Positions 1 through 64,000 of a stretch of 64,000 nucleotides of DNA are shown here, one piece after another (position 1 is the stretch's first letter; every line of letters begins with the position of its first letter). This stretch comes from an uncultured Bacteroidales bacterium. Lineage in GTDB: Bacteria; Bacteroidota; Bacteroidia; Bacteroidales; JAEINX01. Position numbers and translations under genes: made by a program. The DNA lies in assembly GCA_964462015.1 (NCBI GenBank), contig CAYWXI010000026.1, positions 233-64,232 of the forward strand. Direction: 5' to 3'. Below the pieces are notes generated by a model. That model was given only the letters and a program-made list of their open reading frames with translations. It was not told the origin of the DNA and made no database searches.

Positions 1-1
1 T

Positions 2-154
2 CAAAAGAAAGCAAAAGAAATCATTGAAGAACGAGAGAAAATAATTGCATCAAATAGAGATAGCGAAATATTCTTCGATGCTATTTCAAATCCTGACAAA
101 CCAAACAAGGAATTGCTTTCAGCAGCAAAAGAATTTAATTCTTTGCTTTCATAA
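2..154 (+). CDS. DUF1778 (TacA-like) antitoxin, C-terminal part; the 5' end lies outside the window
   Basis: The frame is open from the window edge and translates to QKKAKEIIEEREKIIASNRDSEIFFDAISNPDKPNKELLSAAKEFNSLLS*. Its TAA overlaps the ATG of the downstream GNAT gene (TAATG at 152-156), the usual TacA-TacT layout. Confidence 0.7.
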   Translation, partial: QKKAKEIIEEREKIIASNRDSEIFFDAISNPDKPNKELLSAAKEFNSLLS

Positions 155-657
155 TGGAGCAATTAACAGAGGTTCTAAACCCAAAACACAGAAAAAAAGA
201 TTTTTCGTGTGGCAAGGATATTCTTGACAAGTATCTTCATCAACAGGCTAGTCAAGATATAAAACGAAAACTTTCAGTTTGTTTTGTGCTAACAGACTCA
301 AATTCAGAAATCATAAAGGGATACTACACTCTATCTAACAATAGTATATCTCAAGAATTTGTACCATTAAAGTTAAGGAAAAGACTTCCGAGCTCATACT
401 CTTCAATTCCAGTGACTTTACTTGGAAGATTAGCAATAGAAAAGAAATTTCAGAGAAAAGGTGTCGGTAAAATATTACTAATTGACGCTTTAAAAAGATG
501 TTATGAAATTTCAAAGAGTATTGGTTCTTATGCAGTAATTGTAGACCCATTAGATAATGATGCTGAAACATTTTATGGAAAATATGGTTTTATAAAATTA
601 CCAGACAGTGGAAAAATGTTTTTGACCATGATAACAATTAAGAGTCTATTTGAATAA
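154..657 (+). CDS. GNAT-family acetyltransferase toxin (TacT-like) of a type II TA pair
   Basis: 167 aa. It has a GNAT core (RLAIEKKFQRKGVGKILLIDAL, ETFYGKYGF) and is translationally coupled to the upstream DUF1778 ORF. Confidence 0.8.
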   Translation: MEQLTEVLNPKHRKKDFSCGKDILDKYLHQQASQDIKRKLSVCFVLTDSNSEIIKGYYTLSNNSISQEFVPLKLRKRLPSSYSSIPVTLLGRLAIEKKFQRKGVGKILLIDALKRCYEISKSIGSYAVIVDPLDNDAETFYGKYGFIKLPDSGKMFLTMITIKSLFE

Positions 658-666
658 AAATACTGT

Positions 667-725
667 GCCCAATAAATAGGCAGGATTATTCGGCGAAGCC
701 GCATTAATCTTGCCTAATGTTGGAC
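667..725 (+). other. Short attC-like site S1 (59 bp)
   Basis: Sequence is GCCCAAT-AAATA-GGCAGGATTA...TAATCTTGCC-TAAT-GTTGGAC. It is an imperfect palindrome with an inner CGGC-GAA-GCCG hairpin. The right end fits GTTRRRY. It starts 10 bp after the GNAT stop. Confidence 0.55.
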
Positions 726-1186
726 TATTACCCGTTTTTGGAGACTCATGTGTTTTCAATTGAGAAGTTTGGTTTTTCCGGGGAGAATGTTCCGGGAATT
801 GTTCACCGTGGAATGCTTTTGGTGAAGTAAAACCGTTAATTTTTCACTTGTGATCTTGTGATTTTCCATAAATCTGTTCGTAAACCAAATACCACTTTAA
901 TCCTTTCTGATAAACCGGGAAGGTGTAAATCTCATCTGTCGAGATATTCCGGGGATGTTTGTTGTAATACTCTATCAGACGCTTTGGCCCGTTAAGGTAA
1001 CTTATTATGGTTCGAGATGCAAGATTCTCTATCACCATACGTTGACGCATTTTTTCGAGAAGTGCATCTACTCCTTTTGATTTTAAAATACTTTTTTTGA
1101 CATAATACAAATTTTTTAATTTATCGAAATAAGTATAAACATTTTTTCTAACTTAGCCCCCCATGAAAGGGTTTAGTTCAACAGCA
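674..1186. repeat. Direct repeat copy 1 of a ~515-bp module (inner attC part + spacer + reverse int-N ORF + left arm of the long palindrome)
   Basis: Aligns by eye with 2533-3056. Positions 1047-1186 versus 2917-3056 showed no differences that I could see; the remainder is roughly 80 percent similar with small indels. Confidence 0.85.
844..1110 (-). CDS. Stand-alone tyrosine-recombinase N-terminal (SAM-like) domain protein, copy 1
   Basis: 88 aa with an apparent TTG start. The pattern LLEKMRQRMVIENLASRTIISYLNGPKRLIEYYNKHPRNISTDEIYTF matches the N-terminal helix bundle of Xer/IntI-type recombinases (LL..R..i......RT...Y......f......HP......ei..f). No catalytic domain follows in any frame. Confidence 0.55.
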   Translation of the reverse strand: MYYVKKSILKSKGVDALLEKMRQRMVIENLASRTIISYLNGPKRLIEYYNKHPRNISTDEIYTFPVYQKGLKWYLVYEQIYGKSQDHK

Positions 1187-1307
1187 AATCATAGCCCATA
1201 GCCGCTTTAGTGCTACCAAGACAAATGAGTATAAGCATAAACATACGATTAATCAAGAAACAAACTGCAAGTGAACGGCTACGGGCCATATTTGCAACAC
1301 GTTACCG
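1176..1307 (+). other. Long attC-like site L1 (132 bp)
   Basis: Left arm GTTCAACAGCAAATCATAGCCCATAGCCGC pairs with right arm GAACGGCTACGGGCCATATTTGCAACACGTTACCG. GTTCAAC fits RYYYAAC. The right end is GTT followed by the start of the next cassette. Confidence 0.6.
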
Positions 1308-1323
1308 CCAAGCAAGCCCCAAT

Positions 1324-1418
1324 GCGGAGAATGAAACAAGTATTCCGGGCAAAATTTGCGGAGAAAATAGCTTTTGCGGAGAATAAGCAGTATATTTGTC
1401 GCTTAATTTGCGGAGAAT
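1324..1418 (+). promoter_or_regulatory. Four direct GCGGAGAA(T/A) boxes upstream of and overlapping the Fic start codon
   Basis: GCGGAGAAT at 1324, GCGGAGAAA at 1358, GCGGAGAAT at 1376 and GCGGAGAAT at 1410, the last one containing the ATG at 1417. Spacing is 34/18/34 bp. Confidence 0.35.
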
Positions 1419-2538
1419 GAAAATTTACATACACGAAAAAGAAAACTGGACGGACTTCACTTGGGATAATAGACAAGTTATGTTAAAACTTGGAGAGGCA
1501 AGGAACCTGCAGGGAAAACTAATGGGTAAAATGGAATCCATAGGCTTTGATTTACAGGATGAAGCCGTATTGAATACACTAACTTTGGATGTTTTAAAAT
1601 CATTTGAAATTGAGGGTGATTATTTAGACAAAGTGCAAGTTCGGTCATCCATAGCAAAACGGCTTGGAATTGATATTGCAGGAGCGGTAGAATCAGAACG
1701 ACACGTTGAAGGTATAGTTGAGATGATGCTAAACGCCACACAACATTATGACTTACCCTTAACAAAAAACAGGCTGTTTGGATGGCATGCAGCACTATTC
1801 CCATCAGGCTGGAGTAATCTTTATAAAATAACTGTTGCTGATTGGAGAAAAGATACTACAGGGCCGATGCAGGTAGTTTCTGGTCCAATGGGGAAAGAAA
1901 AAGTTCATTTTCAGGCACCAAATTCTGACAGGGTAAAATTTGAAATGGAAGAATTCTTACAATGGCTTGAAGGCAAAACTGACATAGATTTAGTCCTTCA
2001 GGCAGCCATTGCACACTTATGGTTTGTGACAATTCATCCTTTTGATGATGGAAATGGAAGAATTGCAAGGGCCATCACCGATATGATATTGGCACGTTCA
2101 GACAATAGTAAGAGACGGTTTTATAGTATGTCTGCTCAAATCAGGATTGAAAGGAAACAGTATTATGAGAATCTTGAAAAAACACAAAAAGGTGATTCGG
2201 ACATTACAGAATGGATTCTATGGTTTTTACAATGTTTAATAAATTCAATTGAATCTACAGATGTTACTTTGTCCAGAATACTTTATAAAGCTGAATTTTG
2301 GAAGTTTCATTCCACTACAATTTTAAACGCAAGACAACAAAAAATAATAAAAAGACTACTCGATGGGTTTGATGGAAAGCTGACAACATCAAAATGGGGA
2401 AAAATTAATAAATGTTCACAAGACACAGCGCTTCGAGACATTCAAGACTTAATTCAAAAAAATATTTTAAGAAAGGAAGCAAGTGGAGGAAGAAGTACAA
2501 ACTATGAATTAGTAGAATTGCCAGGCGGTAACAAATAG
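1417..2538 (+). CDS. Fic family protein (AMPylase-type, with a Fic/DOC N-terminal domain)
   Basis: Contains the HPFDDGNGRIARA motif (HxFx[DE]GNGRxxR). The N-terminus MKIYIHEKENWTDFTWD is typical of this family. The track start at 1396 is a TTG, so the ATG at 1417 is preferred. Confidence 0.85.
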   Translation: MKIYIHEKENWTDFTWDNRQVMLKLGEARNLQGKLMGKMESIGFDLQDEAVLNTLTLDVLKSFEIEGDYLDKVQVRSSIAKRLGIDIAGAVESERHVEGIVEMMLNATQHYDLPLTKNRLFGWHAALFPSGWSNLYKITVADWRKDTTGPMQVVSGPMGKEKVHFQAPNSDRVKFEMEEFLQWLEGKTDIDLVLQAAIAHLWFVTIHPFDDGNGRIARAITDMILARSDNSKRRFYSMSAQIRIERKQYYENLEKTQKGDSDITEWILWFLQCLINSIESTDVTLSRILYKAEFWKFHSTTILNARQQKIIKRLLDGFDGKLTTSKWGKINKCSQDTALRDIQDLIQKNILRKEASGGRSTNYELVELPGGNK

Positions 2539-2601
2539 ACAGGATTATTCGGCGCAGCCGCATTAATCTTGTTCCTGAGGCCTCGGGATTGAACGTTACC
2601 C
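2524..2601 (+). other. Short attC-like site S2
   Basis: Sequence is GGCGGTAAC-AAATA-GACAGGATTA...TAATCTTGT...ATTGAAC-GTTACCC. The left end overlaps the Fic stop codon and is the exact reverse complement of GTTACCGCC at 1301-1309. The inner part is near-identical to S1. Confidence 0.6.
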
Positions 2602-3056
2602 GATTTTGGAGACTACTATGTGTTTTCAATTGCTAAGTTTGGTTTTGCGGGGAGGGATTATCCGGAGATTTTTCACCGTGGAATGTTTATGGTGAGGTAA
2701 AACTTATTATTTTTCAATTATGATGTTGTGATTTTCCATAAATCTACCCGTAAACCAAATACCACTTTAATCCTTTCTGATAAACCGGGAAGGTGTAGAT
2801 ATCATCTGTCGTGATTTTCCGCGGATGTTTGTTGTAATACTCTATCAGGCGTTTCGGCCCGTTTAAATAACTGATGATAGTTCGTGGCAAAAGGTTCTCA
2901 ATCACCATACGTTGACGCGTTTTTTCGAGAAGTGCATCTACTCCTTTTGATTTTAAAATACTTTTTTTGACATAATACAAATTTTTTAATTTATCGAAAT
3001 AAGTATAAACATTTTTTCTAACTTAGCCCCCCATGAAAGGGTTTAGTTCAACAGCA
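2533..3056. repeat. Direct repeat copy 2 of the ~515-bp module
   Basis: See copy 1 (674-1186). Confidence 0.85.
2744..2980 (-). CDS. Stand-alone tyrosine-recombinase N-terminal (SAM-like) domain protein, copy 2
   Basis: 78 aa paralog of 844-1110. In the codons for T-I-I-S-Y-L-N-G-P-K-R the two copies differ at 9 nucleotides and all are synonymous (ACC/ACT, ATA/ATC twice, TAC/TAT, CTT/TTA, CCA/CCG, AAG/AAA, CGT/CGC). Confidence 0.55.
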   Translation of the reverse strand: MYYVKKSILKSKGVDALLEKTRQRMVIENLLPRTIISYLNGPKRLIEYYNKHPRKITTDDIYTFPVYQKGLKWYLVYG

Positions 3057-3177
3057 CCTCATAGCACATGGCCACATTTGAGTCATCAAGAAAAATGAAT
3101 AGTAAATTAAACATACAGGAAATCAACATAAATTTGAGTAGCAAACGGCCACGTGCCATAGCTGCAACACGTTGACA
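3046..3177 (+). other. Long attC-like site L2 (132 bp)
   Basis: Left arm GTTCAACAGCACCTCATAGCACATGGCCAC pairs with right arm AAACGGCCACGTGCCATAGCTGCAACACGTTGACA. The arm sequences differ from L1 but pairing is retained (covariation). Confidence 0.6.
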
Positions 3178-3252
3178 ATCATTAAAATGATAATTATTAA
3201 AGGCGGAACCCGAAAGCCTATAAAGTAGGGATAAAATTAAAATCAATTTACA

Positions 3253-3825
3253 ATGAAAAAAATTATATTTAGTTTAATTATGGCTTTACTATCAACAATT
3301 TGCTTTGCACAAGAGAAGGGCACAAATGACATCTCATGTGGAGTCGGTTTTGCAACGACTAATGATCTTTTAAATTCTGTCGATGACATTATTTCAGATA
3401 TCTTTGGAGTATCTACCGCCAACATTTCGGCCACACCTGCAATCAGTTTAACATATAAGTATACTATTATGAATGATTGGCTATTATATGCAGATGGGAT
3501 TTATCAAACTATTAATAACGATCTTATAAAGCATGACACAATTATAGGTAATGCAAATAACAGATACTACACAATTGGATTTGGAACTGAATATCATTAT
3601 ATAAATAAGGATTGGTTTCAAATGTATTCAGGTGTAAGTTTAGCCTACACTTATCAAAATTCTAATTTTTCACAGTCATCAAACATTAAAGACGACACTG
3701 ACAACTATTTTAACTTTCAGGTTAATGCGGTAGGTCTTCGATTTGGAAAGCAACTTGCCGGAGTACTTGAATTAGGATTTGGGTATAAAGGAATTGCGAA
3801 TTTTGGTGTTTCTTATCAATTCTAA
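3253..3825 (+). CDS. Small outer-membrane beta-barrel protein (OmpW/porin-family-like)
   Basis: Has a signal peptide (MKKIIFSLIMALLSTICFAQ), alternating aromatic/hydrophobic strands and a C-terminal ...FGVSYQF. It starts 76 bp after L2. Confidence 0.6.
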   Translation: MKKIIFSLIMALLSTICFAQEKGTNDISCGVGFATTNDLLNSVDDIISDIFGVSTANISATPAISLTYKYTIMNDWLLYADGIYQTINNDLIKHDTIIGNANNRYYTIGFGTEYHYINKDWFQMYSGVSLAYTYQNSNFSQSSNIKDDTDNYFNFQVNAVGLRFGKQLAGVLELGFGYKGIANFGVSYQF

Positions 3826-4102
3826 TGTAATAAGAAAAACGATTTCTTTATTTCTCATGAATCTGAAGATAAAGAAAATTTGGCATTAAGTATCAACTGC
3901 TTTACCTTCTATTTGGATACAGCTCACCCACGGATAAAATCATATTATCGTTTTGAGTACCTGGAATTAAATTATATAAATCGAATTCCTTTAGGAACTT
4001 TTTTTAAAAATTTGTCATGAAAATATTTTTTTTATAAATTGCAAAATGATATTTACCGACAAATTTTTTAAAGATCAAACCACCGAGCGATATTGAGGTT
4101 TA

Positions 4103-4223
4103 GTTCAACAGCAAGTATATCACATAGCCGCGTAGCGGTCATTAAGACAAAGAATTGTAAAATTGATAATCGTACCAATCAGATTAAGGAACGGCTACAT
4201 GCCATACTTGCAAAACGTTAGCG
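4103..4223 (+). other. Long attC-like site L3 (121 bp)
   Basis: Left arm GTTCAACAGCAAGTATATCACATAGCCGCG pairs with right arm GGAACGGCTACATGCCATACTTGCAAAACGTTAGCG. It shares the flank GGTTTAGTTCAACAGCA and the ...TGCAAnACGTT end with L1 and L2. Confidence 0.6.
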
Positions 4224-4242
4224 GCAAGGTAATTAAGAGGAC

Positions 4243-4956
4243 ATGAAGGTATTAATCAATAAAGGAAGAAATTATTCTGGAAAATGGAATATTAACTATG
4301 TTTCAGTATCTAATAATATTTGTATAATGGATAACCATCGTGTTGCTTTTTGGTTTTGGATAAATAATTTAAATAAGACAAAAAAATATCGGATTATTCA
4401 TGCAGATAAGCACTTTGTCACTCAGGAAGGTTGCTTGAGTGAATGGAAACCAACTATACCTGAAAACCTTGAAGAATTGACATTGGAACAACTAATGGAA
4501 ATCGGTTATGAAAAAGAAAACTTTTTCTGTAAAACAATTCAATATGATAACTATCTAACGCTTTTTCATGAATATTATTCAGACAATGTTTTTGATTATT
4601 TTTTCTTTACTCATAATGTTGGTAAGTTGCCAACTAAATTAGATCATTTATATAATTGGGGCCCTAATGCACTTATTGAACAATTGCCTGACTTAATTTT
4701 TGATTGCGAAAGTAAATTAATTGTCAATATAGATTTGGATTACTTTTTTGTAAATGGACATATGCTATTATCTGATTATTCAATCAATCATATTCTTAAA
4801 ACTATAAAGAAAGGAATAGACAAAAAGAATGTGGAAATTTTAACCATAGCATTAAGTCCGGAAGATTGTGAAAATTGGACAAAAAGCATATCGTTTTTTA
4901 ACAAATATGTTTCTGAAATTTTAGAAATAGATAAAATTAAAATACCCAGCCGCTAA
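4243..4956 (+). CDS. Hypothetical protein, possibly UPF0489-like (family assignment from memory, uncertain)
   Basis: 237 aa. The motifs MDNHRVAFWFW and NIDLDYFF resemble UPF0489. It starts 20 bp after L3. Its last codons contain GCCGCTAAC, the reverse complement of GTTAGCGGC at 4217-4225. Confidence 0.4.
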   Translation: MKVLINKGRNYSGKWNINYVSVSNNICIMDNHRVAFWFWINNLNKTKKYRIIHADKHFVTQEGCLSEWKPTIPENLEELTLEQLMEIGYEKENFFCKTIQYDNYLTLFHEYYSDNVFDYFFFTHNVGKLPTKLDHLYNWGPNALIEQLPDLIFDCESKLIVNIDLDYFFVNGHMLLSDYSINHILKTIKKGIDKKNVEILTIALSPEDCENWTKSISFFNKYVSEILEIDKIKIPSR

Positions 4957-5027
4957 CATTTTAGGATTTATGGCTCAGTTGGCAAAAAAAAGCAAGAAAG
5001 CTTGAATCTTCTTGCTTTTTGTTTTAT
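4949..5027 (+). other. Terminal short attC-like site S3, overlapping a rho-independent terminator
   Basis: GCCGCTAAC-ATTTT-AGGATT...GAATCTT has the same AGGATT/AATCTT inner boxes as S1 and S2. It is followed by the hairpin AGCAAGAA-(loop)-TTCTTGCT plus TTTTTGTTTT (4991-5027). There is no similarity to array elements to the right of this point. Confidence 0.4.
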
Positions 5028-5274
5028 CAGCAAAAAGCAGGCAAATCTTAAATGTGCAATTCTCCTCCCCTTTTCCGGTTTTTAGGAAAAACATGACGTT
5101 TTCATGCAATTTTTTCTGCTAAAAATCCACTAAAATCACGGTATTTTCGTCCAAAATCAGCAAAAAATGAAAAAAAAATAAAAATTTTTAATTTTTTTTC
5201 GATCCTTATTATACTCATATTCTTAATAATACATTTTTTACAGTATCATGCTATAAATAATAATTAAAAAAATG

Positions 5275-5299
5275 TAGTACTATGTGTTGCATGGTACTA
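5275..5299. promoter_or_regulatory. 25-bp palindrome, candidate PadR operator
   Basis: TAGTACTATG-TGTTG-CATGGTACTA (10-bp arms, 1 mismatch) lies 22 bp upstream of the padR-like ATG. A TATATTTG (TAnnTTTG) box sits at 5309-5316. Confidence 0.35.
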
Positions 5300-5320
5300 A
5301 AAAAGTATTATATTTGTATC

Positions 5321-5674
5321 ATGAATTTAGAAAAAACAAAAGCACAGATGAGGAAAGGAGTACTCGAACTTTGTATCCTTTCAATAATATCGGAAAGCGA
5401 TGTTTATGCTTCTGATATTATCAATAAATTAAAAGAATCGAAATTAATAGTTGTTGAGGGGACATTGTATCCGCTGCTGACAAGGCTGAAAAACGAAGGC
5501 TTTTTAAGTTATCGCTGGGAGGAGTCGAAATCAGGCCCGCCACGAAAATATTATCAAATAACTGAAATCGGGAAAAAGGTTCTTGAGGAACTTAATATGA
5601 ACTGGCAGGAACTTGTTGAAGCAGTTAATAATATAACCATTAAAGAAAATTCTGAAGTAGAAACAAATCAATAA
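5321..5674 (+). CDS. PadR family transcriptional regulator
   Basis: Sequence RKGVLELCILSIISESDVYASDIINKL...GTLYPLLTRLKNEGFLSYRWEES...PRKYYQITEIGK is the PadR winged helix. The ATG at 5321 is preferred over the track start at 5282. Confidence 0.85.
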   Translation: MNLEKTKAQMRKGVLELCILSIISESDVYASDIINKLKESKLIVVEGTLYPLLTRLKNEGFLSYRWEESKSGPPRKYYQITEIGKKVLEELNMNWQELVEAVNNITIKENSEVETNQ

Positions 5675-5682
5675 GATATAAA

Positions 5683-7356
5683 ATGAAAAAAACATTCACA
5701 ATCAATGTTAGTGGAATAATATTTCACATCGACGAAGACGCTTACGAAAGATTAAACAATTATATAAACAGCGTAAAGAACCATTTTTCAAAAGCTGATG
5801 GAAAAGAAGAAATAATAAATGATATCGAAAGTAGGATCGCCGAGATTCTGCAGGAAAAAATTACCGATAGTAAGCAGGTAATAAATATCGAGGATATCAA
5901 ACACGTGGTTTCAATTATGGGACAACCATTTGAATTTGATGAAGAAGAACAGGAAAAAAAAGAGGAATCATATTATTACCAGCCAAGGCCTGTAAAACGA
6001 CTATACAGAGATACTGAAGACAGCGTAATTGCTGGTATTAGTAGCGGTATAGCTGCTTATTTTCATACCGATCCTATTTGGTTTCGAATTGGATTTATTA
6101 TAGCTCTATTTTCTGGATTCGGATTTTTCCTTTACCTGATCTTGTGGATTGCAATTCCTGAAGCAAGGACAACAGCCGAACGACTTGAAATGAGAGGCGA
6201 AAAGGTCAATATTTCCAATATAGAAAAATCCATTAGTGATGAAGTCAATAATTTAAAAGATAAGATCAACGATCTTACTAATCAGGCTAAGACCACCTAC
6301 AAAAAAAAAAGTTCACAATATAAACCCGGCTACGATCACGTACTAATTGCTTTTGGGAATATTTTCAAATATTTCTTTAAAGCAATTATTATTTTCATAG
6401 GAGTTATTTTATTTATTCTTGGAATTTCTCTCTTTATCACATTTCTCGCTGCTATCTTTGGTTGGGGAGGATTCGTTTTCAGCAATAGTTCAGATATTTT
6501 CTTTGGCCAATTCCCGGTATTTGCCGACAGGTTTCTTTATGGAGTTGCTAACATTGGTTTACTTAAAGTCGGACTTTTCTTCTTTATTGGTGTCCCTTTA
6601 ATTATGCTATTATATAGCGCAATAAGATTAATTTTCCACATCGACAGGATTAGATATATCGGTTTTACAGCATTTAATATTTGGATAGCCGGACTAATTA
6701 TAACTGCGTTTTTTGCTTTTAGAATTCTTAAAGATTTCAGACATCAGGATTATTCGGAAAAAGAATTTGTAATTGAACAACCCATGTCGGATATTTTGTA
6801 CCTTGATGTTAAACAAAACCGAGGGTATCATTATTATAATGATGAAGAATATGCGATTGTCTTTGATAATGATGTAATTATTACTGAAGATGGAAGATTC
6901 TACCGTGAACCTAAGCTAAGATTTGAAGAAAGCAATACAGATCAATATCAAATGATAATTTATTCGTATGCAAGAGGTAAAACACGAAGTGCTGCCCGAA
7001 AGCTTGCAGAGAAGACAATTTATAATATTAACCAAAGAGATAGCTTACTTACATTTGATTCATATTTAGAGCTGCCAAATAATGTAAATTGGAGAGATCA
7101 ATATTTAAAAATTGAATTATTAATACCTCTTGGAAAAAAAATTCATTTAAGTTATGATATGGACGAAATAATTGAATATCATTTTAATTATTATCCATAC
7201 AATTTACCCGGTAAAACATGGATTATGACTACGAACGGACTTAAAAGGGAAAAAAATGAATTTAGTTTTAAAGATGAAACAGAAAGCACTGGGAATATAA
7301 AAAAAGAAATTAGAAAGAATCGTTTTGTACTAAATATAATATCATGTAGCTTATAA
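5683..7356 (+). CDS. PspC domain-containing membrane protein
   Basis: Contains the PspC motif LYRDTEDSVIAGISSGIAAYFHTDPIWFRIGFIIALF..LYLILWIAIPEA and multiple TM segments. Pairing with PadR is common in Bacteroidota. Confidence 0.8.
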   Translation: MKKTFTINVSGIIFHIDEDAYERLNNYINSVKNHFSKADGKEEIINDIESRIAEILQEKITDSKQVINIEDIKHVVSIMGQPFEFDEEEQEKKEESYYYQPRPVKRLYRDTEDSVIAGISSGIAAYFHTDPIWFRIGFIIALFSGFGFFLYLILWIAIPEARTTAERLEMRGEKVNISNIEKSISDEVNNLKDKINDLTNQAKTTYKKKSSQYKPGYDHVLIAFGNIFKYFFKAIIIFIGVILFILGISLFITFLAAIFGWGGFVFSNSSDIFFGQFPVFADRFLYGVANIGLLKVGLFFFIGVPLIMLLYSAIRLIFHIDRIRYIGFTAFNIWIAGLIITAFFAFRILKDFRHQDYSEKEFVIEQPMSDILYLDVKQNRGYHYYNDEEYAIVFDNDVIITEDGRFYREPKLRFEESNTDQYQMIIYSYARGKTRSAARKLAEKTIYNINQRDSLLTFDSYLELPNNVNWRDQYLKIELLIPLGKKIHLSYDMDEIIEYHFNYYPYNLPGKTWIMTTNGLKREKNEFSFKDETESTGNIKKEIRKNRFVLNIISCSL

Positions 7357-7404
7357 CGTTTTCAATAGCACTTCTTTCACTATTTTTTGAGTGATGTTTT
7401 TTTT

Positions 7405-7443
7405 ACCGGATCGAATATTTGATATTTTATCCGGTTTTTTGTT
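7405..7443 (+). terminator. Rho-independent terminator
   Basis: ACCGGAT-(17 nt)-ATCCGGT followed by a T run, 49 bp after the PspC-domain gene stop. Confidence 0.6.
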
Positions 7444-7549
7444 TTAAGAACGGTTCAATATATATACAATTCAAAAAAAATATTAATTTAGCAGCCGAAG
7501 CATTCGGATTGAATAGAAAACGTTTGTAAAATCTTAATAAAAAAGGAAA

Positions 7550-8257
7550 ATGGAATATAAAAGAATACTTTTAAAACTTAGCGGAGAAGCTCTAAGGGGT
7601 ACACAACAGTATGGAATTGATCCAAAAAGGCTTTCGGATTACGCCGACGAGATAAAAAGTATTGTTGAAAAAAAAGTTCAGGTTGGAATAGTAATTGGCG
7701 GAGGAAATATTTTTAGAGGCTTGCAGGGGGCCGGTGAAGGTATGGACAGAGTACAAGGCGATTATATGGGTATGTTGGCAACAACAATAAATAGTCTGGC
7801 TTTGCAGGGAGCACTCGAAAAATCAGGTGTTAAGACTAAGGTTTTATCAGGCCTACCGATTGAACCAATTGCTGAAGCTATGAGTCGCCGTACTGCAAAC
7901 GATTACATGGAAGAAGGAAAAGTAGTTATTATAAGTGGAGGAACCGGAAATCCATATTTTACAACTGATAGCGCTTCAGCTTTACGCGCAATTGAAATCC
8001 AGGCTGATGTGCTTCTGAAAGGAACACGCGTTGACGGAGTTTATACTGCCGATCCGGAAAAATTTCCAGATGCTCAAAAATATGACACCATAACTTTTGA
8101 TGAAGCTTATAGTAAAGGTTTGAAAATTATGGATCTTACAGCTTTTACACTTTGTAAGGAAAATGATATGCCCATACTGGTTTTCGATATGAATATTAAA
8201 GGAAATCTGATAAAAATTATTTCCGGTGAAAAAATCGGGACAATTGTAAAAAACTAA
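7550..8257 (+). CDS. pyrH: UMP kinase
   Basis: Sequence KRILLKLSGEAL...GIVIGGGNIFRG...VIISGGTGNPYFTTDSASALRA. The gene order pyrH-frr is conserved. Confidence 0.95.
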   Translation: MEYKRILLKLSGEALRGTQQYGIDPKRLSDYADEIKSIVEKKVQVGIVIGGGNIFRGLQGAGEGMDRVQGDYMGMLATTINSLALQGALEKSGVKTKVLSGLPIEPIAEAMSRRTANDYMEEGKVVIISGGTGNPYFTTDSASALRAIEIQADVLLKGTRVDGVYTADPEKFPDAQKYDTITFDEAYSKGLKIMDLTAFTLCKENDMPILVFDMNIKGNLIKIISGEKIGTIVKN

Positions 8258-8311
8258 TTTGTTTTTAAAATTCAAATACTATATTTGTATCCAAAATAAG
8301 AAAAAATAACA

Positions 8312-8878
8312 ATGATGACTGAAGATGCCCAATTTTGTTTAGATGAAGCCGGTGAAAGCATGCAAAGTGCTATTTCACATCTTGAAAGAGAATTTCAAAA
8401 AATAAGGGCCGGAAAAGCAAGCCCTCAAATGTTAGAGGGTGTAATGATTGATTATTACGGCTCTATGACACCCATTGAACAAACGGCTAACATTAATACT
8501 CCCGATCCGCGGCAAATAGTTGTTCAACCTTGGGATAAAAGCATTCTCCCCGTTATTGAAAAAGCAATTATTGCAGCCAACCTTGGTTTCAACCCACAAA
8601 ACGAAGGTGAAATTTTGCGCATAAAAGTTCCGATAATTACCGAAGAGCGCAGGATAGAAATGGTAAAGAAAGCAAAAGCCGAAGCAGAAAACTCAAAAAT
8701 CAGTATTAGAAACACGCGACGCGCTGCTAACGACATGGCAAAAGACCTGGAAAAAGAAGGAACACCTGAAGACGAGGTAAAAAAACTACTGGAAAAAATT
8801 CAGGAACTAACAAATGATTACATTGCAAAGGTCGACAAAGTATTAGAAGCCAAGGAAACTGATATTATGACAGTTTAA
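8312..8878 (+). CDS. frr: Ribosome recycling factor
   Basis: 188 aa. Sequence FQKIRAGKASPQMLEGVMIDYYGSMTPIEQTANI...ERRIEMVKKAK. Confidence 0.95.
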   Translation: MMTEDAQFCLDEAGESMQSAISHLEREFQKIRAGKASPQMLEGVMIDYYGSMTPIEQTANINTPDPRQIVVQPWDKSILPVIEKAIIAANLGFNPQNEGEILRIKVPIITEERRIEMVKKAKAEAENSKISIRNTRRAANDMAKDLEKEGTPEDEVKKLLEKIQELTNDYIAKVDKVLEAKETDIMTV

Positions 8879-8887
8879 AATTTATTT

Positions 8888-10603
8888 CTATTTATTGGGG
8901 GTGTTTTTATCATCCAAACTTATATGCTTTTTCCCGGGGCTTGCAGTTACTTTTATTCCGCTTAAAACAGTTTTCCAGAGGTAATTTAGTATGCCCTTGT
9001 TTTTATCTCTTTCAAAATACATTTCAGCAATTCGTACCGGTTTATCACCAACCGGATTACTTCTCTTAATAATTTCATTAGCCAAAAAAGAAAGGAATTT
9101 TCTTTCTTTAACTTCTTCTCCATCTATATTTTTTAAAATTTCTATACTCAAATCGTCATATAAAAATTCCATCCTTCCTTTTGCGAAATCATTGTTTGCA
9201 TTTGCTGAAAAATTTACACTCTTAACATTTCCTTTTTCAATTTTCACCGAAGCATTAGGTATTGTTATTGTATTCAAATTTTCCATTACCATGCATCCTA
9301 ATGAACCGGAAAATGAAAAAGTATCAATTTTCCCTGTCAAAGGAAGGAAAACTTTGGCTTTTAAAAGACCTTTATTCATCAACATGCCTTCTGAGTAGAT
9401 CTTCATTAATTTGTTTTTCTTCAGCATTTCCGGGTCGTTTGTAATATTTTCAATTAAAACATTCATCGTATCAAAAAATACCATTCCGGGTTTATCAGCA
9501 TTTTCAACCTGTTCTTCATAAGTTACTTTAGCATTTGTTATGGAAATAGAATCAATATTTACAGGAAATTTCATTTCATGAACCAATTCCTGTGGCAGTT
9601 TTGGAAAGTGGTTGTAATTAAAAGGCAGACGCTTATCCCTGTATATTTTAGTTTTAAAACCACTTATTTCAATAAATCTTAAATTCAATTTTCTATTAAA
9701 AATAAGCTCGCCAACGTCAAAATATTTTAATTTAACATCCTTCATTGCAAGCTCAATGTAGTCGGTTTGATATTTGGTTTTCTGTCCAAAAGTACCTCTA
9801 TCATATAAAGGAATTAATTTAAAAGATTCAATAGATAAGTTTGATTTTGAATAACAAACATCAGCTTTATCAAAATGAATTTTGTATAAATTACCAGGTA
9901 GAATGTAATTTTGATCTTGAATATTAATCTTTAAATCTTTAAGGTCAATACTCCTCCTACCATTATCTGAATTATCCGGATTAATAATAAGGTCGGTTAA
10001 AAGCAACGAAAAACTTGCAATACTAATTGTTGGTGTTTTAGTATTTAACTCAAACACTTCAAGCGAGCTCTCGTCAATATTGAATTTATCAATTGTTATT
10101 GAAAGTAAGGGTTTGATGTTTATTGAATCAAAATTAAATTCTTTTGTCGGTTTACTATTTGTATCTGACTCGTGAAAACCATTTGATTTAAATACCTTAA
10201 TATTTGATTTTTTAATTATAAATTTATTGATGTCAACCATTTTATCTTTATAAGCTTTCAGAATTTTAATTCCTGATAATTTTATAAAAGGTATTTGTAC
10301 TTCAAAAAGATTTGAATAATTTTTTCCAACATTTTTGGTGTTGTTTAAAATTAAACTGTCGGGAGTAATATTCAGGTTTTTAATTTTTACACTCCTTGTA
10401 AAAACATTAACACTGATTTTATCAAAACTTATTAAATATGGTTCAACCGGATGTTCGGACAAATAAGCAGTAAGTTTATTTTTAATAAATTTTCCGGAAA
10501 AGATATTAATAACTATTGTAGTAATTAACAGAAACAATATTATCGATCCTAATGTCAAAACTAATCTTCGGTATAATTTATTTTTTTTTATCTTTATTAA
10601 CAA
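8888..10603 (-). CDS. Hypothetical membrane-anchored protein (AsmA/DUF748-like by composition only)
   Basis: 571 aa with a single N-terminal TM segment. It is a long beta-rich body with repeated N/K/I-rich segments and no catalytic motif was recognised. Confidence 0.3.
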   Translation of the reverse strand: MLIKIKKNKLYRRLVLTLGSIILFLLITTIVINIFSGKFIKNKLTAYLSEHPVEPYLISFDKISVNVFTRSVKIKNLNITPDSLILNNTKNVGKNYSNLFEVQIPFIKLSGIKILKAYKDKMVDINKFIIKKSNIKVFKSNGFHESDTNSKPTKEFNFDSINIKPLLSITIDKFNIDESSLEVFELNTKTPTISIASFSLLLTDLIINPDNSDNGRRSIDLKDLKINIQDQNYILPGNLYKIHFDKADVCYSKSNLSIESFKLIPLYDRGTFGQKTKYQTDYIELAMKDVKLKYFDVGELIFNRKLNLRFIEISGFKTKIYRDKRLPFNYNHFPKLPQELVHEMKFPVNIDSISITNAKVTYEEQVENADKPGMVFFDTMNVLIENITNDPEMLKKNKLMKIYSEGMLMNKGLLKAKVFLPLTGKIDTFSFSGSLGCMVMENLNTITIPNASVKIEKGNVKSVNFSANANNDFAKGRMEFLYDDLSIEILKNIDGEEVKERKFLSFLANEIIKRSNPVGDKPVRIAEMYFERDKNKGILNYLWKTVLSGIKVTASPGKKHISLDDKNTPNK

Positions 10604-10866
10604 TTCTTATAATTTTCTAATGAAAATTGTTCTAATATTCACCACATATTACACTTTTAATTTTTGTTAAAGATAAAATATTTTGATGATTTTTTGTTAT
10701 TTATGGAAATTTTATTTTTTGATAATACTAATTTCAGCTTCCATGCACAAAATAGTAATCATTAGGATAAAGAGGAAAGAATACGATGCAATACTTTTTG
10801 GTATAAAGAAGAGAGTATAAAATCGGAAGTTTTTTTTGTCGGATTTTTAGTCAATAAACAAACACA

Positions 10867-11697
10867 TTACCAACTACCGCCGGCTCCTCCGCCTCCGAAG
10901 CCTCCGCCACCAAAGCCTCCAAAACTACTGCCTCCACCAAAGCTTCCCGAACCGGAAGAAAAATTACTCCAACTACCTGAATGACCCCGATGGCCACCCA
11001 TGCTGCCGGCTAACCAAAGTGCTGTCCAGAAAGGAACTCCGTGCCCGACAGAATGCGACCTGGCCCGACCAACACGCATTAAGAGAAAAACAAGAGCAAT
11101 AACAATTATTGGAACCATCCCTGCATAAGGAACTTGTTCCGTTCGTTTTCTATATTCAGATGATGAGTATTCACCTTTTGCCAAATCCATTAAAACATTT
11201 GTGGCTCTGTCAATTCCGGCATAATAATTTCCTTTTATAAACTCAGGGATCATTTCATTATCAACAATTCTCTTAGTAATGGCATCGGGAATTGCACCTT
11301 CAAGTCCGTAACCTGTCGCAATAAATGCCTGACCTTTAACCCGTCCTTTTTTTGGTTTAACCAGAATAACAATACCATTATCGAATTTTTTCTGCCCTAC
11401 TTTCCATCTATGGCCCAATAGAGAAGCATATTCGGCTTTATCATAACCCTCGAATGAGTTAACAAAAACTACTGCTATCTGATTTGAAGTGGAATTGCTG
11501 AAATCAACAAGCTTACGTTCCAGCTTATTAACCTGGGCCTTTGAAAGTGTTCCCGTTAAGTCGTTAATAAGGCGTGGAGGATTTGGCCGTTTGATAATAT
11601 TTTGGGCATTTAGTATTGAAGTACTAAATATGCTTAATATTAAAACACTCACCCAAATTTTAGTTGTAATTTTCATTCTATTGTTAACTTTAGGCAC
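10867..11697 (-). CDS. TPM domain-containing protein (YgcG-like) with a Gly-rich C-terminal tail
   Basis: Has a signal peptide and a TPM core (LINDLTGTLSKAQVNKLERKL...QIAVVFVNSF...GIVILV...ATGYGLEGAIPD), followed by a TM segment and a GGFGGGGFGGGGAGGSW tail. Confidence 0.8.
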   Translation of the reverse strand: MPKVNNRMKITTKIWVSVLILSIFSTSILNAQNIIKRPNPPRLINDLTGTLSKAQVNKLERKLVDFSNSTSNQIAVVFVNSFEGYDKAEYASLLGHRWKVGQKKFDNGIVILVKPKKGRVKGQAFIATGYGLEGAIPDAITKRIVDNEMIPEFIKGNYYAGIDRATNVLMDLAKGEYSSSEYRKRTEQVPYAGMVPIIVIALVFLLMRVGRARSHSVGHGVPFWTALWLAGSMGGHRGHSGSWSNFSSGSGSFGGGSSFGGFGGGGFGGGGAGGSW

Positions 11698-11739
11698 TCA
11701 TAACTTTAGTTCACTCTAAGTACTTTTTTTATATGATTC

Positions 11740-12180
11740 TCACCCAAATGAAATTTCATCAGAAAGTTCGTTGATATCATCGGTTTGATAGGGGAAATGC
11801 TTTTTCAATTGTATTCCTGTGCAGTTAATTCCTCCGATCAAGCCTTCTGTGAATTCATTTTCACGGAAATGATCCATCATTGAATTCTTTATTTTATCCC
11901 AAAAGTTTTCAGGGACAACCGAATTAATTCCCTGATCGCCAAGTATTGCAAATTTTCTGTTTTTAATTGCAAGATAAAACAAAACTCCATTTCGCAATTC
12001 GGTTTTATGAATTCTAAGTTTATTAAAAATATAGGCTGCCCGGTCTTTAACATCACCGTTACAATTGTTTTCAATATGTACCCTGATTTCACCTGATGTA
12101 TCTAGTTCGGCATTTAAGATTGCCTGTTTTATATCTTCTTTTTGTTGTTTTGTAAAAAAACTTTTTGCTGTTTGTGGCAT
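11740..12180 (-). CDS. TPM domain-containing protein (small cytoplasmic type)
   Basis: 146 aa. Sequence EIRVHIENNC...NGVLFYLAIKNRKFAILGDQGIN. It is part of the LemA-TPM-TPM operon. Confidence 0.7.
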   Translation of the reverse strand: MPQTAKSFFTKQQKEDIKQAILNAELDTSGEIRVHIENNCNGDVKDRAAYIFNKLRIHKTELRNGVLFYLAIKNRKFAILGDQGINSVVPENFWDKIKNSMMDHFRENEFTEGLIGGINCTGIQLKKHFPYQTDDINELSDEISFG

Positions 12181-12229
12181 TACTTTTCAATTTAATATTT
12201 AGTGTGCTTAGAGGCAATAATAAGTGATC

Positions 12230-12820
12230 TTAGAATTCAACTACAGGAGCTTTCTCACTTCCTTCCTGTGCTTTAAAATATGGCTTCTCTTCAAAACCAA
12301 AAATACTTGCATATATGTTTTTGGGAAATTTTTTAATAAAAACATTATAAATTTTTGTTGCATCATTAAATTTCCGGCGCTCATTAGCTATTCTGTTTTC
12401 AGTTCCTTCCAACTGTGCCTGCAATTCCAGAAAATTTTGATTTGCTTTCAGATCGGGATATTTTTCAACAACTACCATTAATTTTGAGAGTGCGGAACTT
12501 AAACCTGCTTGTGCCTGTTGAAATTGCTGTAAAGAAGCAGTTGTCAGATTGGATGGATCAATATTTACTGACGTGGCTTTTGCGCGGGCACTTATCACAT
12601 CAGTAAGGGTTTTCTTTTCATGTTCTGCATATCCTTTAACTGTATTCACCAGATTTGGAATAAGATCGGCACGCCTCTGATAAACATTTTCAACTTGAGC
12701 CCATTGGTTTTCAACGCTTTCATTAAAATCAACCATATTATTGTATGAGCCTTTAAAAGAGCTGTATATAACAATAACTACAATTACAATAACAGCAATA
12801 ACTATCCATTTCTTTTTCAT
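12230..12820 (-). CDS. lemA: LemA family protein
   Basis: Has an N-terminal TM segment. Sequence WAQVENVYQRRADLIPNLVNTVKGYAEHEKKTL...ELQAQLEGTENRIANERRKFN. Confidence 0.9.
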   Translation of the reverse strand: MKKKWIVIAVIVIVVIVIYSSFKGSYNNMVDFNESVENQWAQVENVYQRRADLIPNLVNTVKGYAEHEKKTLTDVISARAKATSVNIDPSNLTTASLQQFQQAQAGLSSALSKLMVVVEKYPDLKANQNFLELQAQLEGTENRIANERRKFNDATKIYNVFIKKFPKNIYASIFGFEEKPYFKAQEGSEKAPVVEF

Positions 12821-12835
12821 GTGTTTGTGTTTTTT

Positions 12836-12883
12836 AGAAATTAGAAATTGGAAATTGGGTTTTCTTCCAAATTTCCAATTTCG
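12836..12883. repeat. GAAATT-word hairpin (family member 1)
   Basis: AGAAATTAGAAATTGGAAATTGGG-ttttctt-CCAAATTTCCAATTTCG. Confidence 0.6.
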
Positions 12884-13083
12884 TTATATAATCTTTCCCT
12901 GCTTGTTTAAAATTAAACATGAACGATTCTTATTTGTTTTTCATTTATTGTATTTTAATTACGATATTTATTATTTCTTATTGTGTTTTAAGTAAAATAA
13001 TATTAGTAAATTAATAAAAATATTAAAAGCAAAAAAGTGATGCTAACCTGAATAATTTATGAATTTAAATTTATTTGAAAAAA

Positions 13084-13145
13084 TAGCCCCGTCCTTTAGC
13101 CCGGGGATTGAAATACACTGGTCAACGCCCTAAAGGACGGGGCTA
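13084..13145 (-). terminator. Hairpin with a 16-bp perfect stem, probable htpG terminator
   Basis: TAGCCCCGTCCTTTAG-(30 nt)-CTAAAGGACGGGGCTA, followed on the minus strand by TTTTTTTCAA. Confidence 0.55.
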
Positions 13146-13341
13146 CCTTTGTTTTTATTGTAAAATTCCTAAATTATTCAGACTAAATTTCACACCTCTT
13201 TTTATTTTATATCCGTTTAGAATTAAAATTTCCTTGTTCCTTGTTTCAATTTTCCGGCTTTTGACCTTTCGTTATCAACAATTTAATAATATAGCCATTT
13301 AAGCATTTGCAGAACAATAATTTAAAGCAGTTTATGAATAC

Positions 13342-15249
13342 TTACTTAATAATATCAACACTTCGTTTAATAAAATCAGTCATTTCCTGACCTTTCAACA
13401 GGTTTTGTGACAATAAAGCTAAATCATAAATTTGTTTTATTATTTTGCTCTGATTTTCGGCCTCCTTATCGTCGAGAATTTTTGTAACTAAAGGATTGTT
13501 TGAATTTACGACCAAATTATATTGTTCAGGCATATTTCCCATAAAATTCATACCTCCACCACCAAGAGCCGACATATCTTTCATTCGACGCATAAATTCG
13601 GGTTGAACTATCATAAACGGAAGGTCGCCCTCACTTAAATTTTCAAAGACAACAGTGAATTTTTCTTTGTTTATATTTTTTTCTATCACACCTTTTAATT
13701 CTTCCTTTTGTTTTTCATCGAGTTTTGAAATCTGATTATCCTCTTTATTAATTAATTTATCAATTGTGTCGGAGTCAACACGTTTGAAAGTGGAATCAGA
13801 AGCTTTTTGCTCATAAGAATTAATAAAATGATTATCCAAAACACCGTCCATAATTAAAATATCGTAACCTCTTTCTTTTGCAGCTTCGATATAACTATGT
13901 TGGCTATCAATATCATTAGTATAAAGATAAACCAATTTTTTGTCTTTATCTTTTTGAGCCTTTTCGATGTGATCTTTGTATTCTTTGAGAGTAAAATATT
14001 TACCTTCGATATTTTTCAATAAACAAAATTTCTCGGCTCTTTCGTAGAATTTTTCATCCGAGATCATTCCGTATTCAATGAAAACTTTAATATCGTCCCA
14101 TTTTTGCTCGAAAGTTTTACGATCGGTTTTAAATAATTCTTCTAATTTATCGGCAACTTTACGTGTAATGTAATTTGAGATTTTTTTAACATTTGAATCA
14201 CTTTGAAGATATGAACGTGAAACGTTTAAAGGAATATCAGGTGAATCGATCACTCCATGAAGCAATGTTAAAAAATCAGGTACAATACCTTCAACCTGAT
14301 CGGTTATAAAAACCTGATTGCTATATAATTGAATTTTGTCTTTTTGAACTTCAAGATTCTTTTTTACTTTTGGGAAATATAAAATTCCGGTTAGGTTAAA
14401 TGGATAATCCACGTTAAGATGAATATGGAAAAGTGGCTCATCAAAAGTCATTGGATATAATTCCCTGTAGAAATTTTTATATTCTTCGTCGGTACAATCT
14501 GCCGGTTTCTTTTTCCATAAAGGATTGGTATTGTTTATGATTCTCGGTTTTTCAACTTCAATTTGCTTGTCGTTGCCATCTTTATCTTTTTCGCCTTCAA
14601 CCTTTTCCCAAACTTTTTCCATTCCAAACTGAATAGGTACGGGTAAAAATTTGCTATATTTTTTCAATAACTCAAGAATCTTATGTTCTTCGAGAAATTC
14701 TTTTGAATCACTATCGATATGCAAGATAATTTCTGTTCCCCTATCGGTTTTGTCAATATCCGATAAAGTATATTCTGTACTTCCGTCACAAGTCCATTTT
14801 ACGGCTTTTGTTGAACCACCTTTTTTATATGTTTTTGTTAAAACTTCAACTTTATCAGAAACCATGAACGCCGAATAAAATCCCAAACCAAACTGGCCTA
14901 TGATAGCATTACGATCGGCTTCGGTTTTGGTTTTAAATTTTTTAACGAAATCTTCAGCACTCGATAGAGCAATTTCGTTGATATATTTATTCACTTCTTC
15001 GGCTGTCATACCAATTCCTCTATCCTTGACAGTGATAGTTTTCTTCTTTTTATCAACACTAACGTGTATGGTTAAATCACCAAGATCGCCGGTAAATTTT
15101 CCCAACGAGGCTAAAGTCTTCAGTTTCTGTGTAGCATCAACAGCATTCGAAATAATTTCTCTTAAAAAAATATCGTGATCAGAGTATAAAAACTTTTTTA
15201 TAATCGGAAAAATGTTTTCCGTTTGTACATTTATCTTTCCTTTTTGCAT
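13342..15249 (-). CDS. htpG: Molecular chaperone HtpG (Hsp90)
   Basis: 635 aa. Sequence FQTENIFPIIKKFLYSDHDIFLREIISNAVDA...IGQFGLGFYSAFMV. Confidence 0.95.
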   Translation of the reverse strand: MQKGKINVQTENIFPIIKKFLYSDHDIFLREIISNAVDATQKLKTLASLGKFTGDLGDLTIHVSVDKKKKTITVKDRGIGMTAEEVNKYINEIALSSAEDFVKKFKTKTEADRNAIIGQFGLGFYSAFMVSDKVEVLTKTYKKGGSTKAVKWTCDGSTEYTLSDIDKTDRGTEIILHIDSDSKEFLEEHKILELLKKYSKFLPVPIQFGMEKVWEKVEGEKDKDGNDKQIEVEKPRIINNTNPLWKKKPADCTDEEYKNFYRELYPMTFDEPLFHIHLNVDYPFNLTGILYFPKVKKNLEVQKDKIQLYSNQVFITDQVEGIVPDFLTLLHGVIDSPDIPLNVSRSYLQSDSNVKKISNYITRKVADKLEELFKTDRKTFEQKWDDIKVFIEYGMISDEKFYERAEKFCLLKNIEGKYFTLKEYKDHIEKAQKDKDKKLVYLYTNDIDSQHSYIEAAKERGYDILIMDGVLDNHFINSYEQKASDSTFKRVDSDTIDKLINKEDNQISKLDEKQKEELKGVIEKNINKEKFTVVFENLSEGDLPFMIVQPEFMRRMKDMSALGGGGMNFMGNMPEQYNLVVNSNNPLVTKILDDKEAENQSKIIKQIYDLALLSQNLLKGQEMTDFIKRSVDIIK

Positions 15250-15479
15250 CTTTTAAAATGTTTTAAATTTTTCATGCAAATTATCAAAGCCTATGCCAAT
15301 AAAAAATAACTGACAAAATGACGGCTTTGAGAATGAATGATTAAATGATTGAATGCTAAAATACCAGAATAAAAAGGCTAAATTTTATTTTGATGTGCTG
15401 AAAATAAAATAATTTCTATCTTTTACGACTTGTTTATTCAACATTATCAACAAAACCTGGAAAAATCAGCACAGACAAA

Positions 15480-15723
15480 CTTCTATTAATAAGGTTAATA
15501 AGGTTTTATGCAATCTAATATTTTTTTATTAAGGTTAAAGGTTTAAAAATAAGGTTTTTGTAATTTTAAATTTTATTATAATATTGTTGTATATTTCAAA
15601 ACCGTACAATACAAAGTAAACACATTTGAGTGGATGGATTTACAACCTTATTTTAATAAAAAAACCTTAGTAAAAAAACCACAATGACCACATCATAGAC
15701 CTTATTAACCTTATTATAAGAAG
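15480..15723. repeat. ~245-bp palindromic AAGGTT/AACCTT-word element with 25-bp terminal inverted repeats
   Basis: CTTCTATTAATAAGGTTAATAAGGT (15480-15504) versus ACCTTATTAACCTTATTATAAGAAG (15699-15723) match at 23/25 as reverse complements. Additional AAGGTT and AACCTT words lie symmetrically inside. Confidence 0.5.
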
Positions 15724-15937
15724 TAAGTTCTTAAGAAATGAAAACCTTCTGTACGATACAAAGTAAATCCATAAAAATGGATGTATGCGTTTGGAGAGTA
15801 TTATAATAGTATTTCATAAAATATTATAAATACTTTTTGACTCATAACACATCATAATAGTAGTAGACCAAAATAATAATAGGCTTTGATAAACTTTTTT
15901 ATTTATATCTTCGTTTTATGAAATCGAAAGAATATCT

Positions 15938-17872
15938 ATGCCAAAAAGAGTAATTAATATACTATTGTTTATCATTGTTTTCATCGCAGGATTTAATGTA
16001 ATTGCCGATAATAATGATTCAATTGATGTTCATATTGATTCAATTAATGTTCATATTGATTCTTCGGCTATTTATTATTTTTATTCAAAACTTGATACTT
16101 CTGCGTTTTCGGAATTGCATCACATCGACACTTCTTTGATTGATTTTCAAGAAAAAGACAGAATCCAAATTGATGATAATTTTGTTTCAAGCCTCGGAAA
16201 TCTTGGTTTAGCTTCAGAAAACATTGTTTTCAAAATTAATAATGATCTAGGTTTTAACTTCGGAAATAATGCTTTCGATAATTATTTATTAACAAATAAT
16301 AAAGTCAAATATTATAAATTATACATTCCTTACACCGAATTATTCTATGAAATGGGTAAGAGGAAGGAACAATATTTCTCAGGCGTCCATAGTCAAAATC
16401 TGGCACAATATTTTAATGCAGGAATGTTTTTCAGGTTTATTCATTCTCCGGGATTATACACTCGTCAAAGAACTGATGATAAAAGTTTTGATATTAATAC
16501 AAGATTTCAAACAAAGAATGAAAGATACGGTGCCATAGTCAATTATGTTCATAATAAAATCGTCGTTGAAGAAAATGGTGGAATAAAATACGATTCTACT
16601 TTTGAACAAAATATTGAAACCGACAGGAGGTTAATAAAGGTTAATTTAGATGACGCTGAAAATCAGATAAAACAATCGGAATTTCTTTTTCAACAATATT
16701 TTTATATATCTGATAATTTATCAAAACTCAATGATTCAATTGAAAAAACAAGAAAAAGAAATCTATTTTCATTTGGAAAATTATCATATACATTCAGGTA
16801 TAAACGAAAATCAATTCTATATACCGAAGATTCACCATTAAATGATTTTTATCAAAAATATGATTTAGTTCTTGACTCAACTGCAACTTATGATTCCGTT
16901 GCAACTTCAAAGCTTGAAAATCAAATAATGTGGTCAAATGAAAATTTAAGAAATCTTAGTATCTATAAACCTTTTAATATTTATTTCGGTTTAAGACATG
17001 TAAAAATAAATTTATGGTCAGAAAACGAGCAAAATAATTATAATCAACTAATTTCTTTTGGAAACATTTCTTTTCTTGTTTTTAAGAGATTCAGACTAAG
17101 CACAGGAATGAATTATGTAGCCGGTGGTTATAACGATGGTGATTTTTCGTGGAAAGCAAAACTTGATAAAATTTTCTGGAGAGAAAAGAAACAAGTCGGA
17201 ACTTTGTCATTTACCTTGAATTATGTTTTGAAAGAACCCGGATGGTTTTTTGAACATTATTATTCTAATCATTTCAGATGGGAAAATAATTTTAACAAAC
17301 ATGGTTTTGGCTCTTTTGAAGCTTCTTTTAAAAAAAAGAATTTAAAAGCCGGAGTGGTTTTTAACAATCTGAAAAATTATGTTTATCTTGATACTATTGC
17401 GAGGCCTGCGCAATACGAAAAATCATTTAATGTTTTGAAAGCCTATATAAATAAATCATTTCTCTTCGGGAACTTTTATATTAAAAACACCTTATTGTAT
17501 CAAAATGTTTCTAACGAAAATGTCTTAAGATTGCCGAAGTTAGTTCTAAATACTACATTATCATATAATTTAAAATTGTTTAAAGGAGCTGCATATATTC
17601 AACCGGGACTTGATGTTTATTATAATACCGAATATTATGCCAATGCATATATGCCGGCCACAAGAAGTTTTTATTTGCAGAATGATATTAAAACCGGTAA
17701 TTATTTTTATGCTGACGCATTTATCAATGTAAAAATTCAGCGAACAAGATTTTTCCTAAAATACAGGCATTTTAATACTCATTTCTCAGGCTACCGTTAT
17801 TTCATGGTTCCTCATTATCCGATGCGTGATGCTGAAATAAAATTTGGTTTATCATGGATATTTCATGATTAA
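15938..17872 (+). CDS. Putative outer-membrane beta-barrel porin (large, Porin_10-like; assignment tentative)
   Basis: 644 aa with an N-terminal signal/anchor. It is Y/F/N-rich with an alternating pattern and a C-terminal ...IKFGLSWIFHD. Confidence 0.4.
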   Translation: MPKRVINILLFIIVFIAGFNVIADNNDSIDVHIDSINVHIDSSAIYYFYSKLDTSAFSELHHIDTSLIDFQEKDRIQIDDNFVSSLGNLGLASENIVFKINNDLGFNFGNNAFDNYLLTNNKVKYYKLYIPYTELFYEMGKRKEQYFSGVHSQNLAQYFNAGMFFRFIHSPGLYTRQRTDDKSFDINTRFQTKNERYGAIVNYVHNKIVVEENGGIKYDSTFEQNIETDRRLIKVNLDDAENQIKQSEFLFQQYFYISDNLSKLNDSIEKTRKRNLFSFGKLSYTFRYKRKSILYTEDSPLNDFYQKYDLVLDSTATYDSVATSKLENQIMWSNENLRNLSIYKPFNIYFGLRHVKINLWSENEQNNYNQLISFGNISFLVFKRFRLSTGMNYVAGGYNDGDFSWKAKLDKIFWREKKQVGTLSFTLNYVLKEPGWFFEHYYSNHFRWENNFNKHGFGSFEASFKKKNLKAGVVFNNLKNYVYLDTIARPAQYEKSFNVLKAYINKSFLFGNFYIKNTLLYQNVSNENVLRLPKLVLNTTLSYNLKLFKGAAYIQPGLDVYYNTEYYANAYMPATRSFYLQNDIKTGNYFYADAFINVKIQRTRFFLKYRHFNTHFSGYRYFMVPHYPMRDAEIKFGLSWIFHD

Positions 17873-18078
17873 TTTTGGCTCTCAGTCAGTAGTTTTCAGT
17901 CAACTGTCTTCAGTCAACTGTCTTCAGTCATCAGTCTTCAATCCATTACTCCATTACTCCATTAAATCCATCTGAAAATTCAAAATATTATTTATCTTAT
18001 TTCAATTACTTGTAATATAAAATTTCTATTTTTGCAAAATAATAGAGTAAATTTATTCATATTTAAATTAATAAAAAT

Positions 18079-18483
18079 ATGACAAACAGGTCTTCAAGGT
18101 TTTTTTCGACATCAATCACAAAGGATCAGGCAAAGGATAGTGGAATGGCTATTATGCTGATACTTATGTTAATTGGATTTTTTACAGAGAATGATTTATT
18201 TTACAAGATAGCAATACCTGTATTATTGATGAATATGATATACCCGATGTTTTATTATCCGTTTGCCATTTTTTGGTTTGGATTTGCAAATATGTTGGGT
18301 ACAATTGTTTCAAAAATATTGCTATCTGTTGTTTTTTTTATTATTGTTTTGCCGATAGCTTTACTAAGGCGATTGTTAGGAAAAGACTCTCTGTTATTAA
18401 AGAAATTTAAAAAATCCAATGAATCGGTCATGAAAACCCGTAACCAGACTTTCGTCGCTGCCGATTTGGAAAAACCATTTTAA
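18079..18483 (+). CDS. SxtJ-like small membrane protein
   Basis: 134 aa with 3-4 TM segments. Position immediately upstream of DUF5989 and a carbamoyltransferase matches the conserved SxtJ/DUF5989/carbamoyltransferase arrangement. Confidence 0.5.
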   Translation: MTNRSSRFFSTSITKDQAKDSGMAIMLILMLIGFFTENDLFYKIAIPVLLMNMIYPMFYYPFAIFWFGFANMLGTIVSKILLSVVFFIIVLPIALLRRLLGKDSLLLKKFKKSNESVMKTRNQTFVAADLEKPF

Positions 18484-18495
18484 AAAATATTTCAC

Positions 18496-18645
18496 ATGGA
18501 ATTTTTAAGAGATTTATGGGCATTTTTAAAAGTGCGTAAAAAATTCTGGCTATTGCCATTAATAATTGTTTTGTTAATATTCGGAGTTTTAATAGTTCTG
18601 ACAAGCGGCTCTGCTATTGCACCTTTCATTTACACCTTATTTTAA
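18496..18645 (+). CDS. DUF5989-like small membrane protein (49 aa, below the ORF-track cut-off)
   Basis: My translation is MEFLRDLWAFLKVRKKFWLLPLIIVLLIFGVLIVLTSGSAIAPFIYTLF*. It lies between the SxtJ-like gene and the carbamoyltransferase. Confidence 0.6.
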   Translation: MEFLRDLWAFLKVRKKFWLLPLIIVLLIFGVLIVLTSGSAIAPFIYTLF

Positions 18646-18746
18646 TGCTTAAATGATAGAATGCTTAAATGATAGAATGGGAAAATAACATTTATGCATT
18701 CAATCAATTTCAACAAAAAAACACAAACCATTAAAAACCACAACCT

Positions 18747-20606
18747 ATGCCGGAAGCAATCCTGGGAATATCAGCTTATTATCACGATAGCGCAGCAGCA
18801 ATTATTGTTGATGGAGAAATAATTGCAGCAGCTCACGAAGAACGTTTTACAAGAAAAAAACACGATTATTCTTTTCCTATAAATGCAGCAAAATATGTTC
18901 TTGAAGAATCAGGGATTGAATACGGTGATTTGCTTGCAATAGCTTTTTACGATAAACCATTGATAAAATTCGAGCGACTGCTTGAAACCTATCATGCCTT
19001 TGCACCAAAAGGTTTAAGAAGTTTTCTTTCGGCCATTCCGGTTTGGATAAAAGAGAAGCTTTTTATGAAAAAAATGTTGAGGGAAGAATTGCAAAAACTC
19101 GGAAAAGGAAACGTTCAGATATTATTTCCCGAACATCATCTATCGCATGCTGCCAGTGCATTCTATCCTTCACCCTTTGAAGAAGCTGCAATCCTAACAA
19201 TTGATGGCGTTGGCGAATGGGCTACTTCGACAATTTGCCATGGAAAAGGAAATAAAATTGAGATAAAAAAAGAACTCGACTTTCCCCATTCAATAGGATT
19301 ATTATATTCTACATTTACTTATTACACAGGCTTTAAAGTTAATAGCGGTGAATATAAATTAATGGGGCTGGCTCCTTACGGGAATCCCGATTCCAAACAG
19401 GTTCGTGAATATAAAGAAAAAATACTGAGTGAATTGGTTGACATTCGTGAGGATGGTTCAATACTTTTAAATATGAAGTATTTCAATTTTGCTACCGGCC
19501 TGAAAATGTCTAACGATAAAAAGTGGACAGAATTATTTGGTATTCCACCCAGATCGGAAGAATCCAAATTAACTCAGGATTATATGAATATGGCTTTAGC
19601 AATTCAGCAAATCACCGAGGATGTTGTTATTAAATTGGCCAAAACCGCAAAAGAACTTACCGGCAGTAAAAACCTTGTAATGGCAGGTGGAGTTGCTTTA
19701 AATAGTGTAGCAAACGGAAAATTGTTGGCAACCGGAATTTTTGATGATATTTGGATACAACCTGCTGCAGGAGATGCGGGTGGTGCACTTGGAGCGGCTT
19801 ATGCAGGCTGGTATATCTGGAAAGGAAAAGAACGCAAGGTCGATCCATCAACCGATTCGATGAAAGGAGCATATCTTGGCCCTGAATTCGGGAATGGTGA
19901 CATAAAAAAAGTTATAAGGAAATATAATGCAAAATATCAGTATTTTGAAGATTTCGATGATCTTACAAAAGTAGTTGCAAAACATATCGACGAAGGAAAA
20001 GTAATCGGGTGGTTCCAGGGAAGGATGGAGTACGGCCCGCGTGCTCTCGGAAATCGTAGTATTCTCGGCGATGCCCGAAGCCCGGAAATGCAGAAAAAGA
20101 TGAACCTGAAAATTAAATATCGTGAAGGATTCAGGCCTTTTGCTCCCACTGTTCTTGAAGAGGATATTCAGGAATATTTTGTTATGAATTGCCCATCTCC
20201 TTATATGTTACACGTTATTCCCGTTAAAGAAGACAGGCTTAAACCATTACCTGAAGGTTATAACGAATTGGAACTTTATGACAGATTATATCATCTTCGT
20301 TCCGATGTACCGGCAATTACGCATATTGATTTTTCAGCACGAATTCAGAGTGTTAAGCGCGAAACAAACCCAAGATACTGGAAGGTTATCAATGAATTTA
20401 AAAATCAGACCGGCTATGGTGTGATCGTAAATACAAGTTTTAATGTCAGGGGCGAACCCATTGTATGTACACCCGACGATGGCTTCCGTTGTTTTATGAG
20501 AACCGAAATGGATTATCTCGTTTTGGGTAATTATCTATTCGATAAAACGCAACAACAGGAGCTTACTCACGATTCTAATTGGAAAGAGGAGTTTAAATTG
20601 GATTAG
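18747..20606 (+). CDS. Carbamoyltransferase (NodU/CmcH family)
   Basis: 619 aa. Sequence ILGISAYYHDSAAAIIVDGEIIAAAHEERFTRKKHD...FPEHHLSHAASAF...MAGGVALNSVANG...NTSFNVRGEPIV. Confidence 0.9.
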   Translation: MPEAILGISAYYHDSAAAIIVDGEIIAAAHEERFTRKKHDYSFPINAAKYVLEESGIEYGDLLAIAFYDKPLIKFERLLETYHAFAPKGLRSFLSAIPVWIKEKLFMKKMLREELQKLGKGNVQILFPEHHLSHAASAFYPSPFEEAAILTIDGVGEWATSTICHGKGNKIEIKKELDFPHSIGLLYSTFTYYTGFKVNSGEYKLMGLAPYGNPDSKQVREYKEKILSELVDIREDGSILLNMKYFNFATGLKMSNDKKWTELFGIPPRSEESKLTQDYMNMALAIQQITEDVVIKLAKTAKELTGSKNLVMAGGVALNSVANGKLLATGIFDDIWIQPAAGDAGGALGAAYAGWYIWKGKERKVDPSTDSMKGAYLGPEFGNGDIKKVIRKYNAKYQYFEDFDDLTKVVAKHIDEGKVIGWFQGRMEYGPRALGNRSILGDARSPEMQKKMNLKIKYREGFRPFAPTVLEEDIQEYFVMNCPSPYMLHVIPVKEDRLKPLPEGYNELELYDRLYHLRSDVPAITHIDFSARIQSVKRETNPRYWKVINEFKNQTGYGVIVNTSFNVRGEPIVCTPDDGFRCFMRTEMDYLVLGNYLFDKTQQQELTHDSNWKEEFKLD

Positions 20607-20713
20607 TTCTACACTTTAATATTCTGGTTAAAGAATCTTTACAAATATTTTCATTAATATAAATTTTATTTCCTTTTCAATTTCTATTCATTTGTAAAAA
20701 ATCTAAAAATATC

Positions 20714-22004
20714 ATGAATAAATCCAATTCCCGAATAATAAACATCTCAATTTTTGTTTTTGTTTTGATATTAGGATTCATTATTGCAGAATATGCATTT
20801 CGTGCTATGTTATTTAGTGAGTATAAAGCATTTGATAATTTAAAAAATCCCGGTGATTATTGCAATTCGGATATTCATGAAGATTATTGGAAATTATTTT
20901 ATAAATTTAATGAAGAGTATAGACCACCGGAAAATCCTCATCCATTACTTGGTTGGAAGGGAGGTTTTCATCCTGAAAGTTATATTCATCATGCCTTTAG
21001 ATATTTAGGAAACAAGAAACCTGTTTTATTATTCGGCGATTCCTTTGCAAGATGTGTTGATCAATCGAAATGTTTTCAAGAAATTTTAAATAATGATGAT
21101 GAATTTACAAACGATAATTATTTGTTAAATTATGGTGTAGGTGGCTATGGTGTAGGACAAATTTCTTTGCTATCACAAAAAGTTATACCTCTTTTCAAAA
21201 ATCCTTTTGTGGTTTTCAGTCTTTTAACCTACGATCTTGATCGAAGTGTACTTTCGGTAAGAACCGGTCAAAAACCATATTATAAAATAGAAAATGACTC
21301 CCTAAAACTTTGTGGTATCCCTATAAACTCAAATCCAAAAGAGTTTTTTGATAGCAATCCGCCTGAAATTACATCATATTTATTTAATAAATTCTTATTC
21401 AGTAATTTGAACTTCCTTCCTAAAAATATAACTTCCTATCTTATAGGTGAAAAAGAGGATATAAAAAATAAAATTGAAGTAAATGAAAGTATTCTTCTTG
21501 ATGTTGTAAACAGATTAAAAAAAAAATAATATTGAATTTATTTTTGTAATATTTCATACACTAAAATGGGATATTGATAATTTTGGGAGTGAGGCAAAAA
21601 ATAACTGGAGAAATGTTTTTTTGAAGAATTTTTTAGAAAAACACAATATTCCATATATATGGACAATTGATTTAATTGAACAAGATACGCTTTATGATAA
21701 ATATGATATTCCTAAATACATTATTCCCGGTGACGGACACCCAACAACTTATTTCAATACGCTAATTGCAAATGAGATTAAACGTGCTGTTATTGAGGAT
21801 AATTATGAACACATTAAAATATTTAATAATACAGTTGAATATTACTCATACCAAATTAGAAAATCTGAAGAATGGTTGAACCTTGTCAGGAAAAAGGCTG
21901 AGGAAAGAAATATTAGTTTGGAAGAAATGATTAAAATTGATGCTAAATATTTGGTTAAGATTAATTCAAAAAAAACTGATACTAATGAAAACATGATTAA
22001 ATGA
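20714..22004 (+). pseudogene. SGNH/GDSL-like hydrolase split by a frameshift in an A10 tract (track ORFs 20714-21529 and 21621-22004)
   Basis: The N-terminal part has LLFGDSFARC (block I) and GVGGYGVGQ. After A10 (21517-21526) the other frame is open from 21519 and reads NNIEFIFVIFH...PGDGHPT (block V DxxH-like). A run of A9 would fuse the two frames. Confidence 0.55.
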
Positions 22005-22425
22005 TAAAATACTTAAATACAATATCTTCCCTAACGGTTTAATCTTTGATAATAAATGAACTGAACATTACAATATTTGATTTATTCATTTTGCGTATTA
22101 TGTTATTTTCACATTTTAGCCACAAAGTATCAGCGATTTTCTATCAATAAATTAATTTAAGATTATATCTGTTTATTTATAAATTTACAATTTTCTTAAT
22201 GATCCTGAAAAGGTTTGAATAAGTATAGTTGAGAAAAAGAAAGAAGAATATCAAAATAGTCTGTTTCCAAAAATATTAGGGGCTTACTTCTGATGTTTGA
22301 ACAAACAGATGCTGATTATCTGATGAAAAAATAAGATATTCATCGTAAAATAAATTTAACCGGATAATAATAAATATCATTTTTTATTTTATTCCCCTTT
22401 GTACCGATTTATTAAGGACTTAGAC

Positions 22426-22635
22426 TTGGGGATTGTCTTCATCCCCTTGGGGATATTGTCTATCCCCCTGGGGATATTGTCTATCCCACTGGGGATAATG
22501 TTCATCCCCCTGGGGATAATATCCGTCCCCCTGGGGATAATGTCCGTCCCCTTGGGGATATTGTTCATCCCCTTGGGGATAATGTCCGTCCCCTTGGGGA
22601 TAATGTCTGTCCCCTTGGGGATATTGATGATCCCC
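22426..22635. repeat. Tandem array of ten exact-period 21-bp units, each carrying a GGGGAT..ATCCCC-type inverted repeat
   Basis: Units are YTGGGGATAWTGTYYRTCCCC. Units 2 and 3 are GGGGATA-TTGTC-TATCCC(C/A). The array is intergenic between convergent genes and has no spacers. Confidence 0.9.
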
Positions 22636-22717
22636 CAATATGTAATGATAGAATGAGTGAATGATAGAATGATAGAATAGTGCTTTTATTCAATCATTTA
22701 AGCATTCATTCATTCTA

Positions 22718-23998
22718 TCATTGTTTGTTAATGAATAATAATTTATTGAATTGAGAAGAAATGTTCTCATAATTTATGTTGTAGAAATAAATTCCATTTG
22801 TTACAGGATTTCCATTCCAATCCCTGCCATCCCATTGCTGTGATTTTTTTCCAGCAATGTTGTATTGCCTGATGATTCTTCCCTGCATATTGTAAATATT
22901 TAATACAGGGGTTTTAAAATCACCTGGTAATGTAAATGCTATTGTTGTTTCATTCGAAAAAGGATTAGGATAATTGTAGGTTATAAAATTGGAGTTATTT
23001 TTATTCTCATGTATTGACACTGTTGAATTAATACTTTTATACAATGGGGTTGGTGAATTATTTTTGTTTACATACAGGTGTTCTTCCGGTCCTAAAATAA
23101 TGTCTTCAATATCATAGTTGCACATAGTTTCTAAGGAAATGTCTTCCCATGTTTGTCCATTATCCATCGAACGGCGCACCCCTCCCCAGTAAAAATCAAG
23201 CATTGAACAAGCGATATATATTTCATCTTGCGAATTAATAACCATTGAGGTTACTAATTCCTCATTATTTAAATTCATCCACTCCGATTGCCCATTCTGT
23301 AAAATATATACTCCCCCTGAATAAAGATAGTGATGTCCCCTTGTTCCTGCAAACAGATCGCCTGAAGAGTTTAAAGCTAATGAAGAAACATAATGATTGG
23401 TTAAACCAAAATGCTCCCATGTATCACCTCCATCTTCAGAAAGGTAAACACCTCCTCCACCGATGAAATTGATAGTGCCTGCATACAATTTCCCTGTATT
23501 AGCATCCTCAATTATAGCACTAACTACCTCCGTATTTCCAAGAGATAAAACTTGTACCCAATTTGAACCAATAGTATCAGTTTTATAAATTCCACCCCAC
23601 TTCCCAAAAATAATTGAATTATCTGAATTTCTTAAAACACTGTTAATTCCAAGCCCTTGGACATTGAATATCAGACTCCAACTTATACCATTATTATCAG
23701 AAAAATAAAGACGATCAGATGCTGCAAAAACATTGTCTGATTTATCAATATAGATTTTTCCAATAACATCATTATTAAAAAAAAGAGAAGTATCCCATGA
23801 GTTCAAATTGTTTAAGTTTCGAAGAACACCTCCTCCGGGTGAAAAGGGAACAGCAATAAATATATCTCCATTTGAATTTACTTCAATTGAATAAATGTCT
23901 ATTTCTAGTGGAGTATTAATAATTTCCCAATAATCCTGGCTGTTTACAATGTTTGTGTTTAGTATTAGAACTGTAAAAATTAGTATTAGCTTTTTCAT
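22718..23998 (-). CDS. Secreted beta-propeller (BNR/sialidase-fold-like) protein with a T9SS C-terminal sorting domain
   Basis: Has a signal peptide and repeated S.D.G..W-like motifs. The C-terminus YPNPFSNETTIAFTL...LNIYNMQGRII...NGIYFY is a type A T9SS CTD. Confidence 0.7.
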   Translation of the reverse strand: MKKLILIFTVLILNTNIVNSQDYWEIINTPLEIDIYSIEVNSNGDIFIAVPFSPGGGVLRNLNNLNSWDTSLFFNNDVIGKIYIDKSDNVFAASDRLYFSDNNGISWSLIFNVQGLGINSVLRNSDNSIIFGKWGGIYKTDTIGSNWVQVLSLGNTEVVSAIIEDANTGKLYAGTINFIGGGGVYLSEDGGDTWEHFGLTNHYVSSLALNSSGDLFAGTRGHHYLYSGGVYILQNGQSEWMNLNNEELVTSMVINSQDEIYIACSMLDFYWGGVRRSMDNGQTWEDISLETMCNYDIEDIILGPEEHLYVNKNNSPTPLYKSINSTVSIHENKNNSNFITYNYPNPFSNETTIAFTLPGDFKTPVLNIYNMQGRIIRQYNIAGKKSQQWDGRDWNGNPVTNGIYFYNINYENISSQFNKLLFINKQ

Positions 23999-24199
23999 TA
24001 TTAAAAGTTTTGTGTATTACTTTATTTTTGCAATACCATTTTTTTAAATGTGTGAATACTGCCGGCAGAAAGTTCGTAATATTAAATACCTGTTGGCAAT
24101 TCTTTAGAATTAAACTTTAATGATAGTCTAATCTCCATATATTGAAGAATTGAACATCTTTTATTTTAATATTTTTCATTTTCTGCATTATGTTTGATA

Positions 24200-24278
24200 G
24201 TCACGGTGTGAATTGTTATTTTAAAGTGCAAATTTAATTATTACAACTTCCTGTTTCATGAGTTATTCACACCGTGAC
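24200..24278. repeat. Hairpin with a 14-bp perfect stem and ~51-nt loop
   Basis: GTCACGGTGTGAAT (24200-24213) and ATTCACACCGTGAC (24265-24278), just downstream of the minus-strand stop at 24297. Confidence 0.6.
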
Positions 24279-24296
24279 TTGCCAAAAAATTATTCC

Positions 24297-25543
24297 TCAT
24301 TCCTTTGTCATTTTCATTGCCTGTATTCCCCCTCCTTCAGTTTTATAATTAATTAAATCACCATTTATGGTATAAGGGAATATTTTAAAATAATAAACTG
24401 TTGCCGGTATTAAGTTTGTAAAAGTACATTTCTCTACTCCATAAGGAATGTTTTTTGCTGTGTCACTATCAGATACAGCAACATTATCAATAGGTATTTC
24501 AATAGCTTCAAAGCTTATATCACTCATAAGTACTAAATTGGCATGAGGTAAAATCCCGTTTACAGGATCATTCCATTGCAGCTCAATATTATGTGCCGAG
24601 AAATTCTCAGGGTAATTGCTTGGTTGTGGGGATGGAGCACCATGGAAATAAGTAGTGAAAGTTTCCCCGTAATCAGAACTATAATCAATATATATAAAGG
24701 AATACTGTGTTGCATAATCATAAGTTGAGCGTTTTACAAAAAACGAGCCGGGTTGTCGTCCGGCAGTATATTGTACACCCCAATTATAAATATCGATATA
24801 CCAAGATTCAAACTTTTCCGTCCAGGTATAGCCGGTATCAGCGCTATGGAATATCTTATAATGATAATCGGGCCACCAGGAAACAAGGTAAAGTTCACCC
24901 TCTTCCGTTCCCCTGCTAATTTGAGGATATTGTCCACTTACCGACCAAAAGGCGACTGAACTGTCAATTGGGATTTCAGTATAGGTGTTTGCATAATCTA
25001 ATGAGTGATAAAGATAAAAACCTTCTCCCGCATTACCATCAATACCATAAAACTCACCATCTAAATATCCTATGTCTGAAATAGGACAATTTGGCGGGTC
25101 AGAAACAACTTCAAAAGTTAGTGCATAATCATTACTTTTATGCAATAATCCCCAACCTCCTTTATAAATTACACCTTCAAAGCCCCCCCCCAATATCTGG
25201 TATAACTTATAAAATTCTCTCTAAAGTCCCAATTCACACCATAATCAAAACTCACCCAAAGCTCATTATTACCATAGTTATATAATGCTCCGGGGGTGGC
25301 ATCTCCCAAAACTTTTCCAATTCCCATTGCTCCCCCTGTAGGAGGATCTGTTGCTTCATATTGTACAGTAAGTGTTTCTCCATTATCAGCAGAACGGAAA
25401 ATTGCTTTATGGATAATTCCGTTTTCAGTAAACCAATGGTTGTTGATATAGATTTCACCGGGTGTAGCTCCTCTTGTTATCTGGGCTTGTGGGATGCTGC
25501 CAAGCAGGCAGCATAAAATTAGAAGTAAAATTGTTTTTTTCAT
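24297..25543 (-). pseudogene. Secreted beta-propeller/FN3-like protein split by a frameshift in a G9 tract (C9 on + strand, 25183-25191)
   Basis: The N-terminal ORF 25169-25543 has a signal peptide and ends ...SYTRYWGGALKV*. The C-terminal ORF 24297-25193 begins at the same run as (L)GGGFEGVIYKGGWG. A run of G10 would give ...RYWGGGFEGVIY... in one frame. Confidence 0.55.
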
Positions 25544-25894
25544 GGTTTAATAAATTTAGTTTAGTGAAAACTTAGTGTCATTTTTGTTCACTTATTTAAA
25601 TTTTTAAACAAACATTATATTTTCTTAAAAAAACTTTGATTGTTCGATCAAATAATTTCTATTTCTCTTGAAAATACTCGCCTTTATTGTATTCTATCGA
25701 CAATCAGTACAAAGTTAAATCAATATTTTTAATATTTCCAAGAAAGATATAAAAAATATTTATTTATGAAAAATCATTAAACATTCAACACTCAACATTC
25801 AATTTTCAACGACTAAAGGGAGTCACGAAACAAAGTAAGTCCATCCATACGTACTCCTTTTAGTCGTATAGATGGATTTTCAATTCCCGCTTTT

Positions 25895-26746
25895 TTACTT
25901 TATTCCTCTTTGTTTTTTAATCTCTTCATAAGCAGCATTTAATTTCTGAAACTTTTCTTTGGCTGCGGTTTTTATGTCTTCACCAAGATGAGCAACTTTA
26001 TCGGGATGGAATTTTACTGCCATTTTATGATAAGATTTTTTAATTTCATCATCGCCTGATTCGGGAGAGGTTTCAAGAATTTTGTAGGCACTATCAATAT
26101 CTTTTACAAACATTGCTTTAATTGAATCATAATCATTATGGCTTATTCCAAGGTATGAACTGATTAAGTCAATTGTATCAACCTCCTGTGAATGATATTG
26201 TCCATCGGCAGAGGAAATTCCAAAAAGAAAATGAAGTAATTGCAATCGTGCGGGATAATCCATATATTGCTTGATTTGCAAACTAACTTCCTGAACATTT
26301 ATTTCCTGCTTCAGTATTTCTCTCAATAATTTAATTTTTTGTTGAGCTTCGTAAGCGCCGAACTGGCGGATGAAAAGTTGCTTAACATATTCTAATTCCG
26401 AACGCATAATACGGCCATCGGCTTTCATAATTGCAGCCGAAAGAATTAATAAACTAATACTGAAATCACCTGACTGTGTTGGTTTGTACTCGTACTTCCC
26501 TGTTTGCATCCCATCGTACATCGAACCGAAAGCAAAACCCATGATCGCTCCGATAGGCCCTCCAAAGGCCCATCCCAGCCCCCCTCCTATCCATTTTCCA
26601 TATGATTTCTTAGTTTGGGCTTGAGTCGAATTAGGTTCAGAAGAATTTCCAGATCCCTCGTAAGGATGCTGTTTTTGCTTTTTATTTATGTTCATTGCAA
26701 AATAAACAATAATACCGATTACTAAGATAATTATAATGAATGTCAT
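25895..26746 (-). CDS. DjlA-like membrane co-chaperone (TM + TerB-like domain + C-terminal J domain)
   Basis: The J domain reads YKILETSPESGDDEIKKSYHKMAVKFHPDK. The central region is TerB-like (AAIMKADGRIMRSELEYV) and there are N-terminal TM and Gly-rich segments. Confidence 0.7.
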   Translation of the reverse strand: MTFIIIILVIGIIVYFAMNINKKQKQHPYEGSGNSSEPNSTQAQTKKSYGKWIGGGLGWAFGGPIGAIMGFAFGSMYDGMQTGKYEYKPTQSGDFSISLLILSAAIMKADGRIMRSELEYVKQLFIRQFGAYEAQQKIKLLREILKQEINVQEVSLQIKQYMDYPARLQLLHFLFGISSADGQYHSQEVDTIDLISSYLGISHNDYDSIKAMFVKDIDSAYKILETSPESGDDEIKKSYHKMAVKFHPDKVAHLGEDIKTAAKEKFQKLNAAYEEIKKQRGIK

Positions 26747-27012
26747 GATCTATATGGTTATATGGCTACTATTTGATTATGTTTCACTCAGTTATTTACT
26801 TATGCTTTTGGATAAAATCACATTACTTTTTATGAATTCCGGTTTTACCGGAAAAACCATGTAAAAATAATAAAAAAAAATGCCATTGCAACTTAAGGTA
26901 AGCAAATTCATTTTTTTATTTTAAATTAGCTGTTAATTTACAGCTTGCTTTTCCTTAATAATGTTGCAATGACATCAATAATTAGATAATACCTCTTCCC
27001 AGGATTAAATAA

Positions 27013-28350
27013 TTAAGAAATATTTTCACTAACAGGCAAACCATATTCTTCAATCATTTTAATATCCATTGTTTCAAGATGATCAAGAATTGGGTTGTAG
27101 ATTTCAGGTATTACAGGAATATGAACACCGGTTGTTTTGATTTTTCCTTCAAGTAGCATTTCAACTGCACAAGCAGCAGGTAATGCTACGGTTCTGGCAA
27201 TTGATGTATCGGTTTTCAATGTACCAAAATCCAACATCCTTGATTTAATTACTTCCTGTTTTCCGTCAGGATATTCAGCAAGAAAAGTATGTTGCATTAC
27301 TACCATATCACGTTCATCTTCACCTATCATCATTTTTTCGATCATTAGGTCGGATACGATCTCAAATACTGAGTCTTCTTTTCTGTTCATCGGTTCTGAT
27401 GAGAATAAACCAAGCCATTCCAGAGCAATAACCGGATCGGAATCCTCTGCAATATTTAATTTTTCGGCTACTTTTTTTCTAATATCATCTGAATTATCAG
27501 CACCAATCATTTTTGCCATAAAACCGGCATAAGTCATTCCTTCAGCATCAAATTTATCATACGATAATAAATTAATAGCTTTGAAAGCATCAATTATTTC
27601 ACACCATTTGTCGTAACGGAAAGTTCCACGGAATATAGTTTCGGTTTCCGGAATACCGTAAAGTTCGGTATATGGCAATGAATCCCGGTTCGGATAAACT
27701 TCTAATTCTCCGACTTCCGGAAAATCTAATTCTATAGGATTTTTGAAAAGATCTTCGGTGGGAATATAATTTACTTTTCCATGGCGTAAATAGTTTCCAT
27801 CATTATTTCCTGCCATTACAACTCCTTTTGGAGCCCAGGAGAATTTATATTTGAAAGGATTTTTCTCAACCTCAGGTGCTACCAATGCACCACAGAAAGA
27901 ATAAAATTCTTTTATTTTTCCGTTTTTATTATGAACATTGTCAATAATTCTCATTGCCGACATATGATCAATCCCCGGATCGAGTCCGATTTCGTTTAAA
28001 ATAAGAATTCCTGCATTCTTTGCTTCTTTATCCAAAGCTTTCATTTCAGGTTTTACGTAAGAAGTAGTTACCATATTCTTTTTATGTTTGATGCAACTTT
28101 TTGCAACCATAACATGGTAAGCATAAGGTAATAGACTAACAGAAAGATCATGATCTTTTACAAGTTTATCAAGTGTATCTTCATCGTCAACAGTCCATTT
28201 CATTGCGGTTCCATTCGGATGGCCATCAATCATTTTTTCTGCTTTCGATTCTGTTCGGGTTGCAACAGTTACAGCATATCCTTGTTTTAAAAGATATTGA
28301 ACTATTGGTTTTACAACCATTCCTGCTCCAAGAATTAATACTTTTTTCAT
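27013..28350 (-). CDS. Saccharopine dehydrogenase family protein (NADP+, L-glutamate-forming type)
   Basis: 445 aa. Rossmann motif KKVLILGAGMVVKP. LNEIGLDPGIDHM is typical of Sdh/LYS9-type enzymes. Confidence 0.75.
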   Translation of the reverse strand: MKKVLILGAGMVVKPIVQYLLKQGYAVTVATRTESKAEKMIDGHPNGTAMKWTVDDEDTLDKLVKDHDLSVSLLPYAYHVMVAKSCIKHKKNMVTTSYVKPEMKALDKEAKNAGILILNEIGLDPGIDHMSAMRIIDNVHNKNGKIKEFYSFCGALVAPEVEKNPFKYKFSWAPKGVVMAGNNDGNYLRHGKVNYIPTEDLFKNPIELDFPEVGELEVYPNRDSLPYTELYGIPETETIFRGTFRYDKWCEIIDAFKAINLLSYDKFDAEGMTYAGFMAKMIGADNSDDIRKKVAEKLNIAEDSDPVIALEWLGLFSSEPMNRKEDSVFEIVSDLMIEKMMIGEDERDMVVMQHTFLAEYPDGKQEVIKSRMLDFGTLKTDTSIARTVALPAACAVEMLLEGKIKTTGVHIPVIPEIYNPILDHLETMDIKMIEEYGLPVSENIS

Positions 28351-28508
28351 ATTTTTCTAATTTCTTCCCGAATATCCGGGTGCGTTTTTTGTATTTTGTG
28401 AATTATAAAAAGAAATCTGTTTTACTTTTTGATTTATTACTTTTTGTTAGATTTTTTGATAATCTTTATTTTTCAGTAGCCTCATAAACGAAAACTATTA
28501 GCAAGTTA

Positions 28509-29819
28509 TTATTTCAAATATTCAGAAATATATTCATAATCGGGTGTTAGCTTTCCTTTATGAATAATAAGTGCTTTTTTGATCGGTTTTGGCAAATTAA
28601 GAAATTCAAAAGGAACATCATAGTTAGTAGATACAATAACATTTACAAATCTCAGCATTGCATCGCCAAACGAAATTGATGATTCGCGGGGAAGTTCACT
28701 CGGAAGAATATCCACAGGCATTATTAACAAACCATCACCCTTAGCCCCCATTTCGTAAGTATCTGTAGCCGGATTGTAAACAAAAATCGGGTCTTCAATT
28801 TCGGTACCTTTGTGAGTGCATTCAATAGAGCCGTTGGGATCACAGGTAACATCACCGATTACAATCAGTTTCGGATTATTGTTTTTAAATAATTGTTTCA
28901 AATACTGTTTTGTTACAATTCTCGGATAGCGGGCATCCCAATACATACAATTCATAAGAACAGTAAGATGAGGTATGTATTTTTCAAATTGACTTTTATA
29001 TTTTTCCGGATGTTGATAATAATCCTGTAATTCGAATTCATTTTTTTCGTCGATAGGTTCCGAAAGGTCTTCTTCTTTAAAGATTATTTTATATAAAACA
29101 TTATCGGGCAAATTTTTATTTCCCTTTAATTTAAGAAGCTCGACAGGCGAAATTTCCATTATCGGTAAAAGCTGTGCAATTTCCTGAGCACCTATTGAAA
29201 CATTTCCATAACCGGTTATTCCTATAGTTAGCGGACATAATTCTTTTGGCAAACCTTTTTCGGCAATCTCAAAACCAACTTCAGAAATATCATTCTTAGC
29301 TTCTTCAAGCGAATTATATTTATGCGATTGTTTAAGTTTCAGAAATGGAGTTTCGTATCCGAGTTCCTTTAATCTTAATCCCAATGACCACAACGAATTG
29401 ATCATTCCGGCCAGGCCTGCATATTTTCCAAAAAATATAAGCCGCTTTCCTTCCTCGTTTTCAATTTTCTCGTAATCAATTAAATTACATCCCAACTCCA
29501 TCATTTTTTTCAGCATTGGCATATTATATTCCTGCCCTTTTATTACATGCGAAAAAAAGATGTATGTTTTTCCCTTTTCAAAAAATGAGACCGGCATTTC
29601 TTTAACGCCAAAAATAACCGGTGCTAATGATAGTTCATTAACAATTTCAGCACCGGCATCTTTAAACTCATTATCAGTAAATATTCGTTTCGGTGAGCTT
29701 TCAACTAAAAACTTTAAATCATGATCTTTTACTATTTTGCGTACCTGCTTTGGGGAAATTGCAACGCGTCTTTCCATTTTATATTTATCCTCATGTCGAA
29801 TGCCAACTATCTTATTCAT
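28509..29819 (-). CDS. Lysine-ketoglutarate reductase / saccharopine dehydrogenase (L-lysine-forming)-like, AlaDH/PNT-fold protein
   Basis: 436 aa. It begins IGIRHEDKYKMERRVAISP and has the dinucleotide site ITGYGNVSIGAQ. It is adjacent to the Sdh gene. Confidence 0.6.
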   Translation of the reverse strand: MNKIVGIRHEDKYKMERRVAISPKQVRKIVKDHDLKFLVESSPKRIFTDNEFKDAGAEIVNELSLAPVIFGVKEMPVSFFEKGKTYIFFSHVIKGQEYNMPMLKKMMELGCNLIDYEKIENEEGKRLIFFGKYAGLAGMINSLWSLGLRLKELGYETPFLKLKQSHKYNSLEEAKNDISEVGFEIAEKGLPKELCPLTIGITGYGNVSIGAQEIAQLLPIMEISPVELLKLKGNKNLPDNVLYKIIFKEEDLSEPIDEKNEFELQDYYQHPEKYKSQFEKYIPHLTVLMNCMYWDARYPRIVTKQYLKQLFKNNNPKLIVIGDVTCDPNGSIECTHKGTEIEDPIFVYNPATDTYEMGAKGDGLLIMPVDILPSELPRESSISFGDAMLRFVNVIVSTNYDVPFEFLNLPKPIKKALIIHKGKLTPDYEYISEYLK

Positions 29820-30083
29820 CTCTTATTAGGTATTTTACATTAATTTAATTTTATTGAACAAAAGTAAATAATTTTAAATCACAAATATCAATGAAAGAAT
29901 ATATTTTTTCTTCTTTTGTTTTAGACTTTATGAGTGGGAAAGACAGATAGAGTCCGAAGTCGGAAGTCCCAAGTTTTTTATACGTCGAACGGAGTAAAAT
30001 CCATCCATACTAACTTCGTATCGTTTGCTTCGCTTCATATGGACAAGTTTGAACTTCTGTCTTCAGTCTTCTGACTTCGAGCT

Positions 30084-30341
30084 TCAGTCTTCAATTTTTA
30101 TTAGCGACTCCTTCGAGAAAGTTCCGTTTTTAAGTTCATTACCTTCAAACCATTGGCAAATTATATCGCCATCTTTAAAGCCTTTCATCATTTTAATATA
30201 ATCGTCAACCATTTGAAACGAAACTTCGTGTTCAACACCAATAAATCTTTGAATAGTCATTTTCGGGCCACCTGTTTTTAGTTGTACTATATCACCGGAT
30301 TTAAATTTTTCCATTTTTTCTTTTATAATTTTTTTTAACAA
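30084..30341 (-). CDS. DUF2158 (YodC-like) small protein
   Basis: FKSGDIVQLKTGGPKMTI matches the YodC signature. The true start may be the internal MEKFKSGD. Confidence 0.6.
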   Translation of the reverse strand: MLKKIIKEKMEKFKSGDIVQLKTGGPKMTIQRFIGVEHEVSFQMVDDYIKMMKGFKDGDIICQWFEGNELKNGTFSKESLIKIED

Positions 30342-30537
30342 ATGTATTAATAATTTTGGTTCTAAAATTAAATGAAAGCATCATTTTCATTTCATATTTT
30401 TCAAAACGAATATTATTTAACCATTTTATTTACTAATAATTTATCATATTGTAAAGATAAATAAAATTGCTTCTTATTTATCAAGAAACAAATTGTATAT
30501 TTGTCTTTTATTTCAAGAAATATAACATATAAATTAT

Positions 30538-31860
30538 ATGGAAAACAAGAAAGAACTATTAAAACAACTAATAATAGAATTCCAAAAAAGAATTCCTTTT
30601 GCAGTTTTTCCGAGAGAAACAACTCTCCCTATTAAATCAAATAAAATTATATCTGTAAGTGGTGTACGGAGAAGTGGCAAAACTCATATCTTGTTTGAAA
30701 CAATTAATGGAATTATAAAGAGTGGTGTTCCTAAGGAAAATATACTATTTATTAATTTCGATGATGAGCGATTAATGTTAAAAACAGAGGAGTTTGATTA
30801 TATTCTCTTATCTTATATTGAGCTATTTCCTGATATTGATTTAAATGAAGTATATGTTTTTTTTGATGAGATTCAGATGCTTGATAAGTGGGAACAATAT
30901 GTTAGAAGGCTATATGATAAAAATATTAATAATATATTTATTTCAGGATCAAATTCTAAATTATTAGCTACTGAGATTGCCACTTCATTACGCGGCCGAG
31001 CATTGCAATATGAAGTATTTCCTTTATCATTTAACGAATTTTGTAGTTTTAGGAAATTGGATACTAACTATTATGATTTACAAAATAGAGCTAAACTTAT
31101 AAATGCTTTTAATGAGTTTCTTAGCAAAGGTTCATTCCCTGAAGTAGTATTAAACAACTATTTGTTTTTCGAAAGAACTCTTCATGAGTATTATCATGTA
31201 ATGATTTATAAGGATTTAATAGAACGCTATCAGATTACAAATATTCCTGTGTTAAAATATTTTGTATTACGACTAATTTCAAATTTAACAAAACCTGTTT
31301 CAATAAATAAAATTTACAATGAAATCCGCTCTGCCGGCTTAAAACTGGATAAAAATTTTCTTTACAAATTGGCAGATTATCTCAATAGCATTTATTTTTC
31401 ACAGACTATTGGCAAATATGATAATTCAATAATTAAAACAGAACTTGCCAATACAAAAAAAACATATTTGATAGACAATGGTTTAATAACTTCTTTGAGT
31501 TTTACAACAAATAAAGACTATGGCAAGCTACTTGAAAATTCTGTATATTTATGGTTGCGTACAAAAACTTATTTCAATAAAGGGCTATATTTTTATAGCC
31601 ATAAGCATGAATGTGATTTTGTTGTAGTAAAAAAAGACAAAACAAGTCTTTTAATACAAGTTAGTTATGATATTAGTAGTTTGGAAACCAGAAAAAGAGA
31701 AATTGCCGGTATTATTGAAGCATCAAAATATTTAGATTGTCGGAATGCTATTATAATAACTTATAATAATGAAGATGAAATTAAATATAAAGAGCTAACA
31801 ATTAGTGTTATTCCTGCGTATAAGATTTTTTTAAACAATGATTATGCTAAATTATCTTAA
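30538..31860 (+). CDS. AAA+ ATPase with a DUF4143-type C-terminal domain
   Basis: 440 aa. Walker A is GVRRSGKT and Walker B is VFFDEIQ. The architecture is typical of the AAA_14/DUF4143 family. Confidence 0.75.
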   Translation: MENKKELLKQLIIEFQKRIPFAVFPRETTLPIKSNKIISVSGVRRSGKTHILFETINGIIKSGVPKENILFINFDDERLMLKTEEFDYILLSYIELFPDIDLNEVYVFFDEIQMLDKWEQYVRRLYDKNINNIFISGSNSKLLATEIATSLRGRALQYEVFPLSFNEFCSFRKLDTNYYDLQNRAKLINAFNEFLSKGSFPEVVLNNYLFFERTLHEYYHVMIYKDLIERYQITNIPVLKYFVLRLISNLTKPVSINKIYNEIRSAGLKLDKNFLYKLADYLNSIYFSQTIGKYDNSIIKTELANTKKTYLIDNGLITSLSFTTNKDYGKLLENSVYLWLRTKTYFNKGLYFYSHKHECDFVVVKKDKTSLLIQVSYDISSLETRKREIAGIIEASKYLDCRNAIIITYNNEDEIKYKELTISVIPAYKIFLNNDYAKLS

Positions 31861-32170
31861 TCACAGTATTTTTTTTCTTTCACTTGATATAAAACAACAC
31901 CCACTCGTTTTATATGGTCTAATAGCTCAGGATTAGATATTTGATCAAAAATTGATATATCAAAAGTATAAGGCAACAGTAAGCTCTCAATATCTTCACT
32001 AATTCTGTTTATTACATATAAATCTATGTTTCCTTTAATGGTCAGGTCAATATCTGAACCGTTTTTATAATTACCTTTTGCCCTTGATCCATAAAGTATT
32101 ACTGTTAAAATTTGTTTATATTTTGCAATAACCTGACAGGTTTAAATTCAGACAGAACAAAAGATTCCAT
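31857..32170 (-). pseudogene. MNT-type nucleotidyltransferase, N-terminus out of frame (1-nt frameshift) or non-canonical start
   Basis: My minus-strand translation is VIAKYKQILTVILYGSRAKGNYKNGSDIDLTIKG...HIKRVGVVLYQVKEKKYCD* (GSxxxG...DIDL motif), with no in-frame start codon. An ATG at 32170 opens MESFVLSEFKPVR in another frame, which stops after 21 codons. No HEPN partner was seen. Confidence 0.5.
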
Positions 32171-32260
32171 CTTTTGAAAAGATTGAATCTTTAAAAATCC
32201 GTGTTATCCGCGTCATCCGTGTTCTATTTATTTTCAATCATCAATTAAAAATCAACAATA

Positions 32261-33019
32261 TTAAATAATCCTGACATCAGATGACTTCAACCATCCAATG
32301 CTACCATTTGCAATTCTGATTTCGTACCAATCACCAAGATGTTGAATAATTCGAACTTTTGATCCTTCATGCATAACAAACAAGTCAACACTATTTTGAT
32401 TAGGTGAACTTTTTATTGTAATTGTCGGGGTGAAAACAATTGCTTGTTGTTTTGAACTGAAGGAATTGAATTTTTGATAAGAAAGTATGAATGAAGTAAT
32501 TGAAAAAACAAAAAATAATACCCCAAACCAAAAAGATAGTTTTCGGTAGATAAAAACATTTGACAGGAAAAATATTGCCAGCAATATTAAGGTTATGAAA
32601 AATGTTGCCAAACAAATTATTGCAAGTGTGTTTGTTGAAAATAAATTATACATTGAATTCCACCAACGAACATAAAACAACACCGGAACCGATTCAATTT
32701 TATCGGGTATCTTGTTTCTTGCAATATTCAGATTGAAATCAATATCACTATCATTTGGATCAAGTTTTTTAGCTTTTTCATAATATAAAATTGCTGGAGC
32801 CATTTCATTAATTTTGAAATATGCATTTCCAAGGTTATAATATAATTTCGGGGATTCATATCCGCTATTTACAAGACTCATATAACTTTCAATTGCATTA
32901 TTATATAAACCTTCAGAATATTCCTTATTAGCTTTAATAATTAAAGAATCACTTTTCTCTTCAGCTTTAAGGTTTAAAAAAGAGACAAAAAATGCTATAA
33001 TGAATATTGTATGTTTCAT
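32261..33019 (-). CDS. batE: BatE-like protein (TPR + TM segments + C-terminal SH3b)
   Basis: Has a signal peptide and TPR repeats (YNLGNAYFKINEMAPAILYYEKAKKLDPND). The C-terminus reads GDWYEIRIANGSIGWLKSSDV. It is the last gene of the bat operon. Confidence 0.65.
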   Translation of the reverse strand: MKHTIFIIAFFVSFLNLKAEEKSDSLIIKANKEYSEGLYNNAIESYMSLVNSGYESPKLYYNLGNAYFKINEMAPAILYYEKAKKLDPNDSDIDFNLNIARNKIPDKIESVPVLFYVRWWNSMYNLFSTNTLAIICLATFFITLILLAIFFLSNVFIYRKLSFWFGVLFFVFSITSFILSYQKFNSFSSKQQAIVFTPTITIKSSPNQNSVDLFVMHEGSKVRIIQHLGDWYEIRIANGSIGWLKSSDVRII

Positions 33020-33232
33020 AAGTTTAAAATTTGTTTCCCGCAGATTACGCTGACCTGTCTGCCGACAAGGCAGGTTTTCGCTGATGTTTTATTAGCGTTT
33101 ATCATCGTGGGATTAGGGTCTAAGCCCCCATTTTTATAAACATTGTACGTTAAATCCAAAGGTTCAACGGCTTATTTCACTTCGGGGGCTTAGACCCTGT
33201 TATTTCACTAATTTTTTCATTTGTTTATTTTT

Positions 33233-33277
33233 GGGAAATTAGAAATTTGGCACTCTTCCTAATTTCTAATTTCTAAC
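33233..33277. repeat. GAAATT-word hairpin (family member 2), abutting the batD stop codon
   Basis: GGGAAATTAGAAATTTGG-cactctt-CCTAATTTCTAATTTCTAAC. The right arm ends 1-2 nt from the minus-strand TGA at 33279-33281. Confidence 0.6.
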
Positions 33278-33278
33278 T

Positions 33279-35195
33279 TCATTTCAATTCTTTTTCAATT
33301 TTAATTATTATTTCAAGAGCTTCATTGTAAATATTATCCATGTTTTTTGAGCTGTCGCCGGGTGCGAATCTTGCAAATTCACAATTATTAAGGGTTTTAA
33401 TGAACTGATTTATTATTTCTTCTTTAACATTCTTTTTCATTAAAGCATCATTTACCGAATCCATTGATAATTCTGCGAGTGGAATACTGAATTTATCGCT
33501 TAGATATCCCCAGAGAGCTTGAGAAATCTCAATATAAAATTGTTCTTTTTCGTTTGCTTTCAAACAATTAAATGCTTTTCTCAAACGATTTTTAGAAACT
33601 TTGGTCGCCTTTTTATTTTTCATCAGAGAAACATTACTCCTTTTCCTGATCTGATCTTTCCAAATTATTATAATTAAAATGAAAAGAATAAAAGGTGAAA
33701 TCAAAAGTATCCAGAATAAAGTTGATCCAAATAAAAATAAACCTGCCTTCTTAATGTGATAAGGTGGTGATTTAATATGTCTGATATCGCTACCGATATA
33801 TTTTATTTCTTCTTTATTTACACCTGTAAAAGTGAGATTTTGTTGATCTTCAATTCCTTTTTCAACCTTAATTACATATTGCGGTGAAGAAACAGTATTA
33901 TACTTTTTTGTTTTCGGATTAAAATATGAAAAAATTATAGGTTTAATAGTGAATTCACCGGCATTTCGCGGGATAATAAGGTACTCAAATATCCTGCGGC
34001 CTGTGATTCCATCCTCTGCCGGTATGATCTTTTTTGTTATTTTCGGATCATACACTTCAAAATCAGGTGGAAAAACGATATTAAATTTGTCGATAAGTTC
34101 AATGTTTCCTTCTCCGTAGACAGTTAATTTTAGTGTTAATGCTTCATTTACTTTTAAATCGGTTTTATCAATACTCGTTTTAAAATTAAAATCACCGACA
34201 GCTCCACTAAAATCGACTGGTTTATCATGTAAAGGCAAAGGTTTTACATCTACTGTTAAAGCTTCCGAAGCAACTGTTTTTTCTACATTTTGATAGGAGC
34301 CAAAAAACGGATCATTAAAAAAACTATCGAAAAATGGATCGACTCTCCTTCTTTTACTCTGAGACCTGATTTGTGCCACACATTCCATTTCAAGAGGCTC
34401 GATTTTAAGTTCACCACTTTTAACGGGAATCAGAGCTGTTTTTTTTAAATCGGCTACCACATATTCTTCACCATCAATGTATTCGTTGTATTGATTAAGG
34501 CGAGTATTATCTTTTAACAAGTTGTAAGACCAAAAGCCTGGAAATGATGAAAGCTTATTGATACCTATATTTGATAATGGTACTTTAGTATAAATTTTAT
34601 AAGTGATAACAATTTGCTCACCTTGATAAGGTTTTTTTTTGTTTACTATGGCTTTTAAAAAAACATCCTTAGTATTTGTATTAACCTGCTTATTTTGAGA
34701 AGGATTTTGACGTTGATTTCTTTGTTGATTGCTTTGTGGCCTTCTGTTGTTTTGCCTTTGACCGGAAGAACTTGCCATAGGCTTGTTTGCATTGCTTTTA
34801 ACAACTTTAATTGTCAGTGGATTTGATTCATATTTCTTTTTATCGACAACAATTGAAGCTGCCGGAATAAGAAATTCACCTTCCTTTGTAGCTTCCAAAA
34901 CATAAGAAAAAGTATAAGTTTCCGATCGCGACATATTACCGTTTATAAATCGAATGTTCGAACTACTTGATGTGTTTGGGCCGGAAAGCACTTTAAAGTC
35001 TCTGATCTTAGGGCCTCGAAACTGTTTTCCCTGTGAGTTTAAAGTAAAAGTTAAATTAAACATCTCACCAACCACAACAACACGTTTTGCTTCGGCCGAA
35101 AAAACTATATCCTCAGCTAATAATCTGTTTGAGAATATCAGAAATATTGAAAATATAAATATAAAGTATTTCTTCATTATATAATGCTTGTGCAA
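33279..35195 (-). CDS. batD: BatD (oxygen-tolerance) protein
   Basis: 638 aa with a signal peptide and a C-terminal TM segment. Position and size match batD. The start may be the internal MKKYFIF at 35177. Confidence 0.7.
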   Translation of the reverse strand: MHKHYIMKKYFIFIFSIFLIFSNRLLAEDIVFSAEAKRVVVVGEMFNLTFTLNSQGKQFRGPKIRDFKVLSGPNTSSSSNIRFINGNMSRSETYTFSYVLEATKEGEFLIPAASIVVDKKKYESNPLTIKVVKSNANKPMASSSGQRQNNRRPQSNQQRNQRQNPSQNKQVNTNTKDVFLKAIVNKKKPYQGEQIVITYKIYTKVPLSNIGINKLSSFPGFWSYNLLKDNTRLNQYNEYIDGEEYVVADLKKTALIPVKSGELKIEPLEMECVAQIRSQSKRRRVDPFFDSFFNDPFFGSYQNVEKTVASEALTVDVKPLPLHDKPVDFSGAVGDFNFKTSIDKTDLKVNEALTLKLTVYGEGNIELIDKFNIVFPPDFEVYDPKITKKIIPAEDGITGRRIFEYLIIPRNAGEFTIKPIIFSYFNPKTKKYNTVSSPQYVIKVEKGIEDQQNLTFTGVNKEEIKYIGSDIRHIKSPPYHIKKAGLFLFGSTLFWILLISPFILFILIIIIWKDQIRKRSNVSLMKNKKATKVSKNRLRKAFNCLKANEKEQFYIEISQALWGYLSDKFSIPLAELSMDSVNDALMKKNVKEEIINQFIKTLNNCEFARFAPGDSSKNMDNIYNEALEIIIKIEKELK

Positions 35196-35207
35196 ATTTA
35201 ATATTAT

Positions 35208-36032
35208 TTACCAATCCTTTTCAATTTTTACTCTTTGTGCTTTTGCGGCTTTTGCTTTTTTAAGCTTTTCAAGAGTTTCTTTTTCACCATTTTTTAAGGC
35301 CTGAAGCATACGCTCGGCATCCTTTTTTGAAATCTCCTTTGGTTTAGGTTGCTGTTTTTGTTGATCTTGTTTATCTTGTTTATCTTGTTCCTGTTTTTGT
35401 TGATCCTGATTTTGCTCCTGTTTGTCTTTATTTTCGTCTTGTTTATCTTCGTTTTTCTCTTGTTGGTCCTTATTTTGATCTTGTTTATCCTGATTTTGTT
35501 CTTTTTCGTCTTTATTCTGATCTTGCTTATCCTTATTTTCGTCTTGCTTGTCCTTATCTTGCTGGTCTTTATTATCCTTATTTTGATCTTGTTGTTGCTG
35601 TTGCTTTTTCAGCAATTGTTTTGCATATTCAAGATTATACTTTGTTTCTTTATCTTTGGGATTATTTCTAAGCGCATTTTTATAAGCTTCAATACTTTCT
35701 TCAATTTTCTGCTGGTCTAATAATGAATTTCCAAGATTATGATAAGCATCTGCTTTAACTTTTTTACTTAGATTTTTTGAAGCAATATCGTTAAACAATT
35801 TTGAAGCTTCTTCATAATTTTTTTGTTCATATAAAGCATCAGCAAGATTAAAGTTTCCTTTGAATGACTTTGGAGCAACCTCCAATGATTTCCGGTATTC
35901 AATTTCAGCTTCCGGATATTTTTTTTCTTCGAATAACTTATTTCCTTCACGAATTAAGGAATTTTCGTTTTGTGAGAATCCATTAATCGAAAACAAGAGA
36001 ATTATTGAAAAAATTGTTAGTATGTTTTTCAT
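35208..36032 (-). CDS. batC: BatC-like TPR protein with a long K/Q/D/E low-complexity region
   Basis: Has a signal peptide and TPR repeats, followed by QQQQQDQNKDNKDQQDKDKQDENKDKQ.... Confidence 0.65.
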   Translation of the reverse strand: MKNILTIFSIILLFSINGFSQNENSLIREGNKLFEEKKYPEAEIEYRKSLEVAPKSFKGNFNLADALYEQKNYEEASKLFNDIASKNLSKKVKADAYHNLGNSLLDQQKIEESIEAYKNALRNNPKDKETKYNLEYAKQLLKKQQQQQDQNKDNKDQQDKDKQDENKDKQDQNKDEKEQNQDKQDQNKDQQEKNEDKQDENKDKQEQNQDQQKQEQDKQDKQDQQKQQPKPKEISKKDAERMLQALKNGEKETLEKLKKAKAAKAQRVKIEKDW

Positions 36033-36161
36033 GTGTTTAAAATTTTCTCGCAGAGACGCAAAGACCGCAGAGAAAATTCTTTTTAATCATTCTCCTGTGT
36101 GTCAAATTGCCTTGCCATGGTTGTTTCATCTGTTTATATTTTTGTAGTTGATGCATATTTT

Positions 36162-36224
36162 GAAATTGGAAATTAGAAATTGGAAATTCTGTTGCTCCTG
36201 AATTTCCAATTTCTAATTTCCAAC
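36162..36224. repeat. GAAATT-word hairpin (family member 3) with a 24-bp perfect stem, abutting the batB stop codon
   Basis: TTGGAAATTAGAAATTGGAAATTC (36166-36189), 10-nt loop, GAATTTCCAATTTCTAATTTCCAA (36200-36223). The batB stop codon is at 36225-36227. No U-tract follows on either strand. Confidence 0.85.
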
Positions 36225-37256
36225 TTATCTATCAAATAATTTAATCTTCATCATTAATTTACTTTTCTTTTCATAAATCAAGAACTCAATTATTAAAAAC
36301 AATATTGCAACAGCGAGAAAATACTGAAACCTGTCTTCATAATCGGAAAACATCTTACTTTCGTACTCGGTTTTTTCAAGTTTATTGATTTCTTTAAATA
36401 TTTTTACCAGGCCTGCCTGAGAATTATTTGCCCTTACATAGCTACCGTTTCCTGCGACTGCAATTTGCTGAAGCATTGATTCATTTAATTTTGTAATAAT
36501 GGTTTGATTTTTATTATCTTTCTTAAAACCAACTTGTTTATCATATTTATTATAAATTGGGATTGGACCTCCGTCGGGCAAACCCATTCCTATTGTGTAA
36601 ATTGATATTCCCAGTTCGGCTGCAGCTTGGGCTTCTTCCATTGCATTCCCTTCATGGTTTTCACCATCGGTGATAATAATTATGGCTTTGCTATGGTCAT
36701 TGTCATCAAATGAGCCGACAGCAAGCTGAATTGCATCGCCAATTGCAGTTCCCTGAACAGGAACAATATCAGGTGTAATTGTCGATAAAAACAATTTTGC
36801 AGCAGCATAATCGGTAGTGATTGGTAGCTGGATAAAAGCTTTACCGGCAAATACAATTATTCCTATCCTGTCATTATTTAGTTTGTCGATAAGATTAGAT
36901 ACCGCATGCCTTGCACTTTCAAGCCTGCTTGGCTTTATATCCTGAGCAAGCATGCTGTTTGAAACATCAATAGCAATAACAATATCAATTCCTTTTCTTT
37001 CAATTTTTTCCAATTTTGAACCTATTTGAGGATTTGCAAGAGCCAGAATCAGGAAGGTATAAGCAAACATCATCAGTACAAATTTCAAAACAGGTTTGCT
37101 TTTTGAAGTAAATGGAATCAGTTGCTTTAAAATTGAAATCTCACCGAATTTTTTTATAGTTTTTTTCTTCCAGGCTAGCATCAAACTGAATAACAGAACA
37201 AAAACAGGAATTAAAAATAATCCGTAAAGAAAATATATGTGTTCAAATCTTATCAT
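36225..37256 (-). CDS. batB: VWA domain-containing protein BatB
   Basis: N-terminal TM segments, a VWA MIDAS motif (DVSNSM) and a C-terminal TM segment. Confidence 0.8.
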   Translation of the reverse strand: MIRFEHIYFLYGLFLIPVFVLLFSLMLAWKKKTIKKFGEISILKQLIPFTSKSKPVLKFVLMMFAYTFLILALANPQIGSKLEKIERKGIDIVIAIDVSNSMLAQDIKPSRLESARHAVSNLIDKLNNDRIGIIVFAGKAFIQLPITTDYAAAKLFLSTITPDIVPVQGTAIGDAIQLAVGSFDDNDHSKAIIIITDGENHEGNAMEEAQAAAELGISIYTIGMGLPDGGPIPIYNKYDKQVGFKKDNKNQTIITKLNESMLQQIAVAGNGSYVRANNSQAGLVKIFKEINKLEKTEYESKMFSDYEDRFQYFLAVAILFLIIEFLIYEKKSKLMMKIKLFDR

Positions 37257-37362
37257 TTTTTTATTTTGTTTTAATATGAATTATTGTGCAAGTCCGAAGA
37301 CAGAAGTCCGAAGTCGGAAATATCCAGCATCTTGTATCTTGTATCCTGTATCTTGCATCTTG

Positions 37363-38358
37363 CTATGGTGTTGTTTTATAAATAGTATTTCTTAAAATAA
37401 TTTCAAAAGCAAATAAAGCTATAGCTATCAAGGCAAAAATCAAATATTCTTCTTTCTTTTTTTTGAATTCGGTTACATCAATTTTTGATTTTTCGAGTTT
37501 ATCGATCTCACCGTAAATTTCACGAAGTTTCTTATTACTTGTTGCTCTGAAATATTTACCTTCGGTAAGTTGAGCAACCTCTTTTAGAAGTGCTTCATCA
37601 ATTTGCACTTCCATATCCTGATATTGTTTACCGAAAGGTGTTTGAACCGGGTATGGTGCCGTACCAAGTGAACCAACACCAATAGTATAAACTCTTACAC
37701 CGTATAATTTTGCAATTTCGGCTGCCGAAAGTGGGTCGAGCGAACCCATATTATTAACCCCATCAGTAAGTAGAATAATAACTTTACTGATTGCTTTACT
37801 GTCTTTTAGCCTGTTAACTGATGTTGCCAAACCATCACCAATTGCGGTACCATCTTCAATCATTCCGCTTTTAATATCTTTAAACAGGTTTCTGATAACT
37901 GCATGATCAGTAGTTAAAGGGCATTGAGTGAATGTTTCACCACTGAAAACCACAAGCCCTACTCTATCGTTTGGCCTGCCCTGAATAAATTCGGAGGCAA
38001 CATTTTTTGCGGCTTCTAAGCGGTTTGGTTTAAAATCTTCGGCAAGCATACTTCCTGAAATGTCAATTGACATTACAATATCAATACCTTCGATGGTTAC
38101 ATCCTGGCTGCTTGAACTTGTTTGGGGGCGGGCAAAAGCAATTATCAATAATGCAAGCACCAACATTCTGATTATAAACAAACCATGATAAAGCCTTTGC
38201 CTTAAACTTAATGGAGTATTCTCAAATCCGGCAGTTGTTGAAAGCTGGATATCAGGTTTATATTTTTTTCGTTTGTACCAATACCAAACACAAAGTAAAG
38301 GTATTACCAGTAAAAGGTACAGAAAATATGGTTGAGCAAATTCTATTTCTCTTAGCAT
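37363..38358 (-). CDS. batA: VWA domain-containing protein BatA
   Basis: N-terminal TM segments, the VWA motif MSIDISGSM...LLTDGVNN and a C-terminal TM segment. Confidence 0.8.
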   Translation of the reverse strand: MLREIEFAQPYFLYLLLVIPLLCVWYWYKRKKYKPDIQLSTTAGFENTPLSLRQRLYHGLFIIRMLVLALLIIAFARPQTSSSSQDVTIEGIDIVMSIDISGSMLAEDFKPNRLEAAKNVASEFIQGRPNDRVGLVVFSGETFTQCPLTTDHAVIRNLFKDIKSGMIEDGTAIGDGLATSVNRLKDSKAISKVIILLTDGVNNMGSLDPLSAAEIAKLYGVRVYTIGVGSLGTAPYPVQTPFGKQYQDMEVQIDEALLKEVAQLTEGKYFRATSNKKLREIYGEIDKLEKSKIDVTEFKKKKEEYLIFALIAIALFAFEIILRNTIYKTTP

Positions 38359-38360
38359 TT

Positions 38361-39374
38361 TTAATTATTTTTTTCAGTTTCTTTGAGCTTGGAAGCTACA
38401 GTTTCACTTTTTTCAGAAGCTATTTCAATTCTTTCAATTGTCTCTCTTACAAATGCTATTGCATTGATCAAACTCAGATCCTGTTGAGCAGGCAATGGTT
38501 TTTCTTTTGCAAATTTTACGAGGTCGGCTAAAACCAGCATCTCTTTAAGTTTAACTTTCAGTTCATTGGATATTTGTAGATTTTTTACAGCCGATAAAAT
38601 TTCATCGGTAGTCATTTCTATTGCATTTATTCCGAATCTTTCTTCAAGATACCTCCTGATAATATCAGTCAGGATTGTGTGATAAGCTTTAGTTTTTCCA
38701 CTTTGCCATAATTTTTCTTTCCTCAGATTTTCCAATGCATTTAAAGCAATAATATGAGGTGGTAGTTTGGGTTTAGGTTTAGCTTTGAATAAAGGTTCGT
38801 TTTTTTTCCGCTTTATCAGAAAATAAATTAAAAATGCTATTAATAATAATGCAACGGCCCCTCCAATAATCCAGGGTAAAATCTCCTTAAACGTCAAAGG
38901 AGCTTTTACAGGCCCTTTTATTGGGAAAATCCCTTTTGTTGTATCAATAGTAATCGTGTAAACCTCAAGATATAACGGATATGTTTCAAGAGAAAACTTT
39001 GTAGTATCCTCAGGCTTGGAATATTCAAAGCGAAAAGGTGGAATCTCATAAAATCCCGAATCGAATGATGTTATTTTTATTTTTTGCAAAAGAGTTTTAT
39101 ATGTTTTATCATCCGAGAAAATAGTATCAATTTTTGATTTTTCTATAATTTCGACATCCTTAGTTAAAGTATCCAATATTTGTGGCCAATAAATTTTATT
39201 ATTTGCCGGAAAAGATGCTTTCAGATTCAAATTAATCTGATCTCCAATCAAAATTGCTGTAGAATCCAGATCAGCGCCAACATAAGTTGTTTGAGCATAA
39301 ATAAAATCTCCACCGATAATTAATATCAAAAATAATAGACTCTTGAAATTTAATTTTAAATATTTTTTCTCCAT
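38361..39374 (-). CDS. Bat-operon membrane protein (DUF4381-like C-terminal region)
   Basis: 337 aa with a signal peptide and a central TM segment. It sits between DUF58 and batA, as in Bacteroides bat operons. Confidence 0.45.
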   Translation of the reverse strand: MEKKYLKLNFKSLLFLILIIGGDFIYAQTTYVGADLDSTAILIGDQINLNLKASFPANNKIYWPQILDTLTKDVEIIEKSKIDTIFSDDKTYKTLLQKIKITSFDSGFYEIPPFRFEYSKPEDTTKFSLETYPLYLEVYTITIDTTKGIFPIKGPVKAPLTFKEILPWIIGGAVALLLIAFLIYFLIKRKKNEPLFKAKPKPKLPPHIIALNALENLRKEKLWQSGKTKAYHTILTDIIRRYLEERFGINAIEMTTDEILSAVKNLQISNELKVKLKEMLVLADLVKFAKEKPLPAQQDLSLINAIAFVRETIERIEIASEKSETVASKLKETEKNN

Positions 39375-39460
39375 CTAAATAATATAACTATATAACAATT
39401 TAACAATTTGCATTTTATAATATATAATGATAAAATTCATTAAACCCAATTTTATTAACT

Positions 39461-40336
39461 TTAAATCCTCGCTTCCCGTTTTTTAAACATATTAATAAGT
39501 GGTTTAACATAATCCTGATCAGTACGGATCTTAGCCACATCAACACCACTTCGGTTAAAAATATCGGAAAGATATTTATCTTTCTCCATTGCCCAATTCA
39601 TAAAGTTTCTTCTCACTTTAGAATCAGCAGTATCAACCCACATCTTTTTTCCTGTTTCGGCATTCTTAACCTGAATTAAACCAACATTCGGAATTTCAAC
39701 TTCTCTTTTATCAAAAATCCTGACTGCGATCAGATCATGTTTTTTATTTGCAATTCTAATTGCATCATCAAAACCTTTATCAATGAAATCGGACAAAATA
39801 AAAGCCGTACAACGTTTTTTAATAACATTTGTCAAATACCTAAGTGCTTCAGCAATATTTGTTTCACGATTGTCGGGTTTAAAATCAATTAGCTCACGTA
39901 TGATCCTTAAAATGTGTGTTGTTCCTTTCTTAGGAGGAATGAATTTTTCAATTCTGTTACTAAAAAAGATCACTCCAACTTTATCGTTATTTTGAATTGC
40001 CGAAAAGGCAAGAACAGCGGCTATTTCGGTGATCATTTCCTCTTTTAGTTGTTTTTGAGTCCCGAATTCATTGGAACCGCTGACATCAATTAGTAACATT
40101 ACTGTTAGCTCACGTTCTTCGTCAAAAATTTTAATATAAGGATGATTAAAACGTGCTGTAACATTCCAGTCGATACTCCTGATATCATCTCCATATTGAT
40201 ATTCTCTAACCTCGCTGAAAGCCATACCTCTTCCTTTGAAAACACTATGATATTGTCCTGAGAATATCTGATTAGAAAGTCCCCGGGTCTTTATTTCTAT
40301 TTTTCTTACTTTCTTAAATATTTCAGCAGTTTCCAC
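39461..40336 (-). CDS. DUF58 domain-containing protein
   Basis: Sequence GQYHSVFKGRGMAFSEVREYQYGDDIRSIDWNVTAR. It follows the MoxR ATPase. Confidence 0.85.
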   Translation of the reverse strand: METAEIFKKVRKIEIKTRGLSNQIFSGQYHSVFKGRGMAFSEVREYQYGDDIRSIDWNVTARFNHPYIKIFDEERELTVMLLIDVSGSNEFGTQKQLKEEMITEIAAVLAFSAIQNNDKVGVIFFSNRIEKFIPPKKGTTHILRIIRELIDFKPDNRETNIAEALRYLTNVIKKRCTAFILSDFIDKGFDDAIRIANKKHDLIAVRIFDKREVEIPNVGLIQVKNAETGKKMWVDTADSKVRRNFMNWAMEKDKYLSDIFNRSGVDVAKIRTDQDYVKPLINMFKKREARI

Positions 40337-40608
40337 TCGTTATTTTTGATTTTTAATTGTTTATTTTTAATTGGCACTTAAATCTAAAATCTCAATTCCC
40401 CTAATCCAGATACTGGAAATGATAAATATCAAAAAACAAAATACAAATAAATTCCAAATTTATAAATTCTAAAATTCCAAACCATCTCTTATCTATAGTG
40501 AGCAATTTGTGATTTTTATATTGAATTTTGTGATTTATTTGATTTTTGATCATTGTGATTTATTATTTTCTGTCAAAAAAAGTAGAATGTTAGATTAGAA
40601 ATAAGTTA

Positions 40609-41601
40609 CTAAGGTACTTCAACCGTGTTGAGAATTTCATTAATAATATCTTCGGTTGTAATATTTTCAGCTTCCGCTTCATATGTCAAACCTATTCGAT
40701 GACGCATTACATCATTTGCCACAGCCCGGATGTCTTCAGGAATTACATATCCTCGTCGTTTGAGGAAAGCATAAGCTTTCGCAGCCAGAGCAAGATTGAT
40801 ACTTGCACGCGGTGAAGCACCGTAATGGATCAAGCCATCAAACTTTTTCAATTTATATTCAGCCGGATAACGTGAAGAAAATACAATATCGGTAATATAA
40901 TTCTCAATTTTTTCATCAAGGTAAACTTCCCTTACAACCTCTCTTGCTTTTATAATATCGGTGGTTTTTAAAACCGAATTTGTTGAAGCAAAAGTATTGG
41001 TAATATTTTGCCTGATAATTGCTTTCTCTTCCTCTTTTTCCGGATAACCTATAACTACTTTAAGCATAAAACGGTCAACCTGAGCTTCAGGTAAAGGATA
41101 AGTTCCTTCCTGCTCGATAGGGTTTTGAGTTGCCAGAACAAGAAAAGGTTCGGTTAAAGAATACGTGCTATCACCGATTGTAACCTGTCGTTCCTGCATA
41201 GCTTCAAGCAAAGCACTTTGAACTTTTGCAGGTGAACGGTTTATTTCGTCGGCGAGGATAAAGTTTGCGAATATGGGGCCCTTTCTTACAACAAATTCCT
41301 CTTTTTTCTGACTGTAGATCAATGTTCCGATGAGGTCGGCAGGTAAAAGATCGGGAGTGAATTGTATTCGACTGAATTTTGCATCAATTGTATTTGCAAG
41401 AGATGTTATGGCTAATGTTTTGGCCAGGCCGGGAACTCCTTCAAGTAAAATGTGCCCGTTTGACAACATTCCAATCAAAAGACGTTCTATCATATGTTTT
41501 TGCCCGATTATCACTTTGTGCATTTCCATGTTAATCATGTCAACAAAAGCACTTTCTTTCTCGATTCTTTCGTTTAATTCTTTAATATTAGTTTGCATCA
41601 T
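40609..41601 (-). CDS. MoxR family AAA+ ATPase
   Basis: Sequence GHILLEGVPGLAKT...ILADEINRSPAKVQSALLEAMQE...ATQNPIEQEGTYPLPEAQVDRF. Confidence 0.9.
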   Translation of the reverse strand: MMQTNIKELNERIEKESAFVDMINMEMHKVIIGQKHMIERLLIGMLSNGHILLEGVPGLAKTLAITSLANTIDAKFSRIQFTPDLLPADLIGTLIYSQKKEEFVVRKGPIFANFILADEINRSPAKVQSALLEAMQERQVTIGDSTYSLTEPFLVLATQNPIEQEGTYPLPEAQVDRFMLKVVIGYPEKEEEKAIIRQNITNTFASTNSVLKTTDIIKAREVVREVYLDEKIENYITDIVFSSRYPAEYKLKKFDGLIHYGASPRASINLALAAKAYAFLKRRGYVIPEDIRAVANDVMRHRIGLTYEAEAENITTEDIINEILNTVEVP

Positions 41602-41762
41602 AGTACTTTAAAATTTTTATCTTTTTAACGCAAATATAAATCATCATATTTTATGATTTTTGGTGCTTTATGTTAAAAGATGTTAAACGTTTTGTTAAGA
41701 ATTGTTAAAAGAAAACTTTGTACTTTTATCCCTTTCTATTTAAACATAAACAATGCCGAAAA

Positions 41763-42260
41763 ATGAAAATCAGAGAAGCAACTTTCGACGATATTTATTC
41801 AATTAATGATATTTATAATCAATCAATTCCATCGAAAATATCAACTGCTGATATTTTACCGGTGCCAATCTCAAAACGAAAAAAATGGTTAAAAGACCAT
41901 CAAAAGCAAAATTACCCGGTTTTTGTTGCTGAAATAAACGGCGAAGTTATTGGATGGATATCTTTGAGTCCATACCGACCAGGCAGGCTTGCTTTGAAAC
42001 AAACGGCTGAAGTCAGCTATTTTATTAAAAAAGAGCATCAAAAAATGGGTATTGGTACAAAATTGATGAATCTAATCATTAAAGAATCACCTGAATATGG
42101 GTTTAAAAACATTTTTGCTATCCTTTTAGATCGCAATATTGCAAGTATTAAGCTTTTAGAAAAATTAGGTTTTGAGAGATGGGCATTTCTCCCAAAGGTG
42201 GCTAATTTTGATGGAACTGAATGCGGACAATTTTACTATGGAAAAAGAATTTTTGATTAA
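41763..42260 (+). CDS. GNAT family N-acetyltransferase (phosphinothricin-acetyltransferase-like)
   Basis: Begins MKIREATFDDIYSINDIYN and contains HQKMGIGTKLM. The ATG at 41763 is preferred over the track start. Confidence 0.75.
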   Translation: MKIREATFDDIYSINDIYNQSIPSKISTADILPVPISKRKKWLKDHQKQNYPVFVAEINGEVIGWISLSPYRPGRLALKQTAEVSYFIKKEHQKMGIGTKLMNLIIKESPEYGFKNIFAILLDRNIASIKLLEKLGFERWAFLPKVANFDGTECGQFYYGKRIFD

Positions 42261-42264
42261 TTAT

Positions 42265-42957
42265 TTAGTCGCTTGTTAAACGATAACCACTTCCGTGGAT
42301 ATTAATAATTTCAATTGAATTATCATCCTTAAAATATTTCCTTAATTTGGTGATAAACACATCCATACTTCTTGTTGTAAAGTAGTTATCTTCACCCCAG
42401 ATGGATTTTAAAGCTTTTTCGCGTGGCAGAATATCATCAGCATGCAGACATAAAAGCTTTAATAATTCTGCTTCTTTTGGCGAAATCTTTGTTTTTTTGT
42501 CATTCAAATAAATAGCTCTCAAAATATAATTGAAAGTATATTTTCCAATCCTGAAAACATCTTTACTTATTTGATTTTTAGGAATTTTGTTTCTTTTTAA
42601 AATGGCATTAATTTTACAAAGCAAAACTTCCGAATCGAAGGGTTTTGTAATATAATCATCGGCTCCAATTTTAAATCCTTTCAAAATATCTGATTTTAAT
42701 GATTTTGCAGTAAGAAAAATTAAAGGAATATCCTGATCTATATTCCTCATTTGCTTTGCAATTTCAAAACCGTCAATGTTTGGAAGCATCACATCAAGGA
42801 TACAGATGTTAAATTTTTCCTGATCGAATTCCGAGATGGCATTTATTCCGTCATCAACCCACGTAACATTGTAATGGTGGATTTCGAGATAAGATTTTAG
42901 CACTGCGCCGAAATTATGATCATCCTCAACAAGTAAAACTTTAAACTGTTTTTCCAT
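42265..42957 (-). CDS. OmpR-family response regulator
   Basis: Receiver domain (KVLLVEDD...ILDVMLP) plus a winged-helix output domain (...IHGSGYRL). The start MEKQFKV at 42957 is preferred. Confidence 0.85.
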   Translation of the reverse strand: MEKQFKVLLVEDDHNFGAVLKSYLEIHHYNVTWVDDGINAISEFDQEKFNICILDVMLPNIDGFEIAKQMRNIDQDIPLIFLTAKSLKSDILKGFKIGADDYITKPFDSEVLLCKINAILKRNKIPKNQISKDVFRIGKYTFNYILRAIYLNDKKTKISPKEAELLKLLCLHADDILPREKALKSIWGEDNYFTTRSMDVFITKLRKYFKDDNSIEIINIHGSGYRLTSD

Positions 42958-44479
42958 TTCTATAATTATTAAATGGTAAGAAAATTTCAAATTTACTACC
43001 TTTTCCAACCTCACTTTTTACTGAAATATTACCGTCATAAGCTTTAATAATAGCTTTTACATAACTTAATCCCAAACCAAATCCTTTTATATTATGAATA
43101 TTACCTGTTGAAATCCTGTAAAATTTGTCAAAAATTTTACTCTGAGTTTCTTTTGACATTCCTATTCCTTTGTCTTCAACCGAAATAATAATTCCCGAAG
43201 AATTATTCATGGTTTTCACAAATATCTCCGGTGTGTTTTTCGAATACTTATTTGCATTATCAAGAAGATTGAAAATCACATTAGCAAAATAAACTTTATC
43301 AAGGAAAAATTCATGCTTATCTGCCATTAACTCTACATGAATTAAACCTTTCCGATTTTCAACTTGAAGCCTGATGTTTTTTACAGTCGTTTTGATTACT
43401 TCATGAACATCAATCAGTTGCTTCCTAAACTCAAGTTCTCTTTTGTCAATTAACGACATTTGAAGAACATTTTCAACCTGTGAATTCATTCTTTTATTTT
43501 CTTCCTTAATAATATCCGTAAAATATTGGATTTGCTTTTTATCTTCAATTATTTGTGGATTTTTTATTGAATCAACGGCAAGCGAAATTGTTGCAATCGG
43601 AGTCTTAAATTCATGGGTCATATTGTTAATAAAATCCGATTTGATTTCGGATATTTTCTTTTGCTTCAAAATTATTTTTATTGTAATCGAGAAAGTTATA
43701 AGAATTATCAGCGTAAAAATTATTGATCCTGTAAGTAATAATGCAATTGATCTGAAAATATGATTGTTTTTATTTGGGAAATGCAGGAAAAGAATATTTG
43801 AATTGTTGTATATGTTTTCTGGAAATAAATTTGTTTTATATTTTTTATCAAGATTTGTATTCGAAAAACCTATTGAGGAATACAAATAAGATGAGTCGTT
43901 TTCAGTATCGGTAATTGCAAATTCATAATCAAGATTGATATTCATTCTATCAAGTTCGTTATATAAAACAGTATCAATTTTCTCGATTTTTATTCGTGAT
44001 TTGAAGGGCTGATCATGTGTTTCGTACTCAAACAATATTTGATTTACTACTTTAGTAAGCTTGTTTGCTTCATACCTTATTCTTTTTATTTTTTTTTCTT
44101 TTAAATTATTTTCATTGGTAATCACAATTCTATCAAACAATTTTAATTCATCATCATTGTCAATTAATAACGTTGAGCTTTTTGAATGATATGGCCTGAA
44201 TCGTAATATATTAGTATCTTGTGATATAAGATATTTCCCATTATAGTGAATATCAAATGTATCGGGGTAGCTAATGACAAATTTCTCATTAAGTTGATTT
44301 AATGCTTCTTTGGTTTCAAGTCTTTCGACTGTTGACCTAAGAGCTTCGTTAACTGCCCTGTCAAACAACTCTTCTTTTTCTTTAATTGCATTTTTAATCC
44401 AAAACAATTGCACAATTATAATTCCAATCAATGAAATACTCATTAAGAAAATTATTATAATTATTTGTTTCTTATTCAT
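42941..44479 (-). CDS. Sensor histidine kinase
   Basis: Two TM segments, the H-box FINNMTHEFKTPI, N/G boxes (LDNANKY, DKGIGM, GFGLGLSYV), and a 17-nt overlap with the response regulator gene. Confidence 0.85.
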   Translation of the reverse strand: MNKKQIIIIIFLMSISLIGIIIVQLFWIKNAIKEKEELFDRAVNEALRSTVERLETKEALNQLNEKFVISYPDTFDIHYNGKYLISQDTNILRFRPYHSKSSTLLIDNDDELKLFDRIVITNENNLKEKKIKRIRYEANKLTKVVNQILFEYETHDQPFKSRIKIEKIDTVLYNELDRMNINLDYEFAITDTENDSSYLYSSIGFSNTNLDKKYKTNLFPENIYNNSNILFLHFPNKNNHIFRSIALLLTGSIIFTLIILITFSITIKIILKQKKISEIKSDFINNMTHEFKTPIATISLAVDSIKNPQIIEDKKQIQYFTDIIKEENKRMNSQVENVLQMSLIDKRELEFRKQLIDVHEVIKTTVKNIRLQVENRKGLIHVELMADKHEFFLDKVYFANVIFNLLDNANKYSKNTPEIFVKTMNNSSGIIISVEDKGIGMSKETQSKIFDKFYRISTGNIHNIKGFGLGLSYVKAIIKAYDGNISVKSEVGKGSKFEIFLPFNNYRNGKTV

Positions 44480-44622
44480 AGCTCAAAGGTAGGAATTCTT
44501 GATTTGACCGTAAAAACTTTAACCTTTCCTTAACTTTTTTTAACCAGGCTTTAACTATTAAGCGTCTGAAGTCTTGATAGTTTTGTAAAGAGAATTTATT
44601 ATAAATTAAAACTACAAAAAAA

Positions 44623-45546
44623 ATGAAACGAATTAATTTATTTTCCTTAGTAATAACAACTACGATAATATTTGGAGTATTATTTCAAACGCCAATATCA
44701 GCCCAGGAAGTTAAGAAAACAAAAAAAACAAAAGAAATTATTTTAATTTCCGATGATGATGATAATGACGATTTAAAAACAATTTCTTTTTCGGTTTATG
44801 ATGATGAATTAATCGGAAAAGATCTCGTTCATTATACATTAAATAATGATTTTAGCGACAGTGCAATTAATGCACTTAAAGAAAAACTATCAGAACATGG
44901 ATTAGACATTAATGTGTCGAAAGAAAATGGTGATGTGAAAATTTGCATTAATTCGGACACAGTTAATTTATCAGATGAAAGCCATATGAAAGTCATTAAA
45001 AGAATAAAAACTTGTCGTGACGATTCGGTTAAAAAAATAAAATATATTATTTCTGGTGATAAAGATTGCAAAGAAATTATTGAGGAAGAATTAATCTTTG
45101 AAAAAGGATCATGGACTGCTATTGCACCTGATGGAGGAGTAAAAGAACTGATTATCAAATATTGTTTTGACTCAATGGATAATAGTGGGAGTTTGTCGGA
45201 AATCATTCATAAGGAGATTAAAATCCTTGATATTAAATCTTTAGCTGAAGGCGACAGCTGCCTAAAAATTCTTTTGAAGTGCGATGATGATGGAAAAAAC
45301 ATTATCAAAAAAATAAAAATTGAAATGGATAAAGATTGTAACGAAAAGACATTTCATATTTATTCATCTGATGAAGGGGAGATAAAACTTGATGGTGATT
45401 GTAAAATTATTATTTTTAAAAACGAAGATGATTGCAAATCAAGAGTTAAGATTTTGGTTAATGATGAAGAAGCTGAAAAAGTAGGCAAAGACTCAAAAAA
45501 AGAAGAAAAGAAAAAAGATAAAAAGAAAAGAAAAAAGACAGACTGA
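44623..45546 (+). CDS. Hypothetical secreted D/K/E-rich protein with recurrent Cys-containing modules
   Basis: Has a signal peptide and repeated DxDC/KxC contexts (DKDCKEI, DKDCNEK, DGDCKII, EDDCKSR). The tail is lysine-rich. Confidence 0.4.
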   Translation: MKRINLFSLVITTTIIFGVLFQTPISAQEVKKTKKTKEIILISDDDDNDDLKTISFSVYDDELIGKDLVHYTLNNDFSDSAINALKEKLSEHGLDINVSKENGDVKICINSDTVNLSDESHMKVIKRIKTCRDDSVKKIKYIISGDKDCKEIIEEELIFEKGSWTAIAPDGGVKELIIKYCFDSMDNSGSLSEIIHKEIKILDIKSLAEGDSCLKILLKCDDDGKNIIKKIKIEMDKDCNEKTFHIYSSDEGEIKLDGDCKIIIFKNEDDCKSRVKILVNDEEAEKVGKDSKKEEKKKDKKKRKKTD

Positions 45547-45839
45547 AAAGGCGAATAACAAATACTTTTCTTTATTTATTTTGATTTAGGAAATAAAGGA
45601 ATTTTGGCAAATAATCATTGAATGACAATGAAAGATCTGCTCTGATTAAAACTACAGCAACTAACCAACTGTATTACATTTTATTTTATATATTTCTATC
45701 GTATTACAATTGTATTTCTTTCGTACATAAAGTATCCATAATTCCGAGAAAGATATTAACAACAGGCATTTGATAAATATTTTGAAAAGCATCAAAATCT
45801 ATTATTGTAATGATTATTTTTGCAGCCTAAAAAAATAAG

Positions 45840-47693
45840 ATGTCGGAAAAATACACTGAAGATAGCGTTAAATCGCTTGACTGGAAGGAACATATAAGAT
45901 TGCGCCCCGGAATGTACATCGGGAAACTCGGTGACGGAGCTTCACCGGATGATGGTATTTACGTATTAATAAAAGAAATCATTGACAATTCGATTGATGA
46001 ATTTGTAATGGGATACGGTAAAAACATCGAACTAAATATCGTTGGCAGAGAAGTTATTATCAGGGATTACGGCAGAGGAATGCCTTTAGGAAAAGTTATC
46101 GACTGTGTATCGAAAATTAATACGGGAGCAAAATACGATTCAAAAGTATTTAAAAAAGCAGTCGGGCTTAATGGTGTTGGTGCTAAAGCCGTAAATGCCA
46201 TGACATCATTTTTTAAAGCACAGTCAATCAGAGAAGGAAGAACAAAGATAGTTGAATTTAACAGAGGTAAAATTATCAAGGATCAACCCGAACAAAGTTG
46301 TGATGAAAAGCCCGGAACGATTATCAGTTTTCTCCCCGATACCGAAATTTTCGGTAATTTTCATTACATCTCCGAATACATCGAAAAAATGCTTTGGAAT
46401 TATGCATTTTTGAATAATGGTTTGTCAATGTGGTTCAACGGTGAACGTTTTCATGCAAAAAACGGTTTGTTAGACCTTTTGCAAAGAAATATTAATGGAA
46501 ACGGAGGAGTTTTATATCCTATAATTCATATAAAAGAAGATGATCTGGAATTTGCATTCACACATAGTTCAAAACAATATGGTGAAGAATATTATTCTTT
46601 TGTAAATGGTCAAAATACAACTCAGGGGGGTACGCACCAGGCTGCTTTTCGTGAAGCAATCGTAAAGACTATCAGAGAGTTTTACAATAAAGATTTTGAA
46701 ACAAGTGATGTGCGTACATCAATTCTGGCAGCAATCAGTATTAAAGTACAGGAGCCGGTTTTTGAATCTCAGACTAAAACCAAACTTGGATCAACACATA
46801 TCGTCCCCGAAGGAATGACTGTCAGAAATTATATTAATGATATAGTCAAACGTAACCTCGATAATTATCTTCATAAAAATCCTGAGACTGCCGAGGCTCT
46901 GTTAACAAAAATTCAGCAGTCTGAAAAGGAAAGAAAAGAGATGGCCGGAATTAAAAAACTGGCGAGAGAAAGTGTAAAAAAGGCAAGCCTTCACAACAAA
47001 AAACTTCGTGATTGCAAGGTTCATTTAAATACAAATCACGAAAACAGGCTTGAATCCACATTATTTATTACCGAGGGAGATTCGGCAAGCGGTTCTATTA
47101 CCAAATCAAGGAACGTTAGAACACAGGCTGTTTTTAGTCTTAAAGGAAAACCTCTGAACTGCTTTGGATTAAGTAAAAAAATTGTTTACGAAAATGATGA
47201 ATTTAACCTGCTTCAATCAGCATTGAATATTGAAGATGGTTTGGATAATCTTCGTTATAATAATATTGTAATAGCTACTGATGCCGATGTCGATGGTATG
47301 CATATCAGGCTTTTATTACTTACTTTTTTCCTGCAGTTTTATCCCGACCTTGTCAAAGCCGGACATTTATATATTCTTCAGACTCCACTTTTCAGGGTAA
47401 GAAATAAACAAAAAACTTTTTATTGCTACTCTGACAAAGAAAAAGAAAAAGCAATTTTTAAGACCGGGAAAAATCCCGAGATCACACGGTTCAAAGGTCT
47501 TGGTGAAATATCACCCGATGAATTCAAGCATTTTATCGGAACAAATATCCGTCTCGACCCTATTCTGCTAAAACGCACATCTTCGGTTGCCGACATTCTT
47601 TCATTTTATATGGGAAAGAACACACCGCAGCGACAGCTTTTTATTATTGATAATCTGAAGGTTGAAGAGGATGTTGTTGATAAGGTGGCTTAG
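45840..47693 (+). CDS. parE: Type IIA topoisomerase subunit B (topoisomerase IV ParE-like)
   Basis: 617 aa. Sequence [11 protein letters not shown]...EIIDNSIDE...[11 protein letters not shown]...TEGDSASGS...[11 protein letters not shown]. The short length favours ParE over GyrB. Confidence 0.7.
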
Positions 47694-47714
47694 GGGAAAA
47701 ACCACTTCTCCAGT

Positions 47715-49937
47715 CTATCTTATTATCAATTTCTCTCTGATTTTCGATTCGTTTAAGACCAATTCAATAATATAAACTCCTTGCCGAAGCATTGAAACAT
47801 CAACTGTATTGTTAATTTGTTTTTCATATAATACCTTTTCCCCAATTTGATTATAAATATTTATTTCTTTAATTGTAACATCAGAATGACATAATAAAGT
47901 AATTGTTTTTTTTGCAGGATTAGGGAAGATTTTTATATCATTTCCTGTATAATAGAATTCAATTGTTCCTAATGCGCAAGCTTCTTGAACTTTCGCTTCA
48001 TAACTACATTCCGCAATATTATTATCAATAGAAACATCAGCAGAGGAATTGGAAATAAAATCACAAATACTTTTTACATGGCATGTAGATAAAGAATTAT
48101 TTTGTACTATTTGTAGTTTAGTAATTGAATATGGATTTATGTTTTCAAGACCAGTAAGGCTTGTTAGAGCATCATTGTTACGAATACTTATAAACCCATT
48201 AATTGCTGATAAACTTTCTAATTCTGAAAGGTCGGTTAATGCAGAATTATTCGATAAAGCAAAATAGGTATCAATTGTTGTTAAATTTTCGAGACCAGAT
48301 AAATTTGTCAGGGCATCGCAACCTGAAATAATGAGTTCTCCAATATGAGTTACATTATTCAAACCATATAAATTTTGAATTGCATCGCAGCCACTTATGT
48401 TTAATATACCCCCAATATAAGTTAAATTGTTCAGGCCTGTTAAATTTGTTAGTGAAGCATTGCCATTAATCCTTAAGCTTTCCCCAATATAGTTCAGGTT
48501 TTCAAGGCCAATTAAACTCGCCAATAATGGATTACCACCATGATCTCCACCAATAATAAGGCTACTTTTAATATTAGAAAGATTTCCCAAACCCGTTATA
48601 CTTGTCAAAGCATTGTTCTTTTCAATCCTTATATCTTCCCCAATATATGACAAATTGTTCAAGCCTGCTAAACTGGATAGGGTATCATTATACTTAATGT
48701 CAAGGTATTTCCCAATGGAAATTAAACTGTTTAATCCTATTAAACTTATTAAGGAATTATTTTTTTCAATTCTTAGAAATCCTCCAATAGAAGTCACATT
48801 ATCAAGTCCTGATAAATTTATTAGAGCATCATTATAGTATATCCATAGAGATCCGCCTATTGAAGACAAACCGTTAAGACCTGTTAAACTGGTTAGGTAA
48901 TCCTGCTCATAAAAAAATAATTTCCCCCCTATTGTGGTTAAATTTTCAAGGCCAATTAAACTTACTAGTCCATTATGTCCTTCAATTGACATATCACCTT
49001 CAATAGTTTTCAAATTAGTTAGGCCCGTTAAATTAGTTAGTGAGGAATTGTTGTAAATAAGCAGATTTCCACCAATAGATGTTAAATTTTCAAGACCTGA
49101 TAAACTCGTCAGCCCCTTATTATTTTCAATATGAAGGTCATCACTAATAAAACAAAGAGAATCCAGTCCTGTACAATCTGTCAACCCAAAGTTTTTATTT
49201 ATCAGCATGTTTCCTCCAATTGAATCCAATCCATACAATCCAGATAAACTTGATAATGTACTATTGCTATACAACGAAAAGTCACCTCCTATATAAGTTA
49301 AACTTTCAAGACCTGACAAGTTGGATAATTCTTGGCAGTAATTAATTACCAGATTGCTATCTATAGAACTTATGTTATTTAATCCCGACAAACTAGTAAG
49401 GGCATCGTTATTTATAATTGAAAGGCATCCTCCAATGCTAGTCACATTGTCCAATCCAGTAAAACTGGTCAGGACATCGTTACCAATAATCTTAATGTCT
49501 CCCCCAATGGAAGTAACATTGTCAAGGGTTGTTAAACTTGTCAGGGTACCGTTGTTCTGAATCCATAGGTGTCCTCCAATAGAAGTTACATTGTCTAGCC
49601 CCGTTAGACTGATCAGTTCATATTCGCTAGAAATATATAGGTCTCCCGCGATGGAAGTTACATTATCCAGCCCCGTTAAACTGGTCAGGGCATAATTGTT
49701 ATGAATCCAAAGATCTCCCCAAAAAGCAGTCAAAACATTTAATCCATTCAAATTAGCGATATCATTTCCTGTAATTTCAACATCTCCTTCTATTTCAGTA
49801 CAGTTAGGGTAATTGGTTTGAAAATTGTCTATCTGTGCTTGATTTGAAAATGTAATGCCTTCTGGCAGGCAGGATTGAGATAATGATATAGTCCGAATGA
49901 TTAAGGATAAAACTATAAATAAAGTTAATTTCTTCAT
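47715..49937 (-). CDS. Leucine-rich-repeat surface protein with a T9SS C-terminal sorting domain
   Basis: About 25 tandem ~23-aa units (LTSLTGLDNVTSIGGxLxIxxN) with a signal peptide. The C-terminus is IKIFPNPAKKTITL...GVYIIEL. Confidence 0.75.
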   Translation of the reverse strand: MKKLTLFIVLSLIIRTISLSQSCLPEGITFSNQAQIDNFQTNYPNCTEIEGDVEITGNDIANLNGLNVLTAFWGDLWIHNNYALTSLTGLDNVTSIAGDLYISSEYELISLTGLDNVTSIGGHLWIQNNGTLTSLTTLDNVTSIGGDIKIIGNDVLTSFTGLDNVTSIGGCLSIINNDALTSLSGLNNISSIDSNLVINYCQELSNLSGLESLTYIGGDFSLYSNSTLSSLSGLYGLDSIGGNMLINKNFGLTDCTGLDSLCFISDDLHIENNKGLTSLSGLENLTSIGGNLLIYNNSSLTNLTGLTNLKTIEGDMSIEGHNGLVSLIGLENLTTIGGKLFFYEQDYLTSLTGLNGLSSIGGSLWIYYNDALINLSGLDNVTSIGGFLRIEKNNSLISLIGLNSLISIGKYLDIKYNDTLSSLAGLNNLSYIGEDIRIEKNNALTSITGLGNLSNIKSSLIIGGDHGGNPLLASLIGLENLNYIGESLRINGNASLTNLTGLNNLTYIGGILNISGCDAIQNLYGLNNVTHIGELIISGCDALTNLSGLENLTTIDTYFALSNNSALTDLSELESLSAINGFISIRNNDALTSLTGLENINPYSITKLQIVQNNSLSTCHVKSICDFISNSSADVSIDNNIAECSYEAKVQEACALGTIEFYYTGNDIKIFPNPAKKTITLLCHSDVTIKEINIYNQIGEKVLYEKQINNTVDVSMLRQGVYIIELVLNESKIREKLIIR

Positions 49938-50317
49938 TGTAGTATATTTTAAGTTTAAAATTTTTATTACACTAAAATCAATTCGATATATTTTAATAAA
50001 ACTTTCCCAAAGATAACAAAATATATTTCATATATAATAATCAATAATAAAGACTTAATTATTATCATACATTAAACTACTGTAAACAATGTCAATCCCG
50101 TCATCACATGAAAAATATCCATTTTCCCATTTTTTATAATTTATCGAAAATCAATTAGTAAAACATTTTTACAATAAATCGTAACAAAGTTAACAAAATA
50201 TATTTCATTAATTTAAAATTTAAATCTAAAATCTTAAATCATAAATAAAACCGGACTCAAAACATTTGATACAATTAATTTTTCTTAATTTCGTGCCAAA
50301 ATTCAAACACAATTAAA

Positions 50318-51562
50318 TTGAAAAAGAAAATTTTAATACAAAATATAAAAGAGCTTGTTCAGGTTGAAGAAAAGCCAAGAAGAAAAGTCTGCGGAAAGGA
50401 TATGGCAAAACTTTCAACAATAAAAAAAGCTTATTTGATTATAGAAGACGGAATAATTTCAGGATTTGGAAAAATGCAGGATTTACATGATTATTCAACA
50501 GATTTAATAATCAACGCTAAAGGCAAAATGGTTTTTCCTTCGTTTTGTGACTCACACACTCACCTGGTTTATCCGGAAAGCCGTGAAATTGAATATATTG
50601 ATAAGATAAAAGGATTATCATATGAAGAAATTGCAAAACGTGGTGGTGGCATATTAAACTCGGCAAGAAAAATGCACGAAACTTCGGAAGAACAACTGAT
50701 TGAGTCGGCGATTGAACGCTTAAATGAAATAATGCTACACGGCACAGGTGCTGTAGAAATAAAAAGTGGCTACGGCCTGAACACCGAAGATGAACTAAAA
50801 ATGTTAAGAGTGATTAAAAAATTAAAAAAAATATCACCTCTTACAATTAAATCTACTTTTTTGGGAGCTCATGCTGTACCGCAAAAATATAAAGCTGATC
50901 AATCTGAATACGTTGATTTGATAATCAATGAAATGATCCCAATGGTTGCAGCAGAAGAACTGGCCGATTACATCGATGTTTTTTGCGATCGTGGCTTTTT
51001 TACCGGTAAAGAAACAGACAGAATATTAAATGCAGGAATGAAATACGGTTTACGACCAAAAATTCATGCTAACGAACTTGATTATTCCGGTGGAATTCAG
51101 GTTGGAGTAAAATATAATGCACTTTCTGTCGATCATTTGGAATTTACGGGTGCTGAAGAAATCAAGGCCTTGTTGGATTCCGAAACGATGCCGACTGTTT
51201 TACCAGGTGCTGCTTTTTTCCTGGGAATGGTTTATGCACCTGTCCGAAAAATGATTGATGCCGGTTTACCCGTAGCTTTAGCAAGCGATTTCAATCCGGG
51301 TTCTTCTCCTTCCGGTAATATGCAATTCATACTTTCGATGGGAAGTATTGCATACAAAATGACTCCCGAAGAAGGAATTAATGCAACTACTATTAATAGT
51401 GCTTATGCTATGGATGTCAGCGAAGAACTTGGAAGTATCGCTATAGGAAAAAAGGCAAATATTTTTATTACCAAAAAAATCCCGACTTATGAATTTATGC
51501 CTTATTATTATGGTACAAACAAAGTTGAAACTGTGATTTTGAATGGGGAAATATGCAATTGA
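50318..51562 (+). CDS. hutI: Imidazolonepropionase
   Basis: Sequence PSFCDSHTHLVY...EIKSGYGL...KIHANEL...ASDFNPGSSP. Confidence 0.9.
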   Translation: MKKKILIQNIKELVQVEEKPRRKVCGKDMAKLSTIKKAYLIIEDGIISGFGKMQDLHDYSTDLIINAKGKMVFPSFCDSHTHLVYPESREIEYIDKIKGLSYEEIAKRGGGILNSARKMHETSEEQLIESAIERLNEIMLHGTGAVEIKSGYGLNTEDELKMLRVIKKLKKISPLTIKSTFLGAHAVPQKYKADQSEYVDLIINEMIPMVAAEELADYIDVFCDRGFFTGKETDRILNAGMKYGLRPKIHANELDYSGGIQVGVKYNALSVDHLEFTGAEEIKALLDSETMPTVLPGAAFFLGMVYAPVRKMIDAGLPVALASDFNPGSSPSGNMQFILSMGSIAYKMTPEEGINATTINSAYAMDVSEELGSIAIGKKANIFITKKIPTYEFMPYYYGTNKVETVILNGEICN

Positions 51563-51589
51563 TTATTTTTGCATTTAAATGATTATACA

Positions 51590-52606
51590 ATGAAAATTGA
51601 ATCTATAAATATTAAAAATTATAAATCGCTTGTTGATATAAAAATTAATAAACCGAATCCTTTTACGGTTTTTGTTGGGCCAAATGCCTCAGGAAAGTCT
51701 AATATTTTTGAGGCAATTGATTTTGAGTCTTTTGCTGAAAACAACAAAGAATTTAATAAAATTTTTAATGTATTTGGTAGTTTTTCTGACTTAATTAATA
51801 AAAATGCCTATCAAAAAAGTCAAAATTCAAAAATTGGTTTTCATATCAATTTAAATATGGACGGGGAAAGTAATACAATTTCTATGCAATTAGATGCAGA
51901 AGGTCGTATTTTTCCTAAATATGATATTCCTAATCAAAATCTAATGATTAAGACGATTTTAAAGGAACCGTCATTACTCCAATTATATTTCAAAATCGTA
52001 CAAAGATTATTTATCAATAATTATAGCATTGAACGCCAAAAATATCAAGATGATCAAAAGCTTGATATTTACGCTTCTAATCTTGAAAAAGTTTTAAAAA
52101 GATTGTTAAAAAATAGAGATAAAAAAGATGAATTAATTGAGTTGCTTCAATTATTTATTCCCGAATTTGAAAATATTGAAGTAAGTACAAATGAACTTTC
52201 AGGTGATGATTCATTATTGATTTATGAGAAATTCACAAAAAAACCATTTTCAAAGAATTTGATTTCCAATGGAACTTTCAATATTCTTGCATTATTAACG
52301 GCAGTTTATCAGTCGGATGAACCACAGTTTTTATGTATAGAAGAACCTGAAAACGGTCTAAATCCTCAAGTGATTAAAGAACTGGTTGGATTTTTCAGGG
52401 AAGCATGTGAAGAAAAAGGCCATTACATTTGGCTTACAACACATTCACAAACATTGGTTTCCGAACTTCAACCAAAAGAAGTAATAATTGTTGATAAAGA
52501 AAACGGGGAAACAAAAATCAAACAATTTGAAAATCTGAATCTACATGGCTTGAAAATGGATGAAGCCTGGCTTTCAAATGTACTTGGTGGAGGATTGCCA
52601 TGGTAA
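51590..52606 (+). CDS. ABC/SMC-type AAA ATPase (AAA_21-like), first gene of a two-gene candidate defence module
   Basis: The N-terminus MKIESINIKNYKSL and Walker A GPNASGKSN, signature-like SNGTFN, Walker B FLCIEEPENGLNP and H-loop TTHS. Its stop overlaps the next start (ATGGTAA at 52600-52606). Confidence 0.75.
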   Translation: MKIESINIKNYKSLVDIKINKPNPFTVFVGPNASGKSNIFEAIDFESFAENNKEFNKIFNVFGSFSDLINKNAYQKSQNSKIGFHINLNMDGESNTISMQLDAEGRIFPKYDIPNQNLMIKTILKEPSLLQLYFKIVQRLFINNYSIERQKYQDDQKLDIYASNLEKVLKRLLKNRDKKDELIELLQLFIPEFENIEVSTNELSGDDSLLIYEKFTKKPFSKNLISNGTFNILALLTAVYQSDEPQFLCIEEPENGLNPQVIKELVGFFREACEEKGHYIWLTTHSQTLVSELQPKEVIIVDKENGETKIKQFENLNLHGLKMDEAWLSNVLGGGLPW

Positions 52607-53202
52607 AAGCAGGCTTTATCGGCGAAGGAAAATCAGAAGAAATGATTCTCAATTCCAAGCCATTTTCATCTTTTTTGAAAAAAAATAACGTTAAAAACAT
52701 CGGTGTTTTCGATGCAGGTGGTGAAGGAAATTTTAAAGTTGAAAGTGAAAAAATCATCAGCTTCTTCAATATATTTTCTGATAGAAATGCTGATTTTGTT
52801 TTTTTGCTTACCGATTTAGAAGATGATCCTTGTATTACAGAAACAAAAAGCCAAATTTTTAAATTTTGTAAAGAGCGACAAGTTGAGATCATTGCAGTAA
52901 AAGCCATAGAATCCTGGTTTCTTGCCGATTCAGAATCTTTATCTAAGATTTTTAAAAAAAAGTATTACTTTGAATACCCTGAGAATACAGATGGAAAACC
53001 TTTTTTTTTAATTAAAAAGGAATTTTTAGAAAATACCGGCAGAGGAACAAGTAAAGGCAGGTTGACTAGAAAAATGTTAAAACATGGTTTCACAATTGAA
53101 AATGCCGCAAAACACGATAATTGTAGAAGTGCAAAATATTTTATCAATAAATTAAAAGAAATATCCATGACCCCGAGAATTCGGGATCACACAAAAAAAT
53201 AA
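52600..53202 (+). CDS. DUF4276/TOPRIM-like protein, second gene of the module
   Basis: 200 aa. An N-terminal acidic motif GFIGEGKSEE, a DxD-like LLTDLEDD and AIESWFLAD match the DUF4276/Toprim pattern as I recall it. Confidence 0.55.
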   Translation: MVKAGFIGEGKSEEMILNSKPFSSFLKKNNVKNIGVFDAGGEGNFKVESEKIISFFNIFSDRNADFVFLLTDLEDDPCITETKSQIFKFCKERQVEIIAVKAIESWFLADSESLSKIFKKKYYFEYPENTDGKPFFLIKKEFLENTGRGTSKGRLTRKMLKHGFTIENAAKHDNCRSAKYFINKLKEISMTPRIRDHTKK

Positions 53203-53217
53203 TTATTTTATAAATTT

Positions 53218-53270
53218 TGAAACTTGAAATTTGGATTCCCCCGAATTTCTAATTTCCAATTTCTAATTTC
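53218..53270. repeat. GAAATT-word hairpin (family member 4, imperfect)
   Basis: TTGAAACTTGAAATTTGG-attcccc-CGAATTTCTAATTTCCAATTTCTAATTTC, 16 bp after the DUF4276-like stop. Confidence 0.5.
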
Positions 53271-53318
53271 TAAAAATAAAATCAACTAAAAATATATTAA
53301 AATAAAAAACACAAAAAC

Positions 53319-55007
53319 ATGAAACAATTAATTGAATGCGTTCCGAATTTTAGCGAAGGACGTGATATGAATATTATAAAACAGATCACCGACGAAATTG
53401 AAAAAGTCGAAGGAGTTAAATTGTTAGACGTTGATCCGGGTGCGGCAACAAATCGTACGGTTGTAACCATTGTCGGAACTCCTGACGAAGTTTGCGAGGC
53501 TGCCTTTCGTGCCGTTAAAAAGGCATCACAAATAATTGATATGAGTAAACATAAAGGCGAACACCCTAGAATGGGAGCTACTGATGTTTGTCCATTGGTT
53601 CCTGTTTCAAATATTACAATGGAAGAAACTGTGGAGTATGCCCGTAAACTTGCAAAACGTATCGGTAAAGAACTTGAAATTCCGATTTATTGTTACGAAA
53701 ATGCAGCTTTTACTGAAGAAAGAAGAAATTTGGCTACCTGCCGTTCAGGCGAATACGAAGGCATGGCAGAAAAACTTACCATTCCAAAATGGAAACCCGA
53801 TTTCGGCCCGGCAAAATTAAATGTTAAGGCAGGCGTTACTGCCGTTGGAGCAAGAGATTTTCTGGTTGCTTTTAATGTTAATCTCAATACAACTTCAACG
53901 AGGCGTGCAAATGCAATTGCTTTTGATGTCCGTGAACGAGGACGCACAAAACGTGAAGGTGATCCTGTTACCGGAAAAATTGTTAAGGATGAAAAGGGTA
54001 AACCTGTGATGATTCCGGGTAGCCTGAAATGCGTTAAAGGAATTGGCTGGTTTATCGAAGAATACGGTATTGCTCAAATTTCCATGAACCTTACAAATAT
54101 CAGTGTAACACCGGTTCATGTTGCTTTCGACGAAACCTGTAAAAAAGCCGAAGCCAGAGGGATCAGGGTAACAGGTTCCGAACTCGTTGGATTGATACCT
54201 TTACAAGCAATGCTTGATGCCGGAAAATATTTCCTTCGCAAACAAGAACGTTCTCTTGGTGTATCACAGGATGAATTGCTGAAAATTGCCGTAAAATCGA
54301 TGGGCCTTGATGACCTCAAACCATTCAATCCGAAAGAAAGAATAATAGAATTTATTCTTCAGGATGACAATAAAAACAAACTCATCGATATGAATCTCGC
54401 TGAATTTGCAGATGAAACTGCTTCAGAATCACCAGCCCCCGGTGGTGGATCAATTTCAGCTTATGTTGGAACTCTCGGTATTTCTTTAGCAACGATGGTT
54501 GCAAATCTTTCATCACACAAAAGAGGTTGGGATAAACGTTGGGAAGAATTTAGCTCGTGGGCTGAAAAAGGCCAGAAAATAAAAGATGAACTTTTACACC
54601 TAGTCGATGAAGATACAATTGCATTTAATAAAATAATGGATGCATTCGGACTTCCTAAGAAAAGTGAAGAAGATAAAACTGCCCGTGCTCAAGCTATCGA
54701 AGATGCATCAAAATATGCTATTGAAATTCCGTTTAAAGTGATGCAAAAATCCTATGAATCAATGGATGTTATTAAAGCTATGGCAGAAATCGGTAACCCA
54801 AATTCGGTTTCCGATGCAGGTGTAGGAGCTTTATGTGCCAGAACGGCAGTAATGGGTGCTTATTTGAATGTAAAAATCAATGCTTCAGGCGTTGAAGATA
54901 AAGATTTTGTAAATAAAAAATTATCCGAAGGATTGGAAATTGAAACGAAATCTAAGCAACTTGAAGATGAAATCTTAGAAACTGTAAACGAGAAGATTGC
55001 CTCTTAG
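53319..55007 (+). CDS. ftcD: Bifunctional glutamate formimidoyltransferase / formimidoyltetrahydrofolate cyclodeaminase
   Basis: Begins LIECVPNFSEGRD and contains GATDVCP. The C-terminal half carries the cyclodeaminase motif SPAPGGGS. Confidence 0.85.
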   Translation: MKQLIECVPNFSEGRDMNIIKQITDEIEKVEGVKLLDVDPGAATNRTVVTIVGTPDEVCEAAFRAVKKASQIIDMSKHKGEHPRMGATDVCPLVPVSNITMEETVEYARKLAKRIGKELEIPIYCYENAAFTEERRNLATCRSGEYEGMAEKLTIPKWKPDFGPAKLNVKAGVTAVGARDFLVAFNVNLNTTSTRRANAIAFDVRERGRTKREGDPVTGKIVKDEKGKPVMIPGSLKCVKGIGWFIEEYGIAQISMNLTNISVTPVHVAFDETCKKAEARGIRVTGSELVGLIPLQAMLDAGKYFLRKQERSLGVSQDELLKIAVKSMGLDDLKPFNPKERIIEFILQDDNKNKLIDMNLAEFADETASESPAPGGGSISAYVGTLGISLATMVANLSSHKRGWDKRWEEFSSWAEKGQKIKDELLHLVDEDTIAFNKIMDAFGLPKKSEEDKTARAQAIEDASKYAIEIPFKVMQKSYESMDVIKAMAEIGNPNSVSDAGVGALCARTAVMGAYLNVKINASGVEDKDFVNKKLSEGLEIETKSKQLEDEILETVNEKIAS

Positions 55008-55107
55008 AGATTTTCCTTTTATTCAAATAATTAGTTGTTTTCTAAAGAATGGTTAAATTGTTATATTGTAATAAAAACAACAATATAACAATTTAACCAT
55101 TTAGCAA

Positions 55108-55650
55108 TTATTTTTCCTGCTGAGCTTTGGCTCTCTCTTCAATTTCTTTGATGATTTGCTCAGGTGTTTTTCCTAAGTTTTGAATTGATACTCTCGCATC
55201 GTCGGCAAATTCATTATCAGGGTATTTCTCAATAAACTCTGTATATAATTTTCGTGCAAGATCATAGCTTTGCATATTATTATCATACACATAAGCCTTT
55301 AAAAACATACTTTCCGGTACTTTTCTGTAATCAGGATACTCTCTGATAATCCTGTCGAAAAACAAAACTGCTTTGCTTGGATTAAGAATATTCATGCAAA
55401 TGTCGGCACCCTTAAATATATATTCAGGAGAAAGTGTATCATCCGGAAATTTATCGGCATATTCAATATATGCATTTACCAATTCGGATGCCTGTTTGCG
55501 GTTTACAACCATGTCTTCGCTTGAAAACAAATTGCCTTCTAATTCTTTTATTTTAGATTTTGCTTCATCTTCAGGCGATGAACACGCAAAAACCAATACT
55601 GAAATGATAGCAAAAAATGCCAATTTTCTCAAAATATTCATGTCTGTCAA
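55108..55650 (-). CDS. TPR-like lipoprotein, function unknown
   Basis: Lipobox VLVFAC and TPR-like helices (YPDYRKVPESMFLKAYVY). Confidence 0.5.
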   Translation of the reverse strand: MTDMNILRKLAFFAIISVLVFACSSPEDEAKSKIKELEGNLFSSEDMVVNRKQASELVNAYIEYADKFPDDTLSPEYIFKGADICMNILNPSKAVLFFDRIIREYPDYRKVPESMFLKAYVYDNNMQSYDLARKLYTEFIEKYPDNEFADDARVSIQNLGKTPEQIIKEIEERAKAQQEK

Positions 55651-55672
55651 GTTTTGTTATTAAATATATTTA

Positions 55673-56242
55673 TTATCGTTTTTTCTTTTTGTTTACAAAT
55701 AACATTTTATAAGTTGCTGTGACATTTCCTTTCGAAATATCAAGCAATTTTCTTTTTAAAAGTGTTTTACGAAGATTGTGTATTTTCTCAACAAATACTA
55801 TTCCCTGCAAATGATCATATTCATGTTGGATGACCCTGGCAATCATTCCCGAATATTTTTCATCACAAAAATTAAAATTCTCATCAAAATACTGAATTCT
55901 AATTGTTTGTGGACGGGAAACATATTCTGCAAGGCCCGGAACACTTAAGCAGGATTCTTTAAACTCCCAATCGTCTCCTTCCTCTTCTATAATTTCAGGA
56001 TTAATAAAAACCTGTTTAAAATTTTCAGTCTCAGGATATTCCTCTTTATAAGGATCTGCGTCAATGACAAAAAGACTAATAGAAAGATTTACCTGAGGAG
56101 CAGCCAAACCAACACCAACAGAATAATACATTGTTTCAAACATATCCTCAATAATTTCTTTAATTCGGGGATAATCTTTATCAATTATTTCTGCTTCTTT
56201 TTTCAAAACAGGATGACCATAAGCTGTTATAGGTAAAACCAT
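55673..56242 (-). CDS. def: Peptide deformylase
   Basis: Motifs GVGLAAPQV, ESCLSVPG and HEYDHLQG. Confidence 0.95.
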   Translation of the reverse strand: MVLPITAYGHPVLKKEAEIIDKDYPRIKEIIEDMFETMYYSVGVGLAAPQVNLSISLFVIDADPYKEEYPETENFKQVFINPEIIEEEGDDWEFKESCLSVPGLAEYVSRPQTIRIQYFDENFNFCDEKYSGMIARVIQHEYDHLQGIVFVEKIHNLRKTLLKRKLLDISKGNVTATYKMLFVNKKKKR

Positions 56243-56246
56243 TTTT

Positions 56247-56660
56247 CTATTGATTTGCTTCTAAATATGATTGTAAAATCAAAGTTGCACTAACTCTATC
56301 AATTATTTCTTTATTTCGTCTGTCTTTTTTCTTCAATCCGCCATCTATCATCGACTGAAAAGCTATCTTTGAAGTGAAGCGTTCATCGAATTTTCTGATT
56401 GGAATTTCAGGAAATTCTTTTGCTAACTTTTTTATAAAAGCATCAACAAATTTGGCAGATTCCGAGGGTGTATTATTCATTTGTTTAGGTTCACCAATAA
56501 CAAATAGTTCGACATTTTCTTTTAAATTATAATCTTTTAAAAAAGAAATTACATCTTTAGAATGAACTGTAGTCAAGGCATTAGCAATAATTTTTTGCTC
56601 ATCGGTAACTGCAAGTCCAACTCGTTTTTGTCCGTAATCAATTGCTAATATTCTTCCCAT
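56247..56660 (-). CDS. ruvX: Holliday junction resolvase-like RuvX (YqgF)
   Basis: 137 aa. Sequence RILAIDYGQKRVGLAVTD...DERFTS. Confidence 0.9.
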   Translation of the reverse strand: MGRILAIDYGQKRVGLAVTDEQKIIANALTTVHSKDVISFLKDYNLKENVELFVIGEPKQMNNTPSESAKFVDAFIKKLAKEFPEIPIRKFDERFTSKIAFQSMIDGGLKKKDRRNKEIIDRVSATLILQSYLEANQ

Positions 56661-56772
56661 TTAATTATTAATAAATGAAATCAAACGTAAAATAAAATGC
56701 AAAAGTACAAAATGTATAATTTTCTTCAAAATTTATCTAATTTTGAAAAATAATTCAAATTAAAACTTTTTT

Positions 56773-57588
56773 ATGAATTCAATACAAAATTTCATTGAGC
56801 AGGCCTGGGAAAATAAAGAACTATTAAGGGAAGAAAACACTAAAAAAGCTATCAGAGAAGTTATTGAATCCCTCGACAAGGGAATATTACGTGTAGCGGA
56901 AAAAATTGATAATGACTGGATAGTTCATGAGTGGATTAAAAAAGCCGTTATTTTATATTTCCCGATTCAACAAATGGAAACAATTGAGATCGGGCCTTTT
57001 GAATTTCATGATAAAATAAAGTTAAAAAACAATTATGCTAAAAAAGGTATCAGGGTTGTACCTCATGCAATTGCAAGATATGGGTCATTTATTTCAAGAG
57101 ATGTAATTTTGATGCCCTCCTATGTAAATATTGGTGCTTATGTTGATTCGGGAAGCATGATTGACACTTGGGCAACAGTAGGTTCATGTGCTCAGATCGG
57201 TAAAAATGTTCACATTAGCGGAGGTGTTGGTATTGGAGGAGTTCTTGAACCTGTTCAGGCAGCACCAGTTATTATTGAAGATAATTGTTTTATAGGTTCA
57301 AGATGTATTATTGTTGAGGGTGTTAAAATTGAGAAAGAAGCTGTTCTCGGGGCAAATGTAACAATAACAAAATCAACAAAGATTATTGATGTAACAAAAG
57401 AAAAACCGGAAGAATTCCATGGAATTATCCCCTCACGATCGGTGGTTATACCCGGAACTTTTCCTAAAAAATTCCCCGCAGGTGAGTTTCAGGTTTCTTG
57501 TGCTTTGATTATTGGCAAACGAAAAAAATCAACAGATTTGAAAACTTCACTTAACAATGCCTTACGTGATTACGGAATTCAGGCATAG
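56773..57588 (+). CDS. dapD: 2,3,4,5-tetrahydropyridine-2,6-dicarboxylate N-succinyltransferase
   Basis: 271 aa with hexapeptide repeats (GAYVDSGSMIDTWATVGSCAQIGKNVHISGGVGIGG). Confidence 0.85.
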   Translation: MNSIQNFIEQAWENKELLREENTKKAIREVIESLDKGILRVAEKIDNDWIVHEWIKKAVILYFPIQQMETIEIGPFEFHDKIKLKNNYAKKGIRVVPHAIARYGSFISRDVILMPSYVNIGAYVDSGSMIDTWATVGSCAQIGKNVHISGGVGIGGVLEPVQAAPVIIEDNCFIGSRCIIVEGVKIEKEAVLGANVTITKSTKIIDVTKEKPEEFHGIIPSRSVVIPGTFPKKFPAGEFQVSCALIIGKRKKSTDLKTSLNNALRDYGIQA

Positions 57589-57684
57589 ATTTCAATAAAA
57601 AAAAATAAAAAAACTATCATTTCATTTGAAAAATTGCAGATTTGATAATATTTTTGTATCATCATATATTAATAGTATTATAAT

Positions 57685-58674
57685 TTGAAAAAAATACTTA
57701 TAATTCAAACTGCGTCAATAGGTGATGTTATTCTGGCTACGCCCTTAATAGAAAAACTTTATGATTATTTTCCCGATGTTTTAATTGATTTCCTATTAAA
57801 AAAAGGAAATGAAAGTTTGTTTTTTAATCATCCTAAATTGAATAAAGTATTAGTTCTTGATAAAAAGAATAAGAAAATTCAGAATTTGTTTAAAATTTTT
57901 GAATTAATCAGGAACACTGAATACGATTATATAATAAACATTCAACGATTTGCTTCAAGCGGATTAATCACAGCTTTTTCAAGCGCAAAACATACTATTG
58001 GCTTTAATAAAAATCCTTTTTCAATTTTCTTCAATAAAAGGATTAAGCATAACATTGATACGAAAACAGGAATTCACGAAATCGAACGAAATTTGAAATT
58101 GATTGAGAGTTTTACAAATAAGGAAAAATATTCTGTAAAACTATATCCATCACAAAAAGATTTCGCAAAGATGTCGCAATATAAGACTAATTCATATATT
58201 TGTATTTCACCTGCTTCACTCTGGTTTACAAAACAATTACCGGTAAAAAAGTGGATTGAATTTGTTAAAGAGATTCCAAAAAACTATTATATTTTTTTTT
58301 TAGGCTCGAAAGCTGATTTTGAACTTTGTGAAAAAATCATCAGAGATTCGAATTTTCAAAATTCCTTGAATCTTACGGGAAAATTAAGCTTTCTTGAATC
58401 GGCTGCCTTAATGAGGGATGCACACATGAATTTTGTTAACGATTCGGCACCTATGCACTTAGCCTCCTCGATGAACGCTCCGGTTACGGCTATTTTTTGC
58501 TCAACGATAAGTAATTTTGGTTTTGGCCCTTTATCTGACAATTCGGCAGTTATTGAGATCGACTATAAATTAAGTTGTCGGCCTTGCGGCTTACATGGGC
58601 ATAAACAATGTCCGAAAAGCCATTTCAAATGTGCATACGAAATTAAAAAGGAACAATTATTGAAGAGAATTTAA
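57685..58674 (+). CDS. Glycosyltransferase family 9 (heptosyltransferase-like)
   Basis: Begins KILIIQTASIGDVILATPLIEKL and contains NDSAPMHLA. The start is a TTG. Confidence 0.8.
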   Translation: MKKILIIQTASIGDVILATPLIEKLYDYFPDVLIDFLLKKGNESLFFNHPKLNKVLVLDKKNKKIQNLFKIFELIRNTEYDYIINIQRFASSGLITAFSSAKHTIGFNKNPFSIFFNKRIKHNIDTKTGIHEIERNLKLIESFTNKEKYSVKLYPSQKDFAKMSQYKTNSYICISPASLWFTKQLPVKKWIEFVKEIPKNYYIFFLGSKADFELCEKIIRDSNFQNSLNLTGKLSFLESAALMRDAHMNFVNDSAPMHLASSMNAPVTAIFCSTISNFGFGPLSDNSAVIEIDYKLSCRPCGLHGHKQCPKSHFKCAYEIKKEQLLKRI

Positions 58675-58675
58675 C

Positions 58676-59239
58676 ATGAGAGATGAAGTAATAAATTGTG
58701 TAAAAGCCCTCAATGACGGTAAAGTAATACTCTATCCGACCGATACAATTTGGGGAATAGGGTGTGATGCAACAAACAATAAGGCTGTTCAGAAAATCTT
58801 CAAAATTAAAAAACGTCATGAACGCAAAAGTTTGATTATTTTGCTCGATAAAGCAGAAAAACTTGAAAAATATGTTCAAAAAGTACCCGAAATTGTTTAT
58901 GACCTTATTAAAAGTGTTGACAAACCTTTGACTATAGTATATCCTGAAGCAAAAAATCTTGCAAAAGGTGTGATAGCAGAAGACAAATCTATTGCCATAA
59001 GAATTGTTAAAGATGAGTTTTGCAAAAGAATTATTAATCTATTGGATAAACCAATTGTGTCGTCTTCCGCAAACTTATCAGGTGAAAAACCTCCTTTGGT
59101 TTTTAGTAAAATTTCTGATGAAATAACTAAAAAAGCTGATTACATTGTTGATTTTAATAAGTTTCTGGTTAAAGAAGTAAAAGCCTCAACTATAATTAAA
59201 ATCAATCAAAATGGTGAATTTACGGTTTTACGTTCGTAA
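58676..59239 (+). CDS. tsaC: L-threonylcarbamoyladenylate synthase (YrdC/TsaC domain)
   Basis: 187 aa. Sequence ILYPTDTIWGIGCDA...SSSANLSGEKPP. Confidence 0.8.
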   Translation: MRDEVINCVKALNDGKVILYPTDTIWGIGCDATNNKAVQKIFKIKKRHERKSLIILLDKAEKLEKYVQKVPEIVYDLIKSVDKPLTIVYPEAKNLAKGVIAEDKSIAIRIVKDEFCKRIINLLDKPIVSSSANLSGEKPPLVFSKISDEITKKADYIVDFNKFLVKEVKASTIIKINQNGEFTVLRS

Positions 59240-59257
59240 AAATTATTTAATAGAACA

Positions 59258-60052
59258 ATGATCAAAGTTGCCTACATCCAATTTGCTCCTGTCCTTAACG
59301 ATCTTAACTTAACAATTAAAAATCTTGATCCTTTAATAGAGAAAGTTTCAAATGCAGATATTGTAGTTTTACCGGAACTTGCAAACTCAGGATATAATTT
59401 CAGAAATAAAGAACAAGCTTTTCAAACAGCAGAATCTACTGAATCTGGAATTTTCACTAAATTTTTAACAGATAAATGCAAACAGCATAATTTCCACATA
59501 GTTTCAGGAATTAATGAGATTGAAGATGGTAAATTATATAATTCAGCAATTCTGTTGAATGCTGAAGGATGTTTAGGAAAGTACCGAAAAATTCATCTTT
59601 TTATGAACGAAAAAAAATATTTTCATCATGGAAATGAATTAGATGTATTTGATTTAGGTTTTTGTAAAATCGGCATTCTGATTTGCTTCGACCATTTCTT
59701 CCCCGAAAACTGGAGAATACTCGCACTAAAAGGTGCTCAGATTATTTGTCATCCTTCAAACCTTGTTACAAGCCTTGCATTTAAAACTTTACCTGCTCAG
59801 GCATTAATGAATAAATTTTTTATAATTACGGCAAATCGCATCGGCAATGAAGACGATCTTAGTTTCACCGGTAAATCAAGTATTATTAATCCGTTAGGGG
59901 AAATAACTCATCTGGCTTCAGCTGATAATGAAGAAGCAACAACATTTGAGATTGATCCAAATAATGCTGATGATAAAATGATTACTTCAATGAACCACAT
60001 TTTTAAAGACCGAAAACCTGAAATTTACGCAAAATATCCGAATGGATTTTAG
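59258..60052 (+). CDS. Carbon-nitrogen hydrolase family protein
   Basis: E-K-C triad context (VLPELANSGY, YRKIHLF, GILICFD). Confidence 0.8.
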   Translation: MIKVAYIQFAPVLNDLNLTIKNLDPLIEKVSNADIVVLPELANSGYNFRNKEQAFQTAESTESGIFTKFLTDKCKQHNFHIVSGINEIEDGKLYNSAILLNAEGCLGKYRKIHLFMNEKKYFHHGNELDVFDLGFCKIGILICFDHFFPENWRILALKGAQIICHPSNLVTSLAFKTLPAQALMNKFFIITANRIGNEDDLSFTGKSSIINPLGEITHLASADNEEATTFEIDPNNADDKMITSMNHIFKDRKPEIYAKYPNGF

Positions 60053-60355
60053 GATTTCTGATATATTATAATAAGTCGTACAGTTTTCATTCTGTGGTCA
60101 TTCGATAGTGAATTTTTGCTTATCCCCCCTATTTCTCTTAATTCCACCCATTTCCTTTTTCTTATTTAACAAAATTTAACATAATTAAAAGATAAGTTAT
60201 TTCCATTCTATTCGTTTTTTATTTTAGATTTGAACATAATTTGAATTCAATAAAAAATGAATGAATTTTAAGACAGTATTTTTCGGAACTACTTCTAACC
60301 TTAGGATTTAGTATAATGAAATTAACTAATAATTAGCAACAAAAAAATATAACCA

Positions 60356-61978
60356 ATGAAGAAATATAATTCTACAATTCTAAGTCTCGCATTAATATTA
60401 ACATTCATTGTGGTTTTTCTAAATACCAATAATGTTTTCTCACAAAACGAAGACCCGAATAAAACGATTAAAAAAATGGCTACAGCAATGCAAATTATTC
60501 GTTTTGCTTACGTTGACAGTATTGATGAGCCGGAATTAATTGAAAATGCAATTATTGAAACCTTGAAGGATCTTGATCCTCATTCAGCATATATTTCAAA
60601 AGAGGATATTGACAAAGCTAACGAACCACTTGTAGGGAATTTTGAAGGTATAGGTGTTTCTTTTCAATTGTTTAAAGATACAATTCTTGTGATTGCTCCT
60701 GTTCCCGGAGGGCCATCCGATAAACTGGGAATATTATCAGGCGATAAAATTGTAAAAATAAACGGTGAAGATGCCACAGGCCCAAAGATTGATAATAATT
60801 ATGTTTTTGAAAGACTCCGCGGTAAAAAGGGAACAGTTGTCGATGTTTCTATTTACCGAAAAGGAAAAAAAGAATTGATTGATTATTCAATTACTCGCGA
60901 TAAAATCCCTATAAACAGCATAGATGCAACATTTATGGCTGATCCTGAAACCGGTTATATTAAGTTAAATCGTTTTTCGCGCACCTCAATGGATGAATTC
61001 CATGAATCATTAAATGATTTAAAAGATCAGGGAATGAAAAATCTTATCCTCGACCTGAGAGGAAATACGGGTGGTTATTTGGATATTGCCGTTCAGCTTT
61101 CCGATGAATTTTTAAATACAGGTAAATTAATTGTTTATACAAAAGGTTTAAAAAGTCCACTACAGGAATTTAAAGCAAGTTCGAAAGGTGAATTTAAGGA
61201 AGGAAAATTAATTGTAATGATCAACGAGGGCTCAGCTTCTGCAAGCGAAATAGTTTCAGGTGCGGTTCAGGATTGGGACAGGGGTATTGTTGTCGGACGA
61301 CGTTCATTTGGGAAAGGCCTGGTTCAGCGACCATTTCGGCTTCCCGACGGTTCGGTAATAAGACTTACAACCGCAAGATATTATACTCCAACCGGAAGAT
61401 GCATACAAAAACCTTATGAAAATGGTACTGAAGATTATTTAACTGATTTGAGAAAACGTCTTGAAAATGGGGAACTTATTCATGCCGACAGCATTCATTT
61501 TCCCGATTCCTTGAAATATTATACTTCAAAAAACAGGCTTGTTTATGGTGGTGGAGGTATTATGCCCGATGTTTTTACTCCCTGGGATTCTACACGAATT
61601 TCCGATTATTATTCTGATCTTATCAGAAAAGGAGTTTTGAATAGCTTTACCCTCACTTATGTTGACAATAACCGAAAAAAAATTGAAAAAGAATATCCGA
61701 CATTTGAGTCGTTTAATGAGAAATTTACGATTGATGATAAATTTATGGATAAGTTTTTTAAATATGCAGAAAAAGAAGGTGTTAATTTCGATGATGAGGG
61801 ATATGAAGATTCTGAAACATTTATAAAACACCAGCTAAAAGCATTAATTGCCCGTAATTTTTGGGATATGAACGCATACTTTGAGGTAATTACCGAAGTT
61901 GACGACGGATATTTGAAAGCAGTTGAAATTATTAATAATGATGAATTATTTGAGAAGTTTCAGATATCAGATAATTAG
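60356..61978 (+). CDS. S41 family C-terminal processing peptidase
   Basis: PDZ domain (GGPSDKLGILSGDKIVKINGED) and catalytic region (GSASASEIVSGAVQD...GKGLVQ). Confidence 0.85.
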   Translation: MKKYNSTILSLALILTFIVVFLNTNNVFSQNEDPNKTIKKMATAMQIIRFAYVDSIDEPELIENAIIETLKDLDPHSAYISKEDIDKANEPLVGNFEGIGVSFQLFKDTILVIAPVPGGPSDKLGILSGDKIVKINGEDATGPKIDNNYVFERLRGKKGTVVDVSIYRKGKKELIDYSITRDKIPINSIDATFMADPETGYIKLNRFSRTSMDEFHESLNDLKDQGMKNLILDLRGNTGGYLDIAVQLSDEFLNTGKLIVYTKGLKSPLQEFKASSKGEFKEGKLIVMINEGSASASEIVSGAVQDWDRGIVVGRRSFGKGLVQRPFRLPDGSVIRLTTARYYTPTGRCIQKPYENGTEDYLTDLRKRLENGELIHADSIHFPDSLKYYTSKNRLVYGGGGIMPDVFTPWDSTRISDYYSDLIRKGVLNSFTLTYVDNNRKKIEKEYPTFESFNEKFTIDDKFMDKFFKYAEKEGVNFDDEGYEDSETFIKHQLKALIARNFWDMNAYFEVITEVDDGYLKAVEIINNDELFEKFQISDN

Positions 61979-62085
61979 GTAGTTTTTTTAAGATCGGGAA
62001 AATAGTTTATACTTTCGTTTTTTATGCAAAATAGTTTGATTATATGTAATCAAACTAAAATTGCAGCAAAACAAAAAAACAAACC

Positions 62086-63285
62086 ATGAAAATCTTTGTT
62101 GCCCTTCCCGCCATGAATGAGGCAGAAAATATACCGGCATTTATTTCTGATATTAGAAACCAAACTTTTAGGAATTTTAAATTATTTATTTGTGTAAACC
62201 AACCTGATGATTTTTGGAATGATAAGGACAAAAAAAATATTTGTGAAAACAATAAGCAAACGATTGATTTATTAAAAGAAATCACTGATTTTCCAATCAC
62301 TATAATCGACAAAAGCAGTCGTGGAAAGGGATGGACAGGGAAAAAGTTCGGTGTCGGGTGGGCACGAAAAATTTGCATGGATACAATCAATGAAAAAGCC
62401 GATGAAAATGATTTGATAGTATGCCTTGACGCCGATACACGGTTTTCTAAAAACTACTTTTCTTCTTTAATTGACAACTTAAATTCCAATCCTGATGTAA
62501 CTGCACTTTCCGTTCCTTATTATCATAAGCTTGTCGATGATGAGGTTGCCAATCGTGCTATTTTGCATTACGAGATTTATATGAGATATTACTCCATTAA
62601 TCTTAGGAGAATTAAAAATCCTTATAGTTTTTCGGCGCTTGGCTCGGCAATTGTTTTGCCTGTGAAATCCTATCGTCATATTGGAGGAATTACTCCTCAT
62701 AAAAGCGGCGAGGATTTCTATTTCCTTCAAAAGTTATGTAAAACAGGAAAGATTCTTTGTCGAAATTCCGAAAAAGTTTTTCCGGCTGCCAGATTTTCCG
62801 ATAGAGTTTTTTTTGGAACCGGCCCTGCTATGATAAAAGGCAGCAAAGGTGACTGGTCATCTTACCCGATTTATAATTATATGTTTTTTGATGAAATAAA
62901 ATCAACATTTGATCTTTTCCCGAAACTTTTCACCGAAGACATTGAAACTCCCATGACTTCATTTTTACAAGTTCAATTTAACACAACTGCCTTATGGGAA
63001 CCTTTGAGGAAAAATTTTAAAACTCAGGATCAATTTGTTAAAGCATGTCAAAACAAGGTTGACGGGCTACGAATTCTTCAGTTTTTGAAAACAAAGCAAA
63101 AAGAAAACAATTTATCGGATGAAGAAAATCTTTTTTCTTTTTTATTTAATTTCTTCGATAAAACCGATTTAGAAAATCTCGGAATAAATTTAAGTGAGTT
63201 TTCTTTTTTTAAGTCATCTATTGAGGATTTGGATAGAATGAGGGATTATTTGGTTATAAAAGAAAAAGAAGGATCAAAGGATTAA
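62086..63285 (+). CDS. Glycosyltransferase family 2
   Basis: Begins KIFVALPAMNEAENI and contains the DxD motif CLDADT. Confidence 0.7.
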   Translation: MKIFVALPAMNEAENIPAFISDIRNQTFRNFKLFICVNQPDDFWNDKDKKNICENNKQTIDLLKEITDFPITIIDKSSRGKGWTGKKFGVGWARKICMDTINEKADENDLIVCLDADTRFSKNYFSSLIDNLNSNPDVTALSVPYYHKLVDDEVANRAILHYEIYMRYYSINLRRIKNPYSFSALGSAIVLPVKSYRHIGGITPHKSGEDFYFLQKLCKTGKILCRNSEKVFPAARFSDRVFFGTGPAMIKGSKGDWSSYPIYNYMFFDEIKSTFDLFPKLFTEDIETPMTSFLQVQFNTTALWEPLRKNFKTQDQFVKACQNKVDGLRILQFLKTKQKENNLSDEENLFSFLFNFFDKTDLENLGINLSEFSFFKSSIEDLDRMRDYLVIKEKEGSKD

Positions 63286-63406
63286 TGAACGAATATTAAT
63301 CTTGATTTATTTATTTAAAAACTATGAATATTTATTTCGTTATGGAAAGTGTGCAGGGTATTAAGTATTTAAGAGTTCGTGGTCAAATTAAAAACACATT
63401 ACTAAA

Positions 63407-63943
63407 ATGATAAGGAAAGAAAACATAGAATCAATTTTAATAAAACAGGGATTCCCGGATTACAAATGGATAAATCCTAAAGAGATTGCTGTTGCACATT
63501 GGGTGAGGGTAAAATGCATTTTTGGATGCAACGACTATGGATTAGGTACTTGTCCTCCAAATACCCCATCAGTAAATGACTGTGACAGTTTTTTTAAGGA
63601 ATACGAGAGAGGATTAGTAATTCGATTAAAAATAAATGCTGATAAAAATTCTTATCCCTCTGAATGGTCACGAGAAATGACTAATAAATTATTAGATATT
63701 GAACGAGAGGTTTTTCTATCAGGATTTCAAAAAGTATTTTTACTCAACCAGACATGTTGTACAATATGCAAAGATTGTTCGGACAACAGGTTGGACTGCA
63801 AGGATAAAGCTAAATCCAGGCCAAGTCCTGAGAGTTTTGCTGTGGATGTTTACAAAACTGTTAGAAATGCAGGATTAGATATTAATGTAATTGCTGATAA
63901 TCCGGCAGAAATAAATAGAATAGCAATTTTGTTGATTGAATGA
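63407..63943 (+). CDS. DUF2284 metal-binding protein
   Basis: Cys clusters CIFGCNDYGLGTCPP and CCTICKDC. Confidence 0.65.
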   Translation: MIRKENIESILIKQGFPDYKWINPKEIAVAHWVRVKCIFGCNDYGLGTCPPNTPSVNDCDSFFKEYERGLVIRLKINADKNSYPSEWSREMTNKLLDIEREVFLSGFQKVFLLNQTCCTICKDCSDNRLDCKDKAKSRPSPESFAVDVYKTVRNAGLDINVIADNPAEINRIAILLIE

Positions 63944-64000
63944 AATATTAAATTCAATTATCGAATAATCAATTTTTTAAATTCCGATATTTCTTTATTG

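What the first reader, a model, noticed from the sequence alone, without database searches (positions are those of the whole stretch)
22426..22635. Ten head-to-tail 21-bp repeats, each a small palindrome, in a convergent intergenic region
The consensus unit YTGGGGATAWTGTYYRTCCCC repeats ten times with an exact 21-bp period and no spacers.

- Internal structure: each unit contains an inverted repeat GGGGA(TA)...(TA)TCCCC. Units 2-3 read GGGGATA-TTGTC-TATCCC(C/A). Unit junctions create CCCC(T/C)TGGGG.
- Spacing: 21 bp is two helical turns, so all sites face the same side of the helix. This is the layout of iterons, centromere-like (parC/sopC-type) arrays and cooperative operator arrays.
- Base composition: the G4/C4 tracts are conspicuous in this AT-rich genome.
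- Context: an AT-rich ~400-bp stretch lies immediately upstream (22005-22400). No rep or par gene is nearby, so the binding partner is unknown.
Basis: seen in the sequence. Interest (0 to 1): 0.6.

Follow-up and report, generated by a model that had tools for sequence, protein, structure and literature searches.

The report
Orphaned non-coding 21-bp tandem repeat
The ten 21-bp repeats are real and are a non-coding chromosomal minisatellite, not a plasmid-type origin or centromere; in related bacteria the same kind of array always sits just behind a small unannotated gene that this locus lacks.

Summary
In detail: window 22426-22635 holds ten head-to-tail 21-bp units with no indels, found nowhere else in the window.

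The iteron/centromere reading is not supported. The locus is chromosomal (Bacteroidales), has no rep or par gene, and matches no plasmid or phage.

The array is part of a conserved module: a terminator-like AATG hairpin (22642-22724), a degenerate first unit, then the array. The module is about 80-93% identical in two related Bacteroidales genomes. There it directly follows a ~106-aa all-helical orphan gene. A 21-nt-period tract follows homologs of that gene in all five lineages examined where the downstream sequence was available, including an Elusimicrobiota MAG and Ca. Electrothrix.

In this window the neighbourhood is orthologous but the small gene is missing, so the array is an orphan copy. 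It lies inside a rearranged 5.3-kb segment that is absent from the closest relative's orthologous locus.

Coding is unlikely:
- No reading frame is open with a start codon in all seven arrays.
- Variation between units shows no 3-base periodicity; a real coding heptad repeat in the same window does.
- The peptide has no homologs.

Function is unproven. My best guess is a helically phased array of binding sites or stem-loops tied to the small protein. The gene-array linkage appears undescribed in the literature I searched.

The parts
22426..22635 (.). Ten head-to-tail 21-bp units. On the - strand the unit reads CCCCARGGGGA plus about 8 variable bases plus AT. The core is the near-palindrome ATCCCC-AA-GGGGA(T).
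22617..22640 (-). Leader, which is a degenerate first unit (TATTGGGGGATCATCAATATCCCC). It is conserved in L005 (3 mismatches) and matches the L131-L140 version with 2 mismatches. It overlaps the last + strand unit.
22642..22724 (.). Long, stable AATG/CATT hairpin that starts 8 nt after the stop codon of the 426-aa gene. It is terminator-like. Its core AATGCTTAAATGATTGAATAAAAG is identical in L005 and L131-L140.
22718..23998 (-). 426-aa BNR/propeller protein with a type IX secretion (T9SS) C-terminal sorting domain. It occupies the position directly upstream of the hairpin that the 106-aa small gene holds in relatives.
22005..22425 (.). AT-rich stretch with no ORF on the tail side of the array. 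It has no homology to the tails of the related arrays. It holds one weak Bacteroidetes-type promoter-like match (TTTG-N19-TAGACTTG, 22398-22428, + strand).
24187..24281 (-). IR96, a conserved non-coding inverted repeat (AGTCACGGTGTGAAT...ATTCACACCGTGACT). It is also present upstream in the orthologous loci L005 and L131 and marks the shared neighbourhood.
20606..25895 (.). 5.3-kb segment containing the array. It is absent from the orthologous carbamoyltransferase / TerB-DnaJ junction of the closest relative, MAG15.

Best explanation
The array is a chromosomal, non-coding minisatellite. Each 21-bp unit has a near-palindromic core (ATCCCC-AA-GGGGA on the - strand) followed by about 8 freely varying bases.

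It belongs to a family of 21-nt-period arrays. In other genomes these lie immediately downstream of a conserved ~106-aa all-helical orphan gene, usually separated from it by a terminator-like hairpin.

In this window the hairpin, leader and array are retained, but the small gene is absent. The module sits behind a T9SS cargo gene, inside a rearranged, lineage-specific 5.3-kb segment. It is therefore an orphaned copy.

Shown here:
- family membership;
- orthology of the neighbourhood and absence of the small gene;
- unit turnover with retention of the core and the period (concerted evolution);
- lack of coding signatures.

Inferred:
- New units arise and are homogenised by slippage or unequal exchange.
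- The array works as a helically phased platform (21 bp is two turns). It would be either a row of palindromic protein-binding sites or a row of short GC stem-loops.
- The genetically linked small helical protein is the most obvious candidate partner.
- In this window the array either acts with a partner encoded elsewhere or is a relic.
For: Module conservation. The hairpin and leader align at roughly 80-93% identity with L005 (Bacteroidales MAG15) and with L131-L140. The arrays align unit for unit, with the core kept and the variable block replaced. The edge units of one array match the dominant unit of the other at 19-20 of 21 positions.

Linkage to the small gene. The L005 and L075 proteins are homologous (E = 1e-17), and the family has 54 members across phyla. 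A 21-bp array or a significant 21/42-nt periodicity lies just downstream of the gene in L005, L075, L123, L127, L128 and L131-L140. The loci fetched through the protein (L123, L127, L128, L131-L140) did not depend on the core sequence.

Orthologous neighbourhood without the small gene. The window's 124-aa and 298-aa ORFs match L131's 424-aa gene. The window's 426-aa gene matches L131's 133-aa and 221-aa ORFs. IR96, the hairpin and the array are all shared. tblastn finds no small-gene homolog anywhere in the window.

Indel relative to MAG15.

Non-coding signatures:
- No frame is open with a start codon in all seven arrays.
- Variation between units is contiguous at positions 12-19 and flat over the three codon phases (28/21/28). 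A real coding heptad repeat in the same window gives 18/0/23.
- Synonymous fractions are 14-35% in every frame.
- The peptide has no homolog among 5.8 billion proteins and no Pfam match.
- In L127 the centre of the palindrome varies in length and one unit is 20 nt, which shifts the frame.

Stability. The array is identical, at 10.5 copies, in eight full-length assemblies from different samples; a ninth (L139) differs only slightly in TRF score and a tenth (L138) is cut by the contig end.
Against: - No binding protein, transcript or phenotype has been shown; the function is inference.
- The palindrome is not universal. L123 keeps ATCCCC but has GGTACT in place of GGGGA. That weakens both the palindromic-operator and the hairpin readings for the family as a whole.
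- Array orientation relative to the small gene differs between subfamilies: L005 and L133 one way, L075 and L123 the other.
- Several loci were found with a pattern that required the core, so core conservation among those is partly circular.
- The period is always a multiple of three, and long open frames cross the decayed tracts in L128 (130 codons) and L127 (about 92 codons). That keeps a coding reading alive.
- Whether the window's genome encodes the small protein elsewhere is unknown.
Confidence: 0.55

Rival explanations
1. The array is translated into a small heptad-repeat peptide: (YPQGDxx)n or (IPKGxxx)n on the - strand, or (PLGIxxx)n / (HPLGDxx)n on the + strand. It would possibly be co-expressed with the small helical protein in relatives.
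For: The period is 21 nt (7 codons) in every lineage. Four or five of the six frames are open through each array. Gene callers predict ORFs there: 64 aa in L131 and 82 aa in L129. Core variants in L133, L007 and L075 are silent in the IPKG frame. A 130-codon open frame crosses the decayed tract in L128 at 49% GC.
Against: - Every frame is broken in at least one family member: PQGD has 2 stops in L133; IPKG has 4 stops in L123 and no start in L007; PLGI has 2 stops in L123; HPLGD has 1 stop in L075.
- The ATG and TTG 'starts' are by-products of the unit sequence.
- Polymorphism shows no 3-periodicity, while the coding control does.
- In every frame most variants (65-86%) are non-synonymous.
- There are no homologs and no Pfam match.
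- A terminator-like hairpin sits about 20 nt upstream, with no promoter-like motif in 250 nt upstream in any of six arrays.
Confidence: 0.15
2. One reading: iterons of a replication origin, or a parC/sopC-type centromere, bound by a Rep or Par protein.
For: Ten direct repeats at two helical turns. An adjacent AT-rich 400 bp. The window's units contain TGGGGATAA, an 8 of 9 match to the DnaA box TGTGGATAA (my reading of the sequence against the established consensus).
Against: - The flanks are chromosomal and syntenic with MAG15.
- There is no rep, par or dnaA gene nearby.
- There is no similar sequence in plasmid or phage collections.
- Genes converge on the site, and GC skew follows gene strand only.
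- The DnaA-box resemblance is absent from the units of L005, L007, L075 and L133.
- The closest relative lacks the array at this locus but carries arrays at other loci.
Confidence: 0.03
3. The array acts at the RNA level. It could be a run of ten short GC stem-loops in a 3' untranslated region or a read-through transcript, protecting against exonucleases or aiding termination for the convergent genes. Alternatively it could be an independent small RNA that sequesters an RNA-binding protein, bounded by the AATG hairpin as terminator.
For: - Either strand folds far better than shuffles (z = -9.6 and -10.4).
- Each unit can form a 5-6 bp hairpin of about -7 to -12 kcal/mol.
- Arrays begin about 40-190 nt after a stop codon in every locus where the flank is available.
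- On the + strand the junction reads CCCC-UU-GGGG, the context of the stable CUUG tetraloop (established RNA-structure knowledge).
- A Bacteroidetes-type promoter-like motif ends at the array's first bases on the + strand.
Against: - Rfam has no match.
- The promoter-like motif is common by chance (0.38 per kb per strand) and is not conserved in relatives.
- The stems show no compensatory changes. They are simply invariant, or broken as in L123 and L133.
- The array lies beyond a terminator-like hairpin, so sense transcription may be low.
Confidence: 0.15
4. The array is a functionless, self-propagating minisatellite or a MITE-like mobile repeat of the BrickBuilt kind. It would persist by slippage and recombination rather than by selection.
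For: - Classic minisatellite turnover between orthologous arrays.
- The array lies in a rearranged indel region.
- At least two arrays occur at different loci in MAG15.
- Other tandem repeats sit next to it: 8-bp repeats, and a 14-bp array in L005.
- BrickBuilt is a precedent in the same phylum (PMC4596501).
Against: - There are no terminal inverted repeats and no conserved tail.
- Linkage to one small gene family persists across phyla, and the 21-nt periodicity survives even where unit sequence has decayed to about 40% self-identity. Neutral decay does not predict that.
- The array is invariant in eight or more samples, so it is not hypervariable.
Confidence: 0.12

Closest known systems
BrickBuilt minisatellite/MITE of Porphyromonas gingivalis (Klein et al. 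2015, PMC4596501)
   Same: Same phylum. Strictly intergenic. Spacer-less tandem direct repeats of about 20 nt (23 nt in BrickBuilt). A conserved non-repetitive leader next to the repeats. More than one copy per genome. Imperfect units. Gene callers place hypothetical ORFs in it.
   Different: BrickBuilt has terminal inverted repeats related to IS elements, a conserved tail, 19 copies per genome, and measured promoter activity. Here no TIRs or tail were found and only two copies were seen in one MAG. The period is 21 rather than 23, the units are palindromic, and the array is linked to a specific small gene. I could not compare sequences with the BrickBuilt unit.
Iterons and centromere-like repeat arrays (R6K gamma ori, P1 incA, R1 parC, F sopC, omega-binding heptads of pSM19035)
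   Same: Direct repeats in helical phase, some with internal inverted repeats. A small gene is linked to the array in relatives, much as centromere-binding protein genes lie beside their sites.
   Different: The context is chromosomal. There is no Rep, ParA/ParM or ParB/ParR gene and no plasmid or phage relatives. The linked protein has no detectable similarity to known centromere-binding or Rep proteins.
REP/BIME extragenic palindromes
   Same: Short GC-rich imperfect palindromes in intergenic regions just after stop codons, often clustered. They are proposed to act in termination, mRNA stability and protein binding.
   Different: REPs carry a GTAG or CGTC tag, are arranged in alternating orientation rather than head to tail with an exact period, occur in hundreds of copies, and are associated with RAYT transposases. 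None of these features is seen here.
Type III toxin-antitoxin loci (ToxIN and relatives)
   Same: A tandem array of short direct repeats is separated by a terminator hairpin from a small linked protein gene, and the pair travels together between genomes.
   Different: In ToxIN the 36-nt repeats lie upstream of the toxin gene and the toxin is a ToxN/AbiQ endoribonuclease. Here the order is gene, hairpin, repeats. The protein is an all-helical orphan with no PADLOC match above noise. In the window the gene is absent altogether.

Membership tests
Plasmid/phage iterons (replication origin) | Located on a plasmid or phage replicon, next to a rep gene | tested here: not met
   The flanks are chromosomal and syntenic with MAG15. 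The neighbours are a porin, a carbamoyltransferase, a T9SS protein and TerB-DnaJ. There is no hit in plasmids or phages.
Plasmid/phage iterons (replication origin) | Direct repeats of 17-22 bp in helical phase beside an AT-rich region | tested here: met
   Ten 21-bp units, with an AT-rich stretch at 22005-22425.
Chromosomal origin (oriC) | Conserved DnaA boxes, divergent gene orientation, GC-skew minimum | tested here: not met
   The 8 of 9 DnaA-box resemblance occurs only in the window's units, not in related arrays. Genes converge on the site. Skew tracks gene strand only.
Centromere-like arrays (parC, sopC, parH) | Adjacent partition ATPase and centromere-binding protein genes | tested here: not met
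   No such genes within several kb. Relatives have one linked small gene, but no ATPase.
BrickBuilt-type MITE with internal minisatellite | Spacer-less intergenic tandem repeats with a conserved leader | tested here: met
BrickBuilt-type MITE with internal minisatellite | Terminal inverted repeats and a conserved tail | tested here: not met
   The best inverted match between the module's two ends falls below the shuffled null in three loci, and the tails do not align.
BrickBuilt-type MITE with internal minisatellite | Many dispersed copies per genome | tested here: inconclusive
   Two arrays in MAG15 (L001, L005) and one in the 64-kb window. The rest of the window's genome was not available.
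REP/BIME | GTAG or CGTC tag; alternating orientation; high copy number; RAYT transposase | tested here: not met
   The units lack the tag and are all head to tail. There is a single site in the window. I did not search for a RAYT gene specifically.
Protein-coding heptad repeat | One reading frame open, with a start codon, in all orthologs | tested here: not met
   Frame table for seven arrays.
Protein-coding heptad repeat | 3-base periodicity of variation and an excess of synonymous change | tested here: not met
   Flat 28/21/28 over the three phases; synonymous fraction 14-35% in every frame. The positive control in the same window gives 18/0/23.
Type III toxin-antitoxin | Repeats upstream of a ToxN/AbiQ-family endoribonuclease gene | tested here: not met
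   The order is gene, hairpin, repeats in relatives. The protein is helical, with no significant PADLOC, Pfam or PDB match. The gene is absent from the window.
CRISPR array | Repeats separated by unique spacers | tested here: not met
   Units abut without spacers and the period is 21 bp.
Known RNA families (Rfam 15) | Match at the gathering threshold | tested here: not met
   Only sub-threshold miRNA-like hits on the long hairpin.
21-nt-period arrays downstream of the ~106-aa helical orphan gene (family defined here) | 21-bp period with the (A)TCCCC motif, homologous units, and in Bacteroidales the AATG hairpin plus leader | tested here: met
21-nt-period arrays downstream of the ~106-aa helical orphan gene (family defined here) | The small gene lies immediately upstream | tested here: not met
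   The gene is absent from the window. The orthologous neighbourhoods L131 and L005 have it exactly where the window has none. Hence 'orphan copy'.

The most novel reading that the evidence does not exclude
The ~106-aa all-helical orphan protein and the 21-nt-period array just downstream of its gene form a previously undescribed two-part system spread across bacterial phyla. The protein would bind the phased repeats, as DNA or as RNA, for example as a self-contained nucleoprotein or ribonucleoprotein module or a new protein-plus-repeat-RNA pair. The window's array would be a partner-less copy that still recruits the protein in trans or is decaying.
Probability: 0.25. Interest if true: 0.7.

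Novelty: new variant of a known kind. Interest (0 to 1): 0.42.

Why it matters
For this window alone, the result is mostly a clarification. The striking repeat is not an origin or a centromere, and annotators should not call a gene in it.

The wider point is the linkage found along the way. An unannotated, confidently folded small helical protein is followed by a 21-nt-period repeat tract in Bacteroidales, an Elusimicrobiota MAG, Ca. Electrothrix and one unnamed lineage. The period persists even where the unit sequence has decayed.

That pattern suggests a functional protein-repeat pair that neither my literature searches nor the family libraries turned up. It is directly testable by binding assays. 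The window offers a natural "array without partner" variant for comparison.

Tried and rejected
- Collection scans. A scan for three CCCCAAGGGGA cores with variable gaps found 105 stretches in the metagenome collection (80 listed in the output; all 105 were stored and analysed), with periods of 18-36 and GC of 0.32-0.72. Most are unrelated tandem repeats that merely contain the 11-mer; one is a real collagen-like gene. I did not treat them as family. The same pattern found nothing in viral contigs.
- L004 and the non-Bacteroidia hits of the genome scan: L004 proved to be a single-site coding match; the others were single matches I did not pursue.
- Peptide search. (YPQGDxx)n against 5.8 billion proteins gave no significant hit. 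Low-complexity filtering limits that negative.
- Strain comparison at the window's own locus. The 426-aa protein is not on record. Contigs from the same organism break at the array, so copy-number variation could not be measured for this organism.
- DnaA-box idea. Rejected because relatives lack the resemblance.
- Promoters. The Bacteroidetes-type promoter on the + strand is a weak match and is not conserved. The sigma-70 scan is no better than shuffles.
- P0126 look-up failed.
- P0130 contigs (L124-L126), from the same sequencing project, end 112 nt after the gene with no array in view. Their periodicity test is negative over that short stretch, so that locus is unresolved.
- Terminal inverted repeats and conserved tail: none.

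Full report
**1.

Window 22426-22635 contains ten head-to-tail 21-bp units without indels (period 21, 10.0 copies, 85% matches). Self-identity at lag 21 is 0.85, against a shuffled 95% maximum of 0.37.

The invariant columns are TGGGGAT..T.....TCCC, with the final C varying in one unit. The variable columns form one central block. The array lies between a + strand ORF ending at 22004 and a - strand gene ending at 22718.

A short-read contig from an independent run is 100% identical to window 15825-22456 and stops 31 nt into the array. The array's edge is therefore real, although the copy number could not be cross-checked.

**2. The context is chromosomal and Bacteroidales.**

The neighbours are a Porin_10 porin, an SxtJ-like protein, a carbamoyltransferase, a type IX secretion (T9SS) BNR/propeller protein, a TerB-DnaJ protein and saccharopine dehydrogenase. 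There is no rep, par or dnaA gene. GC skew simply follows gene strand.

The closest relative on record is Bacteroidales MAG15 (GCA_016342645.1). Its carbamoyltransferase is 95% identical in protein and about 88% in DNA. At MAG15's orthologous locus the carbamoyltransferase gene is followed after 9 bp by the TerB-DnaJ gene. Window 20606-25895, 5.3 kb with the array in the middle, is absent there.

The region matches no plasmid or phage record.

**3. The array is one part of a larger conserved module.**

Read on the - strand, the 426-aa gene's stop is followed 8 nt later by a very stable long hairpin built from AATG/CATT repeats (22642-22724). A roughly 20-nt leader follows, which is really a degenerate first unit. 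The array follows that.

Long hairpins made of 7-8-nt tandem motifs recur right after stop codons elsewhere in the window. The hairpin is therefore probably this lineage's usual terminator-like 3' element.

The same hairpin, leader and array occur in MAG15 (L005) and in a third Bacteroidales species (L131-L140). The hairpin core is identical in all three, and the leader differs by 2-3 bases.

The arrays align unit for unit. The core CCCCARGGGGA is kept while the 8-10-nt variable block has been replaced. The last unit of the window's array is 20/21 identical to L005's dominant unit. L005's first full unit is 19/21 identical to a window unit. That is the signature of minisatellite turnover from a common ancestral array.

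In the third species the array is identical, at 10.5 copies, in eight full-length assemblies from different samples. A ninth (L139) differs only slightly in TRF score, and a tenth (L138) is cut by the contig end. It is therefore not hypervariable.

**4. The array is linked to a small gene that this window lacks.**

In L005 and L131-L140 the hairpin directly follows a 106-aa gene. A homologous 119-aa gene (33% identity, E = 1e-17) lies 48 nt from another 21-bp array in L075. That array's unit is 18/21 identical to the window's.

A profile search found 54 homologs. Named sources include an Elusimicrobiota MAG, Ca. Electrothrix, Ca. Electronema and Edwardsbacteria, and one Electrothrix genome carries at least two copies.

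I fetched loci through the protein, so these did not depend on any repeat sequence. The region just downstream of the gene shows:
- L123 (Elusimicrobiota MAG): a clear 21-bp array.
- L127: degenerate but significant 21/42-nt periodicity, including a unit 19/21 identical to a window unit.
- L128 (Ca. Electrothrix): degenerate but significant 21/42-nt periodicity, including a unit about 17/21 identical to a window unit.

Control regions show no such periodicity.

The window's neighbourhood is orthologous to L131's:
- The window's 124-aa and 298-aa ORFs together match L131's 424-aa gene (67-73% identity).
- The window's 426-aa gene matches L131's 133-aa and 221-aa ORFs.
- The IR96 element, the hairpin and the array are all shared.

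The small gene, which in L131 and L005 sits exactly between the upstream gene and the hairpin, is missing. It has no homolog anywhere in the window. The window's array is therefore an orphaned copy in a rearranged segment.

**5. Is it coding?**

Several frames run open through the array, because the unit has few stop-forming triplets. Openness alone therefore means little. The evidence runs against coding:

- Frame conservation. Across seven arrays no frame is both open and supplied with a start codon. PQGD has two TAA stops in L133. IPKG has four stops in L123 and no start in Geofilum (L007). The antisense PLGI frame has two stops in L123. The antisense HPLGD frame has one stop in L075 and lacks a start in four arrays. 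The ATG and TTG codons are by-products of GGGGATG and CCTTGG.
- Pattern of variation. Variation between units occupies a contiguous block (positions 12-19) and is flat over the three codon phases (28/21/28). Synonymous fractions are 14-35% in all frames.
- Positive control. The same test on a real coding heptad repeat in this window, (KQDQNKD)n at 35397-35593, gives 18/0/23.
- Frame shifts. In L127 the centre of the inverted repeat varies in length and one unit is 20 nt, which shifts the frame.
- No homologs. The peptide has no significant match among 5.8 billion proteins and no Pfam match.
- No promoter. The terminator-like hairpin sits about 20 nt upstream, and no promoter-like motif lies within 250 nt upstream in any of six arrays.

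Against this stand three points. The period is always a multiple of three. Core variants in three arrays are silent in the IPKG frame. Long open frames cross the decayed tracts in L128 and L127. I put translation at about 15%.

**6. What does it do?**

This is inference. What is conserved is a GC-rich motif, (A)TCCCC, usually as the near-palindrome ATCCCC-AA-GGGGA(T). It recurs every 21 nt, which is two helical turns, next to one particular small gene. The period survives even where unit identity has fallen to about 40%. Neutral decay does not predict that, so some constraint on phase seems likely.

The small protein is confidently predicted as all-helical. It has one 57-residue helix and a basic C-terminus (pLDDT 95.8). 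It has no significant match in Pfam, PHROGs, NCBIfam, PADLOC, PDB sequences or PDB folds.

The simplest model is that the array is a phased platform of binding sites or stem-loops for a protein, with the linked small protein as the obvious candidate. The window's copy would either work in trans or be a relic.

The two structural readings cannot be separated in a tandem array, because each implies the other. One is an intra-unit hairpin, GGGGA...TCCCC. The other is the junction palindrome, TCCCC-AA-GGGGA. No compensatory changes were seen.

L123 has lost the GGGGA half entirely, which cautions against leaning on the palindrome. Rfam has no match. A Bacteroidetes-type promoter-like motif abutting the array on the + strand is a weak, unconserved match.

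**7. Comparison with known systems.**

- BrickBuilt. The closest described thing in the same phylum is the BrickBuilt minisatellite/MITE of Porphyromonas gingivalis. It has spacer-less 23-nt intergenic repeats with a leader and a tail, terminal inverted repeats, 19 copies per genome, and promoter activity (PMC4596501). The present element shares the spacer-less intergenic array and a conserved leader. It has no terminal inverted repeats and no conserved tail, so I do not file it as a member.
- Iterons and centromeres. The element resembles them only in having phased direct repeats. The defining replicon context and partner genes were tested and are absent.
- REP/BIME. The element lacks the tag, the alternating orientation and the high copy number.
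- Type III toxin-antitoxin loci. These share the repeats, terminator and small gene, but in the opposite order and with an unrelated protein.

**8. Verdict.**

The iteron/centromere interpretation is not supported. The non-coding premise is supported.

For the window itself the finding is an ordinary, if handsome, minisatellite in a rearranged chromosomal segment. The more interesting result is the cross-phylum linkage between an orphan helical protein and a 21-nt-period tract. I could not find it described, and it is directly testable.

Caveats:
- Several related loci were found with core-containing search patterns, so core conservation among those is partly circular.
- No control scan with scrambled cores was possible.
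- No expression or binding data exist.
- The rest of this organism's genome was not available.

Noticed in passing
window 35397-35593 (inside ORF 35208-36032, - strand): A second 21-bp-period repeat in the window is a real coding heptad repeat, (KQDQNKD)n, in a 274-aa protein. Its variation avoids second codon positions completely (18/0/23). I used it as a positive control.
   Followed up: partly
window 24187-24281; also L005 1772-1866 and L131 30-120: A conserved non-coding element of about 96 nt with a perfect 15-bp inverted repeat (AGTCACGGTGTGAAT...ATTCACACCGTGACT). It follows a stop codon in the window and in L005, and it is 84-88% identical across three Bacteroidales genomes. Its function is unknown.
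   Followed up: partly
window 24297-25543 (- strand): The overlapping 124-aa and 298-aa ORFs together match a single 424-aa gene in L131, so they look like a split or frameshifted gene. Reciprocally, L131's 133-aa and 221-aa ORFs look like a split version of the window's 426-aa T9SS gene.
   Followed up: partly
window 20606-25895: This 5.3-kb segment is absent from the orthologous carbamoyltransferase / TerB-DnaJ junction of the closest relative, MAG15. Its 271-aa and 127-aa ORFs have no Pfam family and no homolog in the relatives' loci.
   Followed up: partly
window 36163-36226, 33235-33273, 12844-12882, 55048-55101, 18644-18686, 25775-25810: Intergenic elements made of 7-8-nt tandem motifs, mostly just after stop codons. 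Four are long hairpins: GAAATTG/CAATTTC at 36163-36226, 33235-33273 and 12844-12882, and AATGGTTAAATTG at 55048-55101. The other two are tandem-motif tracts: AATGCTTAAATGATAG at 18644-18686 and CATTCAA at 25775-25810. They are probably this lineage's terminator-like elements.
   Followed up: partly
L005 2770-2910: In MAG15 a 14-bp tandem array (GAACAAGGAACATC, about 10 copies) directly follows the 21-bp array. The window has no counterpart.
   Followed up: no
L009-L113 (metagenome scan): Large, apparently unrelated families of tandem arrays share the 11-mer CCCCAAGGGGA. One has a 27-bp period in high-GC contigs (about 45 loci). Another has a 33-bp unit, CCCCAAGGGGATATGGCAACCCCCCTATAATCC, in at least 13 contigs of one assembly (CAJHXH01), mostly at contig ends.
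   Followed up: partly
L123 about 5373-5440: Between the small gene and its array, the Elusimicrobiota MAG locus has a 14-bp-stem hairpin (CAGTAGCCTACCCC-TTAA-GGGGTAGGCTACTG). The hairpin's apex resembles the array core. A window-like unit, GGGGATAATGAAAAGTAACCCC, follows the stop codon directly.
   Followed up: no
L124-L126 (runs SRR24302412, SRR24302413 and SRR24302424; the first two also hold the window's organism): A 106-aa homolog of the small protein (P0130, 74.5% identical to the MAG15 protein) lies on three contigs that all end exactly 112 nt after its stop codon, as contigs do at a repeat. Whether an array follows, and whether this is the window's organism, is unresolved.
   Followed up: partly
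window 49390-49720: 72-bp tandem repeats inside the 740-aa ORF 47715-49937 (- strand), presumably a repeated protein domain.
   Followed up: no
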